Source of the DNA: an uncultured Verrucomicrobiota bacterium
GTDB taxonomy: Bacteria > Verrucomicrobiota > Verrucomicrobiia > Limisphaerales > UBA9464
NCBI GenBank assembly: GCA_964602595.1
Contig: CAZRRO010000017.1
Location: 67,528 to 131,527 of the forward strand
Direction of reading: 5' to 3'
DNA: 64,000 nt
The notes beneath the pieces were generated by a model. That model worked only from the letters and a program-made list of their open reading frames with translations, was not told the DNA's origin and made no database searches. Both the position numbers and the translations under genes were made by a program. Positions 1 to 64,000 of this stretch are shown piece after piece (the first letter of the stretch is position 1; each line of letters opens with the position of its first letter).

Positions 1-493
1 CGTGTTTCGGGTAGCCGATTTCCGTCAATGCCTGAACGACTGTTGGGAGCGGAGTGCTCGGGAAGAAATTCTCAATATCCACCGAATACACCCAATCTGC
101 GCCGCAGTGCAACGCTGCCGCCTCCACGGCAGATCGACCTTTCACAAACCCATAAACAGCGCTGTCACACTTCACCACTTCCGCTAGATGGAAGCCGAAC
201 CATTTCTGGATCACTTTAAGCGCAACCTTGGGGGCGTTAATTGTCCGGCGTTTCTTTCCCTTCGGAATCGTAAACGTGCGGTAGTATTTTTCGCTGCGCT
301 TGTATAGCGCTCCGGTGAACTTCGTGCTGTAACCGAACAATGTTGCAAGACAGCGAATGGAGACAACAGGTGGAAACCGCTTCTCGCAGAGCGCTTGGAA
401 GTCCTGTGCGTAAAGTTCGCGCACATCTTCCGGAATGGCCTTGAGGAAGTGCTCAACTGAGCCAAATGAAACGAGAAATGGTGGCGGGTTCAT
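1..493 (-). CDS. Reverse transcriptase, retron/Abi-like clade; N-terminal 164 codons only (gene runs off the left window edge)
   Basis: Manual minus-strand translation from ATG 493: MNPPPFLVSFGSVEHFLKAIPEDVRELYAQ...KYYRTFTIPKGKKRRTINAPKVALKVIQKWFGFHLAEVV...VYGFVKGRSAVEAAALHCGADWVYSVDIENFFPS. This matches the RT fingers/palm motifs of retron-type RTs. There is no stop before position 1. The ORF is absent from the supplied track because it is edge-truncated. Confidence 0.8.
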   Translation of the reverse strand, partial: MNPPPFLVSFGSVEHFLKAIPEDVRELYAQDFQALCEKRFPPVVSIRCLATLFGYSTKFTGALYKRSEKYYRTFTIPKGKKRRTINAPKVALKVIQKWFGFHLAEVVKCDSAVYGFVKGRSAVEAAALHCGADWVYSVDIENFFPSTPLPTVVQALTEIGYPKH

Positions 494-495
494 TT

Positions 496-660
496 GTAGA
501 GCAAAGCTTTGTGAGCTTTCGTGAGCTCCGCCAGCTTACTGGCTGTCGGGACGAAGGCACGACAGCCAGTAAGCTGGCGTCCTTCTGTGCTAGACCTTCG
601 CAAATGAGCGTGATGCACGCTCGCGCGACGACCCGCCACCATTTCGTGAACTTTGTCTAC
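496..660 (-). ncRNA. Candidate RT-associated structured RNA (msr-msd-like)
   Basis: Gap between the stop of the 273-aa ORF (657) and the RT ATG (493). It holds a perfect 20-bp stem 529-548/560-579 with an 11-nt loop and no following U-tract. It also holds a 7-bp hairpin 606-612/616-622. Flanking inverted repeats 496-506 (gtagagcaaag) and 651-660 (ctttgtctac) pair over 10 bp with one bulge, like retron a1/a2. Boundaries and the priming G were not identified. Confidence 0.35.
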
Positions 661-1478
661 CATTTGCGCCTCCCAAAGGCAAGCGCCCGCTCGACATCTG
701 AACTGTTCCTTGTTCTGTCGTGAGGGACAGTTGCTAGCCCGTCTTCAGTCAGTGCATACGCCCCATCCACAGAGCGGATGACAAGTTTTTGCCTGCGCAA
801 ATTATCGAGCTTTCGTTCAATCCACGAAACGGAGGGCACTTTGAGCCGCAGTTCTTGTAGGGCGTCAAACAGGGCGGCTGGTTTCACTGGGGCAAAGCGT
901 TTTGCGGCTCGCAGAATTTGGGTCAAGGACGGTAAATCAAACCCTGCGGCAGTCTTTAGAAGTCCGAGCTTAACGTTGAAAACCTTGAAGTATTTTTCAA
1001 CAGCCGAACGGATTTCCCCCTTAGATTCAGAATCACCCTCTGCGCCTTCAGGCAATTCCAGCCAAACATCGTAAACTCCATCCGAGTTGAACGACAAAAA
1101 CGCCTCTCTGACGTGCTTCGGAAAGCTGGAAATAAGCAGCCCGTTGAGACCGGACTCGATTTGGTTTTGAAGGCTATCCCTAACGAGAAGAAACTCGACA
1201 GGGATTCCCAAGTCAGAAGCGATCTTTCCTTTAAGAAACGTGAGCTTGCGGTGCGAGGTTGAATTGTCAGCGGCAGTCTTACCGACAGCAGTTTCTGGGA
1301 CGCTGATCAAGACCGTGTCTGAGTTCGGGCGAACGTGCAATCCGATGGCAAACGTGAACTTCTTTGCCTCCAGATACTCTTTTAATTTGGTGATTTTAGC
1401 TGAGTCCAAGGCGTTTCCAGATTTTGAAGATTGTTCTCGTGTATGCAGTCGTGCGTTTAGGCCACGCGTTTGCCGCAT
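657..1478 (-). CDS. Hypothetical protein with winged-helix-like C-terminus
   Basis: Longest coherent ORF here; I recognise no family. The C-terminus (LTQILRAAKRF...LKVPSVSWIERKLDNLRRQKLVIRSVDGAYALTEDGL) resembles a wHTH. The ATG at 1478 overlaps the upstream gene by 83 nt, and TTG 1409 is an alternative start. Confidence 0.55.
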   Translation of the reverse strand: MRQTRGLNARLHTREQSSKSGNALDSAKITKLKEYLEAKKFTFAIGLHVRPNSDTVLISVPETAVGKTAADNSTSHRKLTFLKGKIASDLGIPVEFLLVRDSLQNQIESGLNGLLISSFPKHVREAFLSFNSDGVYDVWLELPEGAEGDSESKGEIRSAVEKYFKVFNVKLGLLKTAAGFDLPSLTQILRAAKRFAPVKPAALFDALQELRLKVPSVSWIERKLDNLRRQKLVIRSVDGAYALTEDGLATVPHDRTRNSSDVERALAFGRRKW

Positions 1479-1893
1479 GGTTTGAGTGGCCGATCAATTC
1501 GAATGATTTTTGGGATGCCTGAATTCGCTGAGCCGGCTCGTAATCGGCTACGCAGCGGACGGCATAGGCCGACTCTAGCAGTTGAGCAAGCGGGACAATT
1601 GCGCCATTCGCTTCTTGCGCCATCAGTTTTCCGTCATGTTGGCTGATTAATTTGCCCGATTGTTTGCGAATGGCTTCCTTGATCCGCTTTCCAACGCAGT
1701 CTTTCAGAAGATTCGGAATTTCTTTGTGCGAGGTTCTAGCCCAAGCGGGATCAAATTGGCCAAGCATGTCCCGAGTTATCAAATATGAAGCGTAGTAGAA
1801 CCTGTTGAAGGCGCTTCGACCAAAAAGATCAAATTGATTCGCATCGCTCTCGTTCAGAGCGATTTCAGACAATTTCTCGGCAACGACGATCAT
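1396..1893 (-). CDS. HEPN-like helical protein
   Basis: FGRSAFNRFYYASYLITRDMLGQ...SHKEIPNLL and LLESAYAVRCVADYEP resemble the two conserved helices of classical HEPN domains. The start overlaps the hsdS stop (ATGA at 1890-1893). Confidence 0.5.
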   Translation of the reverse strand: MIVVAEKLSEIALNESDANQFDLFGRSAFNRFYYASYLITRDMLGQFDPAWARTSHKEIPNLLKDCVGKRIKEAIRKQSGKLISQHDGKLMAQEANGAIVPLAQLLESAYAVRCVADYEPAQRIQASQKSFELIGHSNHAANAWPKRTTAYTRTIFKIWKRLGLS

Positions 1894-3290
1894 TCTTGCG
1901 AGTTCAGTTCTCCGGTGAAGGCTTTTTGGAGGATGGACTGGCGGAGGCGGGAGGCGCGCTGGAGGTTGGCGGTCACCACCGACTCCAACTCCTCCACCAC
2001 GCTCAACCGCCGCTCCACTTCCGCCACGATCCGCGTCTGCTCGGCGAGGGGCGGGAGTGGAACGTTGATGCCCTTGATAATCGTCGTGTTCAGGTTTGGC
2101 TGCGCCGCGCCTTGGTTAACACCGCGAAGCCGCTCCGTTTGGGTGCGGAGAAAATAGAGGAGATACAGCTTCAGTGGGTAGCCGACATCGAGGAGCGCAG
2201 CCACACCGTCGTTAATGCACCCGCCAATGAGTGTGATCTTCGGAACGCCCAACGTGGCACCGCTGTTTGTGAGCAACAATGTCTGCGGTTCAATGTAGCG
2301 GCTGTGTTCTCGTCCAAGTTCATTGAGCGAGGCTGGCACTGACTTCAGATACGGACTGTTATCGGCTGTCAGTGGACCGACGGTGATCCACGGAACATCG
2401 CCCCCGAAGTATCTTGGGTCGCCGGCGGGTCTTGGAGACGCGCCACGGACGACGTTGGAGAGTTGTTCAATCGTCGCCCACACCCAGCCCTCGGGTGGTT
2501 TCGGCAATACACTCGTGTCGGGCGCTACGGGCTCGACGAAACTTCCGCGGCCCTGCCAGTTTGTCCGGCGCTCAGTGAGCATGCGGGTGAGGAGGGCTTC
2601 GCCGGTTTCGTAAGCAGGTGGCCCGTTCTTGGTGGAGCGTGGAGAGCGGTCGAGTGCGGCTTCGGTGGGGACGAGGCGGCCTTCGCAGGCGGCTTTGAGG
2701 ACGGCGGCGCGGTAGCGTTTGAGGTTGGCCTGCACCCGCCGCAACGCCGCCACCCCCGCCTCCAGCCGCGTGAATTGTTTCTCAATCTCCGCCACAATCC
2801 GCCGCTGTTCGGGGAGGGGGGCGATGGGAATGTCCGTCTCTTTGATCTTCTTGAGAATGATGCGCCGGATCGCCGTGCCCGTCATCTCACCGAGCAGGCG
2901 TTTTGATCCGACGGGCGATTCGAGGAAGTAGCGAAGAAAGCGTGGCTCCAAGACATCACGCTTTGGCTTTAAGAGTGCGACGCTTGAAAGCAGACTGAAC
3001 TCTTCGTCGAGTGTGTTAATCGCGACGTTCCCAGTATTGGCCCCGTCCTTCGTGAGCAGCACATCGCCCAGCTCTGGCTGGCAGCGGGCGTGGATTTCGC
3101 GGTGAACCTTTTCGTCGACGTAAGCGATGTCACCAAGGTCCAACCCCCACGGGCGGATGTTTTTGGACGTGACGTATTTGAAGCGCCCTTTTCCCGGCTC
3201 GGTGTATTGCACGTCCGGGGAATGATGAGTTCCATCGGTAATCCTCGTGCAGACGTCCGATAACTTGGCTGACTTCCAGTTGGTGCTCAT
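1890..3290 (-). CDS. hsdS: Type I restriction-modification specificity subunit HsdS
   Basis: Two target-recognition halves, each followed by a conserved spacer helix (PLPEQRRIVAEIEKQFTRLEAGVAALRRVQANLKRYRAAVLKAA; LPPLAEQTRIVAEVERRLSVVEELESVVTANLQRASRLRQSILQKAF). The N-terminus is HsdS-typical (WKSAKLSDV...TDGTH). Confidence 0.9.
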   Translation of the reverse strand: MSTNWKSAKLSDVCTRITDGTHHSPDVQYTEPGKGRFKYVTSKNIRPWGLDLGDIAYVDEKVHREIHARCQPELGDVLLTKDGANTGNVAINTLDEEFSLLSSVALLKPKRDVLEPRFLRYFLESPVGSKRLLGEMTGTAIRRIILKKIKETDIPIAPLPEQRRIVAEIEKQFTRLEAGVAALRRVQANLKRYRAAVLKAACEGRLVPTEAALDRSPRSTKNGPPAYETGEALLTRMLTERRTNWQGRGSFVEPVAPDTSVLPKPPEGWVWATIEQLSNVVRGASPRPAGDPRYFGGDVPWITVGPLTADNSPYLKSVPASLNELGREHSRYIEPQTLLLTNSGATLGVPKITLIGGCINDGVAALLDVGYPLKLYLLYFLRTQTERLRGVNQGAAQPNLNTTIIKGINVPLPPLAEQTRIVAEVERRLSVVEELESVVTANLQRASRLRQSILQKAFTGELNSQE

Positions 3291-3412
3291 TCCGCGAGGA
3301 CCTCATTGAGTTCATCGGGCCACTTGGGCAGTGGCCCGCCAAAGAGTTGATGCGCTTTGCCAAGATCACCGGGCCGGCAGCGCAGGTTGGCGTGGGCAGG
3401 GAAAGGGTTCAT
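3287..3412 (-). pseudogene. 41-codon ORF carrying a copy of the hsdR C-terminal tail
   Basis: MNPFPAHANLRCRPGDLGKAHQLFGGPLPKWPDELNEVLAE. The last ~25 aa mirror the HsdR C-terminus (GGLGKAHQLFGEQLPQLLDELNTVLAA). ATGA overlaps occur with the TPR stop (3409-3412) and the hsdS start (3287-3290). Confidence 0.5.
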
Positions 3413-5379
3413 GGCGTCAGGGCGTCGTTGAGCAGGCGTTGCACCACGGCGTGGGCGGGTTCGGGCAGCGGGAAGTCGCGCTGGAGCCGTTCCAGGCGGT
3501 CGTGGAATTCGGGCAGGACGCCGGGCCGGGCGCGTTTCAGAGCCAGCGCGGTCTGGGCGAGCAGGAGCCGGGTGCTCACGCTCTGGGGCGCGGCGAGACA
3601 GAGCTGGAGGTTGCCATCCAGGATCTCGCGTTCGCCGCTGAGCTGTCCCCGGTCCGCGCCTTCCATGCCGGCGCAGCGCACCGCGAGCAGCTGTTCCAGG
3701 CGCACGAGATAGCCCATGAAGTCGGCCGGGGCCGGAAGGGCATAGAGCGGGGGCGGCGAGACCAGGGCGGTGCCCGTCTCGCTGCCGACCAACCGCAGCA
3801 GGGCGGACGCCAGCCGGCGGATGGCGTCCCCCGGCGTGGCGGAGGGAAAGGATTCCTCCAATTGGCCGAGGCAAACCGCGTCCAAGGTCCGGACCAGCCG
3901 GAGCTGCAGGACCCACGGTTCGGCCTGGGTGCGGAGGTGCGTGATGATCACGTAATCGGCCGGCGGCTGGGCTTGGCGGGCGTAACCAGCCGCGTCGGCC
4001 TCGGTCCACGCGACCCCGGAAAGCACGAAACCGCCGGGGGGCGGCGCGACGATCCAGGGGACGAGGGTCCGGGTGCGGGCTTCGCTGGCGAGTTCGAGCT
4101 GTTCCGCCAGGAAGTGCGGCACGGCCCGGCTCAGGCGGCCCGAGTCGTCCGCGAGCTGGCGTTCGACCCGCTGGGAGTTGGTGGCCCGCTCCGCGGTGGA
4201 GCCGAGCAGGCAGATACAGGTCGCCCGGTCCGACTTGGCGGGAAAGAGTTCGGCGGCCGGGGAATCGGGCCGCAGCCAGACCGGACCTTCGAGGGTGAGG
4301 AAGGTCATCCGGAGCTCGGCCGGGGCGGCCGACGGTTCGAGCGCGACGCGAGCCCGGGCGAGTTCGGTGTCCCAGTAGGCGAGCGTGGGTTTCCAGTCGG
4401 GCCGGTTGAACGCGTAAAGCCGGTCGAGCAGGACCCGGACGGCCTCGTGCTGGCCCAAGTCGAAGTAGGCCTTGATGAGGTTGTTGCCCACGGCGAGGCC
4501 ATGGGCGGCAGCGTCGAAGTGCGGTTCGGCCAACTGGAGGATCTCGGGGAGGTGCCCCCGGTTGCCCAGGTCGCCGCTGAGCTGCATGAGGAGGTCAGCC
4601 GGCACCGGGCGGGGCGCACGCGCCAGGCTTTCGCGGTAGAGGGCCAGCGCGTCGTCGACCTGGCGATCCGCGAGGGCGGCGCGGGCGAGCCAGAGCTGGG
4701 GCCGCCAACTCCCGGGCACAGCAGCCACGCGACGCTGGGCCGCCAAGGCGGCGGGTTCGCCCCCGCGGTCACGATGCAGGGCGGCAAACCAGACGAGGCC
4801 ATTGTCCTGATTGGGATCCACCTCCAGCGCGTGCCAGAGCGTTTCCTCGGCCAGCGCACCGTTACCGCGGGCGGAGTGAACCTTGGCGAGGTTGGTGAGG
4901 ATGGAGCCTTCTTCGCCGTGGCGGGCCAGATGGTCGCGGAAGACCTGTTCGGCCTCGTCGAGGCGCTTCTCTTCCAGCAGCACGATGCCCCACACGCAGG
5001 CGCCCCGTTCGGGGACGGGATCGATCTCGTGGAGGCGTCGAGCAGCGGCCAGCACGTCGGCCCGGAAGCCATCCTTCAGGGCACCGACGATCAGGCCGTA
5101 AAGGGCCTCGGGTTCGTCCCAATGCTTCTGCAAGTTTCCGAGCAGGACGCTGTCCCGCCACTGCTGGCGGGGGATGAAGAGCTCACGACCGTAGGCATCG
5201 AAGACGGCGATCAGATTGGGGTCCCGGCGCATTTCCTCCACGGTGGCGACGGGCGGAACCGCAGGTGGTGCCGGGGCCGGCGCGGGTGCCGCCACCAGGG
5301 CGACCGGGGGGGACACCGCCGGCGGAGCCGCGGGCGGGGGAGCGGCTTTCCGGCGGAAGAGTTTGTCGAAGAGTCCCAT
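3409..5379 (-). CDS. TPR-repeat protein with Pro/Ala-rich N-terminus and unassigned C-terminal half
   Basis: 656-aa ORF. The central region has TPR-like helical repeats (EAEQVFRDHLARHGEEGSILTNLAKVHSARGNGALAEETLWHALEVDPNQ; ALALYRESLARAP; NNLIKAYFDLGQHEAV). I recognise no family for the C-terminal ~300 aa. The long plus-strand ORF 3331..5523 is its antisense shadow. Confidence 0.75.
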   Translation of the reverse strand: MGLFDKLFRRKAAPPPAAPPAVSPPVALVAAPAPAPAPPAVPPVATVEEMRRDPNLIAVFDAYGRELFIPRQQWRDSVLLGNLQKHWDEPEALYGLIVGALKDGFRADVLAAARRLHEIDPVPERGACVWGIVLLEEKRLDEAEQVFRDHLARHGEEGSILTNLAKVHSARGNGALAEETLWHALEVDPNQDNGLVWFAALHRDRGGEPAALAAQRRVAAVPGSWRPQLWLARAALADRQVDDALALYRESLARAPRPVPADLLMQLSGDLGNRGHLPEILQLAEPHFDAAAHGLAVGNNLIKAYFDLGQHEAVRVLLDRLYAFNRPDWKPTLAYWDTELARARVALEPSAAPAELRMTFLTLEGPVWLRPDSPAAELFPAKSDRATCICLLGSTAERATNSQRVERQLADDSGRLSRAVPHFLAEQLELASEARTRTLVPWIVAPPPGGFVLSGVAWTEADAAGYARQAQPPADYVIITHLRTQAEPWVLQLRLVRTLDAVCLGQLEESFPSATPGDAIRRLASALLRLVGSETGTALVSPPPLYALPAPADFMGYLVRLEQLLAVRCAGMEGADRGQLSGEREILDGNLQLCLAAPQSVSTRLLLAQTALALKRARPGVLPEFHDRLERLQRDFPLPEPAHAVVQRLLNDALTP

Positions 5380-5396
5380 GGCAAGGAGGCCCCGGT

Positions 5397-5657
5397 TCAG
5401 GCCGCGAGCACCTCGTTGAGTTCATCGAGCCGCTTGGGCAGTGGCCCGCCACAGAGTTGGTGCGCTTTGCCGGACTTCATTTTCGCGCCTCCGGTCGTTT
5501 GCGCGTTTTTTCCCGTTCGGTGACGGCCTCCACCCGGTTCGCACAGGATGGACAGCAACTCGCGGTCGTTGGCGAAGAGGCCGAGCGCCTTCGCCCGCTT
5601 TTGGAGGTCGGCCAGCTCCCGGGCCAGGGCATGCAGTTTTGCGTCTGCCGGTCTCAT
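5397..5657 (-). pseudogene. 86-codon ORF ending in a second copy of the hsdR C-terminal tail
   Basis: ...GGAKMKSGKAHQLCGGPLPKRLDELNEVLAA. The start overlaps the Fic stop (ATGA at 5654-5657). The 3' 75 nt are 67/75 identical to 3287-3361 by manual alignment. Confidence 0.45.
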
Positions 5658-6904
5658 GGCTGGCTCCCAGCCGGTTCGACCGGCAGATCGAGGAACAGTT
5701 GCGGGAAATAGAATTCGTGAATTGTCGCCGGGAAGGCCACCCGCAGCGGGCCTTTGGGGCTGGGCGTCTCAAAGTAGCCGTGTTTCAGCCCCAGCTTGAT
5801 GATCTCCACCGAGACGGTGGCCGCTTTGCCGGTGATTTCCTGCACGCGGGCGCGCGGGATTTCCCCTTCATCCACCAGCGTGCGGGTCACGCGCATGATC
5901 TCCTCGCGGTAGCGTTCCAGATGCAGGGCCTGAAACTGGAAATAGCGTTCCACGCGGGTGCGCAATGCGGGCAGGCTAAGCAGACCGCTCATGAACTGGA
6001 TTTGGTCCAGCATGGTTTCGAGCAGGAACCCGCAGAAATCGGCGAGCGCCGCATCGGAAAGGTTGCCCCGGCCATCGAGATCGCCGCGCCGGCCCTGATC
6101 GGCGGCGGCGAGGCTGGCGAAGTAACGTTGCCGATGGCGGGCCAGCCCGCGCGACAGCGTCCACAGACTGTGACCGGCGATGCCGTGGCGGATCAGTTGC
6201 GCGTGGGATTGCAGCCGGATGACGCGGCCATTGCCATCGCCAAACGGATGGATCCACGCCAGGCGGTGGTGCGCCGCCGCGATGGCCACCACGCGGTCGG
6301 TTTCCAGTATCGTCTTGTCGCCGTAGAAGGAATGGAACCGGCTAAGGAATCTGGGCAGCGCGGCAAAGTCCGGCGGGGTATGCTGGCCGACCTCCACCAT
6401 GAAATCGCGGAGGCCGCCGGGTTGGATCCGGTAACGCTGGCCGCTTTGGGTGACGGCGCAGTGCAAGGGTTCGGGCAGGCGGGTGTAGAACTCCCGATGC
6501 AACCAGCAGAGGAATTCGGGGGAATAGACATCCACCGCTTCCGCGGCGAGACGTTCTTCCATCAGCTTCTCCACGGCGATGTGGGCAACGCTCAACTGCT
6601 GGTTGTCGCGCTGGGTTTGGTTGTCCGAAAAATCACGCTTCAGCGCCCGCTCAATGTCCCGGGGGATGGTTTTGTGGCCTTCGATCAGGTTGGAGTAATA
6701 GCAGTTCATCTCGCGGACGAGATCCGCCACGCGCTGAAGCACCAACGGGGAATGAACCTGGCCGGTCAACCGGCCGGAAGCCTTGAGGATTTCGCAGGTC
6801 AATTCGGCCAGACGGGCGCTTTGCCCCTGGGGGAACAAAGGTTCCATCGCACTGATTTGCCGATACACTTCCATGCTTTCCGAAAATCTATACGAACATC
6901 CCAC
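5654..6904 (-). CDS. Fic/DOC family protein (class II, intramolecular inhibitory helix), C-terminal wHTH-like region
   Basis: Fic motif HPFGDGNGR and N-terminal inhibitory motif SNLIEG ([ST]xxxE[GN]). The track ORF starts at GTG 6904; ATG 6874 or ATG 6847 are plausible true starts. Confidence 0.88.
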   Translation of the reverse strand: MGCSYRFSESMEVYRQISAMEPLFPQGQSARLAELTCEILKASGRLTGQVHSPLVLQRVADLVREMNCYYSNLIEGHKTIPRDIERALKRDFSDNQTQRDNQQLSVAHIAVEKLMEERLAAEAVDVYSPEFLCWLHREFYTRLPEPLHCAVTQSGQRYRIQPGGLRDFMVEVGQHTPPDFAALPRFLSRFHSFYGDKTILETDRVVAIAAAHHRLAWIHPFGDGNGRVIRLQSHAQLIRHGIAGHSLWTLSRGLARHRQRYFASLAAADQGRRGDLDGRGNLSDAALADFCGFLLETMLDQIQFMSGLLSLPALRTRVERYFQFQALHLERYREEIMRVTRTLVDEGEIPRARVQEITGKAATVSVEIIKLGLKHGYFETPSPKGPLRVAFPATIHEFYFPQLFLDLPVEPAGSQP

Positions 6905-7004
6905 TCTACCACAATAACACAGTAAAACGATTAAATCAGACCCAACACTCGCCCGGACAACACGATAAACTGAAAATGTATGTGAAAAACATTTTTACAC
7001 CCCC
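6905..7004 (-). promoter_or_regulatory. AT-rich spacer between hsdR and fic; possible internal promoter/operator or hsdR terminator
   Basis: A 100-nt, strikingly AT-rich stretch in a high-GC locus. It contains the imperfect palindrome gtgaaaaacatttttacac (6982-7000). No consensus promoter could be assigned. Confidence 0.25.
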
Positions 7005-9806
7005 CTAGGCGGCGAGGACCGTGTTCAGTTCATCCAGCAACTGGGGCAGTTGCTCACCAAAAAGCTGATGGGCTTTGCCGAGGCCGCCGCGCTGGTTGAA
7101 GGGGGAGTATTCCAGATCCTCCGGCTCGATGCTGAGGCTGGTGGCGATGTGGTCGCGGATGAGGCCGAGCCAGGCGAGTTGCTCGGGGGTAAACACGGCG
7201 CCGGCCTTGGCTTTGTCCATGAGCCATTCGTGGAAGCGCTCGCTCACGGAGTCGGCGAAGGGGGCGAGGACGGGTTGCTGTTCCAACGCGAAACGGACGA
7301 GGGCGACGAGGTCGGCGAAACGTCCGGCTTGGGAGCGGCCCTTCACTTTGCCGGGAGCGGTGACGGCGAAGGCGTCCCAGAGGCGGTCCTCGGTCCACGT
7401 GGCGTGGGTATCGCGAAGTTTCTTTTCCAGTTCCTTGAGCATGGGCTCAGTGAGTCGCTGTTTGAACGGGCGGCTGTAGAGGATCTGCAGGGCGTCGATC
7501 TGGGCCTGGTTCTGCGCGAGGTAATCACGGAAGGCCTGGACGAGGCCGGCGGCTTTCGCCTTGGCGGCGGCATCGAAGCCCTGCTCCAGCACTTCGTCCG
7601 GCGTGTAGATGTCGATGGTCTGCTCGGTTTCCTGCTTGAGCGTTTCGAGGGTCTGGCGGAGCGCCGGTTTGTCGAAGGGCGCGCACGCTTCGGCAATCAA
7701 GTCCTTGCGGACGGCCTCCATCTTTTCGGGCGCGACTTCCTCGGGTGAAGCGCCGGGCTTGCCGGTGGCGCGTTCGGCAATGGCGTCGGGATCGAAGGCA
7801 CGGAGGAGCGCACCCGCGAGCGTGGCGGGCGTGTGACCTCCAGAGGCGGTGACGATCTGTTGGCGCTGGGCGGGTTCGAGTTCGCGGTCGAGCCGGGCGA
7901 GGCGCGCGGCGAGCGTGGTGAGGGTGTCTTCATCGCGGCCACCGGGGAAGAGGACGCGCTGGAGCAACGTCTTGAGCGGCACGGTGGGCTGGCGGTCGAG
8001 CGGGCGGGATTCGGTCTTGTCGCTCTCGCACACGCCCACGGCATCCACGATGACGAAACGGGTTTTGGCGCGGGCATCTTCGCCGGAGACGGCTTGCAGG
8101 TCGGTCGGGGAGAGCACGCGTGTGCCGCGCCCTTTCATCTGCTCAAAATAGACGCGGCTACGCACGTCGCGGAGGAAGATGAGAACTTCCAGCGCTTTCA
8201 CATCCGTGCCGGTGGCGATCATGTCCACGGTCACGGCGATGCGCAGCGAGGGTGAGAGGCAGAACTCCTTGATGAGTTCGCGGCCCTTGGCGGGTTTGCC
8301 GGTGACGGGGTGCTTCGCCTGGTAGGTGATCTTCTTGCAGAAGTCGTTGCCCTTGCCGAAGACCTCGCGGCAGAGGTGGACGATGTCCTCGGCGTGGGAA
8401 TCGTCCTTGGCGAAGATGAGCGTCTTGGGCACGAGCGTGCGGCCGGGGAACAGTTCGGTCTGCACCACATCGCGATACGTGCGCAGGATGGTGCGAATCT
8501 GGTCGGGCACGACGACGGAGCGGTCGAGGTCGGCCGGCGTGTAATCGAGATCGTCGGCGAGCACTTCCTGACGGGCCTGGCGCGAGGCTTTGCTGCGGTG
8601 ATCGACGAGGAAGCCTTTGTCCACCTTGCCGCCCGCGTCGGTGACCTTGGTTTTGATGCGGTAAACGTCGTAGCCGACATTCACGCCATCGGTCACGGCG
8701 CGCTCGTGGTTGTATTCGGCGACGCGGTTCTGATGGAAGTAGGCGATGGTCTGCGGCGCTGGCGTGGCGGTGAGGCCGATGAGCGAGGCGTCGAAATATT
8801 CGAGGACCTGCCGCCACAGGTTGTAGATGGAGCGGTGGCACTCGTCGGTGACGATGAAGTCGAACTTCTCGACGGGCACGGTGGGGTTGTAGGCGACATC
8901 GCGGGTGCGATTGCCCAAGGCCTTGGCCAGTTCCGCGCCGGAAAGTTCGTCGGCATCCTCGGTGAGTTCATCCCCACGCAGAATCGAGTAGAGCCGTTGG
9001 ATGGTGCAGATGGTGACGCGGCAGACATCGTCAATGTGCGGCGAGGTCAGATGCTGGACGTTGTAGAGTTCGGTGAAAAGGCGTCCGGTGTCCGGGGTCA
9101 TGAACCGGGCAAATTCATCCCGGGCCTGCTCGCCAAGATTGGCGCGATCCACGAGGAAGAGGACGCGCCGGGCTTTGGCGTATTTGATGAGGCGATAGGT
9201 GAAGGCGCAGGCGGTAAACGTCTTTCCTGCGCCGGTCGCCATGTGGATGAGCGCACGCGGGCGATCCTCGGCGAAGGATTTCTCCAGGCCGGTGATGGCT
9301 TCAATCTGGCAATCGCGCATGCCCGTGGTGACGAGCGGATGGGCGAAGGGCATTTGCGCCAGCCGCCGGCGGAGCGTGGCCGATTCGGCGGCCCACCCGG
9401 CGAGCGTCTCGGGGCGATGGAAGGAGAAGACACGGCGGGACCGAGGCGACGGATCGCGTTCGTCGCGGAAGAAGGTTTCGACGCCGGTGGATTCGTAGAG
9501 GAACGGGAGCGTGCCGGTGAGCCCGGCGGCGAGAAAGGCGGGCAGGCTGTTGGCGTAGCGGGCGGACTGGTCGGCGACGGTCGAGAGCGTCGTGCCTTCT
9601 TTTTTGGCTTCGATCACCCCGACCGCCTTGCGGTCCACCAGCAGGAGGTAATCGCACGGACCGGTCGTGAGCGGGACTTCGCGAAGCGCGATGCCGCGGC
9701 CCGCAGAGAAGTCCACCGACTTGTAATCCTGAACAATCCAGCCACTCGCGGCGAGTTGCGCGTCGATCTGCTGGCGGGCACGTTGTTCTGGCGGGAGTTC
9801 CGGCAT
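7005..9806 (-). CDS. hsdR: Type I restriction enzyme R subunit HsdR (EcoEI-type C-terminal tail)
   Basis: N-terminal nuclease region (QQIDAQLAASGW...CDYLLLVDRKAVGVIEAKK) and SF2 helicase motifs (MATGAGKT, VTDECHR, GLTATP, MKGRGTR). C-terminus ...GGLGKAHQLFGEQLPQLLDELNTVLAA. The best start is ATG 9806 (MPELPPEQRARQQID); the track ORF extending to 10130 is an upstream read-through. Confidence 0.92.
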   Translation of the reverse strand: MPELPPEQRARQQIDAQLAASGWIVQDYKSVDFSAGRGIALREVPLTTGPCDYLLLVDRKAVGVIEAKKEGTTLSTVADQSARYANSLPAFLAAGLTGTLPFLYESTGVETFFRDERDPSPRSRRVFSFHRPETLAGWAAESATLRRRLAQMPFAHPLVTTGMRDCQIEAITGLEKSFAEDRPRALIHMATGAGKTFTACAFTYRLIKYAKARRVLFLVDRANLGEQARDEFARFMTPDTGRLFTELYNVQHLTSPHIDDVCRVTICTIQRLYSILRGDELTEDADELSGAELAKALGNRTRDVAYNPTVPVEKFDFIVTDECHRSIYNLWRQVLEYFDASLIGLTATPAPQTIAYFHQNRVAEYNHERAVTDGVNVGYDVYRIKTKVTDAGGKVDKGFLVDHRSKASRQARQEVLADDLDYTPADLDRSVVVPDQIRTILRTYRDVVQTELFPGRTLVPKTLIFAKDDSHAEDIVHLCREVFGKGNDFCKKITYQAKHPVTGKPAKGRELIKEFCLSPSLRIAVTVDMIATGTDVKALEVLIFLRDVRSRVYFEQMKGRGTRVLSPTDLQAVSGEDARAKTRFVIVDAVGVCESDKTESRPLDRQPTVPLKTLLQRVLFPGGRDEDTLTTLAARLARLDRELEPAQRQQIVTASGGHTPATLAGALLRAFDPDAIAERATGKPGASPEEVAPEKMEAVRKDLIAEACAPFDKPALRQTLETLKQETEQTIDIYTPDEVLEQGFDAAAKAKAAGLVQAFRDYLAQNQAQIDALQILYSRPFKQRLTEPMLKELEKKLRDTHATWTEDRLWDAFAVTAPGKVKGRSQAGRFADLVALVRFALEQQPVLAPFADSVSERFHEWLMDKAKAGAVFTPEQLAWLGLIRDHIATSLSIEPEDLEYSPFNQRGGLGKAHQLFGEQLPQLLDELNTVLAA

Positions 9807-10135
9807 GGACGGCTTCGGGGTCGGTGCCTCGGGCGATGCGAACAATCCTGAACGGAGGAACACCCGGGAGGGAAGCGCGAGTTCGCAGGGAGTCACGACT
9901 TTTGGGGATCGAGAAGGGCTGGCGGACCGGTCATTGTCGTGGCCGTATTCCGCCGACCTATGTTGGCAGCCATCCATGACTCCCTCTCCTGGGATGCCCA
10001 CCTGAGTGCCATTGTCGGCATCGTCGCGGCGCCGGGCACCCTCGTGGGCTGCCAAACACGTCCGTCGCACATTGTCGTGGCTCCTTTCTCGCGAGATCAG
10101 CCAGACCCTGCTGCCGCTTTGAACCACCACTGACC
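9807..10135. promoter_or_regulatory. Divergent intergenic region between hsdR and the PD-(D/E)xK-like/NERD pair, with a repeated 12-mer
   Basis: cattgtcgtggc occurs exactly at 9932-9943 and 10070-10081, with a partial copy cattgtcgg at 10010-10018. This could be a repeated operator-like site. Confidence 0.25.
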
Positions 10136-11149
10136 ATGTTCTGCACCACCGACAAACACTACCTGGCCGAACCGTTCGAGAATGAGGCGCAATTGGAGGC
10201 CGCCATCGCCGCGGTGTCCGCGACGCTGTTTGGGCCGCACCGGATTTACCTGAGCGTGAAGAAGGTCGTCGGCGCCAAGGGCAAGACCAAGAACATCCCG
10301 GACGGCTACCTGATCGACCTGGCCAGCAAGAAGGAGCCGCGGCTCTTCGTCGTGGAGAATGAGCTGGCCCGGCACGAGTCGATCAAGCATGTGGCGGTGC
10401 AGATCCTGGAGTTCTCCCTGTCGTTCGAGACGTCGCCCTTCAAGCTCAAGGCCATCCTGAAGGACGCCCTGAAGGCGAATCCGCCCGCGTTGCAGCAGTG
10501 CGAGACCTTCGCGACCGCCAACGGGCTGGAGAACGTGGATTACCTGCTGGAGCGCCTGATCCGCCAGGATAACGCCTTCAATGCGCTGGTGATCATCGAC
10601 GAGCTGGAGGAGGAGCTGGAGACGGTGCTGCAGAACCGCTTCAAGTTCCCGGTGGAGATACTCACCCTGCGCCGCTTCAAGGCCTCGGACGGGCAGACGG
10701 CCTACGAGTTTGAACCGTTTTTCGCGGACCTGGCGGGTGCCCCCTCCGCCGACGTCGGCAAGGTTTCCGCCGTCCAAGACACGGTGGACCTGTCGGACGT
10801 CGATACGGTGATCGTGCCAGCCCAGGAGGATGGCTTCCAGGAGACGTTCCTCGGGGAGGATCGCTGGTATCAGATCCGCATCCACGCCAGCATGGTGCCG
10901 CGGATCAAATACATCGCCGCCTACCGCACGGCGCCGGTTTCCGCCATCACGCATGTCGCGGCGGTGAAGGACATCCAGCTTTGGAAGGATGGCCCCAAAT
11001 ACGTCCTGAACTTCGCCGGACCCGCCACCGAGGTGGGACCACTGAAGCTCGTGCCCAAACCGACGGGCACGGTGAAAGCCCCACAGGCGCCGCGCTACGC
11101 TTCCTACGCCCGGCTCACCCAGGCCAAGAACTTGGACGAGGTGTTCTGA
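10136..11149 (+). CDS. Hypothetical protein: PD-(D/E)xK-like N-terminal domain plus unassigned beta-rich C-terminal domain
   Basis: IPDGYLIDLASKKEPRLFVVENELARHESIKHVAVQILEF resembles NucS/DUF91-type PD-(D/E)xK cores. I recognise no family for the C-terminus (WYQIRIHASMVPRIKYIAAYRTAPVSAITHVAAVKDIQ...). Confidence 0.6.
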   Translation: MFCTTDKHYLAEPFENEAQLEAAIAAVSATLFGPHRIYLSVKKVVGAKGKTKNIPDGYLIDLASKKEPRLFVVENELARHESIKHVAVQILEFSLSFETSPFKLKAILKDALKANPPALQQCETFATANGLENVDYLLERLIRQDNAFNALVIIDELEEELETVLQNRFKFPVEILTLRRFKASDGQTAYEFEPFFADLAGAPSADVGKVSAVQDTVDLSDVDTVIVPAQEDGFQETFLGEDRWYQIRIHASMVPRIKYIAAYRTAPVSAITHVAAVKDIQLWKDGPKYVLNFAGPATEVGPLKLVPKPTGTVKAPQAPRYASYARLTQAKNLDEVF

Positions 11150-11165
11150 GGCATCCGCCGTATTT

Positions 11166-12128
11166 ATGTTCGCCGCTGCCAGTTCCGAACTGCCACTGGG
11201 CGCCTACCTCGCCGGGTTTGCGGGGCTGGCCGGGCTTCCCGGACTCCTGATCGCTTTCGTCCTCTGGCGACGGCGCAAGCGAAAGGCGGACGGGGAGCGC
11301 CGTCCGATGGAGACCAAGTTGCTGCGACCCGCCGGGTATTGGCTGATCCAGCGGTTGGACGAGAGCCTGCAGGATGGGATCGGGCAGGTGCTGGGCTTGG
11401 CCGTGGTCGGCGGCGGACTGGGAATGGCGGCCTATGTGACCGTCCCGATCCTGTGGGGACTGTTGCTGCACCAAGTCTCCCTGGCCCAACTCCTCGACCA
11501 TCCGCGCTGGTATGTCTTCCTCAGCCTCGCGCTGATCAATGTCGGCGGCGTCGGCGGCGTGATTTACCAATTTTCCCGTTGTCTCCAGATCCTCAAGATC
11601 ATTGAAGCCGTTCGGCTTGGCCTGCGTGGGGAGCAGGCCGTAGGCGAGGCGCTGGCGGATGCGCGGATCGCCGTGGCCGGCTACCGGGTCTTCCATGACG
11701 TGCCCGGGGACGGAAAGTGGAACATCGACCATGTCCTAGTGGGGCCGGCCGGCGTGTTCGTGCTGGAGACGAAGGCCCGGTCCAAGCGGCCCGGCCGCGA
11801 GGGGCAGGCCAAACACGAGGTCCAGTTCGACGGCCGGATGCTGCGATTCCCGAACTGGGACGACCACGAAACCGTCCGGCAGGTGGAACGCAACACGGAG
11901 TGGGTGCGGAAGTTCCTGGCGGACTTCGCACCGCCGGAGCTGGCCTACCAGCCGGTGGTGGTGGTTCCGGGCTGGTATGTGACCTCCCAGGGCAACTACC
12001 CGGTGAAGGCCATGAACACGACCTACCTGCCCAACTACCTCGCGGGCATGAAGCGGCGGTTCGAACCCGACGAATTGAAGGCCGTCATCCGGCGTCTGGA
12101 TGAACGGTGCCGCACGCTGGAATTCTGA
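11166..12128 (+). CDS. Membrane-anchored NERD-domain protein
   Basis: N-terminal hydrophobic helices, then a NERD signature: LRGEQAVGEALADARIAVAGYRVFHDVPGDGKWNIDHVLVGPAGVFVLETKARS. It lies 16 nt downstream of the preceding gene on the same strand. Confidence 0.78.
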   Translation: MFAAASSELPLGAYLAGFAGLAGLPGLLIAFVLWRRRKRKADGERRPMETKLLRPAGYWLIQRLDESLQDGIGQVLGLAVVGGGLGMAAYVTVPILWGLLLHQVSLAQLLDHPRWYVFLSLALINVGGVGGVIYQFSRCLQILKIIEAVRLGLRGEQAVGEALADARIAVAGYRVFHDVPGDGKWNIDHVLVGPAGVFVLETKARSKRPGREGQAKHEVQFDGRMLRFPNWDDHETVRQVERNTEWVRKFLADFAPPELAYQPVVVVPGWYVTSQGNYPVKAMNTTYLPNYLAGMKRRFEPDELKAVIRRLDERCRTLEF

Positions 12129-12711
12129 TTTCAACCACTGCGAAGAGCGGTGAGGCGCTTCCGCCCTTGGGCGAACCCAAATTTGTGCAAACTTGGCACA
12201 GGTTGTCTTCAGCGCAGATAGGAAAGGCGGTTTAGGACTCGATGCGAACTCATCGGAATATCCGGGTAGTTCGTCCCCAAGGCTCCCCCGCCGGCCGGCC
12301 GTTTCGGTCTGGGTTCAGTGTGCACCTACTGCCGTGGCCGGCGCCTTTCGAAGCCGGATTGCCGTCAGCCTACCGTCGCTTGGCAAGGCCGCCGACAGCG
12401 CCCGCAGGTAGGGATTGGAACGAAAACATGGTCCTGCCGTTTCCTTTGATTGCTCAAAACTTGGGCGGGCGAGGAAGCCTCTGTGCAAGCAGCCGCCTCG
12501 CTGCTTGAGCCCCGAGCCAATTCGGGCCACGCCAGGACCTACGGTGTATGCCGTGGGTCTGGTGGCTGGCCGCCCGGGACTTGTCGGACCCGTTCCTGCA
12601 GTTCGGCGTCAACCTGCGGTCACCGGCTCGCCAGCCGCCTCCGCCGCGAGCGTTACGGACTCTTCGTCCGGCTGCCCAAGGAATACGGCGTCGGCGAACC
12701 GCTCCGGCAAC

Positions 12712-13095
12712 TCAGTTCCCGAAGATGAATTCCACGTCCGGCCACCAGCTCAACCGGCGGTGGTCGTTCGTCAGGTGTTTCCAGCCGCGTTCCGCCGCTT
12801 GAGCCCGGATGAAGAAGTCGGGCAGCGGGGTGATCTTCTTGCGGGGCGTGCGGGCGAACACCTGCCCGGCGTGCCAGGCATCCGCCTCCGTCACTTCCAC
12901 TCGGAGCATGGGTGCCAAGGGACCGGCCAGCGTTTCGGGCGTTCGGCCACCTGCCGCCAATTCGGCCAGCGTCACAACGCTGATTGCCAAGTCGTCTTCC
13001 ACCAGGGCTTCGCGGACGGCCGCGGCGGAACTGACGTGATCCGGGTGGCTCTCATCCAGCCAAGCAACGACGGTGGAGGTGTCGATCAGGATCAT
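12712..13095 (-). CDS. vapC: PIN-domain toxin VapC
   Basis: MILIDTSTVVAWL...VVTLAELAAG...ITPLPDFFIRAQAAERGWKHLTND. The acidic residues sit in the PIN pattern. It overlaps the upstream antitoxin gene by 4 nt. Confidence 0.85.
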   Translation of the reverse strand: MILIDTSTVVAWLDESHPDHVSSAAAVREALVEDDLAISVVTLAELAAGGRTPETLAGPLAPMLRVEVTEADAWHAGQVFARTPRKKITPLPDFFIRAQAAERGWKHLTNDHRRLSWWPDVEFIFGN

Positions 13096-13322
13096 TCGCC
13101 CCGGGTCAGCTTGAGCAGTTCCGTGCCGGAAATCGGGCCGTCCCAGGTGCCGGCGTGCTTTTTCACAAACGCCTCGGCTTCCTCGCGGGTCATGCGGCGC
13201 TTCACCGGGCGCAGCGTCACCGAGCCGTCGGGGTGCTTCTCCACCTGCACGTCGGGCCTCCGGGGCAGGAAGCGGGCGAGCGCATAGCGGCCTTTCTCGT
13301 CACATTTGAGCGTCGCAGTCAT
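13092..13322 (-). CDS. AbrB/SpoVT-like antitoxin partner of VapC
   Basis: 76-aa ORF (MTATLKCDEKGRYALARFLP...VTLRPV) immediately upstream of, and overlapping, vapC. Confidence 0.7.
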   Translation of the reverse strand: MTATLKCDEKGRYALARFLPRRPDVQVEKHPDGSVTLRPVKRRMTREEAEAFVKKHAGTWDGPISGTELLKLTRGE

Positions 13323-13771
13323 GCCGGAAGCAGAGGGTGGGAGCGTCCCACCGTCAAGGGGCTGATTGGCTTTGGGGATCGGAACGGACGGGCGGCGGTT
13401 CAGTGCAGGCGTTCATCCGTTGCTCCGTTCATCGACCAGCAGGTCGGTCGCCATGACCGCCAGCACCCGGCTGCAGTCGATGGACTTCAGCGGCGCCATG
13501 AAATCGGGCTGATTGACCGTGACCATCCTTTGTTGGGGGGCGTTTCTGAAGCCCGGCCTGATCGTCGGCTTCAACCGACTGCGCAACGGTGGTCAGGCCA
13601 TTCGCCTCCCGCCCATCCGTGACGCCACGGGTTTAAGGTTAAGGAGTCATCGGGCAGCTCCCGCGCTGGAATCGACCAAGGCGAGAACCGCCCTGCGGAA
13701 CGGTTCGGGGAGATCGGCCCACGCGGCAATCACCCGCCGCAAGTCGGCATCTTCAATCGCTGCGGGCCCCG

Positions 13772-13787
13772 TGTGTGCGTATTTGTG
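13772..13787. repeat. 16-bp exact direct repeat, copy 1 (tgtgtgcgtatttgtg)
   Basis: Identical 16-mer at 14005-14020. The pair brackets the tRNA-like fragment and terminator. Confidence 0.8.
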
Positions 13788-13827
13788 AGTGTCGCCCTGT
13801 AAGTTGCTGTGGTTGCAACGTTTTCCA

Positions 13828-13855
13828 GTAGGTTCAAATCCTAGCCCCGCAACCA
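13828..13855 (+). pseudogene. tRNA 3'-end fragment (T-arm, acceptor 3' strand, CCA); likely att-site remnant
   Basis: gtagg-TTCAAAT-cctag ccccgca a CCA gives a canonical T-loop with flanking G/C and an encoded CCA. No matching 5' acceptor (TGCGGGG), D-arm or anticodon arm lies upstream, so it is not an intact tRNA. Confidence 0.5.
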
Positions 13856-13856
13856 A

Positions 13857-13898
13857 CGGCCCTGAAGGCAACACAGCCTTCAGGGCCGGCCCGTTTTT
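13857..13898 (+). terminator. Intrinsic terminator downstream of the tRNA-like fragment
   Basis: 13-bp stem cggccctgaaggc/gccttcagggccg (13857-13869/13876-13888) with loop aacaca, followed by a ttttt run (13894-13898). Confidence 0.55.
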
Positions 13899-14004
13899 AG
13901 GGGGGGGCCAACAAATCCCAGGCTTCCCTCCCCAATCCGACCGCTCCACTTTGGCGGACCGGAGGTGACTCCAAAAGTCACAAAATGCCCCGGCGTCGGA
14001 TTCT

Positions 14005-14020
14005 TGTGTGCGTATTTGTG
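14005..14020. repeat. 16-bp exact direct repeat, copy 2
   Basis: Same 16-mer as 13772-13787. Confidence 0.8.
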
Positions 14021-14610
14021 CGTGATTTTTGGGAACCGCCGACGGCAGCGCCCGAATGACTTTCGCCAAGGGCAACTTGCTGGCGTCGGTGTAGTGCCCG
14101 TTCATCAGCAAATCGGAATGGCGGGTCAGTTCTTTCGCGATCTGCGGCGGCGCGCCGGCTTGGGCCCGCAGGGGCGTGAACGTGTGCCGAAACGCGTGGA
14201 AGTCTGCCCGCCGGCCGAGATCGTCGAGAAACGAAATTCCCGCCGACGCTTCGTCCACCTTCAGCCCGGCAACCGTCGGGAGGCATCGGAAGGCGGCGAG
14301 TTTCCCCAGCGGGTCCGCCGGGATCTGCGCCCGTAATACCGACGCAGCATCTGGTGCAAAATCAGCAAGGCGCGATGGAAGATCCTAAACAGCAGGCTAT
14401 CGAACGCCCCCAGTTCATCGCCGCTGAACTCGGGCGTGGCGAATTGTCAGCGACATGAGCCTGCCGCCAAGCCCAAGCCGCGTAGCAATACGCCACGGAT
14501 TGCCGAGGCGGAGGAGTCAACGAGATAGGTTCGAGGTCGCGGCCGCTGCTGGAACCAAAAAACAAAATGGCGCAGGAGGTCTTCCTGCGCCGACGGATTT
14601 GTTGCGGAAA

Positions 14611-15681
14611 TCAGGCGCGCCAGCCGTGGTTTTCGCGAACTTGGATCATGGCAGCGAGGATGTCGTTCCAGGTCTGCTGTTTCATGAGCACCTCGTTGGA
14701 GAACATGCAGCCGTCCCAGCAGATGTGCTTCAGCTTTTTGGTGACCTTGCCGCTCTTGTCACGCAGCCAGTAGCCGGAGTCGCGGGCGATGTTCAGCTTG
14801 CCCTTCGGATCGGTGGCGAGGCAATGGCGGCCCGTCTTCTCGTGGTCGCCGGATCCGAAAACGGAGCCATCGTTCTGCGCGACGTGGAAGTCGATGGTCC
14901 ACGGACGAAGTGCGTCGGTAAGCTTGGTCATCGCCTGGTGGAACGCGGCGGGTTCGTAGCTGTATTTCTTCGGCACGATCCGGTGCGCCTCGGCGTTGTA
15001 GCCCAGCGTGTAGAGGTGGGTGTGCGACATGTCGGCCTGGAAACCGACGACCTTGGGCATGTCCACCAACTCCAGCAGGTTGACCATGTGCTTCCACGAG
15101 TGCATGCCGCCCCAGCAGATTTCGCCCTCGGCGGCGAGGCGTTCGCCCTCGCCCTTGGCGATCTTGCCGGCTTCCCGGAAGGTCTGGGCAATGAGTTTGG
15201 TGGTGCCCTTGGGATCCTTGTCCCAATCGGTGACGCTGGTGGCGCTGTCGATGCGGACGACGCCGTAGGGTCGCACGCCCAGCTCGCGGAGCTGTGTGGC
15301 GATGCGGATCGCCTTGCGGACATGGGTCACGAAGTTGGCGCGTTTGGTGGCGTCGCCGCCGGCGGAGGCGTCAAACCACACCGGCGCGACTACGGAGCCG
15401 ACCACCAGCCCCTTCTTCCGGATCTTTTCGGCGAGCTGCTTGATGCCGTCGTCGGAAATGTCGATGTCGGTGTGCGGGTTGTAGAGGAACAGGTCCACGC
15501 CATCGAACTTCACGCCGTTGACCTCAGCCTTTGCCGTGAGGTCGAGCATGGTGTCGAGTTCGATGAACGGCTCCGCGCCGGGGCTGCCCTTGCCGACGAG
15601 GCCGGGCCACATGGCGTTGTGGAGTTTGGGGAAATTGTTGCCGGCAGCAGGGACGCGGCCGGCGGAAGGCTTTTTGCTCAT
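14611..15681 (-). CDS. Sugar phosphate isomerase/epimerase-like (xylose-isomerase-type TIM barrel) protein
   Basis: 356-aa product from ATG 15681 ([28 protein letters not shown]...). The composition and motifs fit TIM-barrel isomerase/AP-endonuclease-2 family proteins. Family assignment is by recollection only. Confidence 0.6.
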
Positions 15682-15773
15682 AGTGATGGGAACGTGCGGA
15701 AGTAACTGCCGGAAAGGGGCCAACGCGGCAAGCCGGTTTTGCCCTTGGCGGGCAATTCGCACGCTTAGGGCCC

Positions 15774-15812
15774 TGGAAAAGCAAAACGGGCCGTCCCGAA
15801 AGACGGCCCGTT
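15774..15812 (-). terminator. Intrinsic terminator after rplT
   Basis: The minus strand reads AACGGGCCGTC-TTTCGG-GACGGCCCGTT followed by TTGCTTTTCC. Confidence 0.7.
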
Positions 15813-15833
15813 AGCAAATGATTTGGCTCTGAA

Positions 15834-16220
15834 TCAGGCCTTGGCAGCCACGGCGGCGGCGGCCTTGGTCTTCAGGGCTTCCTGGGCAACCTTGACGATT
15901 TCGCCGAAGGCAGCGAGGTCGGTCGCAGCGAGGTCGGCGAGGATCTTGCGGTCGACGGTCACCTGGGCGGCCTTCAGGCCCTCGATGAACCGGCTGTAGG
16001 TCAGGCCGGCGGCGCGAGTGGCGGCGTTGATACGGGCCTGCCAGAGATAGCGGAAGGTCCGCTTCTTCACCTTGCGGTCGCGGTAGGCATACTGGAGGCC
16101 GTGGTCAACGGCGTCGCTGGCGTAGCGGTAAAGCTTGCTGCGCTTGAGGCGGTAGCCCTTGGCGAGCTGAAGCATCCTCTTGCGGCGTTTGCGGGAAGCT
16201 GGGGCGTTGGTAACACGCAT
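15834..16220 (-). CDS. rplT: 50S ribosomal protein L20
   Basis: MRVTNAPASRKRRKRMLQLAKGYRLKRSKLYRYA...YAYRDRKVKKRTFRYLWQARINAA is a canonical L20 sequence. Confidence 0.95.
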   Translation of the reverse strand: MRVTNAPASRKRRKRMLQLAKGYRLKRSKLYRYASDAVDHGLQYAYRDRKVKKRTFRYLWQARINAATRAAGLTYSRFIEGLKAAQVTVDRKILADLAATDLAAFGEIVKVAQEALKTKAAAAVAAKA

Positions 16221-16250
16221 GGCTTTGGAAAATTAGGGGTGGAAGCGGTT

Positions 16251-16460
16251 TCAGTGCGAGGTCGGCAGACAGGCCTTGATCTTGTAGACGTCGCGGGGGG
16301 AGAGCTCGAACTCCTTGCCGAGACGGCGACGACGCTTGGAGCTTTTGCCGCTCAGCAAGTGGCGCATGCCAGAGTGGCGGGCGAACACCTTGCCCTTCGC
16401 CGAGATTTTGAAACGCTTGGCGACTGATTTCTTGGTTTTGATTCCCTTCGGACGACGCAT
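16251..16460 (-). CDS. rpmI: 50S ribosomal protein L35
   Basis: KTKKSVAKRFKISAKGKVFARHSGMRHLLSGKSSKRRRRL is a canonical L35 sequence, located directly upstream of rplT. Confidence 0.93.
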   Translation of the reverse strand: MRRPKGIKTKKSVAKRFKISAKGKVFARHSGMRHLLSGKSSKRRRRLGKEFELSPRDVYKIKACLPTSH

Positions 16461-16634
16461 AAATGGCCTTAGCCCTTTCGTTAAAGGCCGCGGAGCTTAG
16501 TGGGGGAAGGCATGGGTGCAAGGGTAAAGATTTCGCAAGGCCACTTCGGATCCCTTCCCGGCCGGCGTTTCGCCCGACTTCGGCGCTGGCCAAACGTCGC
16601 CGGGGTGGCAGCGTTGGCACAAGTTTCCCTTGCC

Positions 16635-18878
16635 ATGAAATTTCGCCCCCTGCTGTGCCTAAGAATTGCGCTGGTCACCGTGTCCCCCGCCCTCGCGGAT
16701 ACGCCACCTGACCTTCAGCCACTGCGGGCGCAGATCCGGCGGGTGGTCGAGGCGCTGGATTACGTCGGGGCGCCGTTGGCGGACGGTCAGCGGCGGACTG
16801 TGGACGCCGCTTTGGCCGAGACGAACGCAGAATTGGCGGTGGCGAAGCTACACGCGGCCTTGGCGCCGCGGACACTGTTCCGCGTCAACATCAACCCGGA
16901 GATGCGGGTGAAAGTCGCTTCGGCCGACGCCAAACCCGAGCTCGTGGAGGGCGGCTGGACGACATTTCTCGTGCGGGTCGACAATGAGGCGGGAGCGACC
17001 GCGGAGCTGCGGGCCGCCAGCCCGCAGGCGCAGCGTGTGGCGAACGCCACGGCGGACCGGACGGCCGACCTGTGGCTTGACCTCGATCTGTTCAAGGGGC
17101 AGCCGCTGCGGAAGGAACTGAGCGGGCTGAGCCTCGAATACCGGCTGTTGCAGCTCTACTCGCGCGACGCCGGGCAGCGGGAGGCGAAAATTTCCTTCAA
17201 CGTGGGCCAGGGCACTCAGGACCTCGGGTTCCGCAGCGAAGCCGATGTGCTGTTCACCTGCGTGCCGGCGCATGAAGTCAGGCTCCGAATCCTCGACGAG
17301 GGTGGCCAGCCGGTTACCGGGCAATTGCTGGTCACGGATGCCCAAGGGCACGTGTTCCCGGCGATGTCCAAGCGCCTGGCGCCGGATTTCTTCTTCCATC
17401 CGCAAGTTTACCGGGCCGACGGCGAATCGCTGCGACTGCCGGCGGGCAAGTATGCGGTGCAGTTCGCCCGTGGGCCGGAATCGATTGTGGAGAAGCGTGA
17501 AATCGAAGTCCGGCCGGGAACCAACGACTGGCGCTTTCAGGTTCGCCGCTGGATTGATCCCGCGAAACTGGGCTGGATCTCGGGCGACCATCACATTCAC
17601 GCCGCCGGCTGCGCGCATTACACCAAACCGACCGAGGGCGTCCACGCACCGGACATGATGCGCCATGTGCTCGGGGAAGACCTCAAGGTCGGCGCGAATC
17701 TAACCTGGGGCCCCTGTTTCGATTACCAGAAGCAGTTCTTCACCGGAAAAGACGACCAAGTTTCCCGGTGGCCTTGGATCCTCCGCTATGATGTCGAGGT
17801 CAGCGGCTTTGGCTCACACCAGTCGGGCCACCTGTGCCTCCTGCGCCTGCGGGAGCAGATGTATCCGGGCGGCGACTCGATGGGCCACTGGCCCAAGCTT
17901 TGCCTCAACACCCTGAAGTGGGGAAAACGCCAAGGCGCCCTGGTCGGGCCGGCCCACAGCGGCTGGGGGCTGGAGGTGGACTCCACCGAATTGCCGACGT
18001 TTGTGGTTCCGCCGTTCAACGGCATCGGGGCCAACGAATACATCGTGGACGTCACCCATGAAGTCCCGGGACCGGACGGCAAGTTGGTTCCGGCCGTCGA
18101 CTTCATGTCCACGGTGGACACGCCGTATCCGTGGGAGCTGAACATCTGGTATCAGACCCTGAACGCCGGCTTCCGCACGCGCATCAGCGGCGAGACGGAC
18201 TTCCCGTGCATCTACAGCGAGCGGGTGGGGCTCGGCCGCAGCTACGTCAAGCTGGGCGCCCAATGGACCTACGAGGACTGGTGCGAAGGCATCCGCGCGG
18301 GCCGGAATTACGTGAGCGACGGTTTCAGCCACCTGCTGGACTTCCGGGCGGACAACACCGTGATGGGCGAAAACGGCAGCCAACTTTCCCTGCCGAAGCC
18401 GGCGCCGGTCACGTTCAAGGTCCGGGTGGCGGCCCGCCTCGACGAAACGCCCCAATCCAACATCAAGCAGCGCAAATTCACCGAGCACCCGTATTGGCAT
18501 CTGGAACGGGCCCGCCTCGACGGAACCCGCACCGTTCCTGTGGAGTTGCTGGAAAACGGCTTCGTCGTCGCGCGGACCAACCTCGTGGCGGACGGCTCAT
18601 ACCAGGACGTCACGTTCAACCATGCCGTCACGCGGTCGGGCTGGTTCGCCGTCAGGATTCTGCCGAGTTCGCATACAAATCCGATCTTCGTCGAAGTCGG
18701 AGGCAAACCGATCCGGGCCTTCCGCCGGAGCCTTGAATGGTGCCTGAAGAGCGTGGACCAGTGCTGGCAGAACAAGGAGCGCTTCATGCAGGGCGACGAA
18801 CTCGTCCAGGCTAAGGAAGCCTACGAACACGCCCGCGAGGTTTACCGGCGCCGGCTCGCCGAGTGTGAGTGGGATTGA
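16635..18878 (+). CDS. Secreted PHP/CehA-McbA-like metallohydrolase family protein
   Basis: A signal peptide from ATG 16635 (MKFRPLLCLRIALVTVSPALA). The ISGDHHIHAAGCAHY motif resembles the PHP-type metal site. The family call is tentative. Confidence 0.5.
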   Translation: MKFRPLLCLRIALVTVSPALADTPPDLQPLRAQIRRVVEALDYVGAPLADGQRRTVDAALAETNAELAVAKLHAALAPRTLFRVNINPEMRVKVASADAKPELVEGGWTTFLVRVDNEAGATAELRAASPQAQRVANATADRTADLWLDLDLFKGQPLRKELSGLSLEYRLLQLYSRDAGQREAKISFNVGQGTQDLGFRSEADVLFTCVPAHEVRLRILDEGGQPVTGQLLVTDAQGHVFPAMSKRLAPDFFFHPQVYRADGESLRLPAGKYAVQFARGPESIVEKREIEVRPGTNDWRFQVRRWIDPAKLGWISGDHHIHAAGCAHYTKPTEGVHAPDMMRHVLGEDLKVGANLTWGPCFDYQKQFFTGKDDQVSRWPWILRYDVEVSGFGSHQSGHLCLLRLREQMYPGGDSMGHWPKLCLNTLKWGKRQGALVGPAHSGWGLEVDSTELPTFVVPPFNGIGANEYIVDVTHEVPGPDGKLVPAVDFMSTVDTPYPWELNIWYQTLNAGFRTRISGETDFPCIYSERVGLGRSYVKLGAQWTYEDWCEGIRAGRNYVSDGFSHLLDFRADNTVMGENGSQLSLPKPAPVTFKVRVAARLDETPQSNIKQRKFTEHPYWHLERARLDGTRTVPVELLENGFVVARTNLVADGSYQDVTFNHAVTRSGWFAVRILPSSHTNPIFVEVGGKPIRAFRRSLEWCLKSVDQCWQNKERFMQGDELVQAKEAYEHAREVYRRRLAECEWD

Positions 18879-19169
18879 GCGGGGCGGCGATCGTGCGCAA
18901 TTCTTGACGAACAAGTTGAGTGCCCGCTCTCCGGCAAGGCAACAAATGGGTGTCGGTCTACCACGCCACCGGGTCAGGCTCGAAATTGAAGGGCGGGACC
19001 GATACCGCTGAGCAGGCTGTTTTAGCATGGTTCCCACGCGGCGAAGTTTTTGAGACATGAGGCACGTTCGGATTCGTGCCCGGAATCAGGGACCTCGGCA
19101 GGCGGGGCTTGCGGCGGACCGCGAAAAAACGCGAGCGTCCGCGGAAGCCGGCGTCCGGTCGGCCCATTC

Positions 19170-20459
19170 ATGAATCAGGCTTCCCTGTTTACCCGCTGGC
19201 TGGCCCGGAGTCCGGTGGCGTTCACGTTGCTGGCGTCCGCCGCCGCGTTTGGCGCCTACACGTGCATGTATGCGTTTCGCCGGCCGTTCACCGTGGGAAC
19301 CTACGAGGGACAGGAACTGTGGGGCTTTCGCTTCAAGGTGCTGCTCGTGGTCGCCCAGATGATCGGCTACGCGCTTTCGAAGTTCACGGGCATCAAGGTG
19401 GTCTCCGAAGCCAAGCCGGGCGCCCGGATCGTGCTGATCGTGGCCTTGCACGCGGTGGCGTGGCTGGGCCTGCTGATGCTGGCGGTGCTGCCGCCAGAGC
19501 TGGCGTTGGTCGGCATGTTCCTCAATGGCCTGCCGCTGGGCATGATTTGGGGATTGGTCTTCAGCTTCCTGGAAGGGCGGCGCGTCACGGAGTTCCTCGG
19601 GCTCGGCCTGAGCGTGAGTTTCATCTTCGCCTCCGGCTGGGTGAAGTCGGCGGGCGGCATGGTGATGAAGTCGTGGGGTGTGGCGGAACTGTGGATGCCG
19701 GCCGTGACGGCGGCGCTGTTTGTGCCGCCGATGGCGCTGTGCCTTTGGGTGATGAGCCAGTTGCCGCCGCCCGACGAACGGGACATCGCCGAACGCACCA
19801 AACGCGAACCCATGGACGGCGCGGCCCGGCGACGCCTGCTGCGGGAACTCGGCGTGCCGCTCGGGCTGCTGGTTGCCCTCTACGTCGCCCTCTCGGTTTA
19901 CCGTGACCTGCGCGACTCCTTCATGGCCGACGTGCTGAAGGAACTGGGGCAAGGCGTGCCCACGGGCATCTTTGCCCAAGTGGAGTCCTTTGCCGGAGTG
20001 GGCGTCATGGTGGCGCTCGCCGGGCTATGGTTCATCCGGGACCACTGGCGGGCCTTGGCGACCTACCACGTGATCATCCTCGTGGGCACGACGCTGGTCG
20101 GGCTGGCCAGTTGGCTATTCCGCCTCGGCCACATGACCTCGTTCTGGTGGTTGGCGCTGACAGGGCTCGGCGTCTATCTCGCCTATGTGCCCTTCAACAG
20201 CATCCTGTTCGATCGCCTGCTCGCCGCGACGCGGCGCGTGGGCACGGCGAGTTTCCTGATCTACGTGGCCGACGCCTCGGGTTACGCCGCCTCGGTGGCG
20301 CTTTACCTTGGCCGGATGTTCGGCCTCAAGAGCGTGAGTTGGACCCAGTTGACGTTGTTAAGCAGTTGGGGCCTCGCCGTCGTGGCGCCCCTGCTGCTGG
20401 GCACCGCGTGGGTGGCGCTGCGCCGCCAGCGGGAGGCGGCCGCGCGCCTGACTGCGTAA
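19170..20459 (+). CDS. Polytopic membrane protein (DUF5690/MFS-like)
   Basis: About 12 hydrophobic segments. The N-terminus FGAYTCMYAFRRPFTVGTYEG...KVLLVVAQMIGYALSKFTGIKVVSE resembles DUF5690 proteins. ATG 19170 is preferred over the track start. Confidence 0.65.
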   Translation: MNQASLFTRWLARSPVAFTLLASAAAFGAYTCMYAFRRPFTVGTYEGQELWGFRFKVLLVVAQMIGYALSKFTGIKVVSEAKPGARIVLIVALHAVAWLGLLMLAVLPPELALVGMFLNGLPLGMIWGLVFSFLEGRRVTEFLGLGLSVSFIFASGWVKSAGGMVMKSWGVAELWMPAVTAALFVPPMALCLWVMSQLPPPDERDIAERTKREPMDGAARRRLLRELGVPLGLLVALYVALSVYRDLRDSFMADVLKELGQGVPTGIFAQVESFAGVGVMVALAGLWFIRDHWRALATYHVIILVGTTLVGLASWLFRLGHMTSFWWLALTGLGVYLAYVPFNSILFDRLLAATRRVGTASFLIYVADASGYAASVALYLGRMFGLKSVSWTQLTLLSSWGLAVVAPLLLGTAWVALRRQREAAARLTA

Positions 20460-20496
20460 CCGCGACGCTCCACCGCCGGGATTTTCGCGGCGGTTC

Positions 20497-21534
20497 CTAC
20501 TTCTGGAGGAACTTCATCACCGCCTCGGTCCGGGTGTGGGCGCCCAGCTTTTCGAAGATCCGCTTCAGGTGCGTATGCACCGTCTGCGGGCTGATGCCGA
20601 GCACGCTGGCAATTTCCTTGTCGTGAAGTCCTTTTTGGAGGCAGCCGAGCACGTCGGTCTCCCGCGGGGTGAGCTGATAGGGACTGCCGGCGGGGGCTGA
20701 ATCGTCGCCGGTGGCGAACAGCGTCTGGAAATAGCGCCGGACCCGCAGTTGGAGCAGCTCCCGCGAATGGGGCAGAGGCTCATGGGAGAGCCCCAGCGGT
20801 TCGAGCAAATCGAGCGGGTGCCGCCGGCGCAGATAGTAGCCTTCCTGGCCTCCGCCCATCTGGATGAACACGTCGTCGCTCGACGGCAAAATACTGTAGC
20901 CGAAGACCGGCACGCCGGGGGCGGTCCGACGCCAGGCTTCCCGCAGGGCGGCAAAGTTGAGGGCGGGGGCGTAGGCGTTCGCGAGCAGCAGGTGGATGCC
21001 GGCCCGATGCTGGTCCACTACCGGCGCTTGGCTGAGCGCGACCGGGGTCACGCCCGGGATGCGCGCGAGCCAGAAACAGATGGCTTGCCGAAACCCGGCA
21101 TCGGGTTCCAAAACACCCACCTTTAGGCGAGGAATGTCGCCGGCGGCCACCGGCGGCGCGTGCTTTTCCGGAAAAGTGCAAAGGGTTGTGTAGGTGCAGG
21201 ACAGCGGCCGATCCAGCCAGTAGACCGACAGGGTCAGTTCGCGGGAATACCGGTTCGCCGCCGCGCTGATGGAAACCTCCTCGGACAACCGGACCAGTTC
21301 ACTGGCCCGGCGGGCGGCCAAGGAGGGTTTGTCAGTGCCGAGAAGAAAGAACCAAGACTGCCCGCGGTCCCCGAGGCGGACGGCCAACTCGCGGTCGCCG
21401 AGTTGGCGGATCGGCCCGAGGTATTTGCGCCTCACCACGGGCGAAAGGCTGAGCGGCGGAAGGGGCTCGGAGCCAGCGCTGCCCTTGTTGGGGGATTTTC
21501 CGTGGCTAACGGGCTCTGATAGCGACATGCTCAA
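20497..21534 (-). CDS. LuxR-family transcriptional regulator
   Basis: C-terminal HTH: LTPRETDVLGCLQKGLHDKEIASVLGISPQTVHTHLKRIFEKLGAHTRTEAV. Confidence 0.8.
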   Translation of the reverse strand: MSMSLSEPVSHGKSPNKGSAGSEPLPPLSLSPVVRRKYLGPIRQLGDRELAVRLGDRGQSWFFLLGTDKPSLAARRASELVRLSEEVSISAAANRYSRELTLSVYWLDRPLSCTYTTLCTFPEKHAPPVAAGDIPRLKVGVLEPDAGFRQAICFWLARIPGVTPVALSQAPVVDQHRAGIHLLLANAYAPALNFAALREAWRRTAPGVPVFGYSILPSSDDVFIQMGGGQEGYYLRRRHPLDLLEPLGLSHEPLPHSRELLQLRVRRYFQTLFATGDDSAPAGSPYQLTPRETDVLGCLQKGLHDKEIASVLGISPQTVHTHLKRIFEKLGAHTRTEAVMKFLQK

Positions 21535-21647
21535 TGGGTCGGGTGAGGGGTTGAATCGTTGATCGCGCGTTACACAAACGTCGCTGGTCGAAGTGGTTCG
21601 CCTGCACTAATCCATGGCCAGCGGAATTCTTCGAACCATCTTTTCGG

Positions 21648-22508
21648 ATGCTAACCAACTCTGCGGTATTCACTTCTGCGAAAACGCGCCGGATTTCAGG
21701 ATACCGCCAACGCGGGTTCACCCTGATCGAGCTTTTGGTGGTGATTGCCATCATCGCGATCCTCGCGGGCATGTTGCTCCCCGCTTTGGGCAAGGCGAAG
21801 GAAAAAGCCAAGGGAACCCAGTGCCTCAGCAACCTGCGCATGATCGGGCTGGGCACCACCATGTATGCGGCGGACAACGTCGAATACTACCATCACCGCC
21901 TCGGCGGGTCGGCCTCCGCACCGGAGTATGGCATCCCCAACGACGGTCAATGGACACTGAATCCACGCGTGGACGTGCTCCTAGCCTCTGATCATCCGCT
22001 GGCCTATTGGGGTATCGCCTACCAGAGCTATACCAAAGGCACCCGTAAGCTGTTCCGCTGCCCGAGCGCCAAGACGGTGGACGAATGGCGGGAGGACGGT
22101 CGGCGATTCCCGACGCCTTGGTGGTTGGACTCAAGCTACGGCATCAGCCAGTTCGTGGTAAATGGGCTCAACTCCGCCGGGACCGGAACCGTGGGAACGA
22201 CTCGCAGGAAGATCACCAACTTCAGCAATCCTTCCACGACGATCTTTGCCGAAGATTCGGCGGAGCAAAAAATGGAGGGCCCGGACGACTCCATCGGCCT
22301 ATTCCCCGGCCAGACGGAATGCCTGACCCAGTGGAAATACTCCCTCGCCCCACTTTACGGTGGCTACAAGTTCGAGTTTGAGTGGTTCCGGCATAATCGT
22401 CGCGGCAACATCATGTGGATGGACGGCCACTCCTCCACCGCTCCGCTCACCAAAAAGGGCGTGGACTACCGTTGGTATACCGGAGAAGCGCCTCTCCAAA
22501 ATCCGTAA
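21648..22508 (+). CDS. Prepilin-type N-terminal cleavage/methylation domain protein (H-X9-DG family)
   Basis: [25 protein letters not shown] pilin-like leader, and a C-terminal [13 protein letters not shown] (H-X9-DG) motif. Confidence 0.85.
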
Positions 22509-22512
22509 TCCC

Positions 22513-22890
22513 ATGCGAATCCACCTTATGAAGTCCCCCATTTTCGCAGCGATTGTCGGGGTGATTCTGGTCGGTTGCGGCCCCGGGAGCAGTGAGGCCC
22601 CGGCCGCCCTGTCGACCGCCGAAGTTCCGCGGACGGTGGAAGCCGCCTTTGCCACCGCCCCGGCGGAGACCCGCAAGGCGGTGACCGAGATCGCCGCCGA
22701 TATTTCCACCAACCCCGACATGGCGGTCCAAGGGTTGGAGCAATTCTCGAAACGGCCCGACCTCTCGGCCGAACAGCGCGAGGCCACCGCCCAGGCAATG
22801 GCCGCGGCCATCGCCGAGCTCCAGAAGGCCGCCGCCTCGGGCAACGCCCAGGCCAAGGAGGCCCTCGAAGCCCGCGCCGCGCGGAAATAG
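22513..22890 (+). CDS. Small lipoprotein
   Basis: Signal peptide plus lipobox (IVGVILVGC), followed by an Ala/Glu-rich helical region. Confidence 0.55.
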   Translation: MRIHLMKSPIFAAIVGVILVGCGPGSSEAPAALSTAEVPRTVEAAFATAPAETRKAVTEIAADISTNPDMAVQGLEQFSKRPDLSAEQREATAQAMAAAIAELQKAAASGNAQAKEALEARAARK

Positions 22891-22953
22891 ACTTTTCTCG
22901 CTCCTGTCCCCCATCTGTCTCCCTCAGTTTCCATACACACACAGTCCAACATC

Positions 22954-25900
22954 ATGAAACACACCCAGGCATTTAGCATTCGCTCCTCCTTGCTGGGAGC
23001 GACGCTGCTTGGAGTTGCCACGGCATGGGCCCAACAGCCCGTCGGTCAGTGGGACTTCAACAGCGGCAACCTCAACGGCGCCCCCGGAACGGCTTTGGCC
23101 TACCGGGATGGCGTGGGCACCGGGTTCCAGTTCGGAACGACCACCGCGCTCGGCATCCCGGATATTGGCGGCACTGCTGCCAATGTGCTGAAGGTGCCGG
23201 CCGGCGCCGACACGAGCTCCGGGCTCAACATGCCCGTAGCCGCGGCGCCCAACGGCGGCAGCGTCGCCGGTCTCGTCAATGACTACACGCTGGTCATGGA
23301 CGTTCTGTTCCCGGCCAGCGCCGACAAGCTGGTTCGCGGTCTGCTGGATTCCGATGGCGGCGCGAGCGATCCGGACTCGGAAATCTTCGTCACGGCGGCG
23401 AATACGTTTGGCGCCAAGAACGCGGCCTTCGGCGTGATCACCACCAACAAGTGGTATCGCTTGGGCCTCGTCGTCGATGGCACCGGTGGCAAGGTTCGCC
23501 TCTACGTGGACGGCGCAGAAGTGGGTTCGGCCAAGCCGGCCAACCAAGTTGACGGTCGTTTTGCGCTCGCCAGCGGCGCCGCTGCCGGCCTTTTCACGGA
23601 TGACACCGGCGAAACCGCCATTGCCTACGTCAACAGCATTCAGTTGCGCGACGCGGCCCTGACCAAGCCTCAAATGCTAGCGCTCGGTGGCGCCCAGGCC
23701 GCAGGCATCCCCACGACCCTGCCTCCGGTTCCGTCATCGGTGGAAAAATGGATTCCCGCGGGCGAGTTCGCCAGCCGGAGCACGGATGTCGGTGCCGTGA
23801 TCAGCTTGGGCGATACCACGGTCCAGAATGCGTCCATCACACTGAAACTGGATGGGGTGGCGATCGCCTCGCCCACCATTACCCGCGACGGCAGCCTGAT
23901 TACCGTCAAGGCCACTCCGGCTCCGTTCACTCCCGGGACTGAGCACACCATCGAAGTTACCTACACCGATAGCTTGGCCGGGGTGAAGACCCTGACCCGC
24001 ACGTTCGGTGCGGCGCTCTTCTACGAGGACTTTGACGGTTTGGCGTTGGTTCCGCGCAAGGACGAGAGCAATGCAGCCACGGAAGCCTTTGAACAGGGCT
24101 GGACCAACCGGCCGCCCGCCGGCTGGATCGTGGACAACAGCCAGTTCCTAGCGACGATCATCAGCCCGGAAAATCCCGACGACGACGCCGACGGTTATGC
24201 CGACCTCGATGGGCGCACCGAGTGGGCTGGCTGGAGTTTCGCCAACAAGGATTTCTGGCTGGCTGCTGACAATCAAACCCGCGACCAGTTCACGCTGGCT
24301 TCTGGCAATGTCGCCATCGCCGATCCCGATGAATGGGATGACCAGTCGCACCTCAAGAGCCTCTTCAATTCCTTCCTGAAAACTCCGGAAATTTCCCTGA
24401 CCGGCATTGCTCCAGGCACCGCCTTCCTCAAGTTCGCTTCCAGCTGGCGGCCGGAAGGTTTCGACGATGTCAGCGCCGCGGATTCCACCACCGGATTCCC
24501 GTCGCTGAACAACGACGGCACCACTGCGATCAACAACCAGACTGCAATCGTGACCGTCAGCTTCGATGGCGGCGCCCCGATCCAAGTCCTCAAGTATGAC
24601 TCAAAGGAAGGCAGCCCAACGTTCAAGCCGGATGCCCAGAATGAGCAGATCCTGCTCCCGCTGAACAATCCTGCCGGCGCCCAGAAGATGGTGCTCTCGT
24701 TTGAACTGCGCGATGGCGCGAATGACTGGTGGTGGGCTGTTGACAACGTGGTAGTCAGCGCGGGCGCGGCTCCGCCGACCATCGCCACCCAAGCAACCCC
24801 CATCGAAGCAAATGAAGGAACCGCCGCCGCCCTCACGGTTGTTCCGACCGGCGACTCTCTGTCGTTCCAGTGGTATAAGGGATTTGGGGTCAATCGCACT
24901 CTCGTGGCCGGTGCCACCACTGCCACCCTGAGCTTCTCGCCCCTCAAGGTTGAGGACGCGGGATACTACTCGGTCGAAGTGAAGAACACCGTCGGCACCG
25001 TGACCAGCAACCCGACCAAGGTGGCTGTGTTGCCCGTCACCGAAGGCCGCCTCACGCTGCTGACCGAGGACTTTGAGTCCTTGGTGCTCGGGCCTAATCA
25101 GGACGAAACCACAGTGGATGAAACCGCTTGGACCCACACCACCCCTGCGGGCTGGGTCATCGACAACACCGGTGTTCCCGGCGCGGGCACGGAAAATGAC
25201 GGCGTCACTGAGTGGGCCGGCTGGAGTTTCGCGGACAAGACGTTCTGGGCCACCGCCGGTGGCCAGAACCGCGCCGCGTTCACCAAGGGCGTGGGCGCAG
25301 TGGCCGTGGGTGACAGTGATGAGTGGGATGACCAAGGTCACGAACCCGGCAACATGGCAACCTACCTTAAGACCAAGGAAGTCTCCTTGGACGGTGTGAA
25401 GGCCGGTTCCGTAATCGTGAAGTTCGATTCAAGCTGGAACCCCGAAGAACCCCAGAAGGGCAACGTGGTCGTGTCGTTCGACGGCGGCGCTCCGGTGGAA
25501 ATCCTCCGGCTCGAGTCCGGCAAGGACAGCGCCGGCTACCGGCCGGCGGAATTGAGCGAAACCATCGCGCTGCGGGTAAACAACCCGGTCGGTGCGAAGA
25601 AGATGACGATCACCTTCGGTTACTTCGACACGCTGAACAACTGGTGGTGGGCGTTCGATAACTTGGTGGTGCTCGGTTCGCCCGCCCCGGTCTTCGCGGA
25701 GAACTTCGACGGGCTGGTCCTCGGACCCAACGTGGAAGAGGGCATTACGGTCAGTCCGACCCAGCAGTTTGCCGCCGTCTGGACCAAGACCGCTCCTGCC
25801 GGCTGGGCGATTGACGACACCGGAGTTCCCGGCGTGGGCAATCCGGCCACGGATGGCGTGACGGAATGGGCCGGTTGGAGTTTCGCCAGCAAGGACTTCT

Positions 25901-26562
25901 GGGCTAACGCCGGCGGCCAGGATCGGGCCAAGTTCACCAAGGGCTCCGGCACCGTTGCGGTTGCGGATTCCGATGAATGGGACGACAGCACCCCGAAGCC
26001 GAACGCGGGCAACATGGCGACCTTCCTCGCCACCCCGGCAATCAACATTGCGGGCAAGACCGCGAACTCCCTGCATCTGACGTTCAGCTCCAGCTTCCGG
26101 GCGGAGGATCCTCAGAAGGCCTCAGTCAAGGCGTCCTTCGACGGCGGTCCGGCCGTTGACGTCATCCAGTGGGTTTCCAGCCCCGAAACTGATCCCAAGT
26201 TCCACAACAACTTGGACGAGACGGTCACGGTGCCGTTGTATAACCCGGCCGGGGCCACCACGGTGAAACTGACGTTTGGTTATTTCGACACCCGCAACAA
26301 TTGGTGGTGGGCGGTCGACAACATCGAGATCAACGTCGGCGCGGTGGTGAATCCGCCCGCCGGCCCGACGGTCAATCCGGCTCCGAACATTCCGGGGCTC
26401 ACCGGTGGGGCATTTACCGATGTCCAGACGGACACGGGTGCCAAGACCATCTCGGCCAAGCTCCCCGTGACCGGCGACCAAGGCTTCCTGACGATCACGC
26501 CGGGCGTGAAGGTCAAGACTGTCCAAATCGTCGGCGACCGCTTGGTCATCAGCTACGAATAG
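22954..26562 (+). CDS. Large secreted protein: LamG-like domain, Ig-like domain, three copies of a ~210-aa repeat module
   Basis: Signal peptide and a concanavalin/LamG-like N-terminal domain (YTLVMDVLFP...WYRLGLVVDGTGGKVRLYVDG). Ig I-set-like segment (LSFQWYKG...VEDAGYYSVEVKN). Three modules each end in NNWWWA(V/F)DN. Confidence 0.85.
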   Translation: MKHTQAFSIRSSLLGATLLGVATAWAQQPVGQWDFNSGNLNGAPGTALAYRDGVGTGFQFGTTTALGIPDIGGTAANVLKVPAGADTSSGLNMPVAAAPNGGSVAGLVNDYTLVMDVLFPASADKLVRGLLDSDGGASDPDSEIFVTAANTFGAKNAAFGVITTNKWYRLGLVVDGTGGKVRLYVDGAEVGSAKPANQVDGRFALASGAAAGLFTDDTGETAIAYVNSIQLRDAALTKPQMLALGGAQAAGIPTTLPPVPSSVEKWIPAGEFASRSTDVGAVISLGDTTVQNASITLKLDGVAIASPTITRDGSLITVKATPAPFTPGTEHTIEVTYTDSLAGVKTLTRTFGAALFYEDFDGLALVPRKDESNAATEAFEQGWTNRPPAGWIVDNSQFLATIISPENPDDDADGYADLDGRTEWAGWSFANKDFWLAADNQTRDQFTLASGNVAIADPDEWDDQSHLKSLFNSFLKTPEISLTGIAPGTAFLKFASSWRPEGFDDVSAADSTTGFPSLNNDGTTAINNQTAIVTVSFDGGAPIQVLKYDSKEGSPTFKPDAQNEQILLPLNNPAGAQKMVLSFELRDGANDWWWAVDNVVVSAGAAPPTIATQATPIEANEGTAAALTVVPTGDSLSFQWYKGFGVNRTLVAGATTATLSFSPLKVEDAGYYSVEVKNTVGTVTSNPTKVAVLPVTEGRLTLLTEDFESLVLGPNQDETTVDETAWTHTTPAGWVIDNTGVPGAGTENDGVTEWAGWSFADKTFWATAGGQNRAAFTKGVGAVAVGDSDEWDDQGHEPGNMATYLKTKEVSLDGVKAGSVIVKFDSSWNPEEPQKGNVVVSFDGGAPVEILRLESGKDSAGYRPAELSETIALRVNNPVGAKKMTITFGYFDTLNNWWWAFDNLVVLGSPAPVFAENFDGLVLGPNVEEGITVSPTQQFAAVWTKTAPAGWAIDDTGVPGVGNPATDGVTEWAGWSFASKDFWANAGGQDRAKFTKGSGTVAVADSDEWDDSTPKPNAGNMATFLATPAINIAGKTANSLHLTFSSSFRAEDPQKASVKASFDGGPAVDVIQWVSSPETDPKFHNNLDETVTVPLYNPAGATTVKLTFGYFDTRNNWWWAVDNIEINVGAVVNPPAGPTVNPAPNIPGLTGGAFTDVQTDTGAKTISAKLPVTGDQGFLTITPGVKVKTVQIVGDRLVISYE
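24019..26334 (+). repeat. Three in-frame copies of a ~210-aa coding module (about 24019-24765, 25060-25680, 25693-26334)
   Basis: Shared blocks: F(E/Y)(D/N)F(D/E)(G/S)L.L.P; PAGW.IDN; GVTEWAGWSFA.K.FW; DSDEWDD; VSFDGG; NP.GA..M; NNWWWA.DN. Confidence 0.8.
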
Positions 26563-26723
26563 TGGCTGCACCGCCTGCCGGAGCGGTTCGCCCCGGCAGG
26601 CGACAATTTTCCGCCCCTGAGTGGGGGCGGTCACTGGCGGGCTCGGGCGGTGTAATCCGTGTGTCACCCCCGAGCCCGCCTTTTTCTTTCCCGAACCGAT
26701 TTCTTTCCTCCGCCGCAACCACC

Positions 26724-28079
26724 ATGTCCGCCAATTCCAACTGGTCCACCGAAGGTGACGTCAACACCGCCGACGCCCGCCGTGACTGGACCCGCGACCA
26801 GGTGGGGGCCGAGACTGCAGCCCTTCTGCTGGCCGACTCGGAATGTTTCCTCCACCAATCGCTTTCTTCCCCGTGCCTGAATGCCCTCGCCGGCGCGGAG
26901 GGCTCTTGGCTGATCGACGTCGAGGGCCGCCGTTATCTCGATTTTCACGGCAACAACGTCCATCAGGTGGGCTTCGGCCATCCGCGGGTGATTGCCGCCG
27001 TGAAGGCGCAGCTCGACGCGCTCCCGTTTTCCCCCCGCCGCTATACCAATGACGTGGCGGTGCGGCTCGCCCAGGAGCTCACCGCCCTAGCTCCCGGCGA
27101 CCTCAACCGCATTCTGTTCGCCCCCGCCGGCACGATCGCCGTGAGCATGGCCCTGAAGATTGCCCGGCTGGTGACCGGCCGGTTCAAGACGGTGTCCATG
27201 TGGGATGCCTTCCACGGGGCCACCTTGGATTCCATTTCCGTCGGCGGTGAAACCCAGTTCCGTCAGGGCGTAGGCCCGCTCCTGCCGGGGGCGGAACATG
27301 CGCCGCCGTGCGAACATCGGGGGTGTCCATTCCGGTGCGGCGCGACGTGTTCGCTCGCGTGCGCGGACTACATCGAATACGTCCTCGAACGGGAGGGTGA
27401 CGTTGCTGCGGTCATCGGAGAGACGATCCGGTGCACGCCCGCCATCCCGCCCGCGGATTACTGGAAACGCATCCGTGCCGCCTGCGACAAGCACGGGGCG
27501 CTGCTGATTCTCGACGAGATTCCGATCGGACTGGGCCGCAGCGGGAAGTTCTTCGCGTTCGAGCACTACGACGTGGTGCCAGACGTGGTGGTGCTGGGCA
27601 AAGGGCTGGGCGGTGGCGTGATGCCACTGGCCGCGGTCATTGCCCGGGAGGGGCTCAATATCGTCGGGGCTTCCTCCATCGGCCATTTCACGCACGAGAA
27701 GAGCCCGGTTTCCTGCGCGGCCGGCTTGGCCACGTTGGAAATCATCCGGGAGGAGAAGCTGGTGGAGCGGGCGGCCCAGCTGGGCGAAATCGCCTTGGAA
27801 GGCTTACGTGAACTGGCCCGGAAACATCCCCTCATTGGCGATGTCCGCGGCCGCGGCTTGCTGCTCGGCGTGGAACTGCTGCACGACGGGAATCCTACCC
27901 GGCCGGCGCGGGACGAGGCGAATCGCGTCATGTATGCGGCCCTGCGCCGCGGACTGAACTTCAAGCTGACCCGCGGCAACATGCTGACGCTGACGCCACC
28001 GTTGATCCTCAAGGACGAAGAGCTGGCGTTCGCGCTCAACGTGCTCGACGAAGCGATCGGCGAGGTCGAGCGCGGCTGA
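26724..28079 (+). CDS. Class III (omega) PLP-dependent aminotransferase family protein
   Basis: LILDEIPIGLGRSGKFFAFEHY and VLGKGLGGGVMP (PLP-Lys region) are typical of the family. ATG 26724 is preferred over the longer track ORF. Confidence 0.88.
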   Translation: MSANSNWSTEGDVNTADARRDWTRDQVGAETAALLLADSECFLHQSLSSPCLNALAGAEGSWLIDVEGRRYLDFHGNNVHQVGFGHPRVIAAVKAQLDALPFSPRRYTNDVAVRLAQELTALAPGDLNRILFAPAGTIAVSMALKIARLVTGRFKTVSMWDAFHGATLDSISVGGETQFRQGVGPLLPGAEHAPPCEHRGCPFRCGATCSLACADYIEYVLEREGDVAAVIGETIRCTPAIPPADYWKRIRAACDKHGALLILDEIPIGLGRSGKFFAFEHYDVVPDVVVLGKGLGGGVMPLAAVIAREGLNIVGASSIGHFTHEKSPVSCAAGLATLEIIREEKLVERAAQLGEIALEGLRELARKHPLIGDVRGRGLLLGVELLHDGNPTRPARDEANRVMYAALRRGLNFKLTRGNMLTLTPPLILKDEELAFALNVLDEAIGEVERG

Positions 28080-28085
28080 GCGAAA

Positions 28086-30023
28086 TCACTCTTGAATGCT
28101 CACCGGCCGCCGGTCGCGTTCCGCGACAAGTCGGTCCACGGTTCCCGTGAGGGGTTTCCCCGCCGAATCGAACAACGCGAGGCTGGCCGGAACCTCCAAG
28201 CGGAGCGATTCCCAATGGCTCAGGGCTCGGGCCCGATCAGCGATCAGCTGGAGCGCAGGCCCGAGGAAATCCGTCTTGAAGTCGGCGAAACCTGGCGTGG
28301 TCCGCAGGGACCGGGCGCTCACGAACCGCACCGGGCCGTAGTCATCGTTGAGCAACTGCGCGAGAAAAGGGGCGGTCCAATTCATGCCCGACGCCTGCTG
28401 CGCCGGGGCCCAACCGAAATGCCAGGCCGTGATGATCCGCTGGGCGGCATGGCCCTTGAGCAGCCAGAGCAAGGAGGCAGGGATCGACGTCTGTTCCGCG
28501 GTCAGCGTCATCGCGGGCTGTCGATACCACGCCGTCAGCTGCCGCTGGGTCCAGTCCAAGGTGCGGTCGAGGTGACAGAGATTGCACGCGTTGGGGACCC
28601 CGTGCCGGGCGCTGGATTCGGCCCGCGGGGAATTGATCTGGTGGGACCGGATGCCCTTGAACAGGGCGTAGGTCGTGTGGGGCATGTGGCAGTTCAGGCA
28701 ATTGCTACCGCTGGAACCGGCCGCGTGGTGGGTGTGCTCCGGCACCCGGGTGGTGAACCGCTCTTCCTTGTGGCATTGGGTGCAGGCCGCAGGACCGTCC
28801 CGGCCGCGCTTGAGCTGATCGTTGGGGTCGCTGTCATGCATCGAGTGGCACGACAGGCAGGTCATGGTGCCGCGGGTATGGCACGGCGTCGCCAGCAAGG
28901 CGGTGAATTCGCGGCCTCCGGCCAGCACGGTGCCATCCTCCCACCAGCGGGTGGTGTAGAATTCCTTGTTCTGCGCGAACTCGGTCTTCTGGGCCGCCGT
29001 GGCATTCGTGCCCGGGTATTGAATGTAGTAGCGGGTTCGGTGCAGGTCGTCGCCGGGGCGGTAAAGGGGGCCATTGCGGGCGAACTCCAGCGCAAACTCC
29101 TCGCGCATGATGTAGTTGCCATGGCACTGGCCGCAGACTTGGGCGGAGCGTGCCGGATCCAGCCGCGCCGGGTTCACGATGGTGGGATCGGCGGCGCGCT
29201 CCCCCTTCGCTCGGGAGCTGGTCCCGGTGGCACGGTGATGGAGGACGTGGTCCTTCCCCGGGCCGTGGCAGGCCTCGCATGAGATGCCCAATTCCCCGAC
29301 CTTGGTCTGGAGTTTTCCCTGTTCGTCGAGGCCCGGATTGCCACCGGTGCTGTGGCAGCGGATGCAGTGGTGGTTCCACTGCGTGACCATGCGCTCCTTG
29401 TCGTCGGGTGCGCGGAGAAATGCCGCATCCCGGGGAATCCATTGCTTCGTCTCGGGCAGAAACACGAGCGGCAGCGTCTGGAGCAGCCCTGGATAGCGCG
29501 GACTGGTCACCCAGTAGGTCTGATAGTTATGGGAACCCGTGGTCATCACGACGGGCCGCTTCACCCGCGGAATCTTGTCCAACGCCAATTTCCGCCCCCC
29601 TTGGACCACATACATCAGCACGTCCGGATCGGGCATCTCGGCGAAGAATTGGTCGCCTTCCTTGAATACCCGGTAGGCGAGCCCGCTGCAGGAGACGGTT
29701 GAACCATCAAACTTGCCCAAGACCGCTTCGTCGGTGGCCGGCTGGGTCATCGTCCGATGATACGACCGGTGCCAGCTGGCATGCTCGTCGCCGTGGCATT
29801 CCAGGCAGGAGCTCGAACCAAGATAGCCCGCGTCCGGGCGCGCTTGGGGCAGCTGGTTGGTGAGCCAGCCCCGGTAGCTGGTCGGGCCAAGGTTCGTGGA
29901 TCCTCTCGCCGGCGGCATCCCGCCCGTCAGGCAGGTCAAAACCAACGCAAAAAGACAGCCCTTCCAAGCGATGTGCGGGTGAGATGACGGCCAACGCATT
30001 GAAGTTGTGGGAGGCGGGGCCAA
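28086..30023 (-). CDS. Multihaem c-type cytochrome (8 CxxCH sites)
   Basis: CLECH, CIRCH, CEACH, CGQCH, CLSCH, CTQCH, CLNCH and CNLCH motifs, with an N-terminal signal/anchor. Confidence 0.85.
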   Translation of the reverse strand: MAPPPTTSMRWPSSHPHIAWKGCLFALVLTCLTGGMPPARGSTNLGPTSYRGWLTNQLPQARPDAGYLGSSSCLECHGDEHASWHRSYHRTMTQPATDEAVLGKFDGSTVSCSGLAYRVFKEGDQFFAEMPDPDVLMYVVQGGRKLALDKIPRVKRPVVMTTGSHNYQTYWVTSPRYPGLLQTLPLVFLPETKQWIPRDAAFLRAPDDKERMVTQWNHHCIRCHSTGGNPGLDEQGKLQTKVGELGISCEACHGPGKDHVLHHRATGTSSRAKGERAADPTIVNPARLDPARSAQVCGQCHGNYIMREEFALEFARNGPLYRPGDDLHRTRYYIQYPGTNATAAQKTEFAQNKEFYTTRWWEDGTVLAGGREFTALLATPCHTRGTMTCLSCHSMHDSDPNDQLKRGRDGPAACTQCHKEERFTTRVPEHTHHAAGSSGSNCLNCHMPHTTYALFKGIRSHQINSPRAESSARHGVPNACNLCHLDRTLDWTQRQLTAWYRQPAMTLTAEQTSIPASLLWLLKGHAAQRIITAWHFGWAPAQQASGMNWTAPFLAQLLNDDYGPVRFVSARSLRTTPGFADFKTDFLGPALQLIADRARALSHWESLRLEVPASLALFDSAGKPLTGTVDRLVAERDRRPVSIQE

Positions 30024-30178
30024 CCCGCCTCATGGGTTGAGATTGTGAGCGGCCCACTGGGGCGCGTCAGGTTAAATTCCCGCGTCGTCGGCAAACGGCG
30101 GCCATGAATCGCCAATTGTGGCAGCGGCGGCCGGGCCCGGGGCATGGCAAAATTGCCGGCGCCGATCACGTTCCCGCC

Positions 30179-31015
30179 ATGTATCTTGCCCCGATCACGT
30201 CTGTCTTTCACCCGACTGATTTCAGCCGCAGCAACGAGGGGGCGTTCATCCACGCCCTGCGGATCGCCCTATTGGCACGGTGCGATCTCTCCCTGTTGCA
30301 CGTCGGCCGCCACGGCGAGGAGCACGGCTGGGAAGGCTTTCCCAGCGTCCGCGACCAACTGATTCGCTGGGAAGTCCTGCCGGCCGGGGCACCGCACAGT
30401 GCTGTGACCGACTTGGGCGTGCGGGTCACCAAGGGGCAGAAGGTGAACTCCGACCCGGTCGAGGCGATTGGCGAATACGTCGCGGAGCACCTGCCCGACC
30501 TGGTCGTGCTTTCAACCCATCAGCGGCAGGGACTTTCCCGCCTGCGTCGTCCCGCGGTGGCGGAACAGATCGCCCGCCTGGCCCGGGTGCGAACACTGTT
30601 CGTGCCCCGGGGCGTGACGGGATTCGTGGACCCCGTTTCGGGCGGGCTAACGCTGCGTCGCATCCTGATCCCCATCGACCATGACCCACGCCCGGCCGCC
30701 GCGGTTGGGGCGGCGGCAAGTTTGGCTCGGACCTTGGGACAGAAGCCGCTGGAATTTGTCTTCCTCCATGTCGGACCGGAAAAGGACTATCCCTCCGCCT
30801 ACCTGCCCGAACATCCCGGCTGGACCCGTGAAGTGGTCTGCGAGGAAGGCGACGTCGTAGAAACCATCCTGAACGTCAGCGACGAACGGGAAGTGGATCT
30901 CATCGTGATGGCCACCCGCGGGCACGACGGATTTGTCGACGCATTGCGCGGCAGCACGACCGAACGGGTCTTGCGCGGCGCGAAGTGCCCCCTGCTCGCG
31001 GTGCCGGCGCAGTGA
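30179..31015 (+). CDS. Universal stress protein (tandem Usp domains)
   Basis: ITSVFHPTDFS...DLVVLSTHQRQGLSR and ...DLIVMATRGHDGFVDALRGSTTERVLRGAKCPLLAVP are Usp hallmarks. Confidence 0.8.
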   Translation: MYLAPITSVFHPTDFSRSNEGAFIHALRIALLARCDLSLLHVGRHGEEHGWEGFPSVRDQLIRWEVLPAGAPHSAVTDLGVRVTKGQKVNSDPVEAIGEYVAEHLPDLVVLSTHQRQGLSRLRRPAVAEQIARLARVRTLFVPRGVTGFVDPVSGGLTLRRILIPIDHDPRPAAAVGAAASLARTLGQKPLEFVFLHVGPEKDYPSAYLPEHPGWTREVVCEEGDVVETILNVSDEREVDLIVMATRGHDGFVDALRGSTTERVLRGAKCPLLAVPAQ

Positions 31016-31017
31016 AT

Positions 31018-32388
31018 TCAGGCCGGCGGCAGGCGCACCAGGTGCACGGGCCGGTGGCTCCGTGCGACTACCGCTCCGGCGACCGAGCCGAACACCGCGC
31101 CCGCGAGGCCAGTCCGGCCGTGCGAGCTTAGGCAGATGGCGTGCGCGCCGAACTGCTCGGCCTGACGCAGGATGGCTTCGGCGACGTTGCCGGCCGACTC
31201 GACCACTGCCTCCACGGTCACTCCCCGTCGCAAGGCGGCCGCGGGGACCAGCGAGCCCAGCTTCTTCCGCGCGGATTGCAGCAGGCGGGCGTGCTCGCCG
31301 GGCGACAAGGTTGGCCGCCGGCCCGCCCCGAAGAAAGCCGCCACCGGTGACTGGCGTTCGGTGAGCGCGTGAAACAGGCGCAAGCGTCCGCCATTCGGCA
31401 GCAGTGAGCACGCGGCGGCGACCGCACGGTTGCCTTCGGCCGAGAAGTCCGTGGTGACCAGCACGCGGCTCAAAGCGGGCACGCCGGCGGGCGCGGCCGG
31501 ATGGCTGACCACCGGCACGCAAACAACCCCCATGGGCGCGTCGCAAAGCAGTGCCCGCGAGGTGGAACGATGCCACAGCCGTGAGAGTCCGTGGTGCTGG
31601 TGGGCGCCCACGACGATCAGGTCCGCATTCGCGGCCTTGGCCATTTCGATCAGGGCGGCCGCCGGATTGTCGCCCCCCGCCTCCACCAACACCTGCACCC
31701 GCTGTTCGCCGAGCACCGCGGCCACCTTCTCGATCAGGTCCCGCCGCAAGGCGGCGTCCACGGGGGCGGGATTGGCCGTTGCGGGAAACTCCTCCTCCGC
31801 GAGGCCGAGGCGATCGCTTTCGGCCGCGGGATCATCCACGTAGCCGGCGAACAGTTCGCAGGGACCGTGGGCGGCCAACTCGCCGGCAAAGGCGAGGGCG
31901 GTGTCGCTTGCGAGCGTGAAATCCGTCGCCACAAACACCCGCAGCGCGCGGCGTCCCTCCGCCCATTCCCGGAAAGGCATCGCGGATCGTGTCACCAACG
32001 TCGGCACCAAGGCCGATTCGGCGATGCGTTCCGCCGTGCTGCCGAGAAACACCCGCGCCAGCGCCACGCGACCGACCGACGAAACCACTACCAGCCGGGT
32101 TTGCCCGGGGCGGGCCAGCTTCTTTAAGACCCCCTCCGCCTCGCCGAGCTCGACCGTTCCGTGGACCTTCGGACCCGCGGACGGCAACGCGGCGACCTCC
32201 CGCTCCATCCGTTCCCGCAGCCGGGCGACGATGGGCTCCCACAACGGGTCCGGCAGGCCGTCCGCCAGGGGAGGCGTCGTCGCGTGGACCAAGTGGACAC
32301 GGTCGTTGAATCGTTTCGCCAGCGCGGTGGCGACGGCGATCGCGTCGGCGGAATTTGGACTGAAGTCGGTGCCGGCGAGGATTTTCAT
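31018..32388 (-). CDS. Universal stress protein (three Usp-like domains)
   Basis: MKILAGTDFSPNS..., RLVVVSSVGR...LGSTAERI, DLIVVGAHQHHGL and ICLSSHGRTGLAGAVFGSVAGAVV repeats. Confidence 0.8.
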   Translation of the reverse strand: MKILAGTDFSPNSADAIAVATALAKRFNDRVHLVHATTPPLADGLPDPLWEPIVARLRERMEREVAALPSAGPKVHGTVELGEAEGVLKKLARPGQTRLVVVSSVGRVALARVFLGSTAERIAESALVPTLVTRSAMPFREWAEGRRALRVFVATDFTLASDTALAFAGELAAHGPCELFAGYVDDPAAESDRLGLAEEEFPATANPAPVDAALRRDLIEKVAAVLGEQRVQVLVEAGGDNPAAALIEMAKAANADLIVVGAHQHHGLSRLWHRSTSRALLCDAPMGVVCVPVVSHPAAPAGVPALSRVLVTTDFSAEGNRAVAAACSLLPNGGRLRLFHALTERQSPVAAFFGAGRRPTLSPGEHARLLQSARKKLGSLVPAAALRRGVTVEAVVESAGNVAEAILRQAEQFGAHAICLSSHGRTGLAGAVFGSVAGAVVARSHRPVHLVRLPPA

Positions 32389-32500
32389 GGGTGGAACTTT
32401 CTCGGTTCAATTGGCGGTATACGCCGGTGCGCGTCTGTCGCCAACCATCCTTTGCGGCTCGCTGGCCAGCCGCGTTGGGAGGGCCCGGGGCCGGGGTGGA

Positions 32501-33322
32501 GTGAACGCGGCATTGCAGTTGCCGGCCCGCTTCCGTAAGCAACGCCCCGTGACCGCCGACTATCTCGCGAAGTGCCGCACCCTCATTGACGCCGTCGAGG
32601 CGCAGACTCCGGCCATCCGGCAGGCCGCCAACTGGTTTGCCGCCACCATCCTCGCCGGCCGCATGGTCCACGTCTTCGGCTCCGGCCATTCCCGGATCAT
32701 GGTTGAGGAGATGTGGCCGCGTTACGGCTCTTTTCCCGGGTTCAATCCCATCGTCGAACTCTCGCTGAGCTTTCACAACCTCGTCGTGGGCGCCAACGGC
32801 CAGCGGCAGGCCATGTTCCTGGAAAACGTCCCCGGACTGGCCGCACGGATCCTGCGGAACTTCGACCTTTCGCCCACGGACTCCGCGCTGGTCGTGTCCT
32901 CCAGCGGCTGCAATGTCGTGCCGATCGAGATGGCGGAAGGCTTCCGGCAACGCGGCGTGAAGGTGGTCGCCGTGATCTCCCGCGCGCACAGCGATGCCAG
33001 CACGAGCCAACGGGCCGACGGGAAGAAGCTACAGGATTTCGCCGACCTTGTGCTCGATACCGGGGCGCCGGTCGGCGACGCGATGGTCACGGTCCCAGGA
33101 CTCGATACGCCGGTAGCACCCGGATCCACCGTGGGCGGTTGCCTGCTGGTGAACTCGATCAAGGCCGAGGTCGCGGCCCGCCTGACCGCGGCCGGCCAGC
33201 CGCCCAAGGTGCTGACCGCCGGCGCCATCGTCGGCAAGGTTCGGGCTACGGAACTGTTCGAGGCGGCCTACGACGAACACGGGCGGCGGCTGGCGAAACT
33301 TTACGAGAAACTGGGGCTGTGA
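32501..33322 (+). CDS. SIS-domain protein (UPF0309-like)
   Basis: ILAGRMVHVFGSGHSRIMVEEM...ALVVSSSGCNVVPIEMA. The start is uncertain (GTG 32501 or GTG 32549). The track ORF from 31901 is an antisense extension over the Usp gene. Confidence 0.72.
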   Translation: MNAALQLPARFRKQRPVTADYLAKCRTLIDAVEAQTPAIRQAANWFAATILAGRMVHVFGSGHSRIMVEEMWPRYGSFPGFNPIVELSLSFHNLVVGANGQRQAMFLENVPGLAARILRNFDLSPTDSALVVSSSGCNVVPIEMAEGFRQRGVKVVAVISRAHSDASTSQRADGKKLQDFADLVLDTGAPVGDAMVTVPGLDTPVAPGSTVGGCLLVNSIKAEVAARLTAAGQPPKVLTAGAIVGKVRATELFEAAYDEHGRRLAKLYEKLGL

Positions 33323-33368
33323 AGGCGGTTCCCGAATACTGCCCGGAACTGCGCTCCGACCGCTCGCC

Positions 33369-34205
33369 ATGAAACCCGCCGTTCTGCTCGTCGAATGTCC
33401 CGACCGCCCCGGACTCGTCCACGCCATCACCGGCGTGTTGTTCCGCCTCGGCGTCAACGTCGTGGGGAACCAGGAGTTCGTGGACCGCACGTCGCGGCGC
33501 TTCTACATGCGCACCGAATTCGACGGGTCGGTGAACGGTTCCGAATTGCTGGCGGCCGTCCGGAGCGTGGCGCCGGAGGGCTCGGAAGTGCGATTGTCAC
33601 ATCTTGAACCCAAACGGGTCGTGGTGCTGGCATCCAAGGAACATCACTGCCTCGCGGACATCCTGGTGCGGCATTCGTTCAAGGAACTGAACGTCCACGT
33701 CCTCGCAGTGATCGCCAACCACGCGACGCTGGAACCTCTGGTCCGGAAGTTTGAGCTGCCTTTCCACTACTTGCCGCACGGCGAATTGCCCCGTGAGGTC
33801 CACGAGGCCGAGGTGCTCACGATGGTCCAGCGCTACCGGCCGGACTTCGTGGTGCTGGCCAAATACATGCGGGTGCTCAGTCCGAAGTTCGTCGGCCAGT
33901 TCCCGGCGCGGCTGGTGAACATCCACCACAGCTTCCTGCCCGCCTTCGCCGGGGCGCGGCCGTATCATCAGGCCTTTGAACGCGGCGTGAAGGTCATCGG
34001 CGCCACCGCCCACTTCGTCACCGACGAGCTCGATGCCGGACCGATCATCGTCCAGCAGGTCGTGCCGGTGGACCACACCCACGCGTCGGAGGACCTGGTG
34101 CTGGCGGGCCGCGATGTGGAGCAGATGGTGCTCGCCCGGGCGCTGCGACTGGTCTTCGAGGACCGCGTGTTCCTCTGCGGCAACCGCACGGTCATCTTCG
34201 ACTGA
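33369..34205 (+). CDS. purU: Formyltetrahydrofolate deformylase
   Basis: N-terminal ACT domain (LLVECPDRPGLVHAITGVLF) and formyltransferase core (NIHHSFLPAFAGARPYHQAFERGVKVIGATAHFVTDELDAGPII). Confidence 0.92.
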   Translation: MKPAVLLVECPDRPGLVHAITGVLFRLGVNVVGNQEFVDRTSRRFYMRTEFDGSVNGSELLAAVRSVAPEGSEVRLSHLEPKRVVVLASKEHHCLADILVRHSFKELNVHVLAVIANHATLEPLVRKFELPFHYLPHGELPREVHEAEVLTMVQRYRPDFVVLAKYMRVLSPKFVGQFPARLVNIHHSFLPAFAGARPYHQAFERGVKVIGATAHFVTDELDAGPIIVQQVVPVDHTHASEDLVLAGRDVEQMVLARALRLVFEDRVFLCGNRTVIFD

Positions 34206-34230
34206 TCCATCCACCGCCGATTTGGCGGAG

Positions 34231-35007
34231 CTACCCGGCCGGGAGTGCCCGCGACTGCAAGCGCACCCGCACCAGCAAGTCGTTCAACGCCTGCCGGGTG
34301 GCCTCGTCCGGCGCTTCCGGCAACGTGCTGGCGTCGTGGGCAGCCTGCAGTTCACCGCGCAGCCGCTCGTATTCAGCCTCGTGGAAGGCGGTGTCGGCGT
34401 CGGTCAAGGTCGTGTTCTCACCTTTGGTCTTCCGCTCGATCAACTCGGCGATGTAGGGCAGGCGGAAGTCTTGGTTGAGCGTGACGAGGTTCGCCTCGAT
34501 CACGCCGGTCCGCATCAGATGGATACCAGTGAGCAGCACGCGATAAACGTAGAGCAGCGGCTTCACCCGGCGCGGCGACTCCTTTAGGAAGAGTTTCCAC
34601 TGCGTCTCCGCAAACCCGAAGTAGTGGTGGGAATGGTGCCGGGTTATTAGGCCCGTGCGGCACGCACCCTTCAGCTCCGCGTGTTCCGGCGAGGTCTGGA
34701 CGATCAAGGGCGAGAAAAGCTGCTCCAGCACGTAGCCGTTCTTCTTCAGGAGCAGGCCGAAGAACTTCCGGACGTCGTGCGAAACGATGTCCATCTCCAG
34801 CCCTTCGATCACCCGGCTGTCCTCCACCGTTTCGTCCTGAACCTCCAACCCGACGACCCGTTCCAGCGGCAGCACATGCGCCCCGCGCAGGTTGAAGTCC
34901 GAATCGGGAGAAGGAAACCCGTAGAGATGCGCCCCGCTGATGGTGGCGAAGAGCAGCGGATACGGCTGTGCCGCAACGATGCGGCTGAGAAGTGGGTCGA
35001 TTGTCAT
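34231..35007 (-). CDS. RlaP-type (PF10127-like) Pol-beta-superfamily nucleotidyltransferase
   Basis: LLFATISGAHLYGFPSPDSDFNLRGAHVLPLERVVGL...DVRKFFGLLLKKNGYVLEQLFSP matches the GS-x-YG...SD-x-D-x-RG signature I recall for this family. Confidence 0.78.
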   Translation of the reverse strand: MTIDPLLSRIVAAQPYPLLFATISGAHLYGFPSPDSDFNLRGAHVLPLERVVGLEVQDETVEDSRVIEGLEMDIVSHDVRKFFGLLLKKNGYVLEQLFSPLIVQTSPEHAELKGACRTGLITRHHSHHYFGFAETQWKLFLKESPRRVKPLLYVYRVLLTGIHLMRTGVIEANLVTLNQDFRLPYIAELIERKTKGENTTLTDADTAFHEAEYERLRGELQAAHDASTLPEAPDEATRQALNDLLVRVRLQSRALPAG

Positions 35008-35082
35008 GTGGCGGTCTTAAGGTCGGACTAGAGTTTCGTCACGATCCTTCGGAATGGTTGATCGCACCAGACGCACGCCCAG

Positions 35083-36453
35083 TTAGGAATCATGCACATT
35101 ATCGCTAGTCGTCCCGTTCGAATGAAGGACCACAGGCAACGGGGTGACACTGGCCAAGCGGTCGAAGAAGCCGCGGGCAGATGTGATCGGGGCCGGTTCA
35201 TACTCCGGACCGACAGTTTCGAGCAGTTGAGTCAGGGCCAGTTGGTGCTGCAAATCCTGGTCGGCGCCGAGGGGAATCCGTTCGATGAGCTGTGGCCACT
35301 GCGGGCGCGGCGGGACAGGGCGATAACCGGAGCACCACTTCAGGGACAGTCCTCGCTGAAAGACATCCAGGTGGCTGACCAGCAAACCGGACAGATCGCC
35401 GACTGCCTCGATCGCATACCGCAACAAGACAGCGTCCGGATGGCCCCGGCGGAACCACCCCTGCCAACCTCCGTCACGGTTGTGCGGTTCGGGAAGAAGT
35501 TCACTGAGTGATTCATCATGCGTCGGCAACGGCCCAGCTCCGTGGCGGGTGAGATACGTGCGCAGGACGCCGTAGTGTTCGATCGGAGCGAATATCCCGA
35601 ACCGTGCGGCCACCCTGTTCACGGCCGCGGAGCCGATGGAACTCCAGGTCGTATGCGGATGGAATCCGCGCCATTCATCGAGAAGCACGCCTTGAGCTCC
35701 CTCGAACAGGACACAGCCCTCCTGCCGCAACTGCCTGCGGACAATTTCGGGTGATCCCGGAGGGCATTGGCGGGCGAGAGCCCGAGTGCAAGCCAGCCAT
35801 CTCGCTGCCAGCGTCTCGTCCTGCAAGATCTGAAGTTCTCCGCTTGCGGCATCGCTGCCCCCGTTCGGGAATTGCGGCACGAACTCGGACAGCAGCGTCT
35901 CTCGGATGGCCTGCAAGCGATCGAGCTGTTGGCGTGCAGCCGAGGCGGTGGTTGTCAACAGATCAACGTAACGCAGATCCCGCCCCGGATGTTCGAGGCT
36001 GTGGCGGACCGTCTCACCCACGCCGACGCCGCAGGTCCCATGGGCGGCCAAGCCGCGCAGTAGTTCGCGCAACCGACCGGCGGCCTGATGAAACGGCGTG
36101 GTGACGCGGCATTGGCCGTCGATGGTCAGGCGCGCCAGCGCGTCCTGGACCCCGATCCGCGCGAGCGCCTCGGCCTCCATCAGCAGGGCGGTCGGATGCA
36201 CGATCATGGGATCGACCAGCAGGGTGCGCACCCTTGGCACCAAAGTGCCGGCCCCGAACTGCGAAAACGTGTGGTGCCGGGCCGAGCGACCGTTCTGGGC
36301 GGGTTCGTTTACGTTGTGGCCGGCCTGGGCGCCGCCGTTGAAGCGCACGACCGTGTGGGCCTGCCAACGCCGCGTCAGCGCATCGACAAAATGCCCTTTG
36401 CCGCAGTCGCCAAATCCCAACCCCAGCACGGAGGCGTAGCGCGTCGTGCTCAT
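35083..36453 (-). CDS. Divergent adenylosuccinate-synthetase-family (PurA-like) enzyme
   Basis: The PurA scaffold is recognisable but the motifs are altered: GDCGKGH (canonical GDEGKGK), GGAQAGHN (GGHNAGHT), GTCGVGVGET (GTTGRGIGPA), FEGAQGVLLD (conserved), YLTRHGAGPLPT (YSTRVGAGPFPT). Confidence 0.82.
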   Translation of the reverse strand: MSTTRYASVLGLGFGDCGKGHFVDALTRRWQAHTVVRFNGGAQAGHNVNEPAQNGRSARHHTFSQFGAGTLVPRVRTLLVDPMIVHPTALLMEAEALARIGVQDALARLTIDGQCRVTTPFHQAAGRLRELLRGLAAHGTCGVGVGETVRHSLEHPGRDLRYVDLLTTTASAARQQLDRLQAIRETLLSEFVPQFPNGGSDAASGELQILQDETLAARWLACTRALARQCPPGSPEIVRRQLRQEGCVLFEGAQGVLLDEWRGFHPHTTWSSIGSAAVNRVAARFGIFAPIEHYGVLRTYLTRHGAGPLPTHDESLSELLPEPHNRDGGWQGWFRRGHPDAVLLRYAIEAVGDLSGLLVSHLDVFQRGLSLKWCSGYRPVPPRPQWPQLIERIPLGADQDLQHQLALTQLLETVGPEYEPAPITSARGFFDRLASVTPLPVVLHSNGTTSDNVHDS

Positions 36454-36465
36454 GCGGCCGGGTGC

Positions 36466-37431
36466 TTACTCAAACAACCGCTTCCACCATTTGGCTGCGG
36501 ATGTTCCCGTGGAATACGACGACCGGGCATCCGGCAACTTTAGCAGCGCCGCATAATCCTGCAGCGCGCGGACGGTGGAACCGACGTGCTGGCGGTCAAA
36601 GGCGTTCGCCGAAAGGATGCGGCCCAAGGCGTCGAGGTCCGGAACGAGCTTCTCGGTCAACCCAACGATCGCGGCCGCGACGGCGCAGGTGTCCATCGGC
36701 GATTCCATGCAGATGGTGTGATTGCCCAGCAGCTGCCGCCAGCGCGCCTCGCATCCTTTGCGTCGGCCCAAATCCGGGATGAGAAAGAAGACGTGAAAGG
36801 TTTCCGCGGCCGTGGCGATGACCTCTTCCAAGGGAATGTCCTCGTCGAGCTTCTCGCCCACAAGAGCCTCGATGTGGTGCCGCGAGACCGACGGATAGGG
36901 CCGTTCGTCACCGGTCAGGAAAAGGTAGCCCTTCTGCTTCCGCTTCACCCAGTTGTCCATGTCGGTGTGCTGCGCGGCCATGTAGAACGCCAGATCGTAG
37001 CTTTCCTCGCCGGTTCCGCCGCCGCCGCCCTCGAGGTAACTCCACGTCAGCCATTGATCCATGAGCTCCGCCGTGCTCTCGAACTGGCCAACCTGCAGGG
37101 CGGCCTGGTCCGAATTCGCGTCTCCGATCGCCATGAACATCAGCTGCGGGTGGGCCACACCGCACGCCGTGAGCAGCTTCATGAAGTTCGGCAGTTCCTT
37201 CGTGGCCAGCAGATGCGGGATGTCGCCCATCGAGCCGGTGACATCCAGGGCGAAGGCGATGCCCAAGGAATCCGGATGGTCCGCGCTGTCCCGGCACTCC
37301 CGCACCTTGAGGCCCTTGGGATTCATCAGCGGATGGCACTGCCGCTGGGCGAAGATCTCCGAGCCGCCCTTGTGGGCGCGACCGGCGGTGAGCGCGGCAT
37401 GGGCCGCATGGGAGTAGTTTCCGTAACCCAT
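36466..37431 (-). CDS. vWA-domain protein with MIDAS motif
   Basis: FALDVTGSMGDIP (DxTxS MIDAS), AIGDANSD and LFLTGDERP are downstream vWA elements. Its stop is 12 nt from the start of the PurA-like gene. Confidence 0.8.
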   Translation of the reverse strand: MGYGNYSHAAHAALTAGRAHKGGSEIFAQRQCHPLMNPKGLKVRECRDSADHPDSLGIAFALDVTGSMGDIPHLLATKELPNFMKLLTACGVAHPQLMFMAIGDANSDQAALQVGQFESTAELMDQWLTWSYLEGGGGGTGEESYDLAFYMAAQHTDMDNWVKRKQKGYLFLTGDERPYPSVSRHHIEALVGEKLDEDIPLEEVIATAAETFHVFFLIPDLGRRKGCEARWRQLLGNHTICMESPMDTCAVAAAIVGLTEKLVPDLDALGRILSANAFDRQHVGSTVRALQDYAALLKLPDARSSYSTGTSAAKWWKRLFE

Positions 37432-37468
37432 AAATTTGGTTTTGGTTCAGTGCTTCAAAACTGCCGAG

Positions 37469-38410
37469 TCAGACATTCAAGGGAACAAACGCAGGCGGCC
37501 CGAACGCCGCCTTCGCTTCGGCCCGCAGCAGGGCATCCAACCCTTCCGCGCATTGGGTGCGGCAAAAGTCCTCGTCGGTCGCCGCCTGGGTGATCAGTCG
37601 GGCCAGGCCAGCCGGCACTTGGGCCGGCAGCGCGCCCCAACCGCCGGCTCCGCACAACAAAACCTGAACCACGCGAGCGCTCCGGCAAAGGTCCGCGCCC
37701 CGGCCGGCTTCTCCGGCGCCCTTCCTCGCGTCAGACCAGCCGATGAGCCGAACGCCATGATCGGCTGGGTGAACCAGGGCATGCTCAGGCCGGATGTCGC
37801 CGTGGCACCAACCCTGACGATGGACGAAATTCAACACCTCCAGCATCCGCCTCCAGATCCAAACCCCGTGGCGTGGATCAAGACCGGAGGCCGCGCGTTC
37901 GTTCAGCGCCGCGAGGCTGCCCCAGAATCCGCTGGGATGCCGCAGCACCAGACACTGCCGCCCGGGACTTCCTTCCACCGCGCCCTGCGCCATCACTTCC
38001 GGCAGAAGCTTCGAGAAGTAGGCACCGGCGCCATCGGCGTCCAACCGTTGCAAATCCCGCGACACTTCCGCCTCGCGCGCATAGAGCGATGCCGCCTCGG
38101 ACCTCGAGGAAAGTTTGACCGTGGCCAGCAGGGGCAATGGCCCCACGCGACGCGCGAGGTAGACCTCCGAGACGTCCCCCGCGCCCAGGCGCTGGATCAA
38201 CTGGAACGCACCGCCGCCGCAGACCACCGAGTCCAGGCCGGCCGAATCGCGGCGCGCCCGAACCAAGGCCTGCCGAAACGAATCGCGCTTCACCAAGTCT
38301 TCCGTCTTGTTTATGAGCGAACCGCAGGAACCGCATTTGACGGCCCGCCAAAGGGCCACCCGCGGCAGAGGCGCGCCACACTGAGGACAGCTCACGGCGA
38401 CCCACGCCAT
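37469..38410 (-). CDS. Zn-ribbon fused atypical protein kinase-like protein
   Basis: N-terminal CPQC...CGSC ribbon, glycine loop LGAGDVSEVY, Lys in ATVKL, catalytic-loop-like HGDIRPEH, and IGWSDA in the DFG position. ATG 38410 is preferred (the track uses GTG 38416). Confidence 0.72.
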   Translation of the reverse strand: MAWVAVSCPQCGAPLPRVALWRAVKCGSCGSLINKTEDLVKRDSFRQALVRARRDSAGLDSVVCGGGAFQLIQRLGAGDVSEVYLARRVGPLPLLATVKLSSRSEAASLYAREAEVSRDLQRLDADGAGAYFSKLLPEVMAQGAVEGSPGRQCLVLRHPSGFWGSLAALNERAASGLDPRHGVWIWRRMLEVLNFVHRQGWCHGDIRPEHALVHPADHGVRLIGWSDARKGAGEAGRGADLCRSARVVQVLLCGAGGWGALPAQVPAGLARLITQAATDEDFCRTQCAEGLDALLRAEAKAAFGPPAFVPLNV

Positions 38411-38831
38411 TACCACCGCCCTCCAGCGGACAAGTGAACTTCGACGTAAGGCGACGTCATGGGCTGATTCATTTTGAGCGGCTGAGGCTCACGATGGCCG
38501 ACGGCCGCCCGGACGCGCAACTCCGTTCGCTGCCGGGCACTCGGTCGGGCTGGGGTTGGCGCCACCGTGCCGGAAAATGGAGAGATTTATTTCCATCAGC
38601 GATCAACCGCGGCACATCATGCCGGAATCAACATCCCATTTGCCTCCTTGTTGCCGGGGCGTTCGTGGAGTCGGCTTTCGACCAGGGCGCGGCGAATCCT
38701 CAAGGGATGTTCCGGCGCTCGGGGCAACTGGGTGCATTCGCGTTCTCGACGACTGAATGGAAAGGATGGCGGGTTGATCATTGGCACGTTTACGGCGCCC
38801 ACGGTCGTCCACGCCCATCGGTCCAGGCGGC

Positions 38832-38990
38832 TCAGACGATCCGGCCGTCGGCGAGTTCGATGACTCGGGCGGCGCCCCGGGGTCCGTGGGTGCAGTCACT
38901 CAGGGTTGTCCCGCGCTCGGCACGCAGGTTAAGCAGCACCGAGCCGCAACTCCAACGAGGTCGACGGCGGTTCGACCGCCGTCCCTCCGA
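38832..38990 (-). pseudogene. Frameshifted, 5'-truncated remnant of an ABC-transporter ATPase (LolD/MacB-like C-terminus)
   Basis: Minus-strand translation gives ...VLLNLRAERGTTLSDCTHGPRGAARVIELADGRIV*, which resembles the canonical ...L.ElnrerGtTlvlVTHD...A....rvi.l.DGriv. The upstream part is in another frame (EPPSTSLE...). Confidence 0.45.
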
Positions 38991-39005
38991 CCATTGTGGC
39001 CTGAT

Positions 39006-40646
39006 TTAGGGCGTGCGGGGCAACCGCAGCAGCGCGGCCTCGCGATCATTGCGGGCCAGCAGCAGGTCGCCGCTCAGGGCGATGGGATTCCACGTCTTGT
39101 CGCCGAATACGCGAAACCGACCGAGTTCGTTGGGACCGTCGGGCGTGGGTTGCAGGAGCAGCAGTTCGCCGGTCTCGGCCATCAGCACGAACCGGTCGCC
39201 GACGAGCAGGCCCTGCCCGTGGCCGTGCCGGCCTTCCTTCCACCGCTGGGTGCCATCCTTCAGGTCGAGACAGGTCAGAATGCCATCATCAAGTCCGTAG
39301 ACGAAGCCGTCGCGGACGTAGGGATTGGCGAACTTCGCCTTCAACCGCTTCGATTCCCAGGCGGCCTTGACCGTGAACGCGCCCTCCGCGCTCCGCTGGA
39401 AGTCGAGGAGCGCCGCGCCGACATTGTAGCCGGCGGTGACCAGCAGGCGGTTCGTCCCGACGGCCTGCGGCATCGCGACCATCGGGTAGTGGGAACCCCA
39501 CGGGTGCCGCCAGAGCACGCGGCCGGTGACGGGATCGTGGCCCGTGAGGCAGCGGTGATTGAACAGGACGATCTGGCGTGTGCCCGCGAGGGTGAACAGG
39601 CTGGGCGAACCGTAAGTCACGCCGTCGTCGCCCGCGGACCAGGCCGGTTCGCCCGACTCGGCGCGATAGGCCAGCAGGGACTTGCCCGCCGGACCGCCGG
39701 CATTGATCACCACGAGGCCGTCCACGACCAGCGGCGAACCGCTGAAACCCCATTCCGGCACGCGCGTCGCCGCGTCGTTCGTGAGCGACCGCGACCAGAC
39801 GGGTTTGCCGGTTTCCAGTTCCAGGCACCAAAGCTGTCCGAGCGAACCCAGCGTGAAAACGTGGTTACCGGCGACGGTCGGTGTCGCGCGCGGCCCGTCG
39901 CCGGCGATAGGGCTGACGTAACGCGCCGGATAACCATGCCGCCACAGCGGTTCGCCGGTGGTGACGGCGTAGCAGGTCACGAGTTCCTGTTCGTCCACCT
40001 GTTCCTGTGTCAGTGCGCGTCCGCCGACGATGGCGAAGCCGCTCCAACCCGTTCCCACCGGCCTGCGCCACAGCACGACCGGCGGCGTGGCGGTCCAATT
40101 GGTGGACAAATTGGCCGACGGCAGGATTCCCGTGCGGTCGGGGCCAAGGAACTGCGGGAAGTCGGGCCGGGCTTCGGCGGACGGAGCCGGGGGAACCGGC
40201 GCACTGGGGACGGGCTCAGCACGAGGCGACGGGCGGGCCCACCGGGGTTCGAATGTGGGCATGAGGTCCCCGCTCATGCCGGCGTGACGGAAGCAGGCGA
40301 AGAACAGACCAACGCCGGCGAGCGCAGCGACACGCCAGCACCACCGCGCCCGGGACAGCAGCAGCCACCAGAGCAGGAGCAAGCCGACCGTGACCATGCC
40401 CACGACGGCGGAGAACAGGTCCACGGTGAGGTGGGGTTTGTCGCGGAGCAACGCGGCCCGCATGGCGTCGGAACGGACGACGGCGAGACTGATCGCGGCG
40501 AGGATCAGGATCAGCGCCGCGGGCCACCAGCGCAGGCCGCGCCGCGGGGCGCCGGTCGGGGAAACGTCAGGTTCGGACACCCGGCGACTGTTGGGGTTGG
40601 GCGGCCGGCGGTCAAAGTCGGTTCCGCGCGGATTCCGTCTTGGCAA
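39006..40646 (-). CDS. Membrane-anchored PQQ-like beta-propeller repeat protein
   Basis: N-terminal hydrophobic helices, then repeated ...G.PLW/VW... blades (TGEPLWRH, TGKPVWSR, SGEPAWSA, TGRVLWRH, DGTQRWKE). The plus-strand ORF 38781..41138 is its shadow. Confidence 0.8.
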   Translation of the reverse strand: MPRRNPRGTDFDRRPPNPNSRRVSEPDVSPTGAPRRGLRWWPAALILILAAISLAVVRSDAMRAALLRDKPHLTVDLFSAVVGMVTVGLLLLWWLLLSRARWCWRVAALAGVGLFFACFRHAGMSGDLMPTFEPRWARPSPRAEPVPSAPVPPAPSAEARPDFPQFLGPDRTGILPSANLSTNWTATPPVVLWRRPVGTGWSGFAIVGGRALTQEQVDEQELVTCYAVTTGEPLWRHGYPARYVSPIAGDGPRATPTVAGNHVFTLGSLGQLWCLELETGKPVWSRSLTNDAATRVPEWGFSGSPLVVDGLVVINAGGPAGKSLLAYRAESGEPAWSAGDDGVTYGSPSLFTLAGTRQIVLFNHRCLTGHDPVTGRVLWRHPWGSHYPMVAMPQAVGTNRLLVTAGYNVGAALLDFQRSAEGAFTVKAAWESKRLKAKFANPYVRDGFVYGLDDGILTCLDLKDGTQRWKEGRHGHGQGLLVGDRFVLMAETGELLLLQPTPDGPNELGRFRVFGDKTWNPIALSGDLLLARNDREAALLRLPRTP

Positions 40647-40661
40647 ACCTTTGCGACCAAT

Positions 40662-41516
40662 TCAACCCCGCGAACCGGCGGCCAACGACCACCGCTCGCC
40701 GGCGCGCAGAACCGCACATGGCTGGTTCAGCAGATGGCAGGTTTCGACGAACTCGGCCGGCGATGCTGTGTTGAATTCGAACATCTCGTAGTGGCACGGG
40801 ACCACGCAGCGCGCGCCCATGGCGGCGGCCAGTTGCGCGGCTTCGCGGCCCCACAGATTCCCGGCGACGCGGCGTTCCGGCGCTCGGCCGTTGATCGGCA
40901 GCAGCGCGACGTCCACGCGGAAGGGCTTGAGCAGGTCCGCCATGCCGGGAAACGGAATCGTATCGCCCGAGTGGTAAAGGGTCCACGGTCCCACGCGGAC
41001 AACGAAGCCCAGGTAAATCGGCCGGCCGTCCTTGTCGGTGTCCAAGGCCTCGTGGGCGGCAGGAATGGCGTGGATTTCCCACGGGCCGATTGGGGCGCTC
41101 TGCCCGGTCACGAACCCGACGATTCGTTCATCGGGTAGGCCGGAGCGTTCGCCCACCGTCGTCCGATTGGCCTCGGGGCAGACCATGACCAGGCCGGGAT
41201 TCGCCGCTGCGAGCGGCTTCAGCGTCTCCGCGTCGAGGTGATCGGTGTGGTTGTGCGACGATGTGACGACTTCCACGAAGTCCAGACGCTCCGGCGCAAT
41301 GACCAAGTCGGTCATCCGCACGTGGGGCTTGTCGGTCTGCGCGTATTTCCGCGTCAGCGAATCCGACAGATACGGGTCGAAGAGCAGATGCCGTCCCTGC
41401 CATTGAACCAGGAAGCCGGATTGGCCCAGCCACCAGATGTTCAGATTGTCCGGCGACTGACGGGCGGCGGCGACATTGGCGAGGAACGCGTCAGATTGGA
41501 GGGCGGGTTGGATCAT
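40662..41516 (-). CDS. MBL-fold metallo-hydrolase
   Basis: WWLGQSGFLV...LLFDPYL...VVTSSHNHTDHLD (HxHxDH-type motif) ...HSGDT. Confidence 0.85.
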   Translation of the reverse strand: MIQPALQSDAFLANVAAARQSPDNLNIWWLGQSGFLVQWQGRHLLFDPYLSDSLTRKYAQTDKPHVRMTDLVIAPERLDFVEVVTSSHNHTDHLDAETLKPLAAANPGLVMVCPEANRTTVGERSGLPDERIVGFVTGQSAPIGPWEIHAIPAAHEALDTDKDGRPIYLGFVVRVGPWTLYHSGDTIPFPGMADLLKPFRVDVALLPINGRAPERRVAGNLWGREAAQLAAAMGARCVVPCHYEMFEFNTASPAEFVETCHLLNQPCAVLRAGERWSLAAGSRG

Positions 41517-41863
41517 CGGGTTTCGTCAGGAAGAGACCAATTCGCGAAGAATTTCACATAGAGGCGATTTGAACTCCACTCCACGTGCTCCACGAGCTGA
41601 ACCATATCAACGGAACCGGTCCTCAATAGCTCGCCGTTTTGATTTTCGACTAGGTGGAGGAATCCCGGCGCGTCATTTCCCTGACCGGGAAACGCCCACA
41701 CGAGTGAACGCCTCAGCAGTCTCAACGTGAATTTCCCGTTGGGGCTCACGAAGTCCTGCCTGGGAGATACCCCTATCCTCCCAGTCGTCCACAACAAGCC
41801 CAGCGTCACAACGGAGGGAAGTCCCATTGTGAGGACAAGCGCCGATCGTAGCCCGAGCTTCAT
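41513..41863 (-). CDS. Small secreted/anchored hypothetical protein
   Basis: From ATG 41863 (MKLGLRSALVLTMGLPSVVTLGLLW...). The start overlaps the upstream stop (ATGA 41860-41863), and the segment is more AT-rich than its flanks. Confidence 0.5.
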   Translation of the reverse strand: MKLGLRSALVLTMGLPSVVTLGLLWTTGRIGVSPRQDFVSPNGKFTLRLLRRSLVWAFPGQGNDAPGFLHLVENQNGELLRTGSVDMVQLVEHVEWSSNRLYVKFFANWSLPDETR

Positions 41864-42948
41864 GCCACATCGCAGCCCAATTTGCTCCTTACCATCGCCA
41901 CGCCGTCGCACATCGCCTTGAGCTTCCGTTTCGCGGCCCAGCGGGCGGTCTGGCTCAGGCCGCAATCAGGGGCGAACACCAGCCGGTCGGCCGGCGCGAA
42001 TTCGAGGCAGCGCTTCACGCGGCGGGCGATATCCTCGGGCGTTTCCACGTAGTAGCTTTTAACGTCCACGATCCCGACGGCGACGTCGCAGCGCTGCGCA
42101 ATCTGGGCGATCAGCTCCAGTTCGGCGAACTCACGGCTGGCCATCTCCACGTGCATCTCGTCGCACCTAAAGTCGAGGAACGCCGGGAACATCGGCGCGA
42201 TCTGCCGCGGGCCGACGGCGCGGGCCTTGTAATTGCCGAAGCACAGGTGCGTGCAGACGCGGGTCTTGCCCGTGACGGTTTCGACGGTGCGGTTGAACAG
42301 GTCCACGAAACGGCGGGTGTCTTCCTTGTAGGCGTAACAGCTCATGCTGGGCTCATCCACGCTCAGCTCGGTGCAGCCGGCGGCGACGAGGTCCTCGAGT
42401 TCCTTCCGCACGAGCGGCAGCAGCGCTTCGGTCAGTGCCCAGCGATCGGCGTAACCAAGCTCCGCATTGGGCAGCAGGCGGCCGGAAAGCGTGTAGGGAC
42501 CGGGGACGGACGCTTTCAGCGTTGGGGAGGACGAATGCCTCATGACCAATGGCCGGGCGACGCGCTGGAGGCGCTTGAATTCCTCGACGGCGCCGAGGCC
42601 ACGCGGGGCGGTGAGCGGGGCAACGACCTTGTGTTTGCCGCGTTGATCGTGCGCCGGCGGACCGAAGCGCCGGGGCGGCGACGATTCGAGATCAATGCCC
42701 TGGATGTAGCCGTAGAACGACAGGTTGAAATCGAGCCGGGTCTGTTCGCCGTCCGTGATGACGTCGAGGCAGGCGGCGAGCTGGTCGTGCACGGCGGCGA
42801 TGACGGCGTCTTCCTGCACTTCGGCGAGATCGTCCGGGCCGAAGCGGTCGAGCTGGGTGGCGGCGAGTTCCAGCCAGCCGGGAAACGGATAGCTGCCGAT
42901 GACGGAGGTGCGCAGCGGACAGGAGTTCATCGGCGGCGAAATTGCCAT
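41860..42948 (-). CDS. Cobalamin-independent methionine synthase (MetE C-terminal-domain) family protein
   Basis: LRTSVIGSYPFPGWL...DVITDGEQTRLDF...THLCFGNY...EMHVEMA... is typical of short MetE-like methyltransferases. ATG 42948 is preferred. Confidence 0.78.
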   Translation of the reverse strand: MAISPPMNSCPLRTSVIGSYPFPGWLELAATQLDRFGPDDLAEVQEDAVIAAVHDQLAACLDVITDGEQTRLDFNLSFYGYIQGIDLESSPPRRFGPPAHDQRGKHKVVAPLTAPRGLGAVEEFKRLQRVARPLVMRHSSSPTLKASVPGPYTLSGRLLPNAELGYADRWALTEALLPLVRKELEDLVAAGCTELSVDEPSMSCYAYKEDTRRFVDLFNRTVETVTGKTRVCTHLCFGNYKARAVGPRQIAPMFPAFLDFRCDEMHVEMASREFAELELIAQIAQRCDVAVGIVDVKSYYVETPEDIARRVKRCLEFAPADRLVFAPDCGLSQTARWAAKRKLKAMCDGVAMVRSKLGCDVA

Positions 42949-43135
42949 GGCGGCGGTGCCGAGACGAACAGGAAGTTGCCGCCTGGGGGATTTCCGGCAT
43001 GCGATCCGGCGAACTAATTCCACTTGTCCCGCGTTCCATCTCCGGCATCCCGCCCGGTGCGATTGCCGGAATCCAGTTTGAAACATTCGCCGCGGTCCGG
43101 TGTCCTACCACGCCAGCAGCCCATCAAATCCCGTC

Positions 43136-44146
43136 ATGTCCGCCCCCGCCGCCCCCATCACCGTCGAAGCCGTGCAACGCCTCGCCACCCAGCGCCAGGT
43201 CTTGCTCACGGAACTCGCCAAGGCCGTCGTCGGCCAGCAGGACGTCATCGAGAATGTCCTGCTCACCGTCTTCTGCGGCGGCCATGGGCTGATTGAAGGC
43301 GTCCCAGGGCTGGCGAAGACGCTGCTCATCCGGTCGCTGGGCCGGGTGTTGGACCTGCGTTTCAGCCGCGTGCAGTTCACGCCAGACCTGATGCCCAGCG
43401 ACATCACCGGCACCGATGTGCTGGAGGAAGACCACGAAACGGGCCGCCGCAAGCAGGTGTTCCTGCCCGGACCGGTGTTCGCCAACCTGATCCTCGCCGA
43501 CGAAATCAACCGCACCCCGCCAAAAACGCAGGCCGCGATGCTCCAGGTCATGCAGGAACGCGAGGTGACGGTCGGCAACAAGACCTATCCCCTGCCCCAA
43601 CCGTTCCACGTCTTCGCCACGCAGAACCCGCTGGAACAGGAAGGCACCTACGTCCTGCCGGAGGCACAGGCGGACCGGTTCATGTTCCACATCCGCACCA
43701 CCTATCCGACCCGGGCCGAGGAGGAACTGGTTGTGCGCTCGACCACCGGCAATCAGGCCGCCGACCTGAAGCCGGTGGTAACGGCGGACGAGATTGTCGA
43801 AATCCAGAAGCTGGTCCGCGCCATGCCGGTCAGCGATGAGGTGATCCGCTACGCCGTGCGGCTGGTCGCTTCGACCCGGCCGGAGGAATCCATCGCGCCG
43901 GCCTACGTGAAGGAATTCATCCGCTGGGGCGCCAGTCCCCGGGCCTCGCAATACCTGATCCTCGGCGCCAAGGCCCGCGCCGCGGTGGCCGGCAAGCTGT
44001 GCGCGGACTACGAAGGCGTCCGCTCGGTCGCTCGGCAGGTGCTCCGCCACCGACTGCTGGCCAACTTCAACGCCCGCGCCCAGAAGGTTAGTGTGAACGA
44101 CCTGATTGAGCGACTGCTCAAGGACGTGCCGGTGGACGGGAAGTAG
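43136..44146 (+). CDS. MoxR-family AAA+ ATPase
   Basis: GHGLIEGVPGLAKTLLIRSLGRVLDLRFSRVQFTPDLMPSDITG...ILADEINRTPPKTQAAMLQVMQE. The start is either GTG 43100 or ATG 43136. Confidence 0.92.
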   Translation: MSAPAAPITVEAVQRLATQRQVLLTELAKAVVGQQDVIENVLLTVFCGGHGLIEGVPGLAKTLLIRSLGRVLDLRFSRVQFTPDLMPSDITGTDVLEEDHETGRRKQVFLPGPVFANLILADEINRTPPKTQAAMLQVMQEREVTVGNKTYPLPQPFHVFATQNPLEQEGTYVLPEAQADRFMFHIRTTYPTRAEEELVVRSTTGNQAADLKPVVTADEIVEIQKLVRAMPVSDEVIRYAVRLVASTRPEESIAPAYVKEFIRWGASPRASQYLILGAKARAAVAGKLCADYEGVRSVARQVLRHRLLANFNARAQKVSVNDLIERLLKDVPVDGK

Positions 44147-44174
44147 CCACGCGCAATTTCGGTCAATAATCCCT

Positions 44175-45062
44175 ATGCCCGCGACTCTCGCCCTCAACGC
44201 CCGCGTGCTCGCCGCGACGGAAGATTTGCCGTTGCTCGCGAACACCATCGTGGAGGGTTTCCTCGATGGGCTGCACCGCAGCCCCTTCCTGGGCTACAGC
44301 ACTGAGTTCAGCGCCTACCGAGCCTACACTCAGGGTGACAACCTCCGGCACATCGACTGGAAGGTCTGGGCGCGCACCGACGAGCTCTACGTGAAGCAGT
44401 TCGAGGACGACACGAACCTCCGTTGCCAGATCTACCTCGATACCAGCGCCTCCATGGATTTCGGCGCCGGGGACGGCAACAAGTTCCTCTACGGCCGGCT
44501 GCTCAGCGCCGCGCTGGCGCAGCTCATGGTGAAACAGCGGGATGCGCCCGGCCTCGTGCTGTTCGGTCCCGAGTCCCGGCTGGCGTTGCCCGCCCAGTCC
44601 ACCCGCCACCAAGCCATCGAGGTGCTCACCTTACTGGCCCAGACGCAGGCGGCCGGTTCGACCACGGTGGGCCAGGACCTGTTCCAGGTTGTCGACACGT
44701 TCACGCGTCGCGGACTGGCAGTGGTCATCTCCGACTTCTTCACAGCCGACGACACGTCCTTAGAATTGCTCCGCCGGCTCCACGCCCAGCGGCAGGAAGT
44801 CCTGGTGTTCCACGTGCTCGCGCCCGAGGAGCTCGAACTGCCCTACGAAGGCGAGTTCATCATGGAGGACGTGGAATCCGCCGAGGAAATCGTCGTCCAT
44901 GCCGAAGATTTCCGGGCCGAATACCAACGCCGGCTGAAGGCTTTCTGCGACCGCCTGCGCGACGAATGCATCAAGCTGGAACTCGACTACCAGCAGGTCC
45001 GCACCGACCAACCGCTGGATCACGCCCTGATCGCCTACCTGGAGAAAAGGATGTCGCTGTGA
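44175..45062 (+). CDS. DUF58-family protein (MoxR partner)
   Basis: HRSPFLGYSTEFSAYRAYTQGDNLRHIDWKVWARTDELYVKQFEDDTNL is the DUF58 hallmark. Confidence 0.88.
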   Translation: MPATLALNARVLAATEDLPLLANTIVEGFLDGLHRSPFLGYSTEFSAYRAYTQGDNLRHIDWKVWARTDELYVKQFEDDTNLRCQIYLDTSASMDFGAGDGNKFLYGRLLSAALAQLMVKQRDAPGLVLFGPESRLALPAQSTRHQAIEVLTLLAQTQAAGSTTVGQDLFQVVDTFTRRGLAVVISDFFTADDTSLELLRRLHAQRQEVLVFHVLAPEELELPYEGEFIMEDVESAEEIVVHAEDFRAEYQRRLKAFCDRLRDECIKLELDYQQVRTDQPLDHALIAYLEKRMSL

Positions 45063-45070
45063 AGACAGAC

Positions 45071-45158
45071 AATCTGGAAAACAGGAAGGCAGGAAAAGGA
45101 ACCGAAGGCGGAACCGTGCCCACAAAATCTACTTCCTGCCTTCCTGCCTTCCAGATTT
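45071..45158. repeat. 88-bp palindromic element built from two inverted GGAAGGCAGGAA-type repeats
   Basis: The left arm aatctggaaaacaggaaggcaggaaaagg (45071-45099) is roughly the reverse complement of cttcctgccttcctgccttccagattt (45132-45158). It sits between the DUF58 stop and the batA-like start. Confidence 0.75.
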
Positions 45159-45195
45159 CCCCGCTTCCCGCTTCCCCCTTGGCCCTTTCCCGCTG

Positions 45196-47289
45196 ATGCC
45201 GTTCCTGTTCACCAACGCCGCGTTGCTGGCCGCCCTTGCCGGGTTGGGAATTCCCGTGCTGCTGCACCTGCTGCTCAAGCGCAAGAGCCAGCGCCTGCGG
45301 TTCAGCACGGTGCGCTTCTTCGCCAAGCAGGACGAACAGGCCTCCTCCAAACGCAAGCTCCGCAACCTGCTGCTCCTGCTCCTGCGCCTGCTCATCTTCG
45401 CGCTGATCGTCCTCGCCTTCGCCCGCCCATACCTGCCCTTGGCCACGCCCAATGCCGCCGGCGGCCAGCGGCGGCAGATGGTGTTGGTGCTCGACCGCTC
45501 GCTGAGCCTTCAGGCGACCGATACCGGCGGCGCCCGCTGGCCCCGGCTGCAAGCGGCCGCCGGCAAACTCCTCGGCACGCTCAAGGCCGACGACCAGGCC
45601 GCGCTCGTCGTATGCTCGGAACAGGCGACCATTGCGTCGGGCTTCGCGTCCGCCCAGGTCGTCGCCAAGATTATCACGGACCTTGGGCCCGGAACCGGCA
45701 CGGCCGATCTCGCGGATGGATTCCGCGAGGCCGCCAAACTCATCGCCACCGCCGATCCCAAGGCGGGGCCTTCCGTCGTCGTGCTGAGCGACCTCCAGCG
45801 CGCCAGTTCGCAAAACCTCGCCACCGCGCCCCTGCCGGAAGGCATCGACGTTCAGCTTCTTCCCATCGGTGACCTAGCGGCGCCCAATCTCGCCGTAGCC
45901 GACCTCAATCTGGAAGGCACCGAAGAAGCATTGCCCCACGCTGTCATCACCCATCACGGCGACGAGGAATTGCCCGCGCTGGAAACGGAACTGCTCCTCG
46001 ACGGCAGATCGTTGCTCGTAAAAACGGTCCCGCTCAAGGCCGGTGCGACGACCAACCTCGACTTGCGCCTGCCCGCCTTGAAACCCGGTTGGCATCAAGC
46101 CGAATTCCGGCTGCGGGCCAAGGATTCGCTCGCCGCCGATGACCGCCGTTTCCAGGCCGTTTTTGTGCCCCAGCCCGTGCGCGTGTTGCTGGTCGAGAAC
46201 CGTCCCCGTGCCCGTTCGTTCGAGGAACAGACCTTCTTCATCGCCGCCGCACTGGATCCGACCTTCGGCACCACCAATCCGGCGCCGGCCCGCTTTGCGC
46301 TGAGCAAGGCGACCCCGGCCGACCTCGCGTCCCGGCTCGGCGGCGCGCCGACCAACCGCCCGGCGGTCGTCGTGATTCCTGCGCAGGCCAGCCTCAGCGC
46401 CGCGGCCCGCGCCGCGTTGGCGCCGTTCGTCCGCGACGGCGGCAGCCTCCTGCTGTTCGGCGGCGCGGAGCATTCGCCCTCGGACTTCAACGCCAACTTC
46501 GCGGGCCTCGCGCCCGTCGTGCTCAAGGGCGACGAAAAGGCCGATGACGAGTTCGGCTGGCACCTCGGCGAGGCAGACAAAGCCGGGGCGCTCTTCGCGC
46601 CATTCCGCCCGGCGAACTCGGGCAATCTCAACTTGCCGACGTTCACGCGCCGCCACACGGTCGCCAGCGTTGCCCAAAGTTCCGTGAACGCCCGTTTTGA
46701 AGATGGCACTCCGTTCGTCGCCAGCCTGTCGGCCGGCCGCGGTCGCGTCGTCTTCGTAAACACGGCGGCGGACACCGCGTGGGGCGACTGGCCCAAGCAC
46801 CGCACCTACCTGCCTTGGCTCCAGAATGCCGTCCAGTGGCTCGCCGGCCGCGAAGGTGAACCGAGCCTGCGGGCCGGCGCCAACCTGGTCGCCGGCGCGG
46901 AGGAGGAACTGGAACTCGGCGTGGGCTTCGCCAATTCCCGCCTGACGCTGACCGGGCCTGCTGGGAAAGCCGCCGTGCTCACTGCCAATGCGCAGGGGCG
47001 CATCGCTGTCACTCCGGCGGAACCTGGGTTCTACCTCCTGGCTGATGCGCAGGGACAGGAAGTGCGCCGCTTCAGCGCCAACGTGCCGACGGCCGAAACG
47101 GACCTCGCCGCGTGGCGTCCGGGCGACTTGCAGGCGCAAGTGGCCCGCACCGGCAATGAGCAAACCAACCTCGCCGCCGGTCTGTTCGGTGGCGGACGCC
47201 AACACCGCGAATTCTGGCGGGTGCTCCTGATGGTCGCGCTGGCGCTGCTGTTTGTGGAAACCCTGTTCGCGAACCGCTCGTATGCGTGA
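45196..47289 (+). CDS. BatA-like protein (N-terminal double-TM aerotolerance-operon domain)
   Basis: MPFLFTNAALLAALAGLGIPVLLHLLLKRKSQRLRFSTVRFF is a typical BatA N-terminal module, and the gene lies in a MoxR/DUF58 context. Confidence 0.8.
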   Translation: MPFLFTNAALLAALAGLGIPVLLHLLLKRKSQRLRFSTVRFFAKQDEQASSKRKLRNLLLLLLRLLIFALIVLAFARPYLPLATPNAAGGQRRQMVLVLDRSLSLQATDTGGARWPRLQAAAGKLLGTLKADDQAALVVCSEQATIASGFASAQVVAKIITDLGPGTGTADLADGFREAAKLIATADPKAGPSVVVLSDLQRASSQNLATAPLPEGIDVQLLPIGDLAAPNLAVADLNLEGTEEALPHAVITHHGDEELPALETELLLDGRSLLVKTVPLKAGATTNLDLRLPALKPGWHQAEFRLRAKDSLAADDRRFQAVFVPQPVRVLLVENRPRARSFEEQTFFIAAALDPTFGTTNPAPARFALSKATPADLASRLGGAPTNRPAVVVIPAQASLSAAARAALAPFVRDGGSLLLFGGAEHSPSDFNANFAGLAPVVLKGDEKADDEFGWHLGEADKAGALFAPFRPANSGNLNLPTFTRRHTVASVAQSSVNARFEDGTPFVASLSAGRGRVVFVNTAADTAWGDWPKHRTYLPWLQNAVQWLAGREGEPSLRAGANLVAGAEEELELGVGFANSRLTLTGPAGKAAVLTANAQGRIAVTPAEPGFYLLADAQGQEVRRFSANVPTAETDLAAWRPGDLQAQVARTGNEQTNLAAGLFGGGRQHREFWRVLLMVALALLFVETLFANRSYA

Positions 47290-47298
47290 AGGCAGATT

Positions 47299-47795
47299 GA
47301 ATTTGGAAAGTAGGAAGGCAGGAAAGGAAGCAGCGTTCTCCCTTCGTGCATTTCTGCATTCCTGCTTTTTCCGCTCTTCGGATGCAGCCCCTTCAGCGGG
47401 CATTCGCATCCCGGAAGATGTAGGGCACTTTGCCAGGCCCTCCGGGCAGGGTGGTTACATCAGACGATCGACTGTGCTAGGCGTTACAGGATTGGGTATT
47501 GCGGTGCTGGCTGGCATCCTCTGGCAGTTTGATCGTCCGCCTTTTGACTTGGCCAAGTTACAGTCTCTGCAAATAGGAATGAGCCAGGCGCAGGTAGTGG
47601 AAATCCTTGGCCCTCCCCGAGACAATTATGGAGAACGATGGGCGTATGCGAGGAGCCTTGCATGGCCAATCGTTCAGATTCACTTCGATGCGTCAGGAAA
47701 GGTGACCCGCTATGAGTATGATCCCTGAGAACTCCCATCTACTGCATCGCGGCACTTGGTTGTCCCGCCTTCCTGCTTTCCTGCTTTCCAAATTC
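47299..47795. mobile_element. Possible MITE-like/cassette insertion bounded by ~28-bp imperfect inverted repeats of the GGAAGGCAGGAA family
   Basis: gaatttggaaagtaggaaggcaggaaagg (47299-47327) compared with the reverse complement of ccttcctgctttcctgctttccaaattc (47768-47795) matches at about 25 of 28 positions. The interior is more AT-rich and carries one small ORF. Confidence 0.3.
47474..47728 (+). CDS. Small anchored protein, BamE/SmpA-OmlA-like
   Basis: From GTG 47474: a TM helix (LGVTGLGIAVLAGILW), then LQIGMSQAQVVEILGPP...WAY...VQIHFDASGKVTRYEY, which resembles the SmpA/OmlA fold pattern. The start is uncertain. Confidence 0.42.
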   Translation: MLGVTGLGIAVLAGILWQFDRPPFDLAKLQSLQIGMSQAQVVEILGPPRDNYGERWAYARSLAWPIVQIHFDASGKVTRYEYDP

Positions 47796-47818
47796 TCCCC
47801 GAACCGCGTCAGCGCACC

Positions 47819-50524
47819 ATGAACACTCCCTCGCCCGCCCAAGCCCCGCTGGCCACCACCGCCCGGCAACGCGATCGCTCCGCCCGCGCGGCCACCGCCC
47901 TTGCCGGTGCCGGGTTGGCCCTGCTGGCGTTGCTCGCGGCCGCTTCGCTCGACTATTGGCTTACCCTGCCCGCCAAGGTTCGTTGGGCCGGCTTCGCCGT
48001 TGTGGCCGGTTTGGTCATCGCCGGGACGCTTCGGCTGATCGGCCTGCTACGTCGGCCGACCACGCTCAAGCAGGCCGCGCTGGAAGTGGAGCAACGCCGG
48101 CCCGACGCGGGCTGCGAAGTCTCCACCGCCGCCGAATACCTCACGGGCGAACGCCAAGCCACGCAGGACTACGAACGCGAATTGGCCGCCGCCCTCCAGC
48201 AGCGGGCCGCCGAGACGGTGTCGCGCAACCCGGTCAACTTCACCCGCCGTCTGCTCGCGCCCGCCTTGGGCGCCGGCGTGGCGTTGGTTCTTTTGGCGGT
48301 GTTTGCCGCCTCGTTCCCCGCCGCCGGCACCGCGTTGAGGCGCACCGCCGCGCCTTGGAGCAAAGCGGCGTTTTCCCAGATCGAGGTGAAGCCCGGCAGC
48401 ACTGAGGTGGCCGTTGGCAAACCATTGGAGCTGACCGCCGCCTTTCACGGACGCCTGCCGGCCACCGCCACCTTGCAGGTTCGCGGCGAAGGCCAGACGG
48501 CTTGGACCGACGTCGCGCTGACGGGCGCCACCAATGGCACCTTCCGCCACACGCTGCCGGCCGTCTCGGCGTCGTTCGCCTATCGCGTAACCGGCAGCGA
48601 TGCGGTGTCCGACGAGTTCGCAGTGACGGCCTACGTGCCGCCTGCGGTGAAAGATCTCCGCGTGAAGCTGGAGCCGCCGGCCTACACCTGTCTGCCGGTG
48701 ACCGAGCAGGCCGCGGCCGACATCGCGATCATCCGCGGCACCAAGGCAACCTTCCGCGTCGCGCCCAACGTGGACCTGTCCAAGGCGCGCCTCACCTTCA
48801 CGAACGGCACGGTCACCGAATTGAAACGCGACGCGCAGGGGCTTTGGACCGCCGAACTGCCGGTGGCCAAGGACAACGAGTTTCGCTTCGAGCTGTTCGA
48901 CGCCAAAGGCCGGAAAGGCGGTGACGAAATCGCGCACCGGCTGACCGCCATTCCCGACGCCGCGCCCAAGGTGGATTTCGAACTGCCCGGCGGAGACATC
49001 CGCGCGGCGGCGACCAACCGCGTTCCCCTGAAGGTGGCCGCGAGCGACGACTTCGGTCTGAGCGCGATGAAGATCGTCTTTCACCGTCTCGGCGGGCCGG
49101 AACAGGAGCTGCCCATCGCGAAGTGGACCACCCAGGACAAGGAAGCAACGGCCGAGGTGGAACTCGACCTGACGCCGCTCAAGCTGCGGCAGTTCGAACT
49201 CGTGGCTTACCACGCCGAAGTGCGCGACAACAACACGCTCGACGGTCCCGGCATCGGCCGTTCGCCGACCTACTTCATCGAGATCACCGACCTCGAAGGC
49301 GGGAAGTGCCTTTCGCAGAAGCAGGCGCAGAAGGTGAACCTGCTCACCATCCAGAAGCAGATCATCGCGGACACGGCAACGCTCGCCCCAGCCAGCCCGA
49401 AGGAGAAGTTCGATGAACTGGCCCTGCGCCAACGGGACGCGATCGAGTTTGGAAAGCTCTATCAGCAGGGCCTGAGCGAGACCGGCGCGCCATTGCCCGT
49501 GCAGGGCGCGATGAATGCCGCCGTCGCCGCCATGACGCAGGCCGCCGGCACGCTGGACAAACACCAGCGGGACGCGGCGTTGCCCCCGGAAGAAACGGCG
49601 CTCGCCCGGCTCTACGAGGTGCTCAAGCTGATGCCAGCGTTGAAGGACTTGCCGACGCAGTTGCCGCCGATGGCCCAGGAACCGAAGGAGCCAAAACCGG
49701 AGCAACCGCCTGCCCTGAAGGTCGTCTTGGAAGCGTTGAAGAAGCAGAAAAAGGAGGACCCAAAGCAGCAGGAGTTGGCGAAGATGCTGGAACAAATCCA
49801 GCAGCTCGCCCGGCAGCAGGCGGCGATCAGCTCGGCCTGCGAAAACCCGGGCAGCAACCCAAGCGGCGGACAGGCCAGCGAACCCGCCCGGTCGGCGCAG
49901 TCGCCGAATCCGCCAGACTCCAAGGACGCGAAGAACCCGGCTCCGGCGGCAAAGCCAGGCGAGTCCAAGAGCGGCCAGCAGGCCGGGAAACCGCCGGGCA
50001 AACAATCCGGCAAGGGCCAGGGGCAAGGCCAAGGGGAAGGTCAGCCCAAGGACGAGTTGGCCAAGAACGACGCCGAAGCCAAGGCTTCGCCGAAGCCCGG
50101 TGAAAAGCCGGGGCAGAAGCCAGGAGAGGGCAAGAAGCCAGGCGACGATCAGCCGAAGACTGCCGCGGAGTTGGCCAAGCTCGCCCCCAAGCAGGAGGCC
50201 ATGAGCCAGGAGGCGAAGGCCCTCGCCGAGCGCCTTGCGCGCCTCATGGGCAAAGGGTCCCGGACCGGCAAGGCCGCCGGCCAGCAGCTTAGCGAGGCGT
50301 CCGCCAAGATGTCGGAAGCCGCCCAGGCGATGCGCAGCGGGAATGGTTCCGGGGCCGGCTCGAAGGGCAACGAAAGCAACTCCGCACTGGGCAACGCCAC
50401 CGCCATGGTCGAGGCGCTGCTGGCCGGCCGGCCGGAGGTCGGCGACGTCGCGTCGGAAGACGCGCCCAAACAATACGAGGGCGCACTGGCGGATTACTTC
50501 AAGCGACTGTCGCGGGCCGAATGA
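47819..50524 (+). CDS. Membrane protein of the Bat-operon neighbourhood (DUF4175-like) with long Lys/Pro/Gly/Gln-rich low-complexity region
   Basis: N-terminal double TM (LALLALLAAASLDYWL...GFAVVAGLVIAG), a large beta-rich middle, and a low-complexity region around 49650-50200. The minus-strand ORF 48047..50473 is its shadow. Confidence 0.72.
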   Translation: MNTPSPAQAPLATTARQRDRSARAATALAGAGLALLALLAAASLDYWLTLPAKVRWAGFAVVAGLVIAGTLRLIGLLRRPTTLKQAALEVEQRRPDAGCEVSTAAEYLTGERQATQDYERELAAALQQRAAETVSRNPVNFTRRLLAPALGAGVALVLLAVFAASFPAAGTALRRTAAPWSKAAFSQIEVKPGSTEVAVGKPLELTAAFHGRLPATATLQVRGEGQTAWTDVALTGATNGTFRHTLPAVSASFAYRVTGSDAVSDEFAVTAYVPPAVKDLRVKLEPPAYTCLPVTEQAAADIAIIRGTKATFRVAPNVDLSKARLTFTNGTVTELKRDAQGLWTAELPVAKDNEFRFELFDAKGRKGGDEIAHRLTAIPDAAPKVDFELPGGDIRAAATNRVPLKVAASDDFGLSAMKIVFHRLGGPEQELPIAKWTTQDKEATAEVELDLTPLKLRQFELVAYHAEVRDNNTLDGPGIGRSPTYFIEITDLEGGKCLSQKQAQKVNLLTIQKQIIADTATLAPASPKEKFDELALRQRDAIEFGKLYQQGLSETGAPLPVQGAMNAAVAAMTQAAGTLDKHQRDAALPPEETALARLYEVLKLMPALKDLPTQLPPMAQEPKEPKPEQPPALKVVLEALKKQKKEDPKQQELAKMLEQIQQLARQQAAISSACENPGSNPSGGQASEPARSAQSPNPPDSKDAKNPAPAAKPGESKSGQQAGKPPGKQSGKGQGQGQGEGQPKDELAKNDAEAKASPKPGEKPGQKPGEGKKPGDDQPKTAAELAKLAPKQEAMSQEAKALAERLARLMGKGSRTGKAAGQQLSEASAKMSEAAQAMRSGNGSGAGSKGNESNSALGNATAMVEALLAGRPEVGDVASEDAPKQYEGALADYFKRLSRAE

Positions 50525-50634
50525 CCGGTCAGCTGGTGCGGCGTTTGCGAATCGGCGGATTGGTTCACATCAACGAATCCTGATTCGTTGATTTAACTCT
50601 TGTTTCACGGGCATTCGTTGCCATCCTTGGCGGC

Positions 50635-51528
50635 GTGATCCGGTTCATCAAAGACCTCCATCGCGAATGCCGTGCCGCGGGCCGTCCCGCCATCTCGATC
50701 GAGTTTTTCCCGCCCAAGACCGAGGAGGGCGAGCGCAACCTGTTCGACCGCACCCTGCCGGAGCTGCTCAAGGCCAAGCCACTTTACTGTTCGGTCACCT
50801 ACGGTGCCGGCGGCACGACCCGGGACAAGACTCTTGGTATCGTCGAGCGCATCCAGCGTGACTTCGACCTCACGACGATGATGCATCTCACCTGCGTGAA
50901 TGCGACCAAGGCGGAGTTGCATTCGGTCATCGAGGACGCGCGCAGCCGCGGCGTGAAGAACCTGCTCGCCCTGCGCGGCGATCCTCCCGGCGGCACCGGT
51001 GACTGGGTTCAGACTGAGGGCGGCTTCCGCTACTCCACCGAACTGGTCGCCTACCTGAAGGAGCTCGGCGGCTTCAACATCGGCACGGCCGGCTTTCCGG
51101 AAGGGCACATCGCTCAAAAGGCCGGCAAAATCGCGGACTGGGGCTTCCTCGCGGAGAAAATCCGGGCCGGCGCGGATTTCGTGGTCACGCAACTTTTCTT
51201 CAACAACGACGACTATTACGCCTTCCGCGATCATCTGAGCCAGAAGCTCGGCGTCGACGTGCCCATCGTGCCCGGGCTCCTGCCGGTCCTGTCGGCCAAG
51301 CAGACCAAGAAGTTCACCGAACTGTGCGGCGCCAAGCTGCCCGCGCCGTTTCTCGCCCGGCTCGACCAGATCGGCGACGACGACGCGGCGGCCGTCGAGT
51401 TCGGCATCGAGCACTGCACCCGGCAGATTGAGGACCTGCTGCGGAACGGTGCTCCGGGCGTCCATTTCTACACGTTGAACAAGGCCCATTCCACCCTCCG
51501 GGTCGTGCAGAATCTCGGCCTCGCCTGA
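50635..51528 (+). CDS. metF: Methylenetetrahydrofolate reductase
   Basis: ISIEFFPPKTEEGE...YCSVTYGAGGTTRDKTL...HLTCVNATKAEL...NLLALRGDPP is canonical MetF. Confidence 0.92.
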   Translation: MIRFIKDLHRECRAAGRPAISIEFFPPKTEEGERNLFDRTLPELLKAKPLYCSVTYGAGGTTRDKTLGIVERIQRDFDLTTMMHLTCVNATKAELHSVIEDARSRGVKNLLALRGDPPGGTGDWVQTEGGFRYSTELVAYLKELGGFNIGTAGFPEGHIAQKAGKIADWGFLAEKIRAGADFVVTQLFFNNDDYYAFRDHLSQKLGVDVPIVPGLLPVLSAKQTKKFTELCGAKLPAPFLARLDQIGDDDAAAVEFGIEHCTRQIEDLLRNGAPGVHFYTLNKAHSTLRVVQNLGLA

Positions 51529-51571
51529 ATCGCCCGGTCGCCGAATTGCAGTTCGGTGCATCGGACATTCC

Positions 51572-51604
51572 CGAAAAAAGGAACGGCGGCCCTGAGGCCG
51601 CCGT
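51572..51604 (-). terminator. Intrinsic terminator after the 51639..52928 gene
   Basis: The minus strand reads ACGGCGGCC-TCAG-GGCCGCCGT followed by TCCTTTTTTCGG. Confidence 0.6.
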
Positions 51605-51638
51605 CGTCATCGATCAGATGCCGTTCTCCAGCGAAGGC

Positions 51639-52928
51639 TTACTTCGCCGACGCGGAACTCACTCCGAGATCCAGGCACACCGCCTCTTTAGTGCTGCGGG
51701 CATACACCCGGCCGCCCGCCACGACCGGCGTGGTCCAGCACTTGCCCTCCAGCACGTCAGCCCGGGCCACTTCTTGGTAACCATCCGGCGTGGCCTTGAT
51801 GAGGACCAACTGGCCGGCGTCGCCCAGGGCCAGCACATGGCCGTCCACCAGGATGACGTGGCCCGGCCCGAAGCCGGCCTTCTCCCATTTCACCTTGCCG
51901 GTTGCTACCTCGACGCACTTCACCGGACCGCTGCCGTATTCCTTGAACTGGAACATGCCGTAGAGATGCCCGTCGTGCAGGACCGGCGTGGACCAGTGGT
52001 TCGCCAGCGGCTTGTCCCCGTTGAAGCGATAAATCTCCGTCGCGGTGAACTTGCCGTCCGCCTTCGCCAGCTTCACCGCCCCGGCGCCCACGCCGTAGCC
52101 CGCCGAGCAATACACGATGTCGCCCGCCACGACCGGTGAGGCCGCGGTCGAGATGCGGAACGGGAACGCGTAACGCCACAGCTCCTTGCCGGAGGTCGGC
52201 TCGACCGCCAACAGGCCGGACTTCACGAAGAAGACCACCTGCCGCTGTCCTTGGATCGTCGCCGCCGTCGGGGTCGCGTGGGTCATGGTCTCGTCGAAGG
52301 CTTTCCATGCCACCTTGCCGTCGGCCTTGTTAAAGGCGAGCAACGACTCCCCTGCCCCGCCGCCCGCCACCAAAACCAGGTTCCCCTCGATCAGGGGCGA
52401 CGCGGCGTTCTGCCACTGGATGTTCCGGCCGGCGAATTCCTTCAGCAGATCATGCCGCCACAGCTCCGCGCCGGACTTCGCGGAGAAACACGCCAGCACC
52501 AGCTTGCCGGTGAGGACGTAGACGTGGTCGCCATCCAGCGTCGGCGAGGAACGCGGGCCATCGCCGCCCTTGTTGTCCCCCGTGCCGGCATCGCCGCCGC
52601 CGTCGAACTTCACCGCGCCGAGGGGCTTCGCCCACGACTCCTTGCCGGTGTCCGCATTCCGCGCCACCAGCACCTCCTGCGATGCGCCATCCACGTCCCG
52701 TTGCTCCAACGTGAACGCCGCGCCGCCGCCGACCGCAAACGAGCTGAACCCGCGGTCGCTGGTAACCTTCCACAGCACCTTCGGACCGGCGTCGGGCCAT
52801 TTCTTGGAAATCTTCTCCGGCGACGAACCGTCGCCCTTGGGGCCACGGACAAACGGCCAGTCTCCGGCCAGGGCCGCGGAGGCAAACGCGGCGGTCAACG
52901 TGAGCGAGGCAAACAAACGGGGATTCAT
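51639..52928 (-). CDS. Secreted PQQ-like beta-propeller repeat protein
   Basis: Signal peptide ([21 protein letters not shown]) and repeated blade motifs (GKESWAK, GAELWRH, GKVAWKA, GKELWRY, GKVKWEK). Confidence 0.85.
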
Positions 52929-53112
52929 GATGCCGCGGAAACTCGACGAAGCGGTCCGGCGGTCAACCGGTTTTTGCCGGACTCAGGCCGGCAGCGACAC
53001 CGTGAAGGGAGTCCAGGGCGGTGACGGGAGATTGAGACCAGGGCGACGTCTTCGGGAACCGGAACGTCACTTGCGGGACCGGCCGCGAACACCGCAGGCT
53101 GGGCCCCTTGCC

Positions 53113-53859
53113 ATGAGCAACCTCCCGATCCTTTCCCCGCGGCGGCTGGCGGCGTTCACTCTCATCGAGTTGCTCGTGGTCATCGCCATCATCGCGATCC
53201 TTGCCTCGATGCTGTTGCCGGCGATTTCGGCCGCGAAGGAGAAGGCGTCGCGCACCGCCTGCGTGAACAACAACCGGCAGCTCGGCCTCGCCGTGCAGAT
53301 GTATGCCATGGACAGCCAGGACTACATGCCGTGGCCCAACTGGGAGAACAGCCAGCGGGGTTGGTTGTATCAGCCGCTCGGCGGCCGGGCGCCGGATCCG
53401 CTGCGGACCAACGAGCTGCCGCTCATCGAGGCCGGCCTGTATTTCCCCTACCTGAAGGAGCGGAAGGTTTACAACTGCCCGCTCGACCGGACCAACCACC
53501 TCTCCTGGCAGAAGCGGCAGCAGCGCATCTCCAGCTACATCATGAACGGCGCCGTTTGCGCCTTTGCCCGGATCACCCCGCGCACCTTCAAGCTGACTTC
53601 CTTCAATCCCGCCGCCTACGTGATGTGGGAACCGGAGATCAAGAACTTCGGCGGCATCTGGGGTCCCAACCAGGGCCACGACGCCAGCCAGTATCCCAAT
53701 GACCAGGAAGGCATCGGGCGCCGGCACAAGAAGGGCGCGGTCATCACGGGCTTCAGCGGCCAAGTCCACTTCATCAAGTTCGAGGACTTCCAGCGCGAGC
53801 AGCGGCAGAACAAGCCGGGCCTGCTCTGGTGCGTGCCGGACAGCAAGACCGGCGAGTAG
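53113..53859 (+). CDS. Prepilin-type N-terminal cleavage/methylation domain protein
   Basis: [32 protein letters not shown] leader. Paralogous to 21648..22508. Confidence 0.85.
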
Positions 53860-53948
53860 GTCGGCCGCGGCGGCGATCCTCGGCCGGCGACGTGGTTGGG
53901 GGAATCCGAAGGTAGAACGGGCAGTAAATTCGGCGCAGGAAACGGCGT

Positions 53949-54689
53949 TCAGGTTTTTCGCCGCCCTACGCAGAATACTGCAACCACGCCGACGCCGAAG
54001 AGTGCCCAAGTCTCCGGTTCCGGCACAGCCGGCAGCGGGCTGAAGCTGATATCATCAATGACGTGCATCTTGGCGTCGGGCCAACCGGGAAACTGGCCTT
54101 CGTCCTGGCCAGGAAAGTTGCCGAAGCTGCGGAACTCGAACTGGAGTGGGGCCGTTTGGCCGGCGTAGGCGCTGACGTCCACCGCGTAATAATGAAAGAG
54201 GGGCACGTCGGGGTCACCGCTGGGACGGTCCTCCAGGAAATGCACCGGAGCTGGCGATCCGGCCACAGAGACATGCAAATCGTTGCCGTGATACAGGAAA
54301 CGCAGGGACTGGGCGTCGGAAGGGATGTCGCCGGTTTGCGCCAGAAAGAAGGAGGGAGCCGCAATGCCGGCGTGGGGCCAAATACCGAGCGAATATGTTC
54401 CAACGACCGGAACCTTGGCGGAGTTTGCCGGCTGCGCATTGTTGACGTAACTGGAATCCAGAATGCTCGAAAGATTTCTAAACGGTTGAGTGTGATTGTA
54501 ACCCACCCCATTGGGCACATCCCAGCCCGGGACCATCCATACTTCTGGTGCCCCTTCGAATGTTGGGCCTGGAATTGCCAGTCCAATTCCGCCGGGTATT
54601 TCAGGTGAATCGAACCCAAAGTTTTGGAACGGCGCAGCGGCCAGCAGGCCCGGCAATGAGCAGGCCAGCAGGAGGAGTGAAGATTTCAT
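53949..54689 (-). CDS. PEP-CTERM sorting-domain secreted protein
   Basis: Signal peptide from ATG 54689, and the C-terminal VPEPETWALFGVGVVAVFCVGRRKT (PEP motif, TM, basic tail). Confidence 0.8.
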   Translation of the reverse strand: MKSSLLLLACSLPGLLAAAPFQNFGFDSPEIPGGIGLAIPGPTFEGAPEVWMVPGWDVPNGVGYNHTQPFRNLSSILDSSYVNNAQPANSAKVPVVGTYSLGIWPHAGIAAPSFFLAQTGDIPSDAQSLRFLYHGNDLHVSVAGSPAPVHFLEDRPSGDPDVPLFHYYAVDVSAYAGQTAPLQFEFRSFGNFPGQDEGQFPGWPDAKMHVIDDISFSPLPAVPEPETWALFGVGVVAVFCVGRRKT

Positions 54690-54795
54690 GGCGCGGTGAC
54701 GAAAGTTCCCTGGCTGAGATTGAAAAAGGAGCTGGCGCAGACTTGGTAAAGCGCATTGGCGAAGCTTCCGGCATCCGTGCATGCAAGGCCCGGGT

Positions 54796-56058
54796 TCAGC
54801 GCGCCGCGGCGGACTGGTTCTGGACGCGGTAGAGCTTGGTCTTCGAGCGGAGGAACAGGGTGTCGTCCATGACCGCGGGCGAGGCCATGAAACCGTCGCC
54901 CAGCGAACTCTTCGCCGCCACCCGGAACTCCTTCCCCGCCGCGACGACCGAGGTGTTGCCCTGCTGGTCGAAGAAATAGAGCCGGTTGCCCGCCACGAGC
55001 GGCGAGGCCGAAAATTCGCCGCCCAACCGTTCGCTGTAATGGATCGCGCCGGACTTCGCGTCGAGGCAGGTGAGGATGCCGTTGTCGGAAATCATGTAGA
55101 CCTCCTGCCCGACGACCGCGACGGCCGGCTTCTGCGGGGCCTGCCGGCTAACCTTCCAGGCGACGTGGGTCGCCGTGACGTCGCCCTGGCCGCCGGGACG
55201 GATCGCCCACAGCTCCGGCTTCATGAAGCCGGTGGCAAGGTAAAGCAGCCCGTGGGCGAAGACGGGCCGGGTGACGTTGGAGAAGCCCGGGATGTCCACC
55301 CACCAGAGTTCGCGGCCCGTCGCGGGATCCAGGCCGCTCACGCGGAAGGCGCCCATGCTGATGAGTTCGTCGTGGCCGTCCACGGTGATGACGCTGGGCG
55401 TGTGGTAGGCCTTCTTCAGCTCCGGCGCCTTGCCGTCCAGCTGCGGGCCGTTGCTGCGGCGCGTGGTCCACAGGCGTTTGCCGGTGCGCTTGTCGAGCGC
55501 GGTGACAAACCGCTCGACGGTGCCGTCGCAGGTGAGGAACAGGCGGTCGCCGTGCAGCACGGGGGAACTGCCCGGGCCATTGCCGCCGTGGTCGTGGGCG
55601 AGGTCGGTGTTCTTCCAAATCACCTTGCCGCTCTGGCTGTCGAGGCAGGCCGCGCCGTAGCGGCCGAAGAAGCAATACACGCGGTCGCGCTCAATGACCG
55701 GCGTGGGCGACGCGTGGCTGTTGAGGCTGTGGATCGGTTCGACGGCCTCGACGCGGAACAGTTCGACGTCATGGACCAGGCGGCCGGATTCGGCGTCCAC
55801 GGCGAGCGCCCGGAGCGAATGACCGTCGTCCTTCGCGGTGGTCAGCCACAGCAGCTTGTCCCAGATCACCGGCGACGACCAACCGGTGCCCGGGAGATCG
55901 GTGGCCCACGCCACGTTCTCCGTGGCCGACCATTTCACGGGCAGATGCCGCGCCGGGGTGGTGCCGTCGCCGCGGGGCCCGCGGAATTCCGGCCAGGGTT
56001 CGGCCAGGGTGGTCAGGGTGGCCGCGAGGCCAAGGCAGAGAGCGACGCGCTGGAACAT
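54796..56058 (-). CDS. Secreted PQQ-like beta-propeller repeat protein
   Basis: From ATG 56058 (MFQRVALCLGLAATLTTLA), with blades such as SGKVIWKN, TGKRLWTT, TGRELWWV. The upstream part of track ORF 54796..57018 is antisense to the next gene. Confidence 0.85.
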   Translation of the reverse strand: MFQRVALCLGLAATLTTLAEPWPEFRGPRGDGTTPARHLPVKWSATENVAWATDLPGTGWSSPVIWDKLLWLTTAKDDGHSLRALAVDAESGRLVHDVELFRVEAVEPIHSLNSHASPTPVIERDRVYCFFGRYGAACLDSQSGKVIWKNTDLAHDHGGNGPGSSPVLHGDRLFLTCDGTVERFVTALDKRTGKRLWTTRRSNGPQLDGKAPELKKAYHTPSVITVDGHDELISMGAFRVSGLDPATGRELWWVDIPGFSNVTRPVFAHGLLYLATGFMKPELWAIRPGGQGDVTATHVAWKVSRQAPQKPAVAVVGQEVYMISDNGILTCLDAKSGAIHYSERLGGEFSASPLVAGNRLYFFDQQGNTSVVAAGKEFRVAAKSSLGDGFMASPAVMDDTLFLRSKTKLYRVQNQSAAAR

Positions 56059-56154
56059 GGCGCGAGTGTGGCCCGACGCGGGCGGCCAAGTCCACCGGCG
56101 GCTTCGGTGGCGGGCCGATTGACTCGGGCGGCCTCCTCCGTAACGTCCGCGCGC

Positions 56155-57840
56155 ATGCCCCGCCTGTTCCGCCGCCTGATTGCGTTTTGTCTTACCAGCC
56201 TGGCACTCTTCGCCGCCGAGTCCCCGGCCGTTCCGCCGGAACTTCAGAGCACCTTCAACCGCGGCCAAGTGCTCTTCGCGGCCAACTGCTCCATGTGCCA
56301 TCAGCTTTCCGGTCGCGGCACGTCCGGCACCTATCCGCCGCTCGCCGCCTCGGACTGGCTCCAGCAGAACCGCCGGCTGGCCATCCGCGCCGTCGTCGCC
56401 GGGCTCAAGGAACCCATCACCGTCAATGGCGTCCGCTACCAGGGCCAAATGCCCCCGGCGTTGCTCACCGACCAGCAGGTCGCCGATGTGCTGACCTTCG
56501 TGATGAACTCCTGGGGCAATCCTGGCGGCCGGGTCATCGCGCCGGAAGTTGCGGTCGTGCGGGCCAAGACGGAATTCCCGACCTTCGAAGCGCTCAAGCG
56601 GGCCAACGACTTCCGCCCCCTGCCTCCGGCGCCGGCTGGCTTCACGGTGGCTGAGACGGCGCGGCTGCCCGATTTTGCCACGCGGTTGGCCAGTGATCGC
56701 CTCGGGAAAAACCTGTTCGTGCTCGGCCTCAACGGCTCCGTCTGGCGCCTCAACCTCGCGACCAAGAAGTTCAAGCAGCTCGTCTGGCCCACGAACTACA
56801 CCGACCTGAGGCCGGGCGATTTCAGCACCCTGGGCCTGACTGTGGATGCCGATCGACGGCTTTGGATCAGCTTCAACCAACGGATTGCCTCCCAGCCGCT
56901 GATCACGAACGAGGTCGGCATCGTTCGCACCTCGGGCGTGGATGCCGAGGGTAATCCAATGGCGCCCAAACTCTGGTTCCGGACGGGTTACCCTCACGGC
57001 ATCGGCCCCTACAACCACGGCGTCTCCGACCTGCGTTTCGGACCCGACGGCAAACTCTACCTGGCCAGCGGTTCACGCACCGACGGCGGCGAAGCGGGGA
57101 CCGATCCGCAGTTCGGAACGATGGGCGAGACCGACATCACCGCCGCCGTGTGGCGCTTCGATCCGAAGGCCACCGACCCCCAACTGGAAGTCGTCGCCCG
57201 CGGCATCCGGAACGCCTACAGCCTGAATTGGGACGGCGCCGACAACCTCTTCACCGTCGCCAACGGCCCGGACGCCCACGCGGGCGAGGAGATGGACCAT
57301 GTCGTGCCGCCGAAGGCCGGCAAGCCTCCGCGCCACCACGGTTTCCCCTACCAGCTAGGGCTCACTCCCGCCGGCCACCGCTGGTATCCGCACACCCCCG
57401 CCGCCCCCGACGGAGTCCAGTTCGCCCTGCCCGTGGAAAACCTGGGACCTGATGCGCTCGTCGACGGCAAAACCACGGCGACTTTCACCCCGCACAGTTC
57501 CCCCGCCGGCCTCGAATGGCTCGACGCGAGCTGGCCTGAGTCGGTGCGAAACGGCTTCCTGATGGGTCGCTTCGGCAACCTCATCAAGACCGGCGACGAT
57601 CACGACTGCGGCTTCGACGTGCTGTCGGTGAAGCTCACGCGCACCGCGGGAGGCCGCTGGCAGGCCCAGACCAAGACCTTTCTGGCACCGCTGGGCCGCC
57701 CCATGGATGTCCACGTCGCCGGCGGCAAGATCTACGTGCTGGAATACACCCGACCGACCAGCTTCAAGGAACAGGCCGGTTGGCTGCCGGGGCGGATCAT
57801 CGAGGTGGCACCGGCCGGGGCTTCAGCGAAGGCGCCGTGA
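56155..57840 (+). CDS. Cytochrome c domain fused to PQQ-dependent (glucose/sorbosone) dehydrogenase-like beta-propeller
   Basis: Signal peptide, haem site CSMCH with YPPLAASDWL, then VARGIRNAYSLNWDGADNLFTVANGPD, typical of soluble sugar dehydrogenases. Confidence 0.78.
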   Translation: MPRLFRRLIAFCLTSLALFAAESPAVPPELQSTFNRGQVLFAANCSMCHQLSGRGTSGTYPPLAASDWLQQNRRLAIRAVVAGLKEPITVNGVRYQGQMPPALLTDQQVADVLTFVMNSWGNPGGRVIAPEVAVVRAKTEFPTFEALKRANDFRPLPPAPAGFTVAETARLPDFATRLASDRLGKNLFVLGLNGSVWRLNLATKKFKQLVWPTNYTDLRPGDFSTLGLTVDADRRLWISFNQRIASQPLITNEVGIVRTSGVDAEGNPMAPKLWFRTGYPHGIGPYNHGVSDLRFGPDGKLYLASGSRTDGGEAGTDPQFGTMGETDITAAVWRFDPKATDPQLEVVARGIRNAYSLNWDGADNLFTVANGPDAHAGEEMDHVVPPKAGKPPRHHGFPYQLGLTPAGHRWYPHTPAAPDGVQFALPVENLGPDALVDGKTTATFTPHSSPAGLEWLDASWPESVRNGFLMGRFGNLIKTGDDHDCGFDVLSVKLTRTAGGRWQAQTKTFLAPLGRPMDVHVAGGKIYVLEYTRPTSFKEQAGWLPGRIIEVAPAGASAKAP

Positions 57841-57915
57841 GGCCGGAGCGCGGACCGAGCGAACCGTTCGGCCGGACAGGGGCAAAACTACACTGCCAGT
57901 GGAGCCGGGCTCCGT

Positions 57916-58911
57916 TCAGTTCGTCGGCTCCGCCGGCTTCCCGGGCTGCCGTTCCGTCAGGTTCCGCTCCAGCCGTTTTCGCATGGCTTGGTGGACTTCG
58001 TTGGTCACGGCGGCGAGGTGGGTTTTCGCCGCGTCGAGCTGCCCCGCGCGGAGATGCCAGCGGGCCATGTGCAGGTAAACACCTTCCCGCTCCTCGTCGC
58101 CGGGAGCCTGGGCCAAGGCATTGGTCCACGCACCCAGCGCGGTGTGCATGAGCCGCAGCTCGGCCGCGCGTTTTCCCGCGGCATCGGCGGCCGCCTCGGG
58201 CTTCACGCCGTAGTAAGTCTGCGCGACGTCGGCGAGCAAGGTGAAGTTCAGCGGGTCCAGCTTGATCGCCTCCTGATACATGCCGAGCGCCTTGCGGAAC
58301 ACGCCCTGTTCGTCGGTCTTGAAATGGTTGGTGGCGTCGTTGCGGAAGAGGAACGTCAGCGTGCCGAAGTTGTGCCAGTAGATCGGCTCGTGGGGATTGA
58401 GCTTCAGCGCCTCCTCATAGTAGGGAAACGCCTTCTCCACCGGTCCGATGTGGCCGTAGCTGTTCGCGAGGTTGTTCCACGCCGCGGGATTCTTCGGGTC
58501 CAGTTCGCGGGACTTCTCCCACCGCTGGATCGCGCCTGGTTCGTCGCCGATGTCGTTGAGGAAACTGCCGTAGGCGAGGAAGCCCTTCGCGTTGCCCGGA
58601 TGCCGGCTGAGGAAGTCCTCATAGAGCGCCTTGACCTCGTCGAAGCGCTTGGTGACGCGCGCCTTCAGGGCGTTGGCCGTGGGCGCCGTCAGCGGGTCGG
58701 CGGGCTTTTCGGCTTCGGCCAGCCACTGTTCGACTTCTTCCTGCGCCGCGTCGTCGGCTTCCATGACGCGGCGAAGCTCCATCTCGACCGGGTTGTTGGT
58801 GTTGACCGCCGGGACAATGAAGCCGGTCTTTTCCGCAACCAGATTGCTGAGGGCCGCCGGCTGGTTGGTGGACAGCAGGACCCCAAGGGCGCCGATCAGG
58901 AGATCACTCAC
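57916..58911 (-). CDS. TPR-repeat protein
   Basis: Repeated TPR helices (AIQRWEKSRELDPKNPAAWNNLANSYGHIGPVEKAFPYYEEALKLNPHEPIYWHNFG...). Confidence 0.8.
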   Translation of the reverse strand: MSDLLIGALGVLLSTNQPAALSNLVAEKTGFIVPAVNTNNPVEMELRRVMEADDAAQEEVEQWLAEAEKPADPLTAPTANALKARVTKRFDEVKALYEDFLSRHPGNAKGFLAYGSFLNDIGDEPGAIQRWEKSRELDPKNPAAWNNLANSYGHIGPVEKAFPYYEEALKLNPHEPIYWHNFGTLTFLFRNDATNHFKTDEQGVFRKALGMYQEAIKLDPLNFTLLADVAQTYYGVKPEAAADAAGKRAAELRLMHTALGAWTNALAQAPGDEEREGVYLHMARWHLRAGQLDAAKTHLAAVTNEVHQAMRKRLERNLTERQPGKPAEPTN

Positions 58912-59019
58912 GGCGGGAAGCTAACCGCCCGCTCCGGCCGGACAAGCGCCGGCCTGTAACCACCCGCCGACACCCGGCGTCTCCCTCCGCACACGGGCGA
59001 ACCGTGGAACAAAAGTCAC

Positions 59020-59349
59020 ATGAAACACATTCTCCAGTCCCTGCTCACCGCCGGCCTGCTCCTCGGAGCCACCGCGCCCCTCCACGCCGAAGAACAACCC
59101 GAGAAGGCCAAGCCGGCCGAAAAGGGCGAAGGCAAGAAGCGCTCCGAGCGCCCCAAGCTGCCGCCCGAGGAACGCGCCAAGCGCGCCGCCAAGGCCAAGG
59201 AAAAAGCCGAAGCCCGCCTGAAGGAGCTCAAGGAAAAGCAGGCCGCCGGCAAGCTCACCGACGAGGAAGCCAAGCAGCTCGAACGCCTGACCAAACGCCT
59301 TGAGCGGGCCGCCAAACCCGACGCCAACGAGAAGTCCGATACCAAGTGA
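59020..59349 (+). CDS. Small secreted Lys/Glu-rich protein
   Basis: Signal peptide MKHILQSLLTAGLLLGATAPLHA, then a charged helical region. Confidence 0.55.
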   Translation: MKHILQSLLTAGLLLGATAPLHAEEQPEKAKPAEKGEGKKRSERPKLPPEERAKRAAKAKEKAEARLKELKEKQAAGKLTDEEAKQLERLTKRLERAAKPDANEKSDTK

Positions 59350-59416
59350 CCCGGTGACGGGATCACGGCCCCTTTTGCGGTCCGCCATTGTGTGTGGTGC
59401 CCGGTTTTCCGGGCAG

Positions 59417-59449
59417 GCCGCCGTGTGAAGGCACGGCGGTCTTTTTGTT
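59417..59449 (+). terminator. Intrinsic terminator after the small secreted protein gene
   Basis: gccgccgtg-tgaagg-cacggcggt followed by ctttttgtt. Confidence 0.6.
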
Positions 59450-59517
59450 CGCCGGCCACACCGTTTTCGCCCGCCGCCCCTTTCGCCGTTCTTGTCGCCC
59501 TGCCACGCTCCGCCGCC

Positions 59518-60099
59518 GTGCTGCCCGAAGCCAGTGACCCCGAGCTCATCGCCGCGATCCGCGGCGGCGAACCGGCCCGCTTCGAGGAGTTGGTTCGCCG
59601 CTACCAGGCGCGACTGTTCGCCACCGCCCGGCGTTACGCCCGCCGGGAAGATGAGGTGGAGGACATCGTCCAGGAGGTCTTCCTCAAGGCCTACACCAAG
59701 CTGGATTCGTGGCGGGGCGACGCGCCGTTTGAACACTGGCTCATGCGCCTCGCCGTCCATACCTGCTATGACTTCCTCCGGCGCCACCAACGCAACCGCG
59801 AACACAACCTCAGCGAGATTTCCGACGAGGAATCCACGTGGCTGGAGAAGTTCGCCCGCAGCCCGGACGAATCCACGGCCGACGCCGACGCCGCCCGGTC
59901 GCTCGTCGGCAAGGTCCTGGACCAACTGTCGCCCGCCAACCGGCTCATCATCACGCTCCTTGAACTGGAAGACCGGCCCGTGAAGGAGATCGCCCAGCTC
60001 ACCGGCTGGTCCGTGCCGCTGGTCAAGGTGCGCGCCTTCCGGGCCCGCGCCGAGATGAAGAAAATCCTCCACCGCCTCGCCCCGGAAAAGTATCTGTAA
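59518..60099 (+). CDS. ECF-type RNA polymerase sigma-70 family factor
   Basis: Region 2 (EDIVQEVFLKAYTKLDSWRGDAPFEHWLMRLAVHTCYDFLR) and region 4 (LSPANRLIITLLELEDRPVKEIAQLTGWSVPLVKVRAFRAR). GTG 59518 is the proposed start. Confidence 0.86.
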   Translation: MLPEASDPELIAAIRGGEPARFEELVRRYQARLFATARRYARREDEVEDIVQEVFLKAYTKLDSWRGDAPFEHWLMRLAVHTCYDFLRRHQRNREHNLSEISDEESTWLEKFARSPDESTADADAARSLVGKVLDQLSPANRLIITLLELEDRPVKEIAQLTGWSVPLVKVRAFRARAEMKKILHRLAPEKYL

Positions 60100-60137
60100 C
60101 CCCGCGGCGCCCGTGGCCGTCGGATTCAACCGCTGAC

Positions 60138-60455
60138 ATGAACCTCGAACGTCTCCAACGGACCCTGCTCGCCGCCGCCCGCCAGGCGGCCCCGTCGGAC
60201 CGGGTTCCCTACGCCTTCGAGCAACGGGTGCTCGCCCGGATCCGCGCGGCCAAGCCCGACCCCCTGGCCATCTGGAACGCCTGGCTGTGGCGTTCCGCCC
60301 TGTCCGCCAGCGCGCTGGCAGTGGTCACCGGCGCGATCAGCTTTGCCCAGGCCGACCTGCCGCTGGACGAAACCGAACCCACGCTGGAACTCGCCAGCAC
60401 CCACCTGGAAACGGCCCTGTTTGCGCCCGTGGGCAGCAGCCCGGAAAACTGGTGA
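60138..60455 (+). CDS. Putative anti-sigma factor (single TM)
   Basis: 105-aa ORF directly after the ECF sigma gene, with a central hydrophobic helix (WRSALSASALAVVTGAISF). The call is by position only. Confidence 0.5.
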   Translation: MNLERLQRTLLAAARQAAPSDRVPYAFEQRVLARIRAAKPDPLAIWNAWLWRSALSASALAVVTGAISFAQADLPLDETEPTLELASTHLETALFAPVGSSPENW

Positions 60456-60901
60456 AAGCCTGGAAAGTCATCCTCGCGGCAGTGCTGCTGTTCGCCGCCG
60501 GCGCACTGACGGGCGCGGCGGTGTCCCGCATCCGGACCCGTTCGGCCGTGCGGACGGAACTCGCCCAACGTGCGCCCCTGCCGGCCATTGCGTGGCAGCG
60601 TTATGAATTCCTCCGACGCGCCCAGCGCGACCTCAAGCTCACCGACGAGCAGAAGGCCCGCATCGACGGCCTGGTGAAGGCCAGCCAGGAACGCTTCCGT
60701 GCCCTGTGGGAGCCCATCGCACCCCAGTCGCGCGCCGAGTTCGAGGCGTTGCGCGAACAGATCCGCTCGGAACTCACGGCAGAACAGCAGCAGCGCTTCG
60801 ACGAACTGCTGAAGAAGACCGAGAAGGAACGCCGCCGCCAGCGCGACGGCACCAACGCGCCTGCCGGCAATCGGCCACCGCGCAACCCGCCGGCGCCCTG
60901 A
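60452..60901 (+). CDS. Periplasmic Spy/CpxP-like (LTxxQ-motif) protein
   Basis: The GTG 60452 start overlaps the previous stop (GTGA). Signal anchor, then LKLTDEQKARIDGL and SELTAEQQQRFDELL repeats. Confidence 0.58.
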   Translation: MKAWKVILAAVLLFAAGALTGAAVSRIRTRSAVRTELAQRAPLPAIAWQRYEFLRRAQRDLKLTDEQKARIDGLVKASQERFRALWEPIAPQSRAEFEALREQIRSELTAEQQQRFDELLKKTEKERRRQRDGTNAPAGNRPPRNPPAP

Positions 60902-60906
60902 GTGGG

Positions 60907-61557
60907 CTACCCGGTCACGGCGAGCGCCTCCGCCCGGCCCTTCGGTAGGCGCTGGCAGTGGTAGATGAGGTAGCCGTGGAGAAACTGCCGGACCGCCTGC
61001 ACGTCATTCGCCGTGGCTCGCAGCGCCGGTAATTCCGTCCAATCCAGCTCCGTCAGCTCGCGCATCAGCGATTTCGCCGAACGACTGAAGGCCGTGGTCT
61101 CCAGGTCCGGCTCCAGCCCTTGGGAACCCAGCAGCTTCAGCTCGAAGGCATAGACGCTCCGCGGTTGCGGCGGCTGTTTCGGCAGGTGGGCGAGGAAGCC
61201 AGTCAGGAGTTCATGCACTTCCGGCAGGGGCGTCTCGGTTTCGGTAACCTGCTCGACGAAGGCGACCGCGTAGCTCGCCTGGGTCACGTAACCGAAGTCG
61301 GTCCGCAGGCCATTGCGCATGTCGCGCACGCCGACCTCGCGCAACGTGTGCAACTCCGACCGCTGGCTCCGGGCAAAGCTGAAGTCGGCCTCGAAGAACA
61401 GGTCCAGCTTGCCGTAGAACGAAGACTTGGGTTTACGCGCCCCCTTCGCAACCGTCGCAATCCGGCCCAACTCCGGCGTGAGCCAATGCACAATCAGGCT
61501 GGTGTCCGTGAGCGGACGCGTCCGGAGGATGATCCCGCTGGCGCGCTCGTCGGTCAT
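60907..61557 (-). CDS. recO: DNA repair protein RecO
   Basis: GIILRTRPLTDTSLIVHWLTPELGRIATVAKGARKPKSSFYGKLDLFFEADF is canonical RecO OB-fold N-terminus. ATG 61557 is preferred. Confidence 0.87.
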   Translation of the reverse strand: MTDERASGIILRTRPLTDTSLIVHWLTPELGRIATVAKGARKPKSSFYGKLDLFFEADFSFARSQRSELHTLREVGVRDMRNGLRTDFGYVTQASYAVAFVEQVTETETPLPEVHELLTGFLAHLPKQPPQPRSVYAFELKLLGSQGLEPDLETTAFSRSAKSLMRELTELDWTELPALRATANDVQAVRQFLHGYLIYHCQRLPKGRAEALAVTG

Positions 61558-62156
61558 CGCTTGGCGTCGGGATCGAGCGTGGGCCGGTAGTAGGCTTCGG
61601 CGGTCGTGCGCGGGATGCCGGCTTGGACCAGAAGTTGAACTTGGTTGCTGGCGAAGGCGGGCCACCGGGCCACCGGAATCAGCTCATGCGAACCATCGAC
61701 GAGGCAGGCCTCCCGGAGGAAAGGCTGTCCAGGTAAGCCTCGGAAATGATCGCCGCCCTTGACGGCGTAACGATCAAACAACACCGCGATCCGAGGATTG
61801 CTGGCGGTTGAAAGCCCTTGGACGTAGATCCGGGTGCAGTTCGTTTCGTTGACCGGAACTCCGGAGGTCACCGCCGCCGTCAGCCACGAACCGGCATCGT
61901 CCACACCGACGAGGGACGGAACCATCCACGGTTCAAACCTTGCCCACTTCACCAACGCCTGGGGATACCCATTGGTGTGGAAGGGAAATTGCCCGGCGTT
62001 GACCGCGGCATAGTTGTTCAACGACATCCCGACCAACTTGATGCAGTGCTTGTGAACACGTCCCCAGTTCCAAATCAGGAAGCCAATCACGGCCGCGGCA
62101 CCCAGCACCAACACGCTCCCGATGCTCAATTTCTGCCATAGTTTCAATCGCTTCAT
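61554..62156 (-). CDS. Single-TM hypothetical protein, tandem paralogue A
   Basis: MKRLKLWQKLSIGSVLVLGAAAVIGFLIW...HCIK...FPFHTNG...RWPAFASNQVQLLVQAGIPRTTAEAYYRPTLDPDAKR. The stop overlaps the recO start (ATGA). Confidence 0.68.
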   Translation of the reverse strand: MKRLKLWQKLSIGSVLVLGAAAVIGFLIWNWGRVHKHCIKLVGMSLNNYAAVNAGQFPFHTNGYPQALVKWARFEPWMVPSLVGVDDAGSWLTAAVTSGVPVNETNCTRIYVQGLSTASNPRIAVLFDRYAVKGGDHFRGLPGQPFLREACLVDGSHELIPVARWPAFASNQVQLLVQAGIPRTTAEAYYRPTLDPDAKR

Positions 62157-62178
62157 GCTTTCCTGCCTTCCAAATTCC
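62157..62178 (-). repeat. GGAAGGCAGGAA-family motif immediately upstream of the paralogue A start
   Basis: The minus strand reads ggaatttggaaggcaggaaagc-ATG. A related aatcaggaaggcag at 62827-62840 precedes the paralogue B start. Confidence 0.6.
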
Positions 62179-62220
62179 CGACCGCCGGTTTTATCCCCAA
62201 TCGAGTAGAGCGTTTCCTTG

Positions 62221-62820
62221 TCATCGTTTGGGGTTGGGATCCAGCGTGGGCCGGTAGTAGTCCTCGGCCGTCGTGCGTGGGATGCCGGCTTGGACCAGAA
62301 GTTGAACTTGGTTGCTGGCGAAGGCGGGCCAGCGGCTTGCCGGAATTCGAACCATCGATCCATCCAGCAAACAGGCTTCTCGAAGATAACCGGCCCACGG
62401 ATGGGAAGAATGGTCGCCGCCACGGGTCGCAAGCCGGTCGAACAGCACGGCAATTTCCGGGCTGCCGGACTCATTCAACCCCTGGACGTAGATTCTAGAA
62501 CAAAGGCTTTCATCCACGCTATCTCCAGTAGCCACGGCCTGCCGCAGCCAACGGCCATCGTCGCCCGGCCCGACCAGGGTCCGCTCGTCGCCTGGGTTTG
62601 CCTTCGCCCACACGACAAGCGCATCTCCAAAACCGTTGGTATGGCTCGGAAAATTCCCGCCGTGGTCCGAGGCGTAGATTCTCAACGACAGCCCTGCAGC
62701 CTTGATACAATGCTGGTGCCGGCCATTGATCCAAACTGCATATTTGCCCAGCACATAAAAGCCTCCGAATAGAAGGACCACGACGAGCCAAAACCAACCA
62801 CTTCGTAGGCGCGTTTTCAT
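62221..62820 (-). CDS. Single-TM hypothetical protein, tandem paralogue B
   Basis: MKTRLRSGWFWLVVVLLFGGF...HCIK...FPSHTNG...RWPAFASNQVQLLVQAGIPRTTAEDYYRPTLDPNPKR. The start overlaps the ybeY stop (ATGA). Confidence 0.68.
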   Translation of the reverse strand: MKTRLRSGWFWLVVVLLFGGFYVLGKYAVWINGRHQHCIKAAGLSLRIYASDHGGNFPSHTNGFGDALVVWAKANPGDERTLVGPGDDGRWLRQAVATGDSVDESLCSRIYVQGLNESGSPEIAVLFDRLATRGGDHSSHPWAGYLREACLLDGSMVRIPASRWPAFASNQVQLLVQAGIPRTTAEDYYRPTLDPNPKR

Positions 62821-63293
62821 GGCGCCCTGCCTTCCTGATTCGTGACCAGCTTCCGCACCAACCGGTTCTCCTCCCGCTTCATCACGCGGCGCTTGGCCGG
62901 CTCCAGGTCGTCGAAGCCGCGCAGGTGCAAGATTCCGTGGATCACGTAACGCAGAAGTTCGGCTTCCCAGGTCGTGCCAAATTCCGCCGCCTGCCGGACC
63001 GCCTCGGGCACGCAGATGAACATCTCGCCGAAGAGCCGGTCCGGCGTGCTGCCGTGGTCGAACGTGATGATGTCCGTCGGCCCCTCGTGTCGGAGGAACT
63101 GCCAGTTCACCTCCGCCGACCGCTTCGCCGAGACGAAGTGGATGCCCAGTTCCGCCCCCTGCCCTGCCTCGGCCAGCGCCGCTTCGGCGACCGCGCGCAC
63201 CCGGCGCGAGTCCACCTGCCGGTCCCGCTGCCGGTTCGTGATGACGACGTTGACTTCGACCGTGTTGGCCATGGCTTGATCAGACCGGTTCAC
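62817..63293 (-). CDS. ybeY: rRNA maturation endoribonuclease YbeY
   Basis: TDIITFD...HGILHLRGFDD is the zinc-binding H-x-x-x-H-x-x-x-x-x-H region typical of YbeY. Confidence 0.9.
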   Translation of the reverse strand: MNRSDQAMANTVEVNVVITNRQRDRQVDSRRVRAVAEAALAEAGQGAELGIHFVSAKRSAEVNWQFLRHEGPTDIITFDHGSTPDRLFGEMFICVPEAVRQAAEFGTTWEAELLRYVIHGILHLRGFDDLEPAKRRVMKREENRLVRKLVTNQEGRAP

Positions 63294-63425
63294 TTGCGGA
63301 TCCGCACGCCCCGAGCACCCCGGACCGGCGGAACTGTTCTCACGAAGCGGCGACGCCAGAAATTAGGATGAAGCGGAAAAAAGGGCGAACCCCATTCCCG
63401 CAGCCGCCGGAGGCAGGCCCGGCGT

Positions 63426-63980
63426 TCAGGGAATCAGCGGGCGGCCAATGTTCAGGCCGTGTTTCAGGCAATAGGCACCGTTCACCACGTATTTCTCGGC
63501 CCAGTGCTTCAGGCCGGCGCGCTCCTCGGGGGTAAGGGCGCGTTTCACCTTGGCCGGGGCGCCGAGGACCATTGAGCCGGGCGGAATCACGGTGCCGGGC
63601 GTGACGACCGCGCCCGCGCCCACGAGGCTTTGTTCGCCGATGACCGCGCCATCGAGCACGGTGGCGCCAATGCCGATGAGACACTCGTCACCGATGGTGC
63701 AGGCGTGGACCACCGCGGAATGCCCGATGGTCACCCAGTTGCCGACGATGCAGGGAAAGTCATCGGCGAGGTGCAGCACCGCGTTGTCCTGCACATTGCT
63801 GTGGTGGCCGACGACGATGCGGTTGATGTCACCCCGCAGGACGGCCCCATACCAGACACTGCTGTGGTCACCGAGGGTCACGTCGCCCAGCACGACGGCG
63901 GTGGAGGCCAGGTAAACGTCCCGGCCCAGCACGGGTTCCTTGCGGAGAAAGGTGTCCAACTGCGCGACGAGCTTGTCCAT
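63426..63980 (-). CDS. Gamma-carbonic-anhydrase-like left-handed beta-helix (LbH) protein
   Basis: Hexapeptide repeats, with SVWYGAVLRGD...IVVGHHSNVQDNAVLH...IGHSAVVHACTIGDECLIGIGATVLDGAVIG. Confidence 0.9.
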   Translation of the reverse strand: MDKLVAQLDTFLRKEPVLGRDVYLASTAVVLGDVTLGDHSSVWYGAVLRGDINRIVVGHHSNVQDNAVLHLADDFPCIVGNWVTIGHSAVVHACTIGDECLIGIGATVLDGAVIGEQSLVGAGAVVTPGTVIPPGSMVLGAPAKVKRALTPEERAGLKHWAEKYVVNGAYCLKHGLNIGRPLIP

Positions 63981-64000
63981 GCAGGCAGCGTGCGATGACC

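Follow-up and report, generated by a model that had tools for sequence, protein, structure and literature searches.

A type IX retron in a type I restriction-modification operon

At its left end, the window (the whole 64,000-nt stretch of DNA analyzed) carries a further example of a known retron type, type IX. On the minus strand, a HEPN protein, a winged-helix (WH) protein, a noncoding RNA (ncRNA), and a reverse transcriptase (RT) follow one another in that order, and each of the four is homologous to its counterpart in described type IX retrons. The block sits among the genes of a type I restriction-modification (R-M) operon. Judging from the sequence, the locus is very probably a type IX retron that would act through a caged HEPN toxin, by homology to characterized members, and that arrived by horizontal transfer as low-GC cargo, occupying the variable slot that separates hsdS from hsdM. 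We found no evidence against the type IX assignment. Coordinates are collected in Table 1.

An earlier note on this DNA had described much of the arrangement. The hidden RT it reported is there: from ATG 493, positions 1-493 of the minus strand read through 164 uninterrupted codons before the frame exits the window, and all of the motifs it quoted (FTIPKGKKRRTINAP, LKVIQKWF, YGFVKGRS, and VYSVDIENFFPS) occur in the translation. This fragment was absent from the ORF list because ORFs leaving the window end are omitted from it. The partner ORFs of 165 aa (1893..1396) and 273 aa (1478..657) exist as described; the former is indeed a HEPN protein and the latter does end in a winged helix. An ATGA overlap (1893-1890) joins hsdS to the 165-aa ORF, and the block is physically chained to the R-M genes on the same strand, as the note had read it, and the retron-type nature of the RT is borne out by its profile match and the upstream ncRNA. 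Its statement that the gene combination is not a described type does not stand: HEPN, wHTH, ncRNA, and RT together make up retron type IX, which was classified with this gene order and a short HEPN/WH overlap (Mestre et al. 2020, PMC7736814) and for which there are dedicated PADLOC profiles, a solved structure (PDB 36ht), and three July-2026 preprints on mechanism. The structured ncRNA in the WH-RT spacer had been missed.

Table 1. Features of the retron and the surrounding operon (window coordinates).
Feature	Position	Strand	Basis or remarks
Type IX retron block	1-1893, plus ~460 nt left of the window edge	minus	order HEPN RNase, WH, msr-msd ncRNA, RT
Retron type IX RT, N-terminal 164 of 316 codons	1..493	minus	translation, RT_IX profile; remainder left of the window
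msr-msd ncRNA, ~171 nt	475..645	minus	folding and covariation
Stem-loop 3, AAAGCU-CACAA-AGCUUU	502..520	minus	flanked by G520 and G502; two inner pairs covary
msd hairpin, 19-bp stem and 11-nt loop UGCCUUCGUCC	530..578	minus	16 of 18 pairs covary (helices 4 and 5)
msr stem-loop 1, GAGCGUG-CAU-CACGCUC	606..622	minus	97-99% paired, 6 covarying pairs (helices 2 and 3)
WH protein, 250 aa (tandem KH-like/HEPN-binding domains and C-terminal HTH)	657..1409	minus	HTH_IX, 36ht_B
HEPN RNase effector (putative toxin), 165 aa	1396..1893	minus	HEPN_IX, 36ht_I
hsdS, 466 aa	1890..3290	minus	Methylase_S E 7.7e-25; Specificity_I E 1.8e-67
Third hsdR 3'-end copy, 75 nt	3287..3361	minus	stop overlaps hsdS start; direct-repeat family D1
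TPR-repeat protein, 656 aa	3409..5379	minus	TPR_19, TPR_14; embedded cassette between hsdR and hsdS
Fic-domain protein, 416 aa, SoFic-like	5654..6904	minus	Fic E 4.5e-12; PADLOC SoFic E 1.1e-25; embedded cassette
hsdR, EcoEI_R_C type	7005..9977	minus	ResIII, EcoEI_R_C, HSDR_N; first gene of the operon

Retron proteins

The window itself holds half of the RT, and this fragment matches the PADLOC profile RT_IX (E 5.1e-66, positions 1-163 of 317) with 221 bits, compared with at most 101 bits for any other retron type. Exact-sequence look-ups with the 273-aa ORF and the window's HsdR found no contig; the leftward extension that the earlier note had called for was found via a 250-aa gene call (P0001) on a metagenome contig, L001, which is 100% identical to the window over 1950 nt and on which the completeness of the RT rests. 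There the RT is intact at 316 aa, contains RYADDVV, and is followed 5 nt past its stop by the start of hsdM. The full protein matches RT_IX over positions 1-314 of 317 (466 bits, E 1e-140), while the second-best PADLOC family, retron type III-A, reaches 240 bits. It also matches the RT chain of Retron-Kva2 (36ht_A, E 9.9e-76), with its YADD at 215-218 aligned to Kva2 221-224 and its N-terminal domain present. In clade, length (~317 aa), and YADD active site, this is a type IX RT.

The HEPN protein matches HEPN_IX over its full length (E 6.5e-49) and the Kva2 HEPN chain 36ht_I (E 4.6e-16). Its H56 and R113 align with the Kva2 catalytic residues H64 and R122; among 31 homologues, H56 is nearly invariant and R113 invariant. 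The protein thus has a conserved split His and Arg instead of an Rx4-6H motif, a noncanonical site that it shares with known type IX HEPN proteins.

The gene for the second accessory protein, WH, overlaps that of HEPN. Its ORF is open back to ATG 1478, which gives the 273-aa version, and TTG 1409 is most likely the true start; the protein then has 250 aa, and its gene overlaps the HEPN stop by 14 nt. Gene call P0001 on the identical metagenome contig starts at this codon, and the alignments to both HTH_IX (E 2.7e-59, profile 5-240 of 240) and the Kva2 WH chain 36ht_B (E 1.2e-20, residues 11-247) begin there. Residues D202, R205, R206, and R212 align with D197, R200, K201, and R207 of Kva2. The most conserved block is the C-terminal SSDVERALAxGRxxW, and the C-terminal helix of WH is present. 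Pfam and NCBIfam returned nothing usable for HEPN or WH, both of which were identified only by PADLOC profiles and PDB sequences. Relatives of WH gave two weak matches in the plasmid collection and none in the phage collection.

The msr-msd ncRNA

A structured msr-msd ncRNA lies immediately upstream of the RT, mostly in the 163-nt WH-RT spacer (494-656). It has a minimum free energy of -105.6 kcal/mol (z = -6.05) and is closed by a long-range helix whose 5' arm is at 645-632 and whose 3' arm, at 488-475, falls within RT codons 2-7. Across 33 homologous spacers, 96% of cells are paired and compensatory changes occur in 30 of 45 pairs, a level reached by none of 500 shuffles; slid controls were 36-48% paired. 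All of the helices are intact in the window sequence. An Rfam search of window positions 1-4000 in evalue mode gave only chance-level matches to miRNA-like hairpins at the ncRNA (E > 1), and no curated Rfam family for a type IX ncRNA was matched; our test of the ncRNA therefore rests on covariation and on the spacing of landmarks relative to the Kva2 description.

These landmarks agree with Kva2. Stem-loop 1, lengthened here by a basal helix (628-625/601-598), has the same 17 nt as in Kva2 (G18-C34), and in both RNAs the msd hairpin is long and its tip conserved. Both also have a stem-loop 3 between two G residues with identical 18-nt spacing, and the distances between landmarks match. In the msd loop, the letters CCUUCG are invariant or nearly so among the 33 spacers. 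The hairpin would be the template for the stem-loop of the multicopy single-stranded DNA (msDNA), with a predicted tip of CGAAGG, and this tip motif is conserved; G and A residues at the msDNA tip are contacted by WH and essential for defense in Yin1/Sen3 and Kva2 (2026 preprints). The stem-loop 3 motif CGAAAG...CUUUGCU is conserved as well. By analogy with Kva2 G121/G139, the opposing and branching (priming) guanosines may be G520 and G502, a point on which, as on ncRNA architecture, the three July-2026 preprints disagree.

Relation to known type IX retrons and proposed mechanism

The locus shares with the type IX retrons Kva2 (Klebsiella variicola, PDB 36ht), Sen3, and Yin1 the same four parts in the same order, matches to the RT_IX, HTH_IX, and HEPN_IX profiles, the RT N-terminal extension and YADD, and the residues through which WH contacts the msDNA tip. 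It differs in that its HEPN and WH have diverged from those of Kva2 (phmmer E 1e-16 and 1e-20), its host is probably a member of Verrucomicrobiota whereas theirs are Enterobacterales, and it lies enclosed by hsdS and hsdM. With the start of HEPN overlapping hsdS, it also lacks a free-standing promoter region upstream of HEPN, unlike the known type IX retrons. Type III-A, the nearest other type by RT, has a PRTase-wHTH fusion as its effector, while the locus encodes HEPN and WH, which match type IX profiles only.

Among the 42 related loci that were fetched, those that extend far enough preserve the order of HEPN, WH, a spacer of about 165 nt, and RT, so that the partner genes, whose conservation the earlier note had wanted checked, do stay beside RT homologues. 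The sole exception is L017, a same-slot relative with an 81% identical RT, which has lost the entire ncRNA and the first five RT codons.

Retron-Kva2, Sen3, and Yin1 defend when cloned alone, by a mechanism reported in the July-2026 preprints, and by homology to them the locus would make msDNA, encode a toxic effector, and respond to a phage trigger with anti-phage activity. The RT would bind the ncRNA and reverse-transcribe the msd hairpin into msDNA. RT-msDNA and WH would then enclose HEPN dimers in a higher-order complex, in which the composite His/Arg site is occluded and the toxin silent. During infection, a phage factor may perturb this cage; the reported triggers are either a nuclease cleaving the msDNA stem-loop where it is exposed or a DNA-binding protein like T5 D5. 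The freed HEPN RNase would cut tRNA anticodon loops and rRNA, halting translation and aborting the infection. Published type IX complexes differ in geometry (sheet, ring, and asymmetric particle), and since the identity of HEPN and WH to Kva2 is modest (E 1e-16 to 1e-20), this locus could have its own trigger specificity and assembly geometry.

Operon structure and cargo slots

The operon runs on the minus strand in the order hsdR, Fic, TPR, hsdS, retron, hsdM, with the retron embedded in the type I R-M genes. Of hsdM, L001 shows the first 24 codons; the gene is complete in the syntenic loci L015 and L002. HsdR (990-aa gene call P0009) has >100 relatives at 84-93% identity, several from Verrucomicrobiales metagenome-assembled genomes, and the host of the operon is probably verrucomicrobial. 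The TPR gene has a 51% identical homologue at the same position in L015, and L044 also carries a TPR gene there. Copies of the hsdR 3' end occur at 5397-5471 and 7005-7079 in addition to the third copy next to hsdS (75-89% identity; direct repeats, and tblastn with the C-terminal 45 aa of HsdR). Two ORFs, a 240-aa GTG ORF (3287..4009) and an 86-aa ORF (5397..5657), were rejected as genes, as only their last ~25 codons are meaningful and these are hsdR 3'-end copies.

The retron stands out from this background in composition, as the earlier note had seen from its AT-richness: its parts have a GC content of 0.49-0.56 and the remainder of the window one of 0.65, the retron falling 10-15 points short of the sequence around it (hsdS 0.60; Fic, TPR, and hsdR 0.62-0.71), and GC3 is 0.53-0.60 in the retron genes compared with 0.72-0.85 in the others. 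Judged from the overlaps, it is plausible that the retron is transcribed together with the R-M genes. A promoter and terminator scan of the minus strand upstream of HEPN, including the hsdS-HEPN junction, returned nothing meaningful, so HEPN would be expressed by read-through from hsdS or from a promoter type that the scan does not model.

Occupants of the slot vary. Sister operons with 92% identical HsdR carry in the same place a type III-A retron with AbiGi (the retron being in L044, in the hsdS-downstream slot), PIN, MazE-Fic, and unknowns. These unrelated cassettes lead us to favor a general cargo slot, of which the retron would be one horizontally acquired occupant. The slot contents of relatives match PADLOC "PDC" candidates, which were derived from embedded genes (e.g., PDC-M30 in L015); a 167-aa protein in the slot of L047 was considered as a HEPN_IX relative and rejected, as it has no PADLOC match. 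A duplicated hsdR 3' end or an hsdM 5' fragment sits at every cassette boundary here, a pattern for which we found no earlier description. Fragments of hsdM and frameshifts occur in related operons, and the loci are often rearranged. The RT-ncRNA and HEPN-WH modules appear to be shuffled with respect to each other.

A complete same-strand system between hsd genes is shared with the defense genes that Payne et al. (2024, bioRxiv 10.1101/2024.01.29.577857) described as embedded in type I R-M operons, in a paper whose main text makes no mention of retrons, and with TgvAB of V. cholerae VPI-2 (PMC11411939) and PrrC in EcoprrI. Further cassettes are likewise embedded here, the SoFic-like Fic and TPR genes.

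Alternative explanations

The tight nesting of the retron, with the ATGA overlap at hsdS on one side and hsdM only 5 nt after the RT on the other, could mean that it is functionally coupled to the surrounding R-M system, with the R-M complex, the inhibition of that complex by anti-restriction proteins of phages, or methylation of the msDNA by it gating the HEPN toxin. The hsdS-retron IX-hsdM layout is found again in L015 and L018, where the partners have diverged (HsdR 66% and 49% identical to that of the window), and in L017; it is seen on the hsdS side in L014 and L004 and on the hsdM side in L002. Such coupling would parallel EcoprrI, which masks the PrrC anticodon nuclease; unlike PrrC, the HEPN toxin here would have, by homology to Kva2, a dedicated inhibitor in WH with msDNA-RT, so that the retron has its own antitoxin logic. 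Moreover, hsd genes are absent from the vicinity of most type IX loci with long flanks (e.g., L003, L005, L008, L010, and L013), Kva2, Sen3, and Yin1 defend on their own when cloned, and sister operons bear unrelated cassettes in the same slot. We therefore consider coupling unlikely. Somewhat more credible, and still tentative, is a reading in which the operon family is a platform that collects cassettes and swaps defense modules at two fixed slots, hsdR-hsdS and hsdS-hsdM, by recombination, the embedded type IX retron possibly being regulated by, or synergistic with, R-M. The sites of exchange would be the conserved ends of the genes (3' for hsdR and hsdS, 5' for hsdM), and gene-end fragments would be left duplicated at every cassette boundary. 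The modules exchanged in such a scheme include at least two different retron types.

It is quite improbable that the retron is a decaying, nonworking remnant. The losses in L017, the hsdM fragments and frameshifts of related operons, and the position of the RT C-terminal half outside the window point in that direction, but each of the three ORFs is uninterrupted, conservation extends to the catalytic and contact residues, every ncRNA helix is intact, and the identical contig carries a full-length RT with YADD, which also speaks against the earlier note's concern that the RT might be a pseudogene. Placing the RT in a different class (group II intron, DRT/UG, or Abi) is scarcely credible and was rejected on profile scores and RT size. 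Similarity to such RTs is weak and generic (RVT_1 32.5 bits; TIGR04416 25.8 bits, far under the cutoff of 300), while the best PADLOC and PDB matches are all to retron RTs and a covarying msr-msd RNA lies directly upstream. The group II intron that the earlier note had kept in view is likewise not seen: the 316-aa RT, ending 5 nt before hsdM, contains no maturase (X) or endonuclease (En) domain, and no group II intron Rfam family matched in window positions 1-4000. A type IX retron carried as cargo thus remains our preferred reading.

Implications

The retron itself adds little that is new, being a diverged, probably verrucomicrobial member of a family for which structural and mechanistic accounts appeared in 2026; it does indicate that the catalytic residues, msDNA-tip contacts, and ncRNA architecture hold far outside Enterobacterales. 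The genomic context is more useful, since a single hsdS-hsdM slot in near-identical operons has varied occupants, including toxin-antitoxin-like pairs. The TPR protein of this operon and, in relatives, the pairs of 167- and 367-aa proteins and of a 315-aa protein with PIN are marked as defense candidates. Together with the duplicated hsd ends, the variety in this slot offers a concrete, testable picture of how defense systems embed in one another.

A type IX retron and its full-length reverse transcriptase

The locus at the left edge of the window is a diverged, newly found member of retron type IX; to judge by how the nearest HsdR relatives are named, it probably comes from a verrucomicrobial genome. 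As described in the earlier note, the minus strand from ATG 493 to the window edge encodes 164 uninterrupted reverse transcriptase (RT) codons whose translation contains all quoted motifs; the frame is absent from the ORF track, which omits ORFs running off an end. Among PADLOC profiles, this fragment matches RT_IX (E 5.1e-66, profile 1-163/317), with the second-best RT family scoring less than half the bits, and the 165-aa and 273-aa ORFs match HEPN_IX (E 6.5e-49) and HTH_IX (E 2.7e-59), respectively. Pfam and NCBIfam returned only generic RT and retron-like RTs for the RT fragment and recognized no family in the HEPN and winged-helix (WH) partners. Type IX is defined by a HEPN gene without the canonical Rx4-6H motif, followed by an overlapping C-terminal-winged-helix gene, both upstream of the ncRNA-RT module (Mestre et al. 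2020, PMC7736814). The three protein chains of the type IX Retron-Kva2 (PDB 36ht) are the best or sole matches of our three proteins (RT E 9.9e-76 with the full RT, WH E 1.2e-20, HEPN E 4.6e-16). The functional guesses of a retron RT with HEPN and winged-helix partners were good (RT_IX/HEPN_IX/HTH_IX), but the combination, taken to be undescribed, has been named since 2020 (PADLOC, PMC7736814, PDB 36ht).

The WH gene call P0001 (250 aa, 100% identical) was found on a 2482-nt Logan metagenome contig, L001, which matches the window at 100% identity across 1950 nt and reaches 532 nt further left. This leftward extension, proposed earlier as a check, recovers the RT as a 316-aa open frame with RYADDVV present (466 bits against RT_IX, profile 1-314/317). 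The HsdM N-terminus, MSNPTTLVQKLWNCCNILRDDGLS, starts 5 nt past the RT stop, bearing out the guess that hsdM lies beyond the edge. Provided that the window's contig continues like L001, the RT is not a pseudogene.

Features of the retron and R-M operon (window coordinates unless a related locus is named)
Feature	Position	Strand	Basis
WH ORF, 273 aa	1478..657	-	ORF listing
HEPN ORF, 165 aa	1893..1396	-	ORF listing
hsdS	3290..1890	-	ORF listing
ncRNA long-range helix	645-632 with 488-475	-	33-spacer alignment
ncRNA stem-loop 1 (SL1)	622-606	-	33-spacer alignment
msd hairpin, 19 bp	578-530	-	33-spacer alignment
ncRNA stem-loop 3 (SL3), flanked by G520 and G502	519-503	-	33-spacer alignment
hsdR 3'-end copy, after hsdR	7005-7079	-	direct-repeat family
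hsdR 3'-end copy, after Fic cassette	5397-5471	-	direct-repeat family
hsdR 3'-end copy, after TPR cassette, overlaps hsdS start	3287-3361	-	direct-repeat family
SoFic-like Fic protein, embedded hsdR-hsdS cassette	5654-6904	-	PADLOC SoFic E 1e-25
TPR protein, 656 aa, embedded hsdR-hsdS cassette	3409-5379	-	
hsdM 5'-end sites (fragment or full hsdM), L015	11876-12007; 14170-15627		
hsdM 5'-end sites (fragment or full hsdM), L018	11871-12158; 12873-13088		
hsdM 5'-end sites (fragment or full hsdM), L045	16966-17238; 18175-19647		
hsdM 5' fragment site, L044	20609-20794		

Conserved ncRNA and functional residues

The WH-RT spacer contains an element that the earlier note had missed, the ncRNA (msr-msd); its 163 nt fold far more stably than shuffled versions (z = -6.05). 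Scanning genomes and metagenomes with aligned WH homologues yielded 41 further loci, which together with L001 and L002 gave a tblastn survey set of 43 (42 besides the window's own L001). The order HEPN, WH, RT is unchanged across all loci of sufficient length, so the partners are conserved beside RT homologues, and the spacer measures 157-175 nt. An alignment of 33 distinct spacers contains 45 base pairs in six helices, with 96% of cells paired (vs 36-48% with partners slid), compensatory changes in 30 of the 45 pairs, and no equally good fold among 500 shuffles. The letters of the msd hairpin loop, CCUUCG, are invariant or nearly so, and the msDNA tip is thus predicted to be CGAAGG. As in the mapped Kva2 ncRNA, SL1 measures 17 nt and the two Gs bordering SL3 have a spacing of 18 nt; SL1 and the opposing G are separated by 86 nt in the window and 87 in Kva2. 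We infer the identity of the priming G at the SL3 flank; three preprints describe the type IX ncRNA architecture differently. The 3' arm of the closing helix (475-488, minus strand) falls in RT codons 2-7, N-P-P-P-F-L, which are kept in homologues, and these bases are doubly constrained by RNA structure and coding.

In the alignment with Kva2, H64 and R122 are the counterparts of HEPN H56 and R113, which are conserved across 31 homologues; changing the Kva2 residues to alanine abolishes toxicity, RNA cleavage, and defense (preprints). RT YADD 215-218 aligns with Kva2 221-224, and WH D202, R205, R206, and R212 align with Kva2 D197, R200, K201, and R207, residues that contact the msDNA tip and that defense requires (preprints). 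The RT N-terminal domain and WH C-terminal helix, both essential in Kva2 (preprints), are found here. As shown for homologues, HEPN would most likely be the toxin, its dimers caged by WH and RT-msDNA in a higher-order assembly that would block the active site. The RNase may be freed by a phage nuclease cutting the msDNA stem-loop or by a phage protein that binds DNA, T5 D5 being one example. Freed HEPN would, as in homologues, cut tRNA anticodon loops and rRNA, aborting infection.

A variable slot in the type I R-M operon

The minus-strand order is hsdR, Fic, TPR, hsdS, HEPN, WH, ncRNA, RT, and hsdM (the last seen on L001). As claimed earlier, ATGA is common to the hsdS stop and HEPN start, and the segment is AT-rich: GC is 0.49-0.56 in the retron parts vs 0.60-0.71 in neighboring genes and 0.65 in the rest of the window, with GC3 of 0.53-0.60 vs 0.72-0.85 in neighboring genes. 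A promoter/terminator scan gave no meaningful signal on the minus strand near the hsdS/HEPN junction; together with the 4-nt and 5-nt junctions, this makes co-transcription with the R-M genes plausible.

The hsdS-retron IX-hsdM nesting also occurs in three related loci (L015, L018, L017), and L014, L004, and L002 show one side of it; where present, HsdR in these relatives is down to 49-66% identical to the window's. Among type IX loci with long flanks, the majority lack a nearby hsd gene, and operons with HsdR 92-93% identical to the window's differ in their post-hsdS cargo: L044 carries the PRTase and RT of a type III-A retron plus AbiGi, L045 a 315-aa protein with PIN and then MazE-Fic, and L047 two unknown proteins. 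For these reasons we regard the retron as variable-slot cargo and not as a dedicated partner of the R-M system. Its embedding fits a known phenomenon, since defense systems within type I R-M operons are documented (Payne et al. 2024, bioRxiv 10.1101/2024.01.29.577857; TgvAB, PMC11411939) and type IX retrons co-localize with DNA-targeting systems (Carabias et al.).

In L044 (GCA_049840435.1, JASGKY010000025.1; HsdR 92% identical), the type III-A retron (17160-19643; PRTase_III-A E 3e-71, RT_III-A E 2e-168), with an AbiGi-like gene next, occupies the window's retron IX position directly after hsdS. Elsewhere, type IX retrons directly follow the BrxL gene of a BREX system (L006, 706-2802) and an OLD-like ATPase-TOPRIM gene (L002, 35-1888), settings in line with the frequent lodging of these retrons in or beside other defense systems.

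Similarities of RT and ncRNA to the window's correlate (Spearman 0.78), i.e., they travel together, and their ranking disagrees with that of HEPN/WH (window 1-1893 vs L002, L008, L014, L015, L017, and L024). In L008, L024, and L017, the RT is 71-81% identical and HEPN/WH only 29-42%, with the ncRNA 91-94% identical in L008 and L024 and deleted in L017; in L014 and L015, HEPN/WH are 46-54% and the RT 55-59% identical. This discordance suggests that RT-ncRNA and HEPN-WH modules were exchanged or evolved at very unequal rates. In L017, the relative closest in RT (81%) and placed in the same hsdS-hsdM slot, a single deletion between short ATTTC repeats (1484-1499) has removed the whole ncRNA and RT codons 1-5; its retron is dead.

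Cassette boundaries and neighbors

The last 75 nt of hsdR (~25 codons, GKAHQLFG..LP..LDELN.VLAA) occur in three minus-strand copies with 75-89% identity, which resemble the scar left when a cassette is inserted or exchanged by recombination. The GTG "ORFs" 3287..4009 and 5397..5657 were rejected as long genes, only their tails from these copies being meaningful. Mirroring these first-slot copies, hsdM 5'-end fragments stand behind second-slot (hsdS-hsdM) cassettes in L015, L018, L044, and L045, each preceding the next cassette or full hsdM. In most of these operons, the C-terminal ~55 residues of HsdS share 77-94% identity (53% in L018), and the rest of HsdS is variable. Together, the duplicated ends and conserved HsdS C-terminus suggest that cassettes are exchanged by recombination through conserved gene ends.

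The TPR protein matches no defense profile and recurs at the corresponding position in L015 (51% identity) and L044; it is an uncharacterized defense candidate. On the opposite strand beside hsdR (10136-14258) are a 337-aa protein without a family match and a NERD-domain protein (11166-12128); next comes an integrase fragment (13647-14258; sub-cutoff Pfam match to Phage_integrase, E 6e-4). An integrase likewise lies immediately upstream of hsdR in L044. Possibly, the R-M island is a present or former integrative element. Overall, the retron itself is of modest interest, and the cassette-slot architecture around it of somewhat more.

Follow-up and report, generated by a model that had tools for sequence, protein, structure and literature searches.

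Organization of the locus and the conserved module

The locus analyzed here, part of a 64,000-nucleotide stretch of DNA from an uncultured Verrucomicrobiota bacterium (hereinafter, the window), raises the question of whether four adjacent genes for seemingly disparate proteins form a single system and, if so, what this system does. The list of open reading frames bears out the preliminary description of four co-directional minus-strand genes separated by gaps of 37, 12, and 75 nt, and all motifs quoted there are present (CxxC...CxxC, LGAGDVSEVY, TVKLS, and HGDIRPEH in the first protein, and DVTGS in the second). These genes encode a kinase-fold protein with an N-terminal Zn ribbon, denoted the adaptor below (positions 37469-38410, minus strand, 313 aa), a vWA-like MIDAS protein (36466-37431, minus strand, 321 aa), a PurA-like enzyme (35083-36453, minus strand, 456 aa), and an RlaP-family Pol-beta nucleotidyltransferase (34231-35007, minus strand, 258 aa). 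The longest frame of the adaptor gene (37469-38416, minus strand, 315 aa) opens with GTG at 38416, but the ATG at 38410 appears to be the likelier start, given that GGAGG lies 9 nt 5' of it and that the catalogued 313-aa protein begins there. The 595-nt intergenic region upstream of the operon (38411-39005, minus strand), presumably its promoter and regulatory region, contains no module open reading frame, no sigma-70-like site, and no Rfam match; the short repeats, all that was seen there, are of doubtful meaning.

The conserved unit is not the four-gene set but the pair formed by the vWA-like MIDAS gene and the PurA-like gene that directly follows it, usually accompanied by a degenerate kinase-like protein. 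The full trio of kinase-like, vWA-like, and PurA-like genes occurs in the same order in 75 of the 78 bacterial loci with sufficient flanking sequence, which represent at least seven phyla, and given that this order recurs in phages as well, the adjacency of the first three genes exceeds chance. The view that they constitute one conserved functional unit is thus supported, and from synteny alone we infer physical contact between the module proteins, among which no gene fusions were seen. Three loci (L053, L057, and L071) carry a PurA-like gene without partners nearby. Among viruses, the vWA-like gene was found on 474 IMG/VR contigs and is adjoined by the PurA-like gene in 73 of the 80 loci examined; the pair is also present in about 217 sequenced phages (vWA-like and PurA-like matches, respectively: 200 and 201 for Mycobacterium, 10 and 10 for Rhizobium, and 6 and 6 for Vibrio). 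The sets of phage genomes matched by the two proteins almost coincide. Mycobacteriophage genes 262, 263, and 265 are homologous to all three proteins (E = 3e-16, 5e-41, and 1e-62). Plasmids of Rhodococcus, Agrobacterium, and Variovorax carry the module too, and its patchy distribution, over at least 548 species of many phyla plus plasmids, is consistent with horizontal transfer.

The fourth protein is indeed of the RlaP type (Pfam PF10127, E = 4e-54), but the claim that all four genes form one system holds for the first three only. An RlaP gene lies near the module in just 3 of the 83 related loci, at differing positions (downstream of the module, as a pair, in L001; upstream of the kinase-like gene in L081 and L082), so this adjacency is not beyond chance; RlaP is a lineage-specific neighbor, found in a few Verrucomicrobia relatives, and lies outside the conserved module. 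No terminator-like site was found in the 75 nt between the PurA-like and RlaP genes, and in the window RlaP is a local addition that may be co-transcribed.

A divergent PurA paralog

The PurA-like enzyme strongly matches Pfam Adenylsucc_synt (PF00709, E = 6e-53), Yersinia AdSS (3hid, E = 6e-32) is its best-scoring counterpart in PDB, and databases label it adenylosuccinate synthetase. However, it scores only 141 and 115 bits against the NCBIfam purA equivalogs, far below the respective cut-offs of 402 and 396, and 26 bits against the PurZ model (cut-off 300). Given the score of 141 against 402 bits and the copies on plasmids and in phages, this gene is not the housekeeping purA, and its product is, judging from the sequence, a neofunctionalized PurA paralog.

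The residues D13, K16, H41, Q224, and D333 (E. coli PurA numbering) are retained throughout the family. The P-loop GDCGKG of the window protein (36394-36411, minus strand), which corresponds to GDEGKG of E. coli, contains the catalytic Asp16 and Lys19. Apart from the position that is Cys here and Glu in E. coli, this loop is identical across 41 diverse bacterial members; 65 of 67 viral members have the same residues, and the other two are gapped there. At the level of conserved residues, the full GTP-binding and phosphoryl-transfer machinery is shown to be retained, together with the Gln predicted to hold the purine 6-oxo group. Elsewhere, the family departs from E. coli PurA at N38 (Q), T129 (C), R131 (V, L, I, or M), V273 (H), T300 (W, Y, or F), T301 (Q), and K331 (H or C). 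In the window protein, W330-Q331 (35461-35466, minus strand) replaces the aspartate-binding Thr300-Thr301; Trp occupies the T300 position in 41 of 41 bacterial members, with an aromatic residue in 54 of 67 viral ones, and Gln occupies the T301 position in all 41 and all 67. Altogether, each of the approximately 110 sequences examined has other residues in place of the aspartate-binding T300, T301, R131, and R303, showing that the predicted L-aspartate pocket, now closed and more hydrophobic, has been lost family-wide. The preliminary reading of an adenylosuccinate synthetase fold without its substrate motifs is in agreement with these results. Given that contacts to the IMP phosphate are altered as well (N38 to Q, T129 to C, and R143 not conserved), the substrate nucleotide may not be IMP.

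The vWA-like protein and the variable third component

The assignment of the second protein to the vWA fold is based on motifs and weak profile matches and is accordingly worded as vWA-like. The MIDAS motif D63-V-T65-G-S67 (37231-37245, minus strand) is present as originally described, but the window protein has no Pfam match and hence no significant match to Pfam vWA. Three motifs are invariant in the family (DVTGSMG, GGGG(T/x)..ES, and TGDE), and among 60 diverse representatives D63 and S67 are invariant, with T65 and G66 at least 90% conserved. In hhalign comparisons, E. coli YfbK (47%, E = 1.9e-4) and YeaH (40%, E = 3e-4) align in register on their DxSGSM strand, and NCBI labels three homologs 'VWA domain-containing protein'; the family profile matched no vWA structure in PDB, and the AF2 model is poor (pLDDT 48). 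The vWA-like protein is better conserved than any other component of the module, with 70% identity between Verrucomicrobia and Variovorax, and its family falls into 1,765 clusters at a 50% identity threshold. The N-terminus MGYGNYS (37411-37431, minus strand) follows the pattern Met-Gly, x-G-x-aromatic-S/D; MG opens all complete bacterial members and all three cultured phage types, whereas viral frames start directly with MG in 65 of 80 cases and contain it inside a longest-frame extension in 14 more. The window gene has no earlier in-frame start. One homolog is interrupted by an intein precisely at KGY|..|FIIGDE, which suggests that this motif is functionally important.

For the adaptor, the preliminary description of a Zn ribbon joined to a kinase core stands as regards the ribbon and the fold, but the DFG aspartate is absent, with LIGW in its place. 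Although the Pfam Pkinase match is sub-threshold (E = 2.5e-4), the modeled kinase fold is real (AF2 pLDDT 80; best Foldseek match PknB 1o6y, E = 7e-10). The ribbon (38324-38389, minus strand) consists of CPQC (C8, C11) and CGSC (C26, C29), and 66-67 of the 75 family members retain these four Cys residues. In the 313-aa numbering, the family keeps K99, E113, H197, H203, H218, W225, and D240; the HRD-type Asp (D205 here) is found in 36 of the 75 members, the DFG-type Asp in 7, and both in just one, with Gly (G224 here) at the DFG position in 67 members and the catalytic Asp missing from the plasmid homologs. Because so few members keep both aspartates, the adaptor is probably not a conventional kinase and its kinase-fold domain is probably non-catalytic; the role of kinase switch originally proposed is doubtful in such a catalytically degenerate family. 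Given that about half of these proteins, including this one, retain the HRD-type Asp, some of them may nevertheless possess residual or unusual activity.

The third component varies, being a kinase-fold protein with either a Zn ribbon or a J-domain-like N-terminus or, in many phages, a helical protein of about 120 aa. The J-domain-like, HPD-containing N-terminus (Pfam DnaJ E = 1e-3 to 6e-3, sub-threshold) replaces the ribbon in Actinobacteria, Chloroflexi, one gammaproteobacterial MAG, Agrobacterium, and mycobacteriophages. In viral loci, the slot just upstream of the vWA-like gene holds a kinase-like gene in 29 cases and the gene for the 120-aa helical protein in 41, and the two are mutually exclusive.

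Genomic neighborhoods and proposed function

In the seven contexts examined, the neighbors of the module are ordinary metabolic genes, as first described, with no defense or mobile-element genes beside it, so that a location in defense islands is not borne out; no bacterial copy lies in a prophage in the contexts examined. An NrtR-type gene adjoins the module in nine loci (L011, L066, L080, and L094, where Pfam NUDIX and NrtR_WHD were identified, and L013, L014, L020, L030, and L068, recognized as jackhmmer homologs), a NUDIX gene lies 8 nt 3' of the PurA-like gene in L093, and a NadM-Nudix fusion is found in L024 and L042. This NrtR/Nudix association involves about 14% of the bacterial loci and is absent from the window. 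NrtR releases DNA once ADP-ribose binds (PMC2330246). Phage loci encode NADAR, PRTase, and Nudix proteins close to the module, namely PRTase and a gene annotated as Nudix/NMNAT in the Rhizobium phage and NADAR with anaerobic RNR in the Vibrio phage; five viral loci contain a NUDIX gene and six contain Ro60/TROVE. The mycobacteriophage locus contains a gene annotated as polynucleotide kinase, whose product has a HAD phosphatase domain of the PNKP type, and an Rv2179c-like exoribonuclease follows the core pair in the Vibrio phage.

We tentatively favor, as plausible but far from assured, a horizontally mobile enzyme module with a core of the MIDAS vWA-like protein and the neofunctionalized PurA and an interchangeable, probably non-catalytic third partner. 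Most likely, the module is a purine-nucleotide ligase that depends on GTP, is regulated, and uses an acceptor other than aspartate. By extrapolation from E. coli PurA, the PurA-like enzyme would transfer phosphate from GTP to the lactam oxygen of an IMP-like nucleotide with a 6-oxopurine base, and the activated purine would then be handed to a non-aspartate amine. The vWA-like partner would be required at this step as an activator, scaffold, or acceptor, and the third protein would dock or regulate the pair via its Zn ribbon or J-domain-like N-terminus, without phosphorylating. Given the abundance in lytic phages and the recurring NrtR, Nudix, NadM-Nudix, and NADAR neighbors, the module might adjust or mark nucleotide pools tied to NAD/ADP-ribose turnover when the cell is infected or under stress.

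Alternative explanations

The same neighbors, together with the abundance of the module in large lytic phages, fit a role in nucleotide-pool repair or counter-defense, whereby the PurA-like enzyme would directly re-aminate IMP or a deaminated or cleaved adenine nucleotide, for example with ammonia, restoring AMP/ATP or NAD-related pools depleted by host defenses or stress, under regulation by the vWA-like and third proteins; bacterial copies would do the same under stress. A closed, more hydrophobic aspartate pocket could accept a small nucleophile. Nevertheless, we consider this scenario unlikely, given that it leaves the obligatory MIDAS protein with its invariant N-terminus unexplained, that the module lacks an amidotransferase or ammonia-channel partner, and that bacterial copies lie outside prophages in the contexts examined.

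Quite unlikely is anti-phage defense, in which the kinase and vWA pair would sense infection and switch on a PurA-like effector that depletes GTP/IMP or produces a nucleotide that is toxic or acts as a signal. The patchy, horizontal-transfer-like spread and the weak matches of the adaptor to PADLOC PD-T4-6 kinases (best E = 9e-8) are compatible with such a function, but PADLOC yielded nothing for the vWA-like and PurA-like proteins, the kinase catalytic Asp is not conserved, the seven contexts are metabolic, and 70% cross-phylum identity is unusually high for an immune sensor. Moreover, hundreds of lytic phages carry the core pair, often without the kinase, and this abundance makes a simple defense system less likely.

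It appears very improbable that the gene simply encodes another adenylosuccinate synthetase that boosts AMP synthesis, as a second purA or an auxiliary metabolic gene of phages would, and that its neighbors are unrelated. The strong Pfam match, the intact catalytic residues, the database label, and the nearby purU in the window would fit, but the aspartate-binding residues are replaced throughout, the equivalog scores are far too low, the PurA-like gene is almost always linked to the vWA-like gene, the proximity of purU singled out earlier recurs in no other locus, and plasmids and phages carry copies although their hosts have their own purA, which disfavors a housekeeping role.

Hardly tenable is an RNA-repair or RNA-end-modification operon. 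RlaP enzymes attach 1-2 NMPs to RNA 3' ends (bioRxiv 10.64898/2025.12.29.696909), and under this reading the nucleotide that RlaP adds to damaged RNA 3' ends would be produced or presented by the trio. In its favor, RlaP is adjacent and probably co-transcribed in the window, three related loci have RlaP near the trio, arranged in two other ways, and RNA-end or RNA quality-control genes (polynucleotide kinase, Rv2179c-like exoribonuclease, Ro60/TROVE) lie near several loci. However, 80 of the 83 related bacterial loci lack RlaP, no RlaP gene was noted next to the module among the phage loci examined, and the other RNA-related neighbors vary by lineage.

Comparison with known systems

The module, present in hundreds of bacteria and large phages, is undescribed, as the preliminary description had supposed: a literature search aimed at it found no paper describing it, and PADLOC gave no match to a TerY model. 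The side-by-side arrangement of a vWA-like gene and a gene for a Zn-ribbon kinase-fold protein is reminiscent of the TerY-P triad, a validated defense module (PMC11090510), but the analogy drawn earlier does not hold in detail. The TerY-P triad includes a PP2C phosphatase and a C-terminal Zn ribbon, whereas the module described here has no PP2C and carries its ribbon at the N-terminus.

The operon in the window and its neighborhood

Four co-directional genes on the minus strand of the window, separated by gaps of 37, 12 and 75 nt, encode a kinase-like protein (37469-38416; 315 aa counted from a GTG), a vWA-like protein (36466-37431; 321 aa), a PurA-like protein (35083-36453; 456 aa) and an RlaP protein (34231-35007; 258 aa). 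The coordinates in the preliminary description all match the ORF listing of the window, and its start for the kinase-like gene, the ATG at 38410, is the most likely one given the GGAGG box located 9 nt upstream and the catalogued protein length of 313 aa. In Pfam searches, the PurA-like protein matches Adenylsucc_synt (E 6e-53) and the RlaP protein matches PF10127 over its full length (E 4e-54; 184.4 bits against a gathering score of 23), the kinase-like protein yields only sub-threshold Pkinase, APH and Kdo matches along with traces of a Zn ribbon, and the vWA-like protein has no match.

The operon is flanked by two Usp genes and genes for a multiheme cytochrome, a SIS protein, PurU, a PQQ beta-propeller, an MBL hydrolase and a MetE-like protein; no mobile-element or defense genes were found among these neighbors, GC content is even across the operon region, and, given that the neighbors are ordinary genes, a prophage or defense-island setting was rejected. 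The adjacency to purU, which had been singled out previously, is not conserved. The two universal-stress-protein genes (30104-32388), located about 2 kb from the operon beyond the SIS-domain and purU genes, are divergently oriented and encode one protein with two Usp domains and another with three. Searches of the operon region retrieved neither an Rfam match nor a sigma-70 promoter site, a terminator scan of the 33.5-39.5 kb segment of the window gave nothing informative, and the repeats detected upstream of the operon look like chance. Neither a canonical purA nor a second RlaP paralog was detected by tblastn across the 64 kb.

Conservation of the trio in bacteria

Scanning one genome per species, with the PurA-like alignment as the pattern query, identified PurA-like loci in at least 548 bacterial species. 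Gene order was analyzed in the best 80 of these loci, which represent Verrucomicrobiota, Beta-, Gamma- and former Deltaproteobacteria/Myxococcota, Acidobacteriota, Chloroflexota, Actinomycetota, Planctomycetota, Fibrobacteria and CPR bacteria. Of the 78 loci with enough upstream sequence, all but L053, L057 and L071 (that is, 75) retain the order kinase-like, vWA-like, PurA-like. Given that, apart from the trio, no gene family is common to more than 17 of the 80 loci, and that those 17 come from one genus, the trio appears to move as a self-contained cassette. Plasmids of Rhodococcus, Agrobacterium vitis and Variovorax carry the module as well. Of the three proteins, the vWA-like one shows the strongest conservation, with about 70% identity between Verrucomicrobia and Variovorax, compared to 55% for the PurA-like protein and 45% for the kinase-like protein.

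The four genes had been described as a single unit; the conserved order bears this out for the trio but not for RlaP, which is found near the module in 3 of the 83 related loci. An RlaP pair lies downstream of the PurA-like gene in locus L001, and in loci L081 and L082 RlaP is located upstream of the kinase-like gene, with a second paralog further upstream. Accordingly, RlaP is best regarded as a lineage-specific neighbor outside the system, and no terminator-like sequence separates it from the PurA-like gene in the window. The contig of L001 (CAYWCK010000122.1) is titled 'uncultured Bifidobacteriaceae', and given that its trio shares 67-87% identity with the window and Verrucomicrobia sequences, it is probably mis-binned. 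In the Verrucomicrobia metagenome contigs L081 (391-7833) and L082 (1398-7833), the two RlaP paralogs flank other genes upstream of the trio, including one for a 1,678-aa DUF5724/DUF4132/DUF7737 protein in L081 and consisting of genes for three proteins without known domains in L082; these arrays may represent a separate RlaP-centered system.

The module in phages and viral contigs

A tblastn search of sequenced phages with the vWA-like protein gave 219 records (200 from Mycobacterium, 10 from Rhizobium, 6 from Vibrio and 3 others), and the PurA-like protein retrieved nearly the same set. Cluster C1 mycobacteriophages carry homologs of all three window proteins, exemplified by genes 262, 263 and 265 of Nidhogg (E 3e-16, 5e-41 and 1e-62, respectively), which are annotated as 'serine/threonine kinase', hypothetical and 'PurA-like adenylosuccinate synthetase'. 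Only the vWA-like and PurA-like pair is present in the Vibrio phages (~195 kb) and the Rhizobium phages (~207 kb); gp016 of the Rhizobium phage was tested as a potential kinase-like homolog and is not one. All three proteins match PHROG families, of which phrog_2971, the vWA-like one, is functionally unannotated there.

A scan of IMG/VR identified 474 viral contigs with the vWA-like gene, many of them 100-675 kb long. In the 80 viral loci that were examined among these 474 contigs, the PurA-like gene directly follows the vWA-like gene in 73, and the kinase-like gene is present in 29. In 41 loci, its place directly upstream of the vWA-like gene is taken by a gene for a helical protein of ~120 aa (for example, 5630-6001 in viral locus L113, within the set L099-L175), and the two never occur together. 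This protein, which contains the motif GAF..SLKRNNKQIR.DRA...ENMLDLSP...LFGG, has no match in Pfam and was not found in the bacterial loci or cultured phages searched. In nine viral loci, including L161 (3522-4352), a GIY-YIG/NUMOD homing endonuclease gene is located between the vWA-like and PurA-like genes.

The PurA-like enzyme

The PurA-like protein has the same fold as the solved adenylosuccinate synthetases (Pfam PF00709; reference structures are E. coli PurA, PDB 1ade, and the Yersinia enzyme, 3hid), with about 28-30% identity (E 6e-32). Its scores against the NCBIfam purA equivalog models (NF002223/TIGR00184) reach about one third of the cut-offs (140.8 bits against 402 and 115.2 against 395.6), and the PurZ model NF038379 gives 26.3 bits against a cut-off of 300, aligning with the N-terminal residues 9-118 only. 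Judging from these sequence-based tests, the protein is a member of the adenylosuccinate synthetase superfamily that falls outside both PurA and PurZ.

To interpret this divergence in terms of the active site, an alignment of 41 diverse bacterial and 67 viral members was mapped onto E. coli PurA (the numbering of which is used here), where the roles of individual residues are established by structural work. The P-loop, Asp13, Lys16, His41, Gln224 and Asp333 are kept in all 41 bacterial and in 65-67 of the 67 viral members; in PurA, Asp13, Lys16 and His41 are catalytic and Asp333 determines guanine specificity. Given the identity of these residues with those of PurA, the machinery for GTP-dependent phosphoryl transfer to the purine 6-oxo group is intact, and GTP-driven activation of this group is likely retained. 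The second-substrate site differs from that of PurA, in which L-aspartate is bound by Thr300, Thr301, Arg303 and Arg131. Throughout the family, Thr300 is replaced by Trp, Tyr or Phe and Arg131 by a hydrophobic residue (V/L/I/M), Thr301 is Gln in every sequence, the position of Arg303 is variable, and Arg304 is replaced by Phe; the family as a whole also has Gln in place of Asn38, His in place of Val273, Cys in place of Thr129 and His or Cys in place of Lys331. Thus, by alignment, the L-aspartate pocket is gone, and we infer that the enzyme couples the activated purine to an amine other than aspartate. Another difference from PurA is that the PurA-like gene is nearly always paired with a vWA-like gene.

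These changes indicate that routine annotation of the family as ordinary or PurZ-type adenylosuccinate synthetases is likely to be wrong. In particular, RefSeq and PHROGs name the phage members (loci L087-L089 and many RefSeq phage records) '2-aminooxy adenylosuccinate synthetase', in the style of PurZ; given that these proteins do not have the aspartate-binding residues, this name is probably incorrect.

The vWA-like protein

The assignment of the second protein relies on conserved motifs and weak profile matches. A few relatives show marginal matches to VWA, VWA_2, VWA_CoxE and DUF444 (E 0.013-0.1), an HMM search of PDB sequences with two profiles of the family retrieved no vWA structure, and an AF2 model built from a shallow alignment (pLDDT 48) gave only noise in Foldseek (best E 0.13). 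All three elements by which a MIDAS is recognized, namely a DxSxS-type motif following strand 1, a loop rich in Thr/Gly and an Asp following strand 4, are present in the window protein as DVTGS, GGGGGT and TGDE, and the corresponding elements DVTGSMG, GGGG(T/x)..ES and TGDE show little or no variation across very diverse members of the family, which comprises 1,765 clusters at 50% identity. With hhalign, the profile aligns in register with the MIDAS strand, and this strand only, of the genuine E. coli vWA proteins YfbK (47% probability) and YeaH (40% probability), with E about 2-3e-4, and NCBI labels some homologs 'VWA domain-containing protein'. A vWA-like protein with a MIDAS-type site therefore appears likely from sequence.

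An N-terminal Met-Gly followed by x-G-x-aromatic-S/D is shared by all complete bacterial members and by each of the three cultured phage types. Covariation of this N-terminal motif with the pocket residues of the PurA-like protein was tabulated and is inseparable from phylogeny; no Rosetta-stone fusion joining the vWA-like gene to the PurA-like gene was seen. The homologs of extended length comprise an intein carrier, proteins with an N-terminal insertion or extensions, and one with a likely frameshift tail. The intein carrier, P0446, contains a Hint/intein-like insert of about 270 aa (residues ~178-449) that starts with Cys, ends with ...SSN|C and is located exactly between KGY and FIIGDE, that is, in the strand-4 MIDAS motif; inteins typically occupy functionally critical sites. 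In the CPR bacteria (L066, 5474-6916, and L077, 5426-6868), the vWA-like protein is 480 aa long, with an additional conserved stretch of about 170 aa at the C-terminus that has no strong match in Pfam.

The kinase-like protein

The kinase predicted in the preliminary description is upheld with respect to the protein-kinase fold (AF2 pLDDT 80; top Foldseek match PknB, E 7e-10), but the catalytic Asp pair is not conserved in the family. The beta3 Lys and alphaC Glu are conserved, and 36 of the 75 members retain the HRD-type Asp; the position of the DFG-type Asp is occupied by Asp in 7 and by Gly in 67. Both Asp residues are found in a single member, neither in 33, and the plasmid homologs have lost both; the window protein has HGD, with LIGW where DFG is expected. 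Four His, one Trp and one Asp are each found in 74-75 of the 75 members. The N-terminal CxxC...CxxC ribbon (residues 8-29 in the window protein) is present in 67 of the 75 members and is replaced by an HPD-containing J-domain-like segment, with sub-threshold Pfam DnaJ matches, in Actinobacteria, Chloroflexi, one gammaproteobacterial MAG, Agrobacterium and mycobacteriophages. Given the degenerate catalytic residues and the presence of the unrelated small helical protein in the same position in many phages, the evidence points to an adaptor or regulator rather than a conventional kinase.

Genomic context of the module

The neighbors of the module in seven annotated contexts are metabolic, with no defense islands among these seven. 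A recurrent theme, found in about 14% of the bacterial loci and absent in the window, is association with NrtR and Nudix proteins. Genes of the NrtR family directly adjoin the module in Oxalobacteraceae, three actinobacterial genera, an Agrobacterium plasmid and a Saccharibacteria genome, and the four that were scanned (in L011, L066, L080 and L094) encode the Pfam NUDIX domain together with the NrtR winged-helix domain. Furthermore, a NUDIX gene starts 8 nt after the PurA-like gene on a Rhodococcus plasmid, and NadM-Nudix fusions lie upstream of the module in two Rhodocyclales genomes. Near the core pair, we found NADAR in a Vibrio phage, a ComF-like PRTase and a Nudix/NMNAT-annotated gene in a Rhizobium phage, and NUDIX in five viral contigs. 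On binding ADP-ribose, a product of NAD cleavage, NrtR proteins dissociate from their operators (PMC2330246). These neighbors provide a lead towards NAD/ADP-ribose-linked nucleotide metabolism. In Massilia (L011, 3941-5032), and also in L020, the NrtR-like and kinase-like genes are separated by a gene for an SPFH/Band-7 protein with a SHOCT tail.

Enzymes acting on RNA ends occur near the module inconsistently by locus: RlaP in the window, a polynucleotide-kinase/phosphatase gene in mycobacteriophages and an exoribonuclease in a Vibrio phage. Some viral contigs also encode, a few kb upstream of the module, Ro60/TROVE, an RNA quality control protein, here with a vWA domain of its own (L108, 1805-3259, and five other viral loci); these contigs are T4-like, with gp32 and UvsX/RecA homologs.

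Possible function and alternative scenarios

The scenario that we tentatively favor, while conceding that it could well be incorrect, is that the module is a regulated two-protein enzyme. The PurA paralog would spend GTP to activate an IMP-like nucleotide and transfer it to an amine other than aspartate, with the MIDAS vWA-like protein as the obligatory partner and an interchangeable, non-catalytic third subunit joining the core pair. The unit would pass horizontally between bacteria and large phages, with a likely role in managing the nucleotide pool during infection or stress. As for the acceptor, in the PurA reaction the alpha-amine of aspartate becomes linked to C6 of IMP and, by analogy, the alpha-amino group of the invariant N-terminal Gly of the vWA-like protein, exposed after Met removal, might conceivably serve in this capacity, to yield an N6-(protein)-AMP conjugate. 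This possibility is distinctly speculative; if true, the joining of a protein N-terminus to a purine nucleotide ('N-terminal purinylation') would be a previously unknown protein-nucleotide modification, which might serve as a switch, tag or primer.

Among the alternatives, a phage-style pool-repair or counter-defense enzyme that re-aminates IMP directly seems unlikely, if worth keeping in mind, and overlaps with the two-protein enzyme scenario. A defense system akin to the TerY-P triad is improbable. This triad consists of the TerY vWA protein, a PP2C phosphatase and a Ser/Thr kinase with a C-terminal Zn ribbon or OB fold, and has been proposed to be a switch attached to variable effectors (PMC11090510). 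The module shares with it a vWA-type gene beside a gene for a kinase-fold protein with a Zn ribbon, and the analogy drawn in the preliminary description does not extend beyond this outline: the PP2C gene is absent from the window operon, and no PP2C was found among the conserved neighbors in the 80 bacterial loci; the ribbon is N-terminal; the catalytic residues of the kinase are degenerate; and the fixed partner is the PurA-like enzyme, with the kinase being dispensable in many phages. With PADLOC, the window vWA-like, PurA-like and RlaP proteins had no match and no TerY model was hit, the kinase-like protein showing only weak matches to the PD-T4-6, PglW, MkoA and mad6 models. The lack of a defense-island context and the abundance of the module in lytic phages further argue against a defense function of this type. 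Despite the common fold, an ordinary second purA is hardly credible given the lost aspartate pocket and the obligate partner. Least plausible is an RlaP-centered RNA-repair operon, given that RlaP is rare beside the trio.

The chemistry of the module, once worked out, could bring to light a new nucleotide metabolite or protein-nucleotide conjugate, as well as a further layer of nucleotide conflict between phages and hosts, possibly with ties to NAD/ADP-ribose signaling. The module, which is unstudied, recurs in at least 548 bacterial species; among viruses, it is found in about 217 sequenced phages and in 474 uncultured viral contigs, many of which are jumbo-sized. It is also experimentally tractable: the cluster C1 mycobacteriophages carry the full trio, and their host, M. 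smegmatis, supports it.

Comparison with known systems

Literature searches aimed at the module retrieved annotation-level mentions only and no description, an example being the 'PurA-like adenylosuccinate synthetase' in a C1 mycobacteriophage genome announcement (PMC9476963). Given that the gene combination is undescribed, the module appears to be new at the system level; by sequence, each part belongs to a known superfamily, and the novelty lies in the combination.

Among characterized vWA systems, a looser analogy is provided by the MoxR AAA+/vWA pairs, such as CbbQ-CbbO and NorQ-NorD, and by YeaG-YeaH, a PrkA kinase with a DUF444 vWA protein, where the gene for a nucleotide-dependent protein lies beside that for a MIDAS vWA adaptor or activator of an enzyme; DUF444 and YeaH are also the best, albeit weak, profile matches of the vWA-like protein. 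However, the partner in the module is a SIMIBI-class GTP-dependent ligase rather than an AAA+ ATPase or PrkA kinase, and no remodeling target is known for it. The FHA and vWA proteins ArnA and ArnB of Sulfolobus interact in a phosphorylation-dependent manner (PMC6509490). They resemble the module in that a vWA protein acts in complex with a regulatory protein linked to phosphorylation signaling, but are archaeal motility regulators without an enzyme partner and have no sequence relationship to the module.

PurZ, a PurA paralog encoded by phages that makes the precursor of 2-aminoadenine (Z), shows how a small change in such a paralog created a new DNA base pathway. The PurA-like family is similar in being a PurA paralog present on phages with, as predicted, altered substrate use. 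PurZ is not known to have a vWA partner, and none of the genes DatZ, MazZ and DpoZ was seen as a partner of the PurA-like gene. PurZ condenses its nucleotide with L-aspartate, whereas the PurA-like family does not have the aspartate-binding residues. Unlike the PurZ precedent, this family appears to have altered the other substrate site and to have gained an obligatory protein partner.
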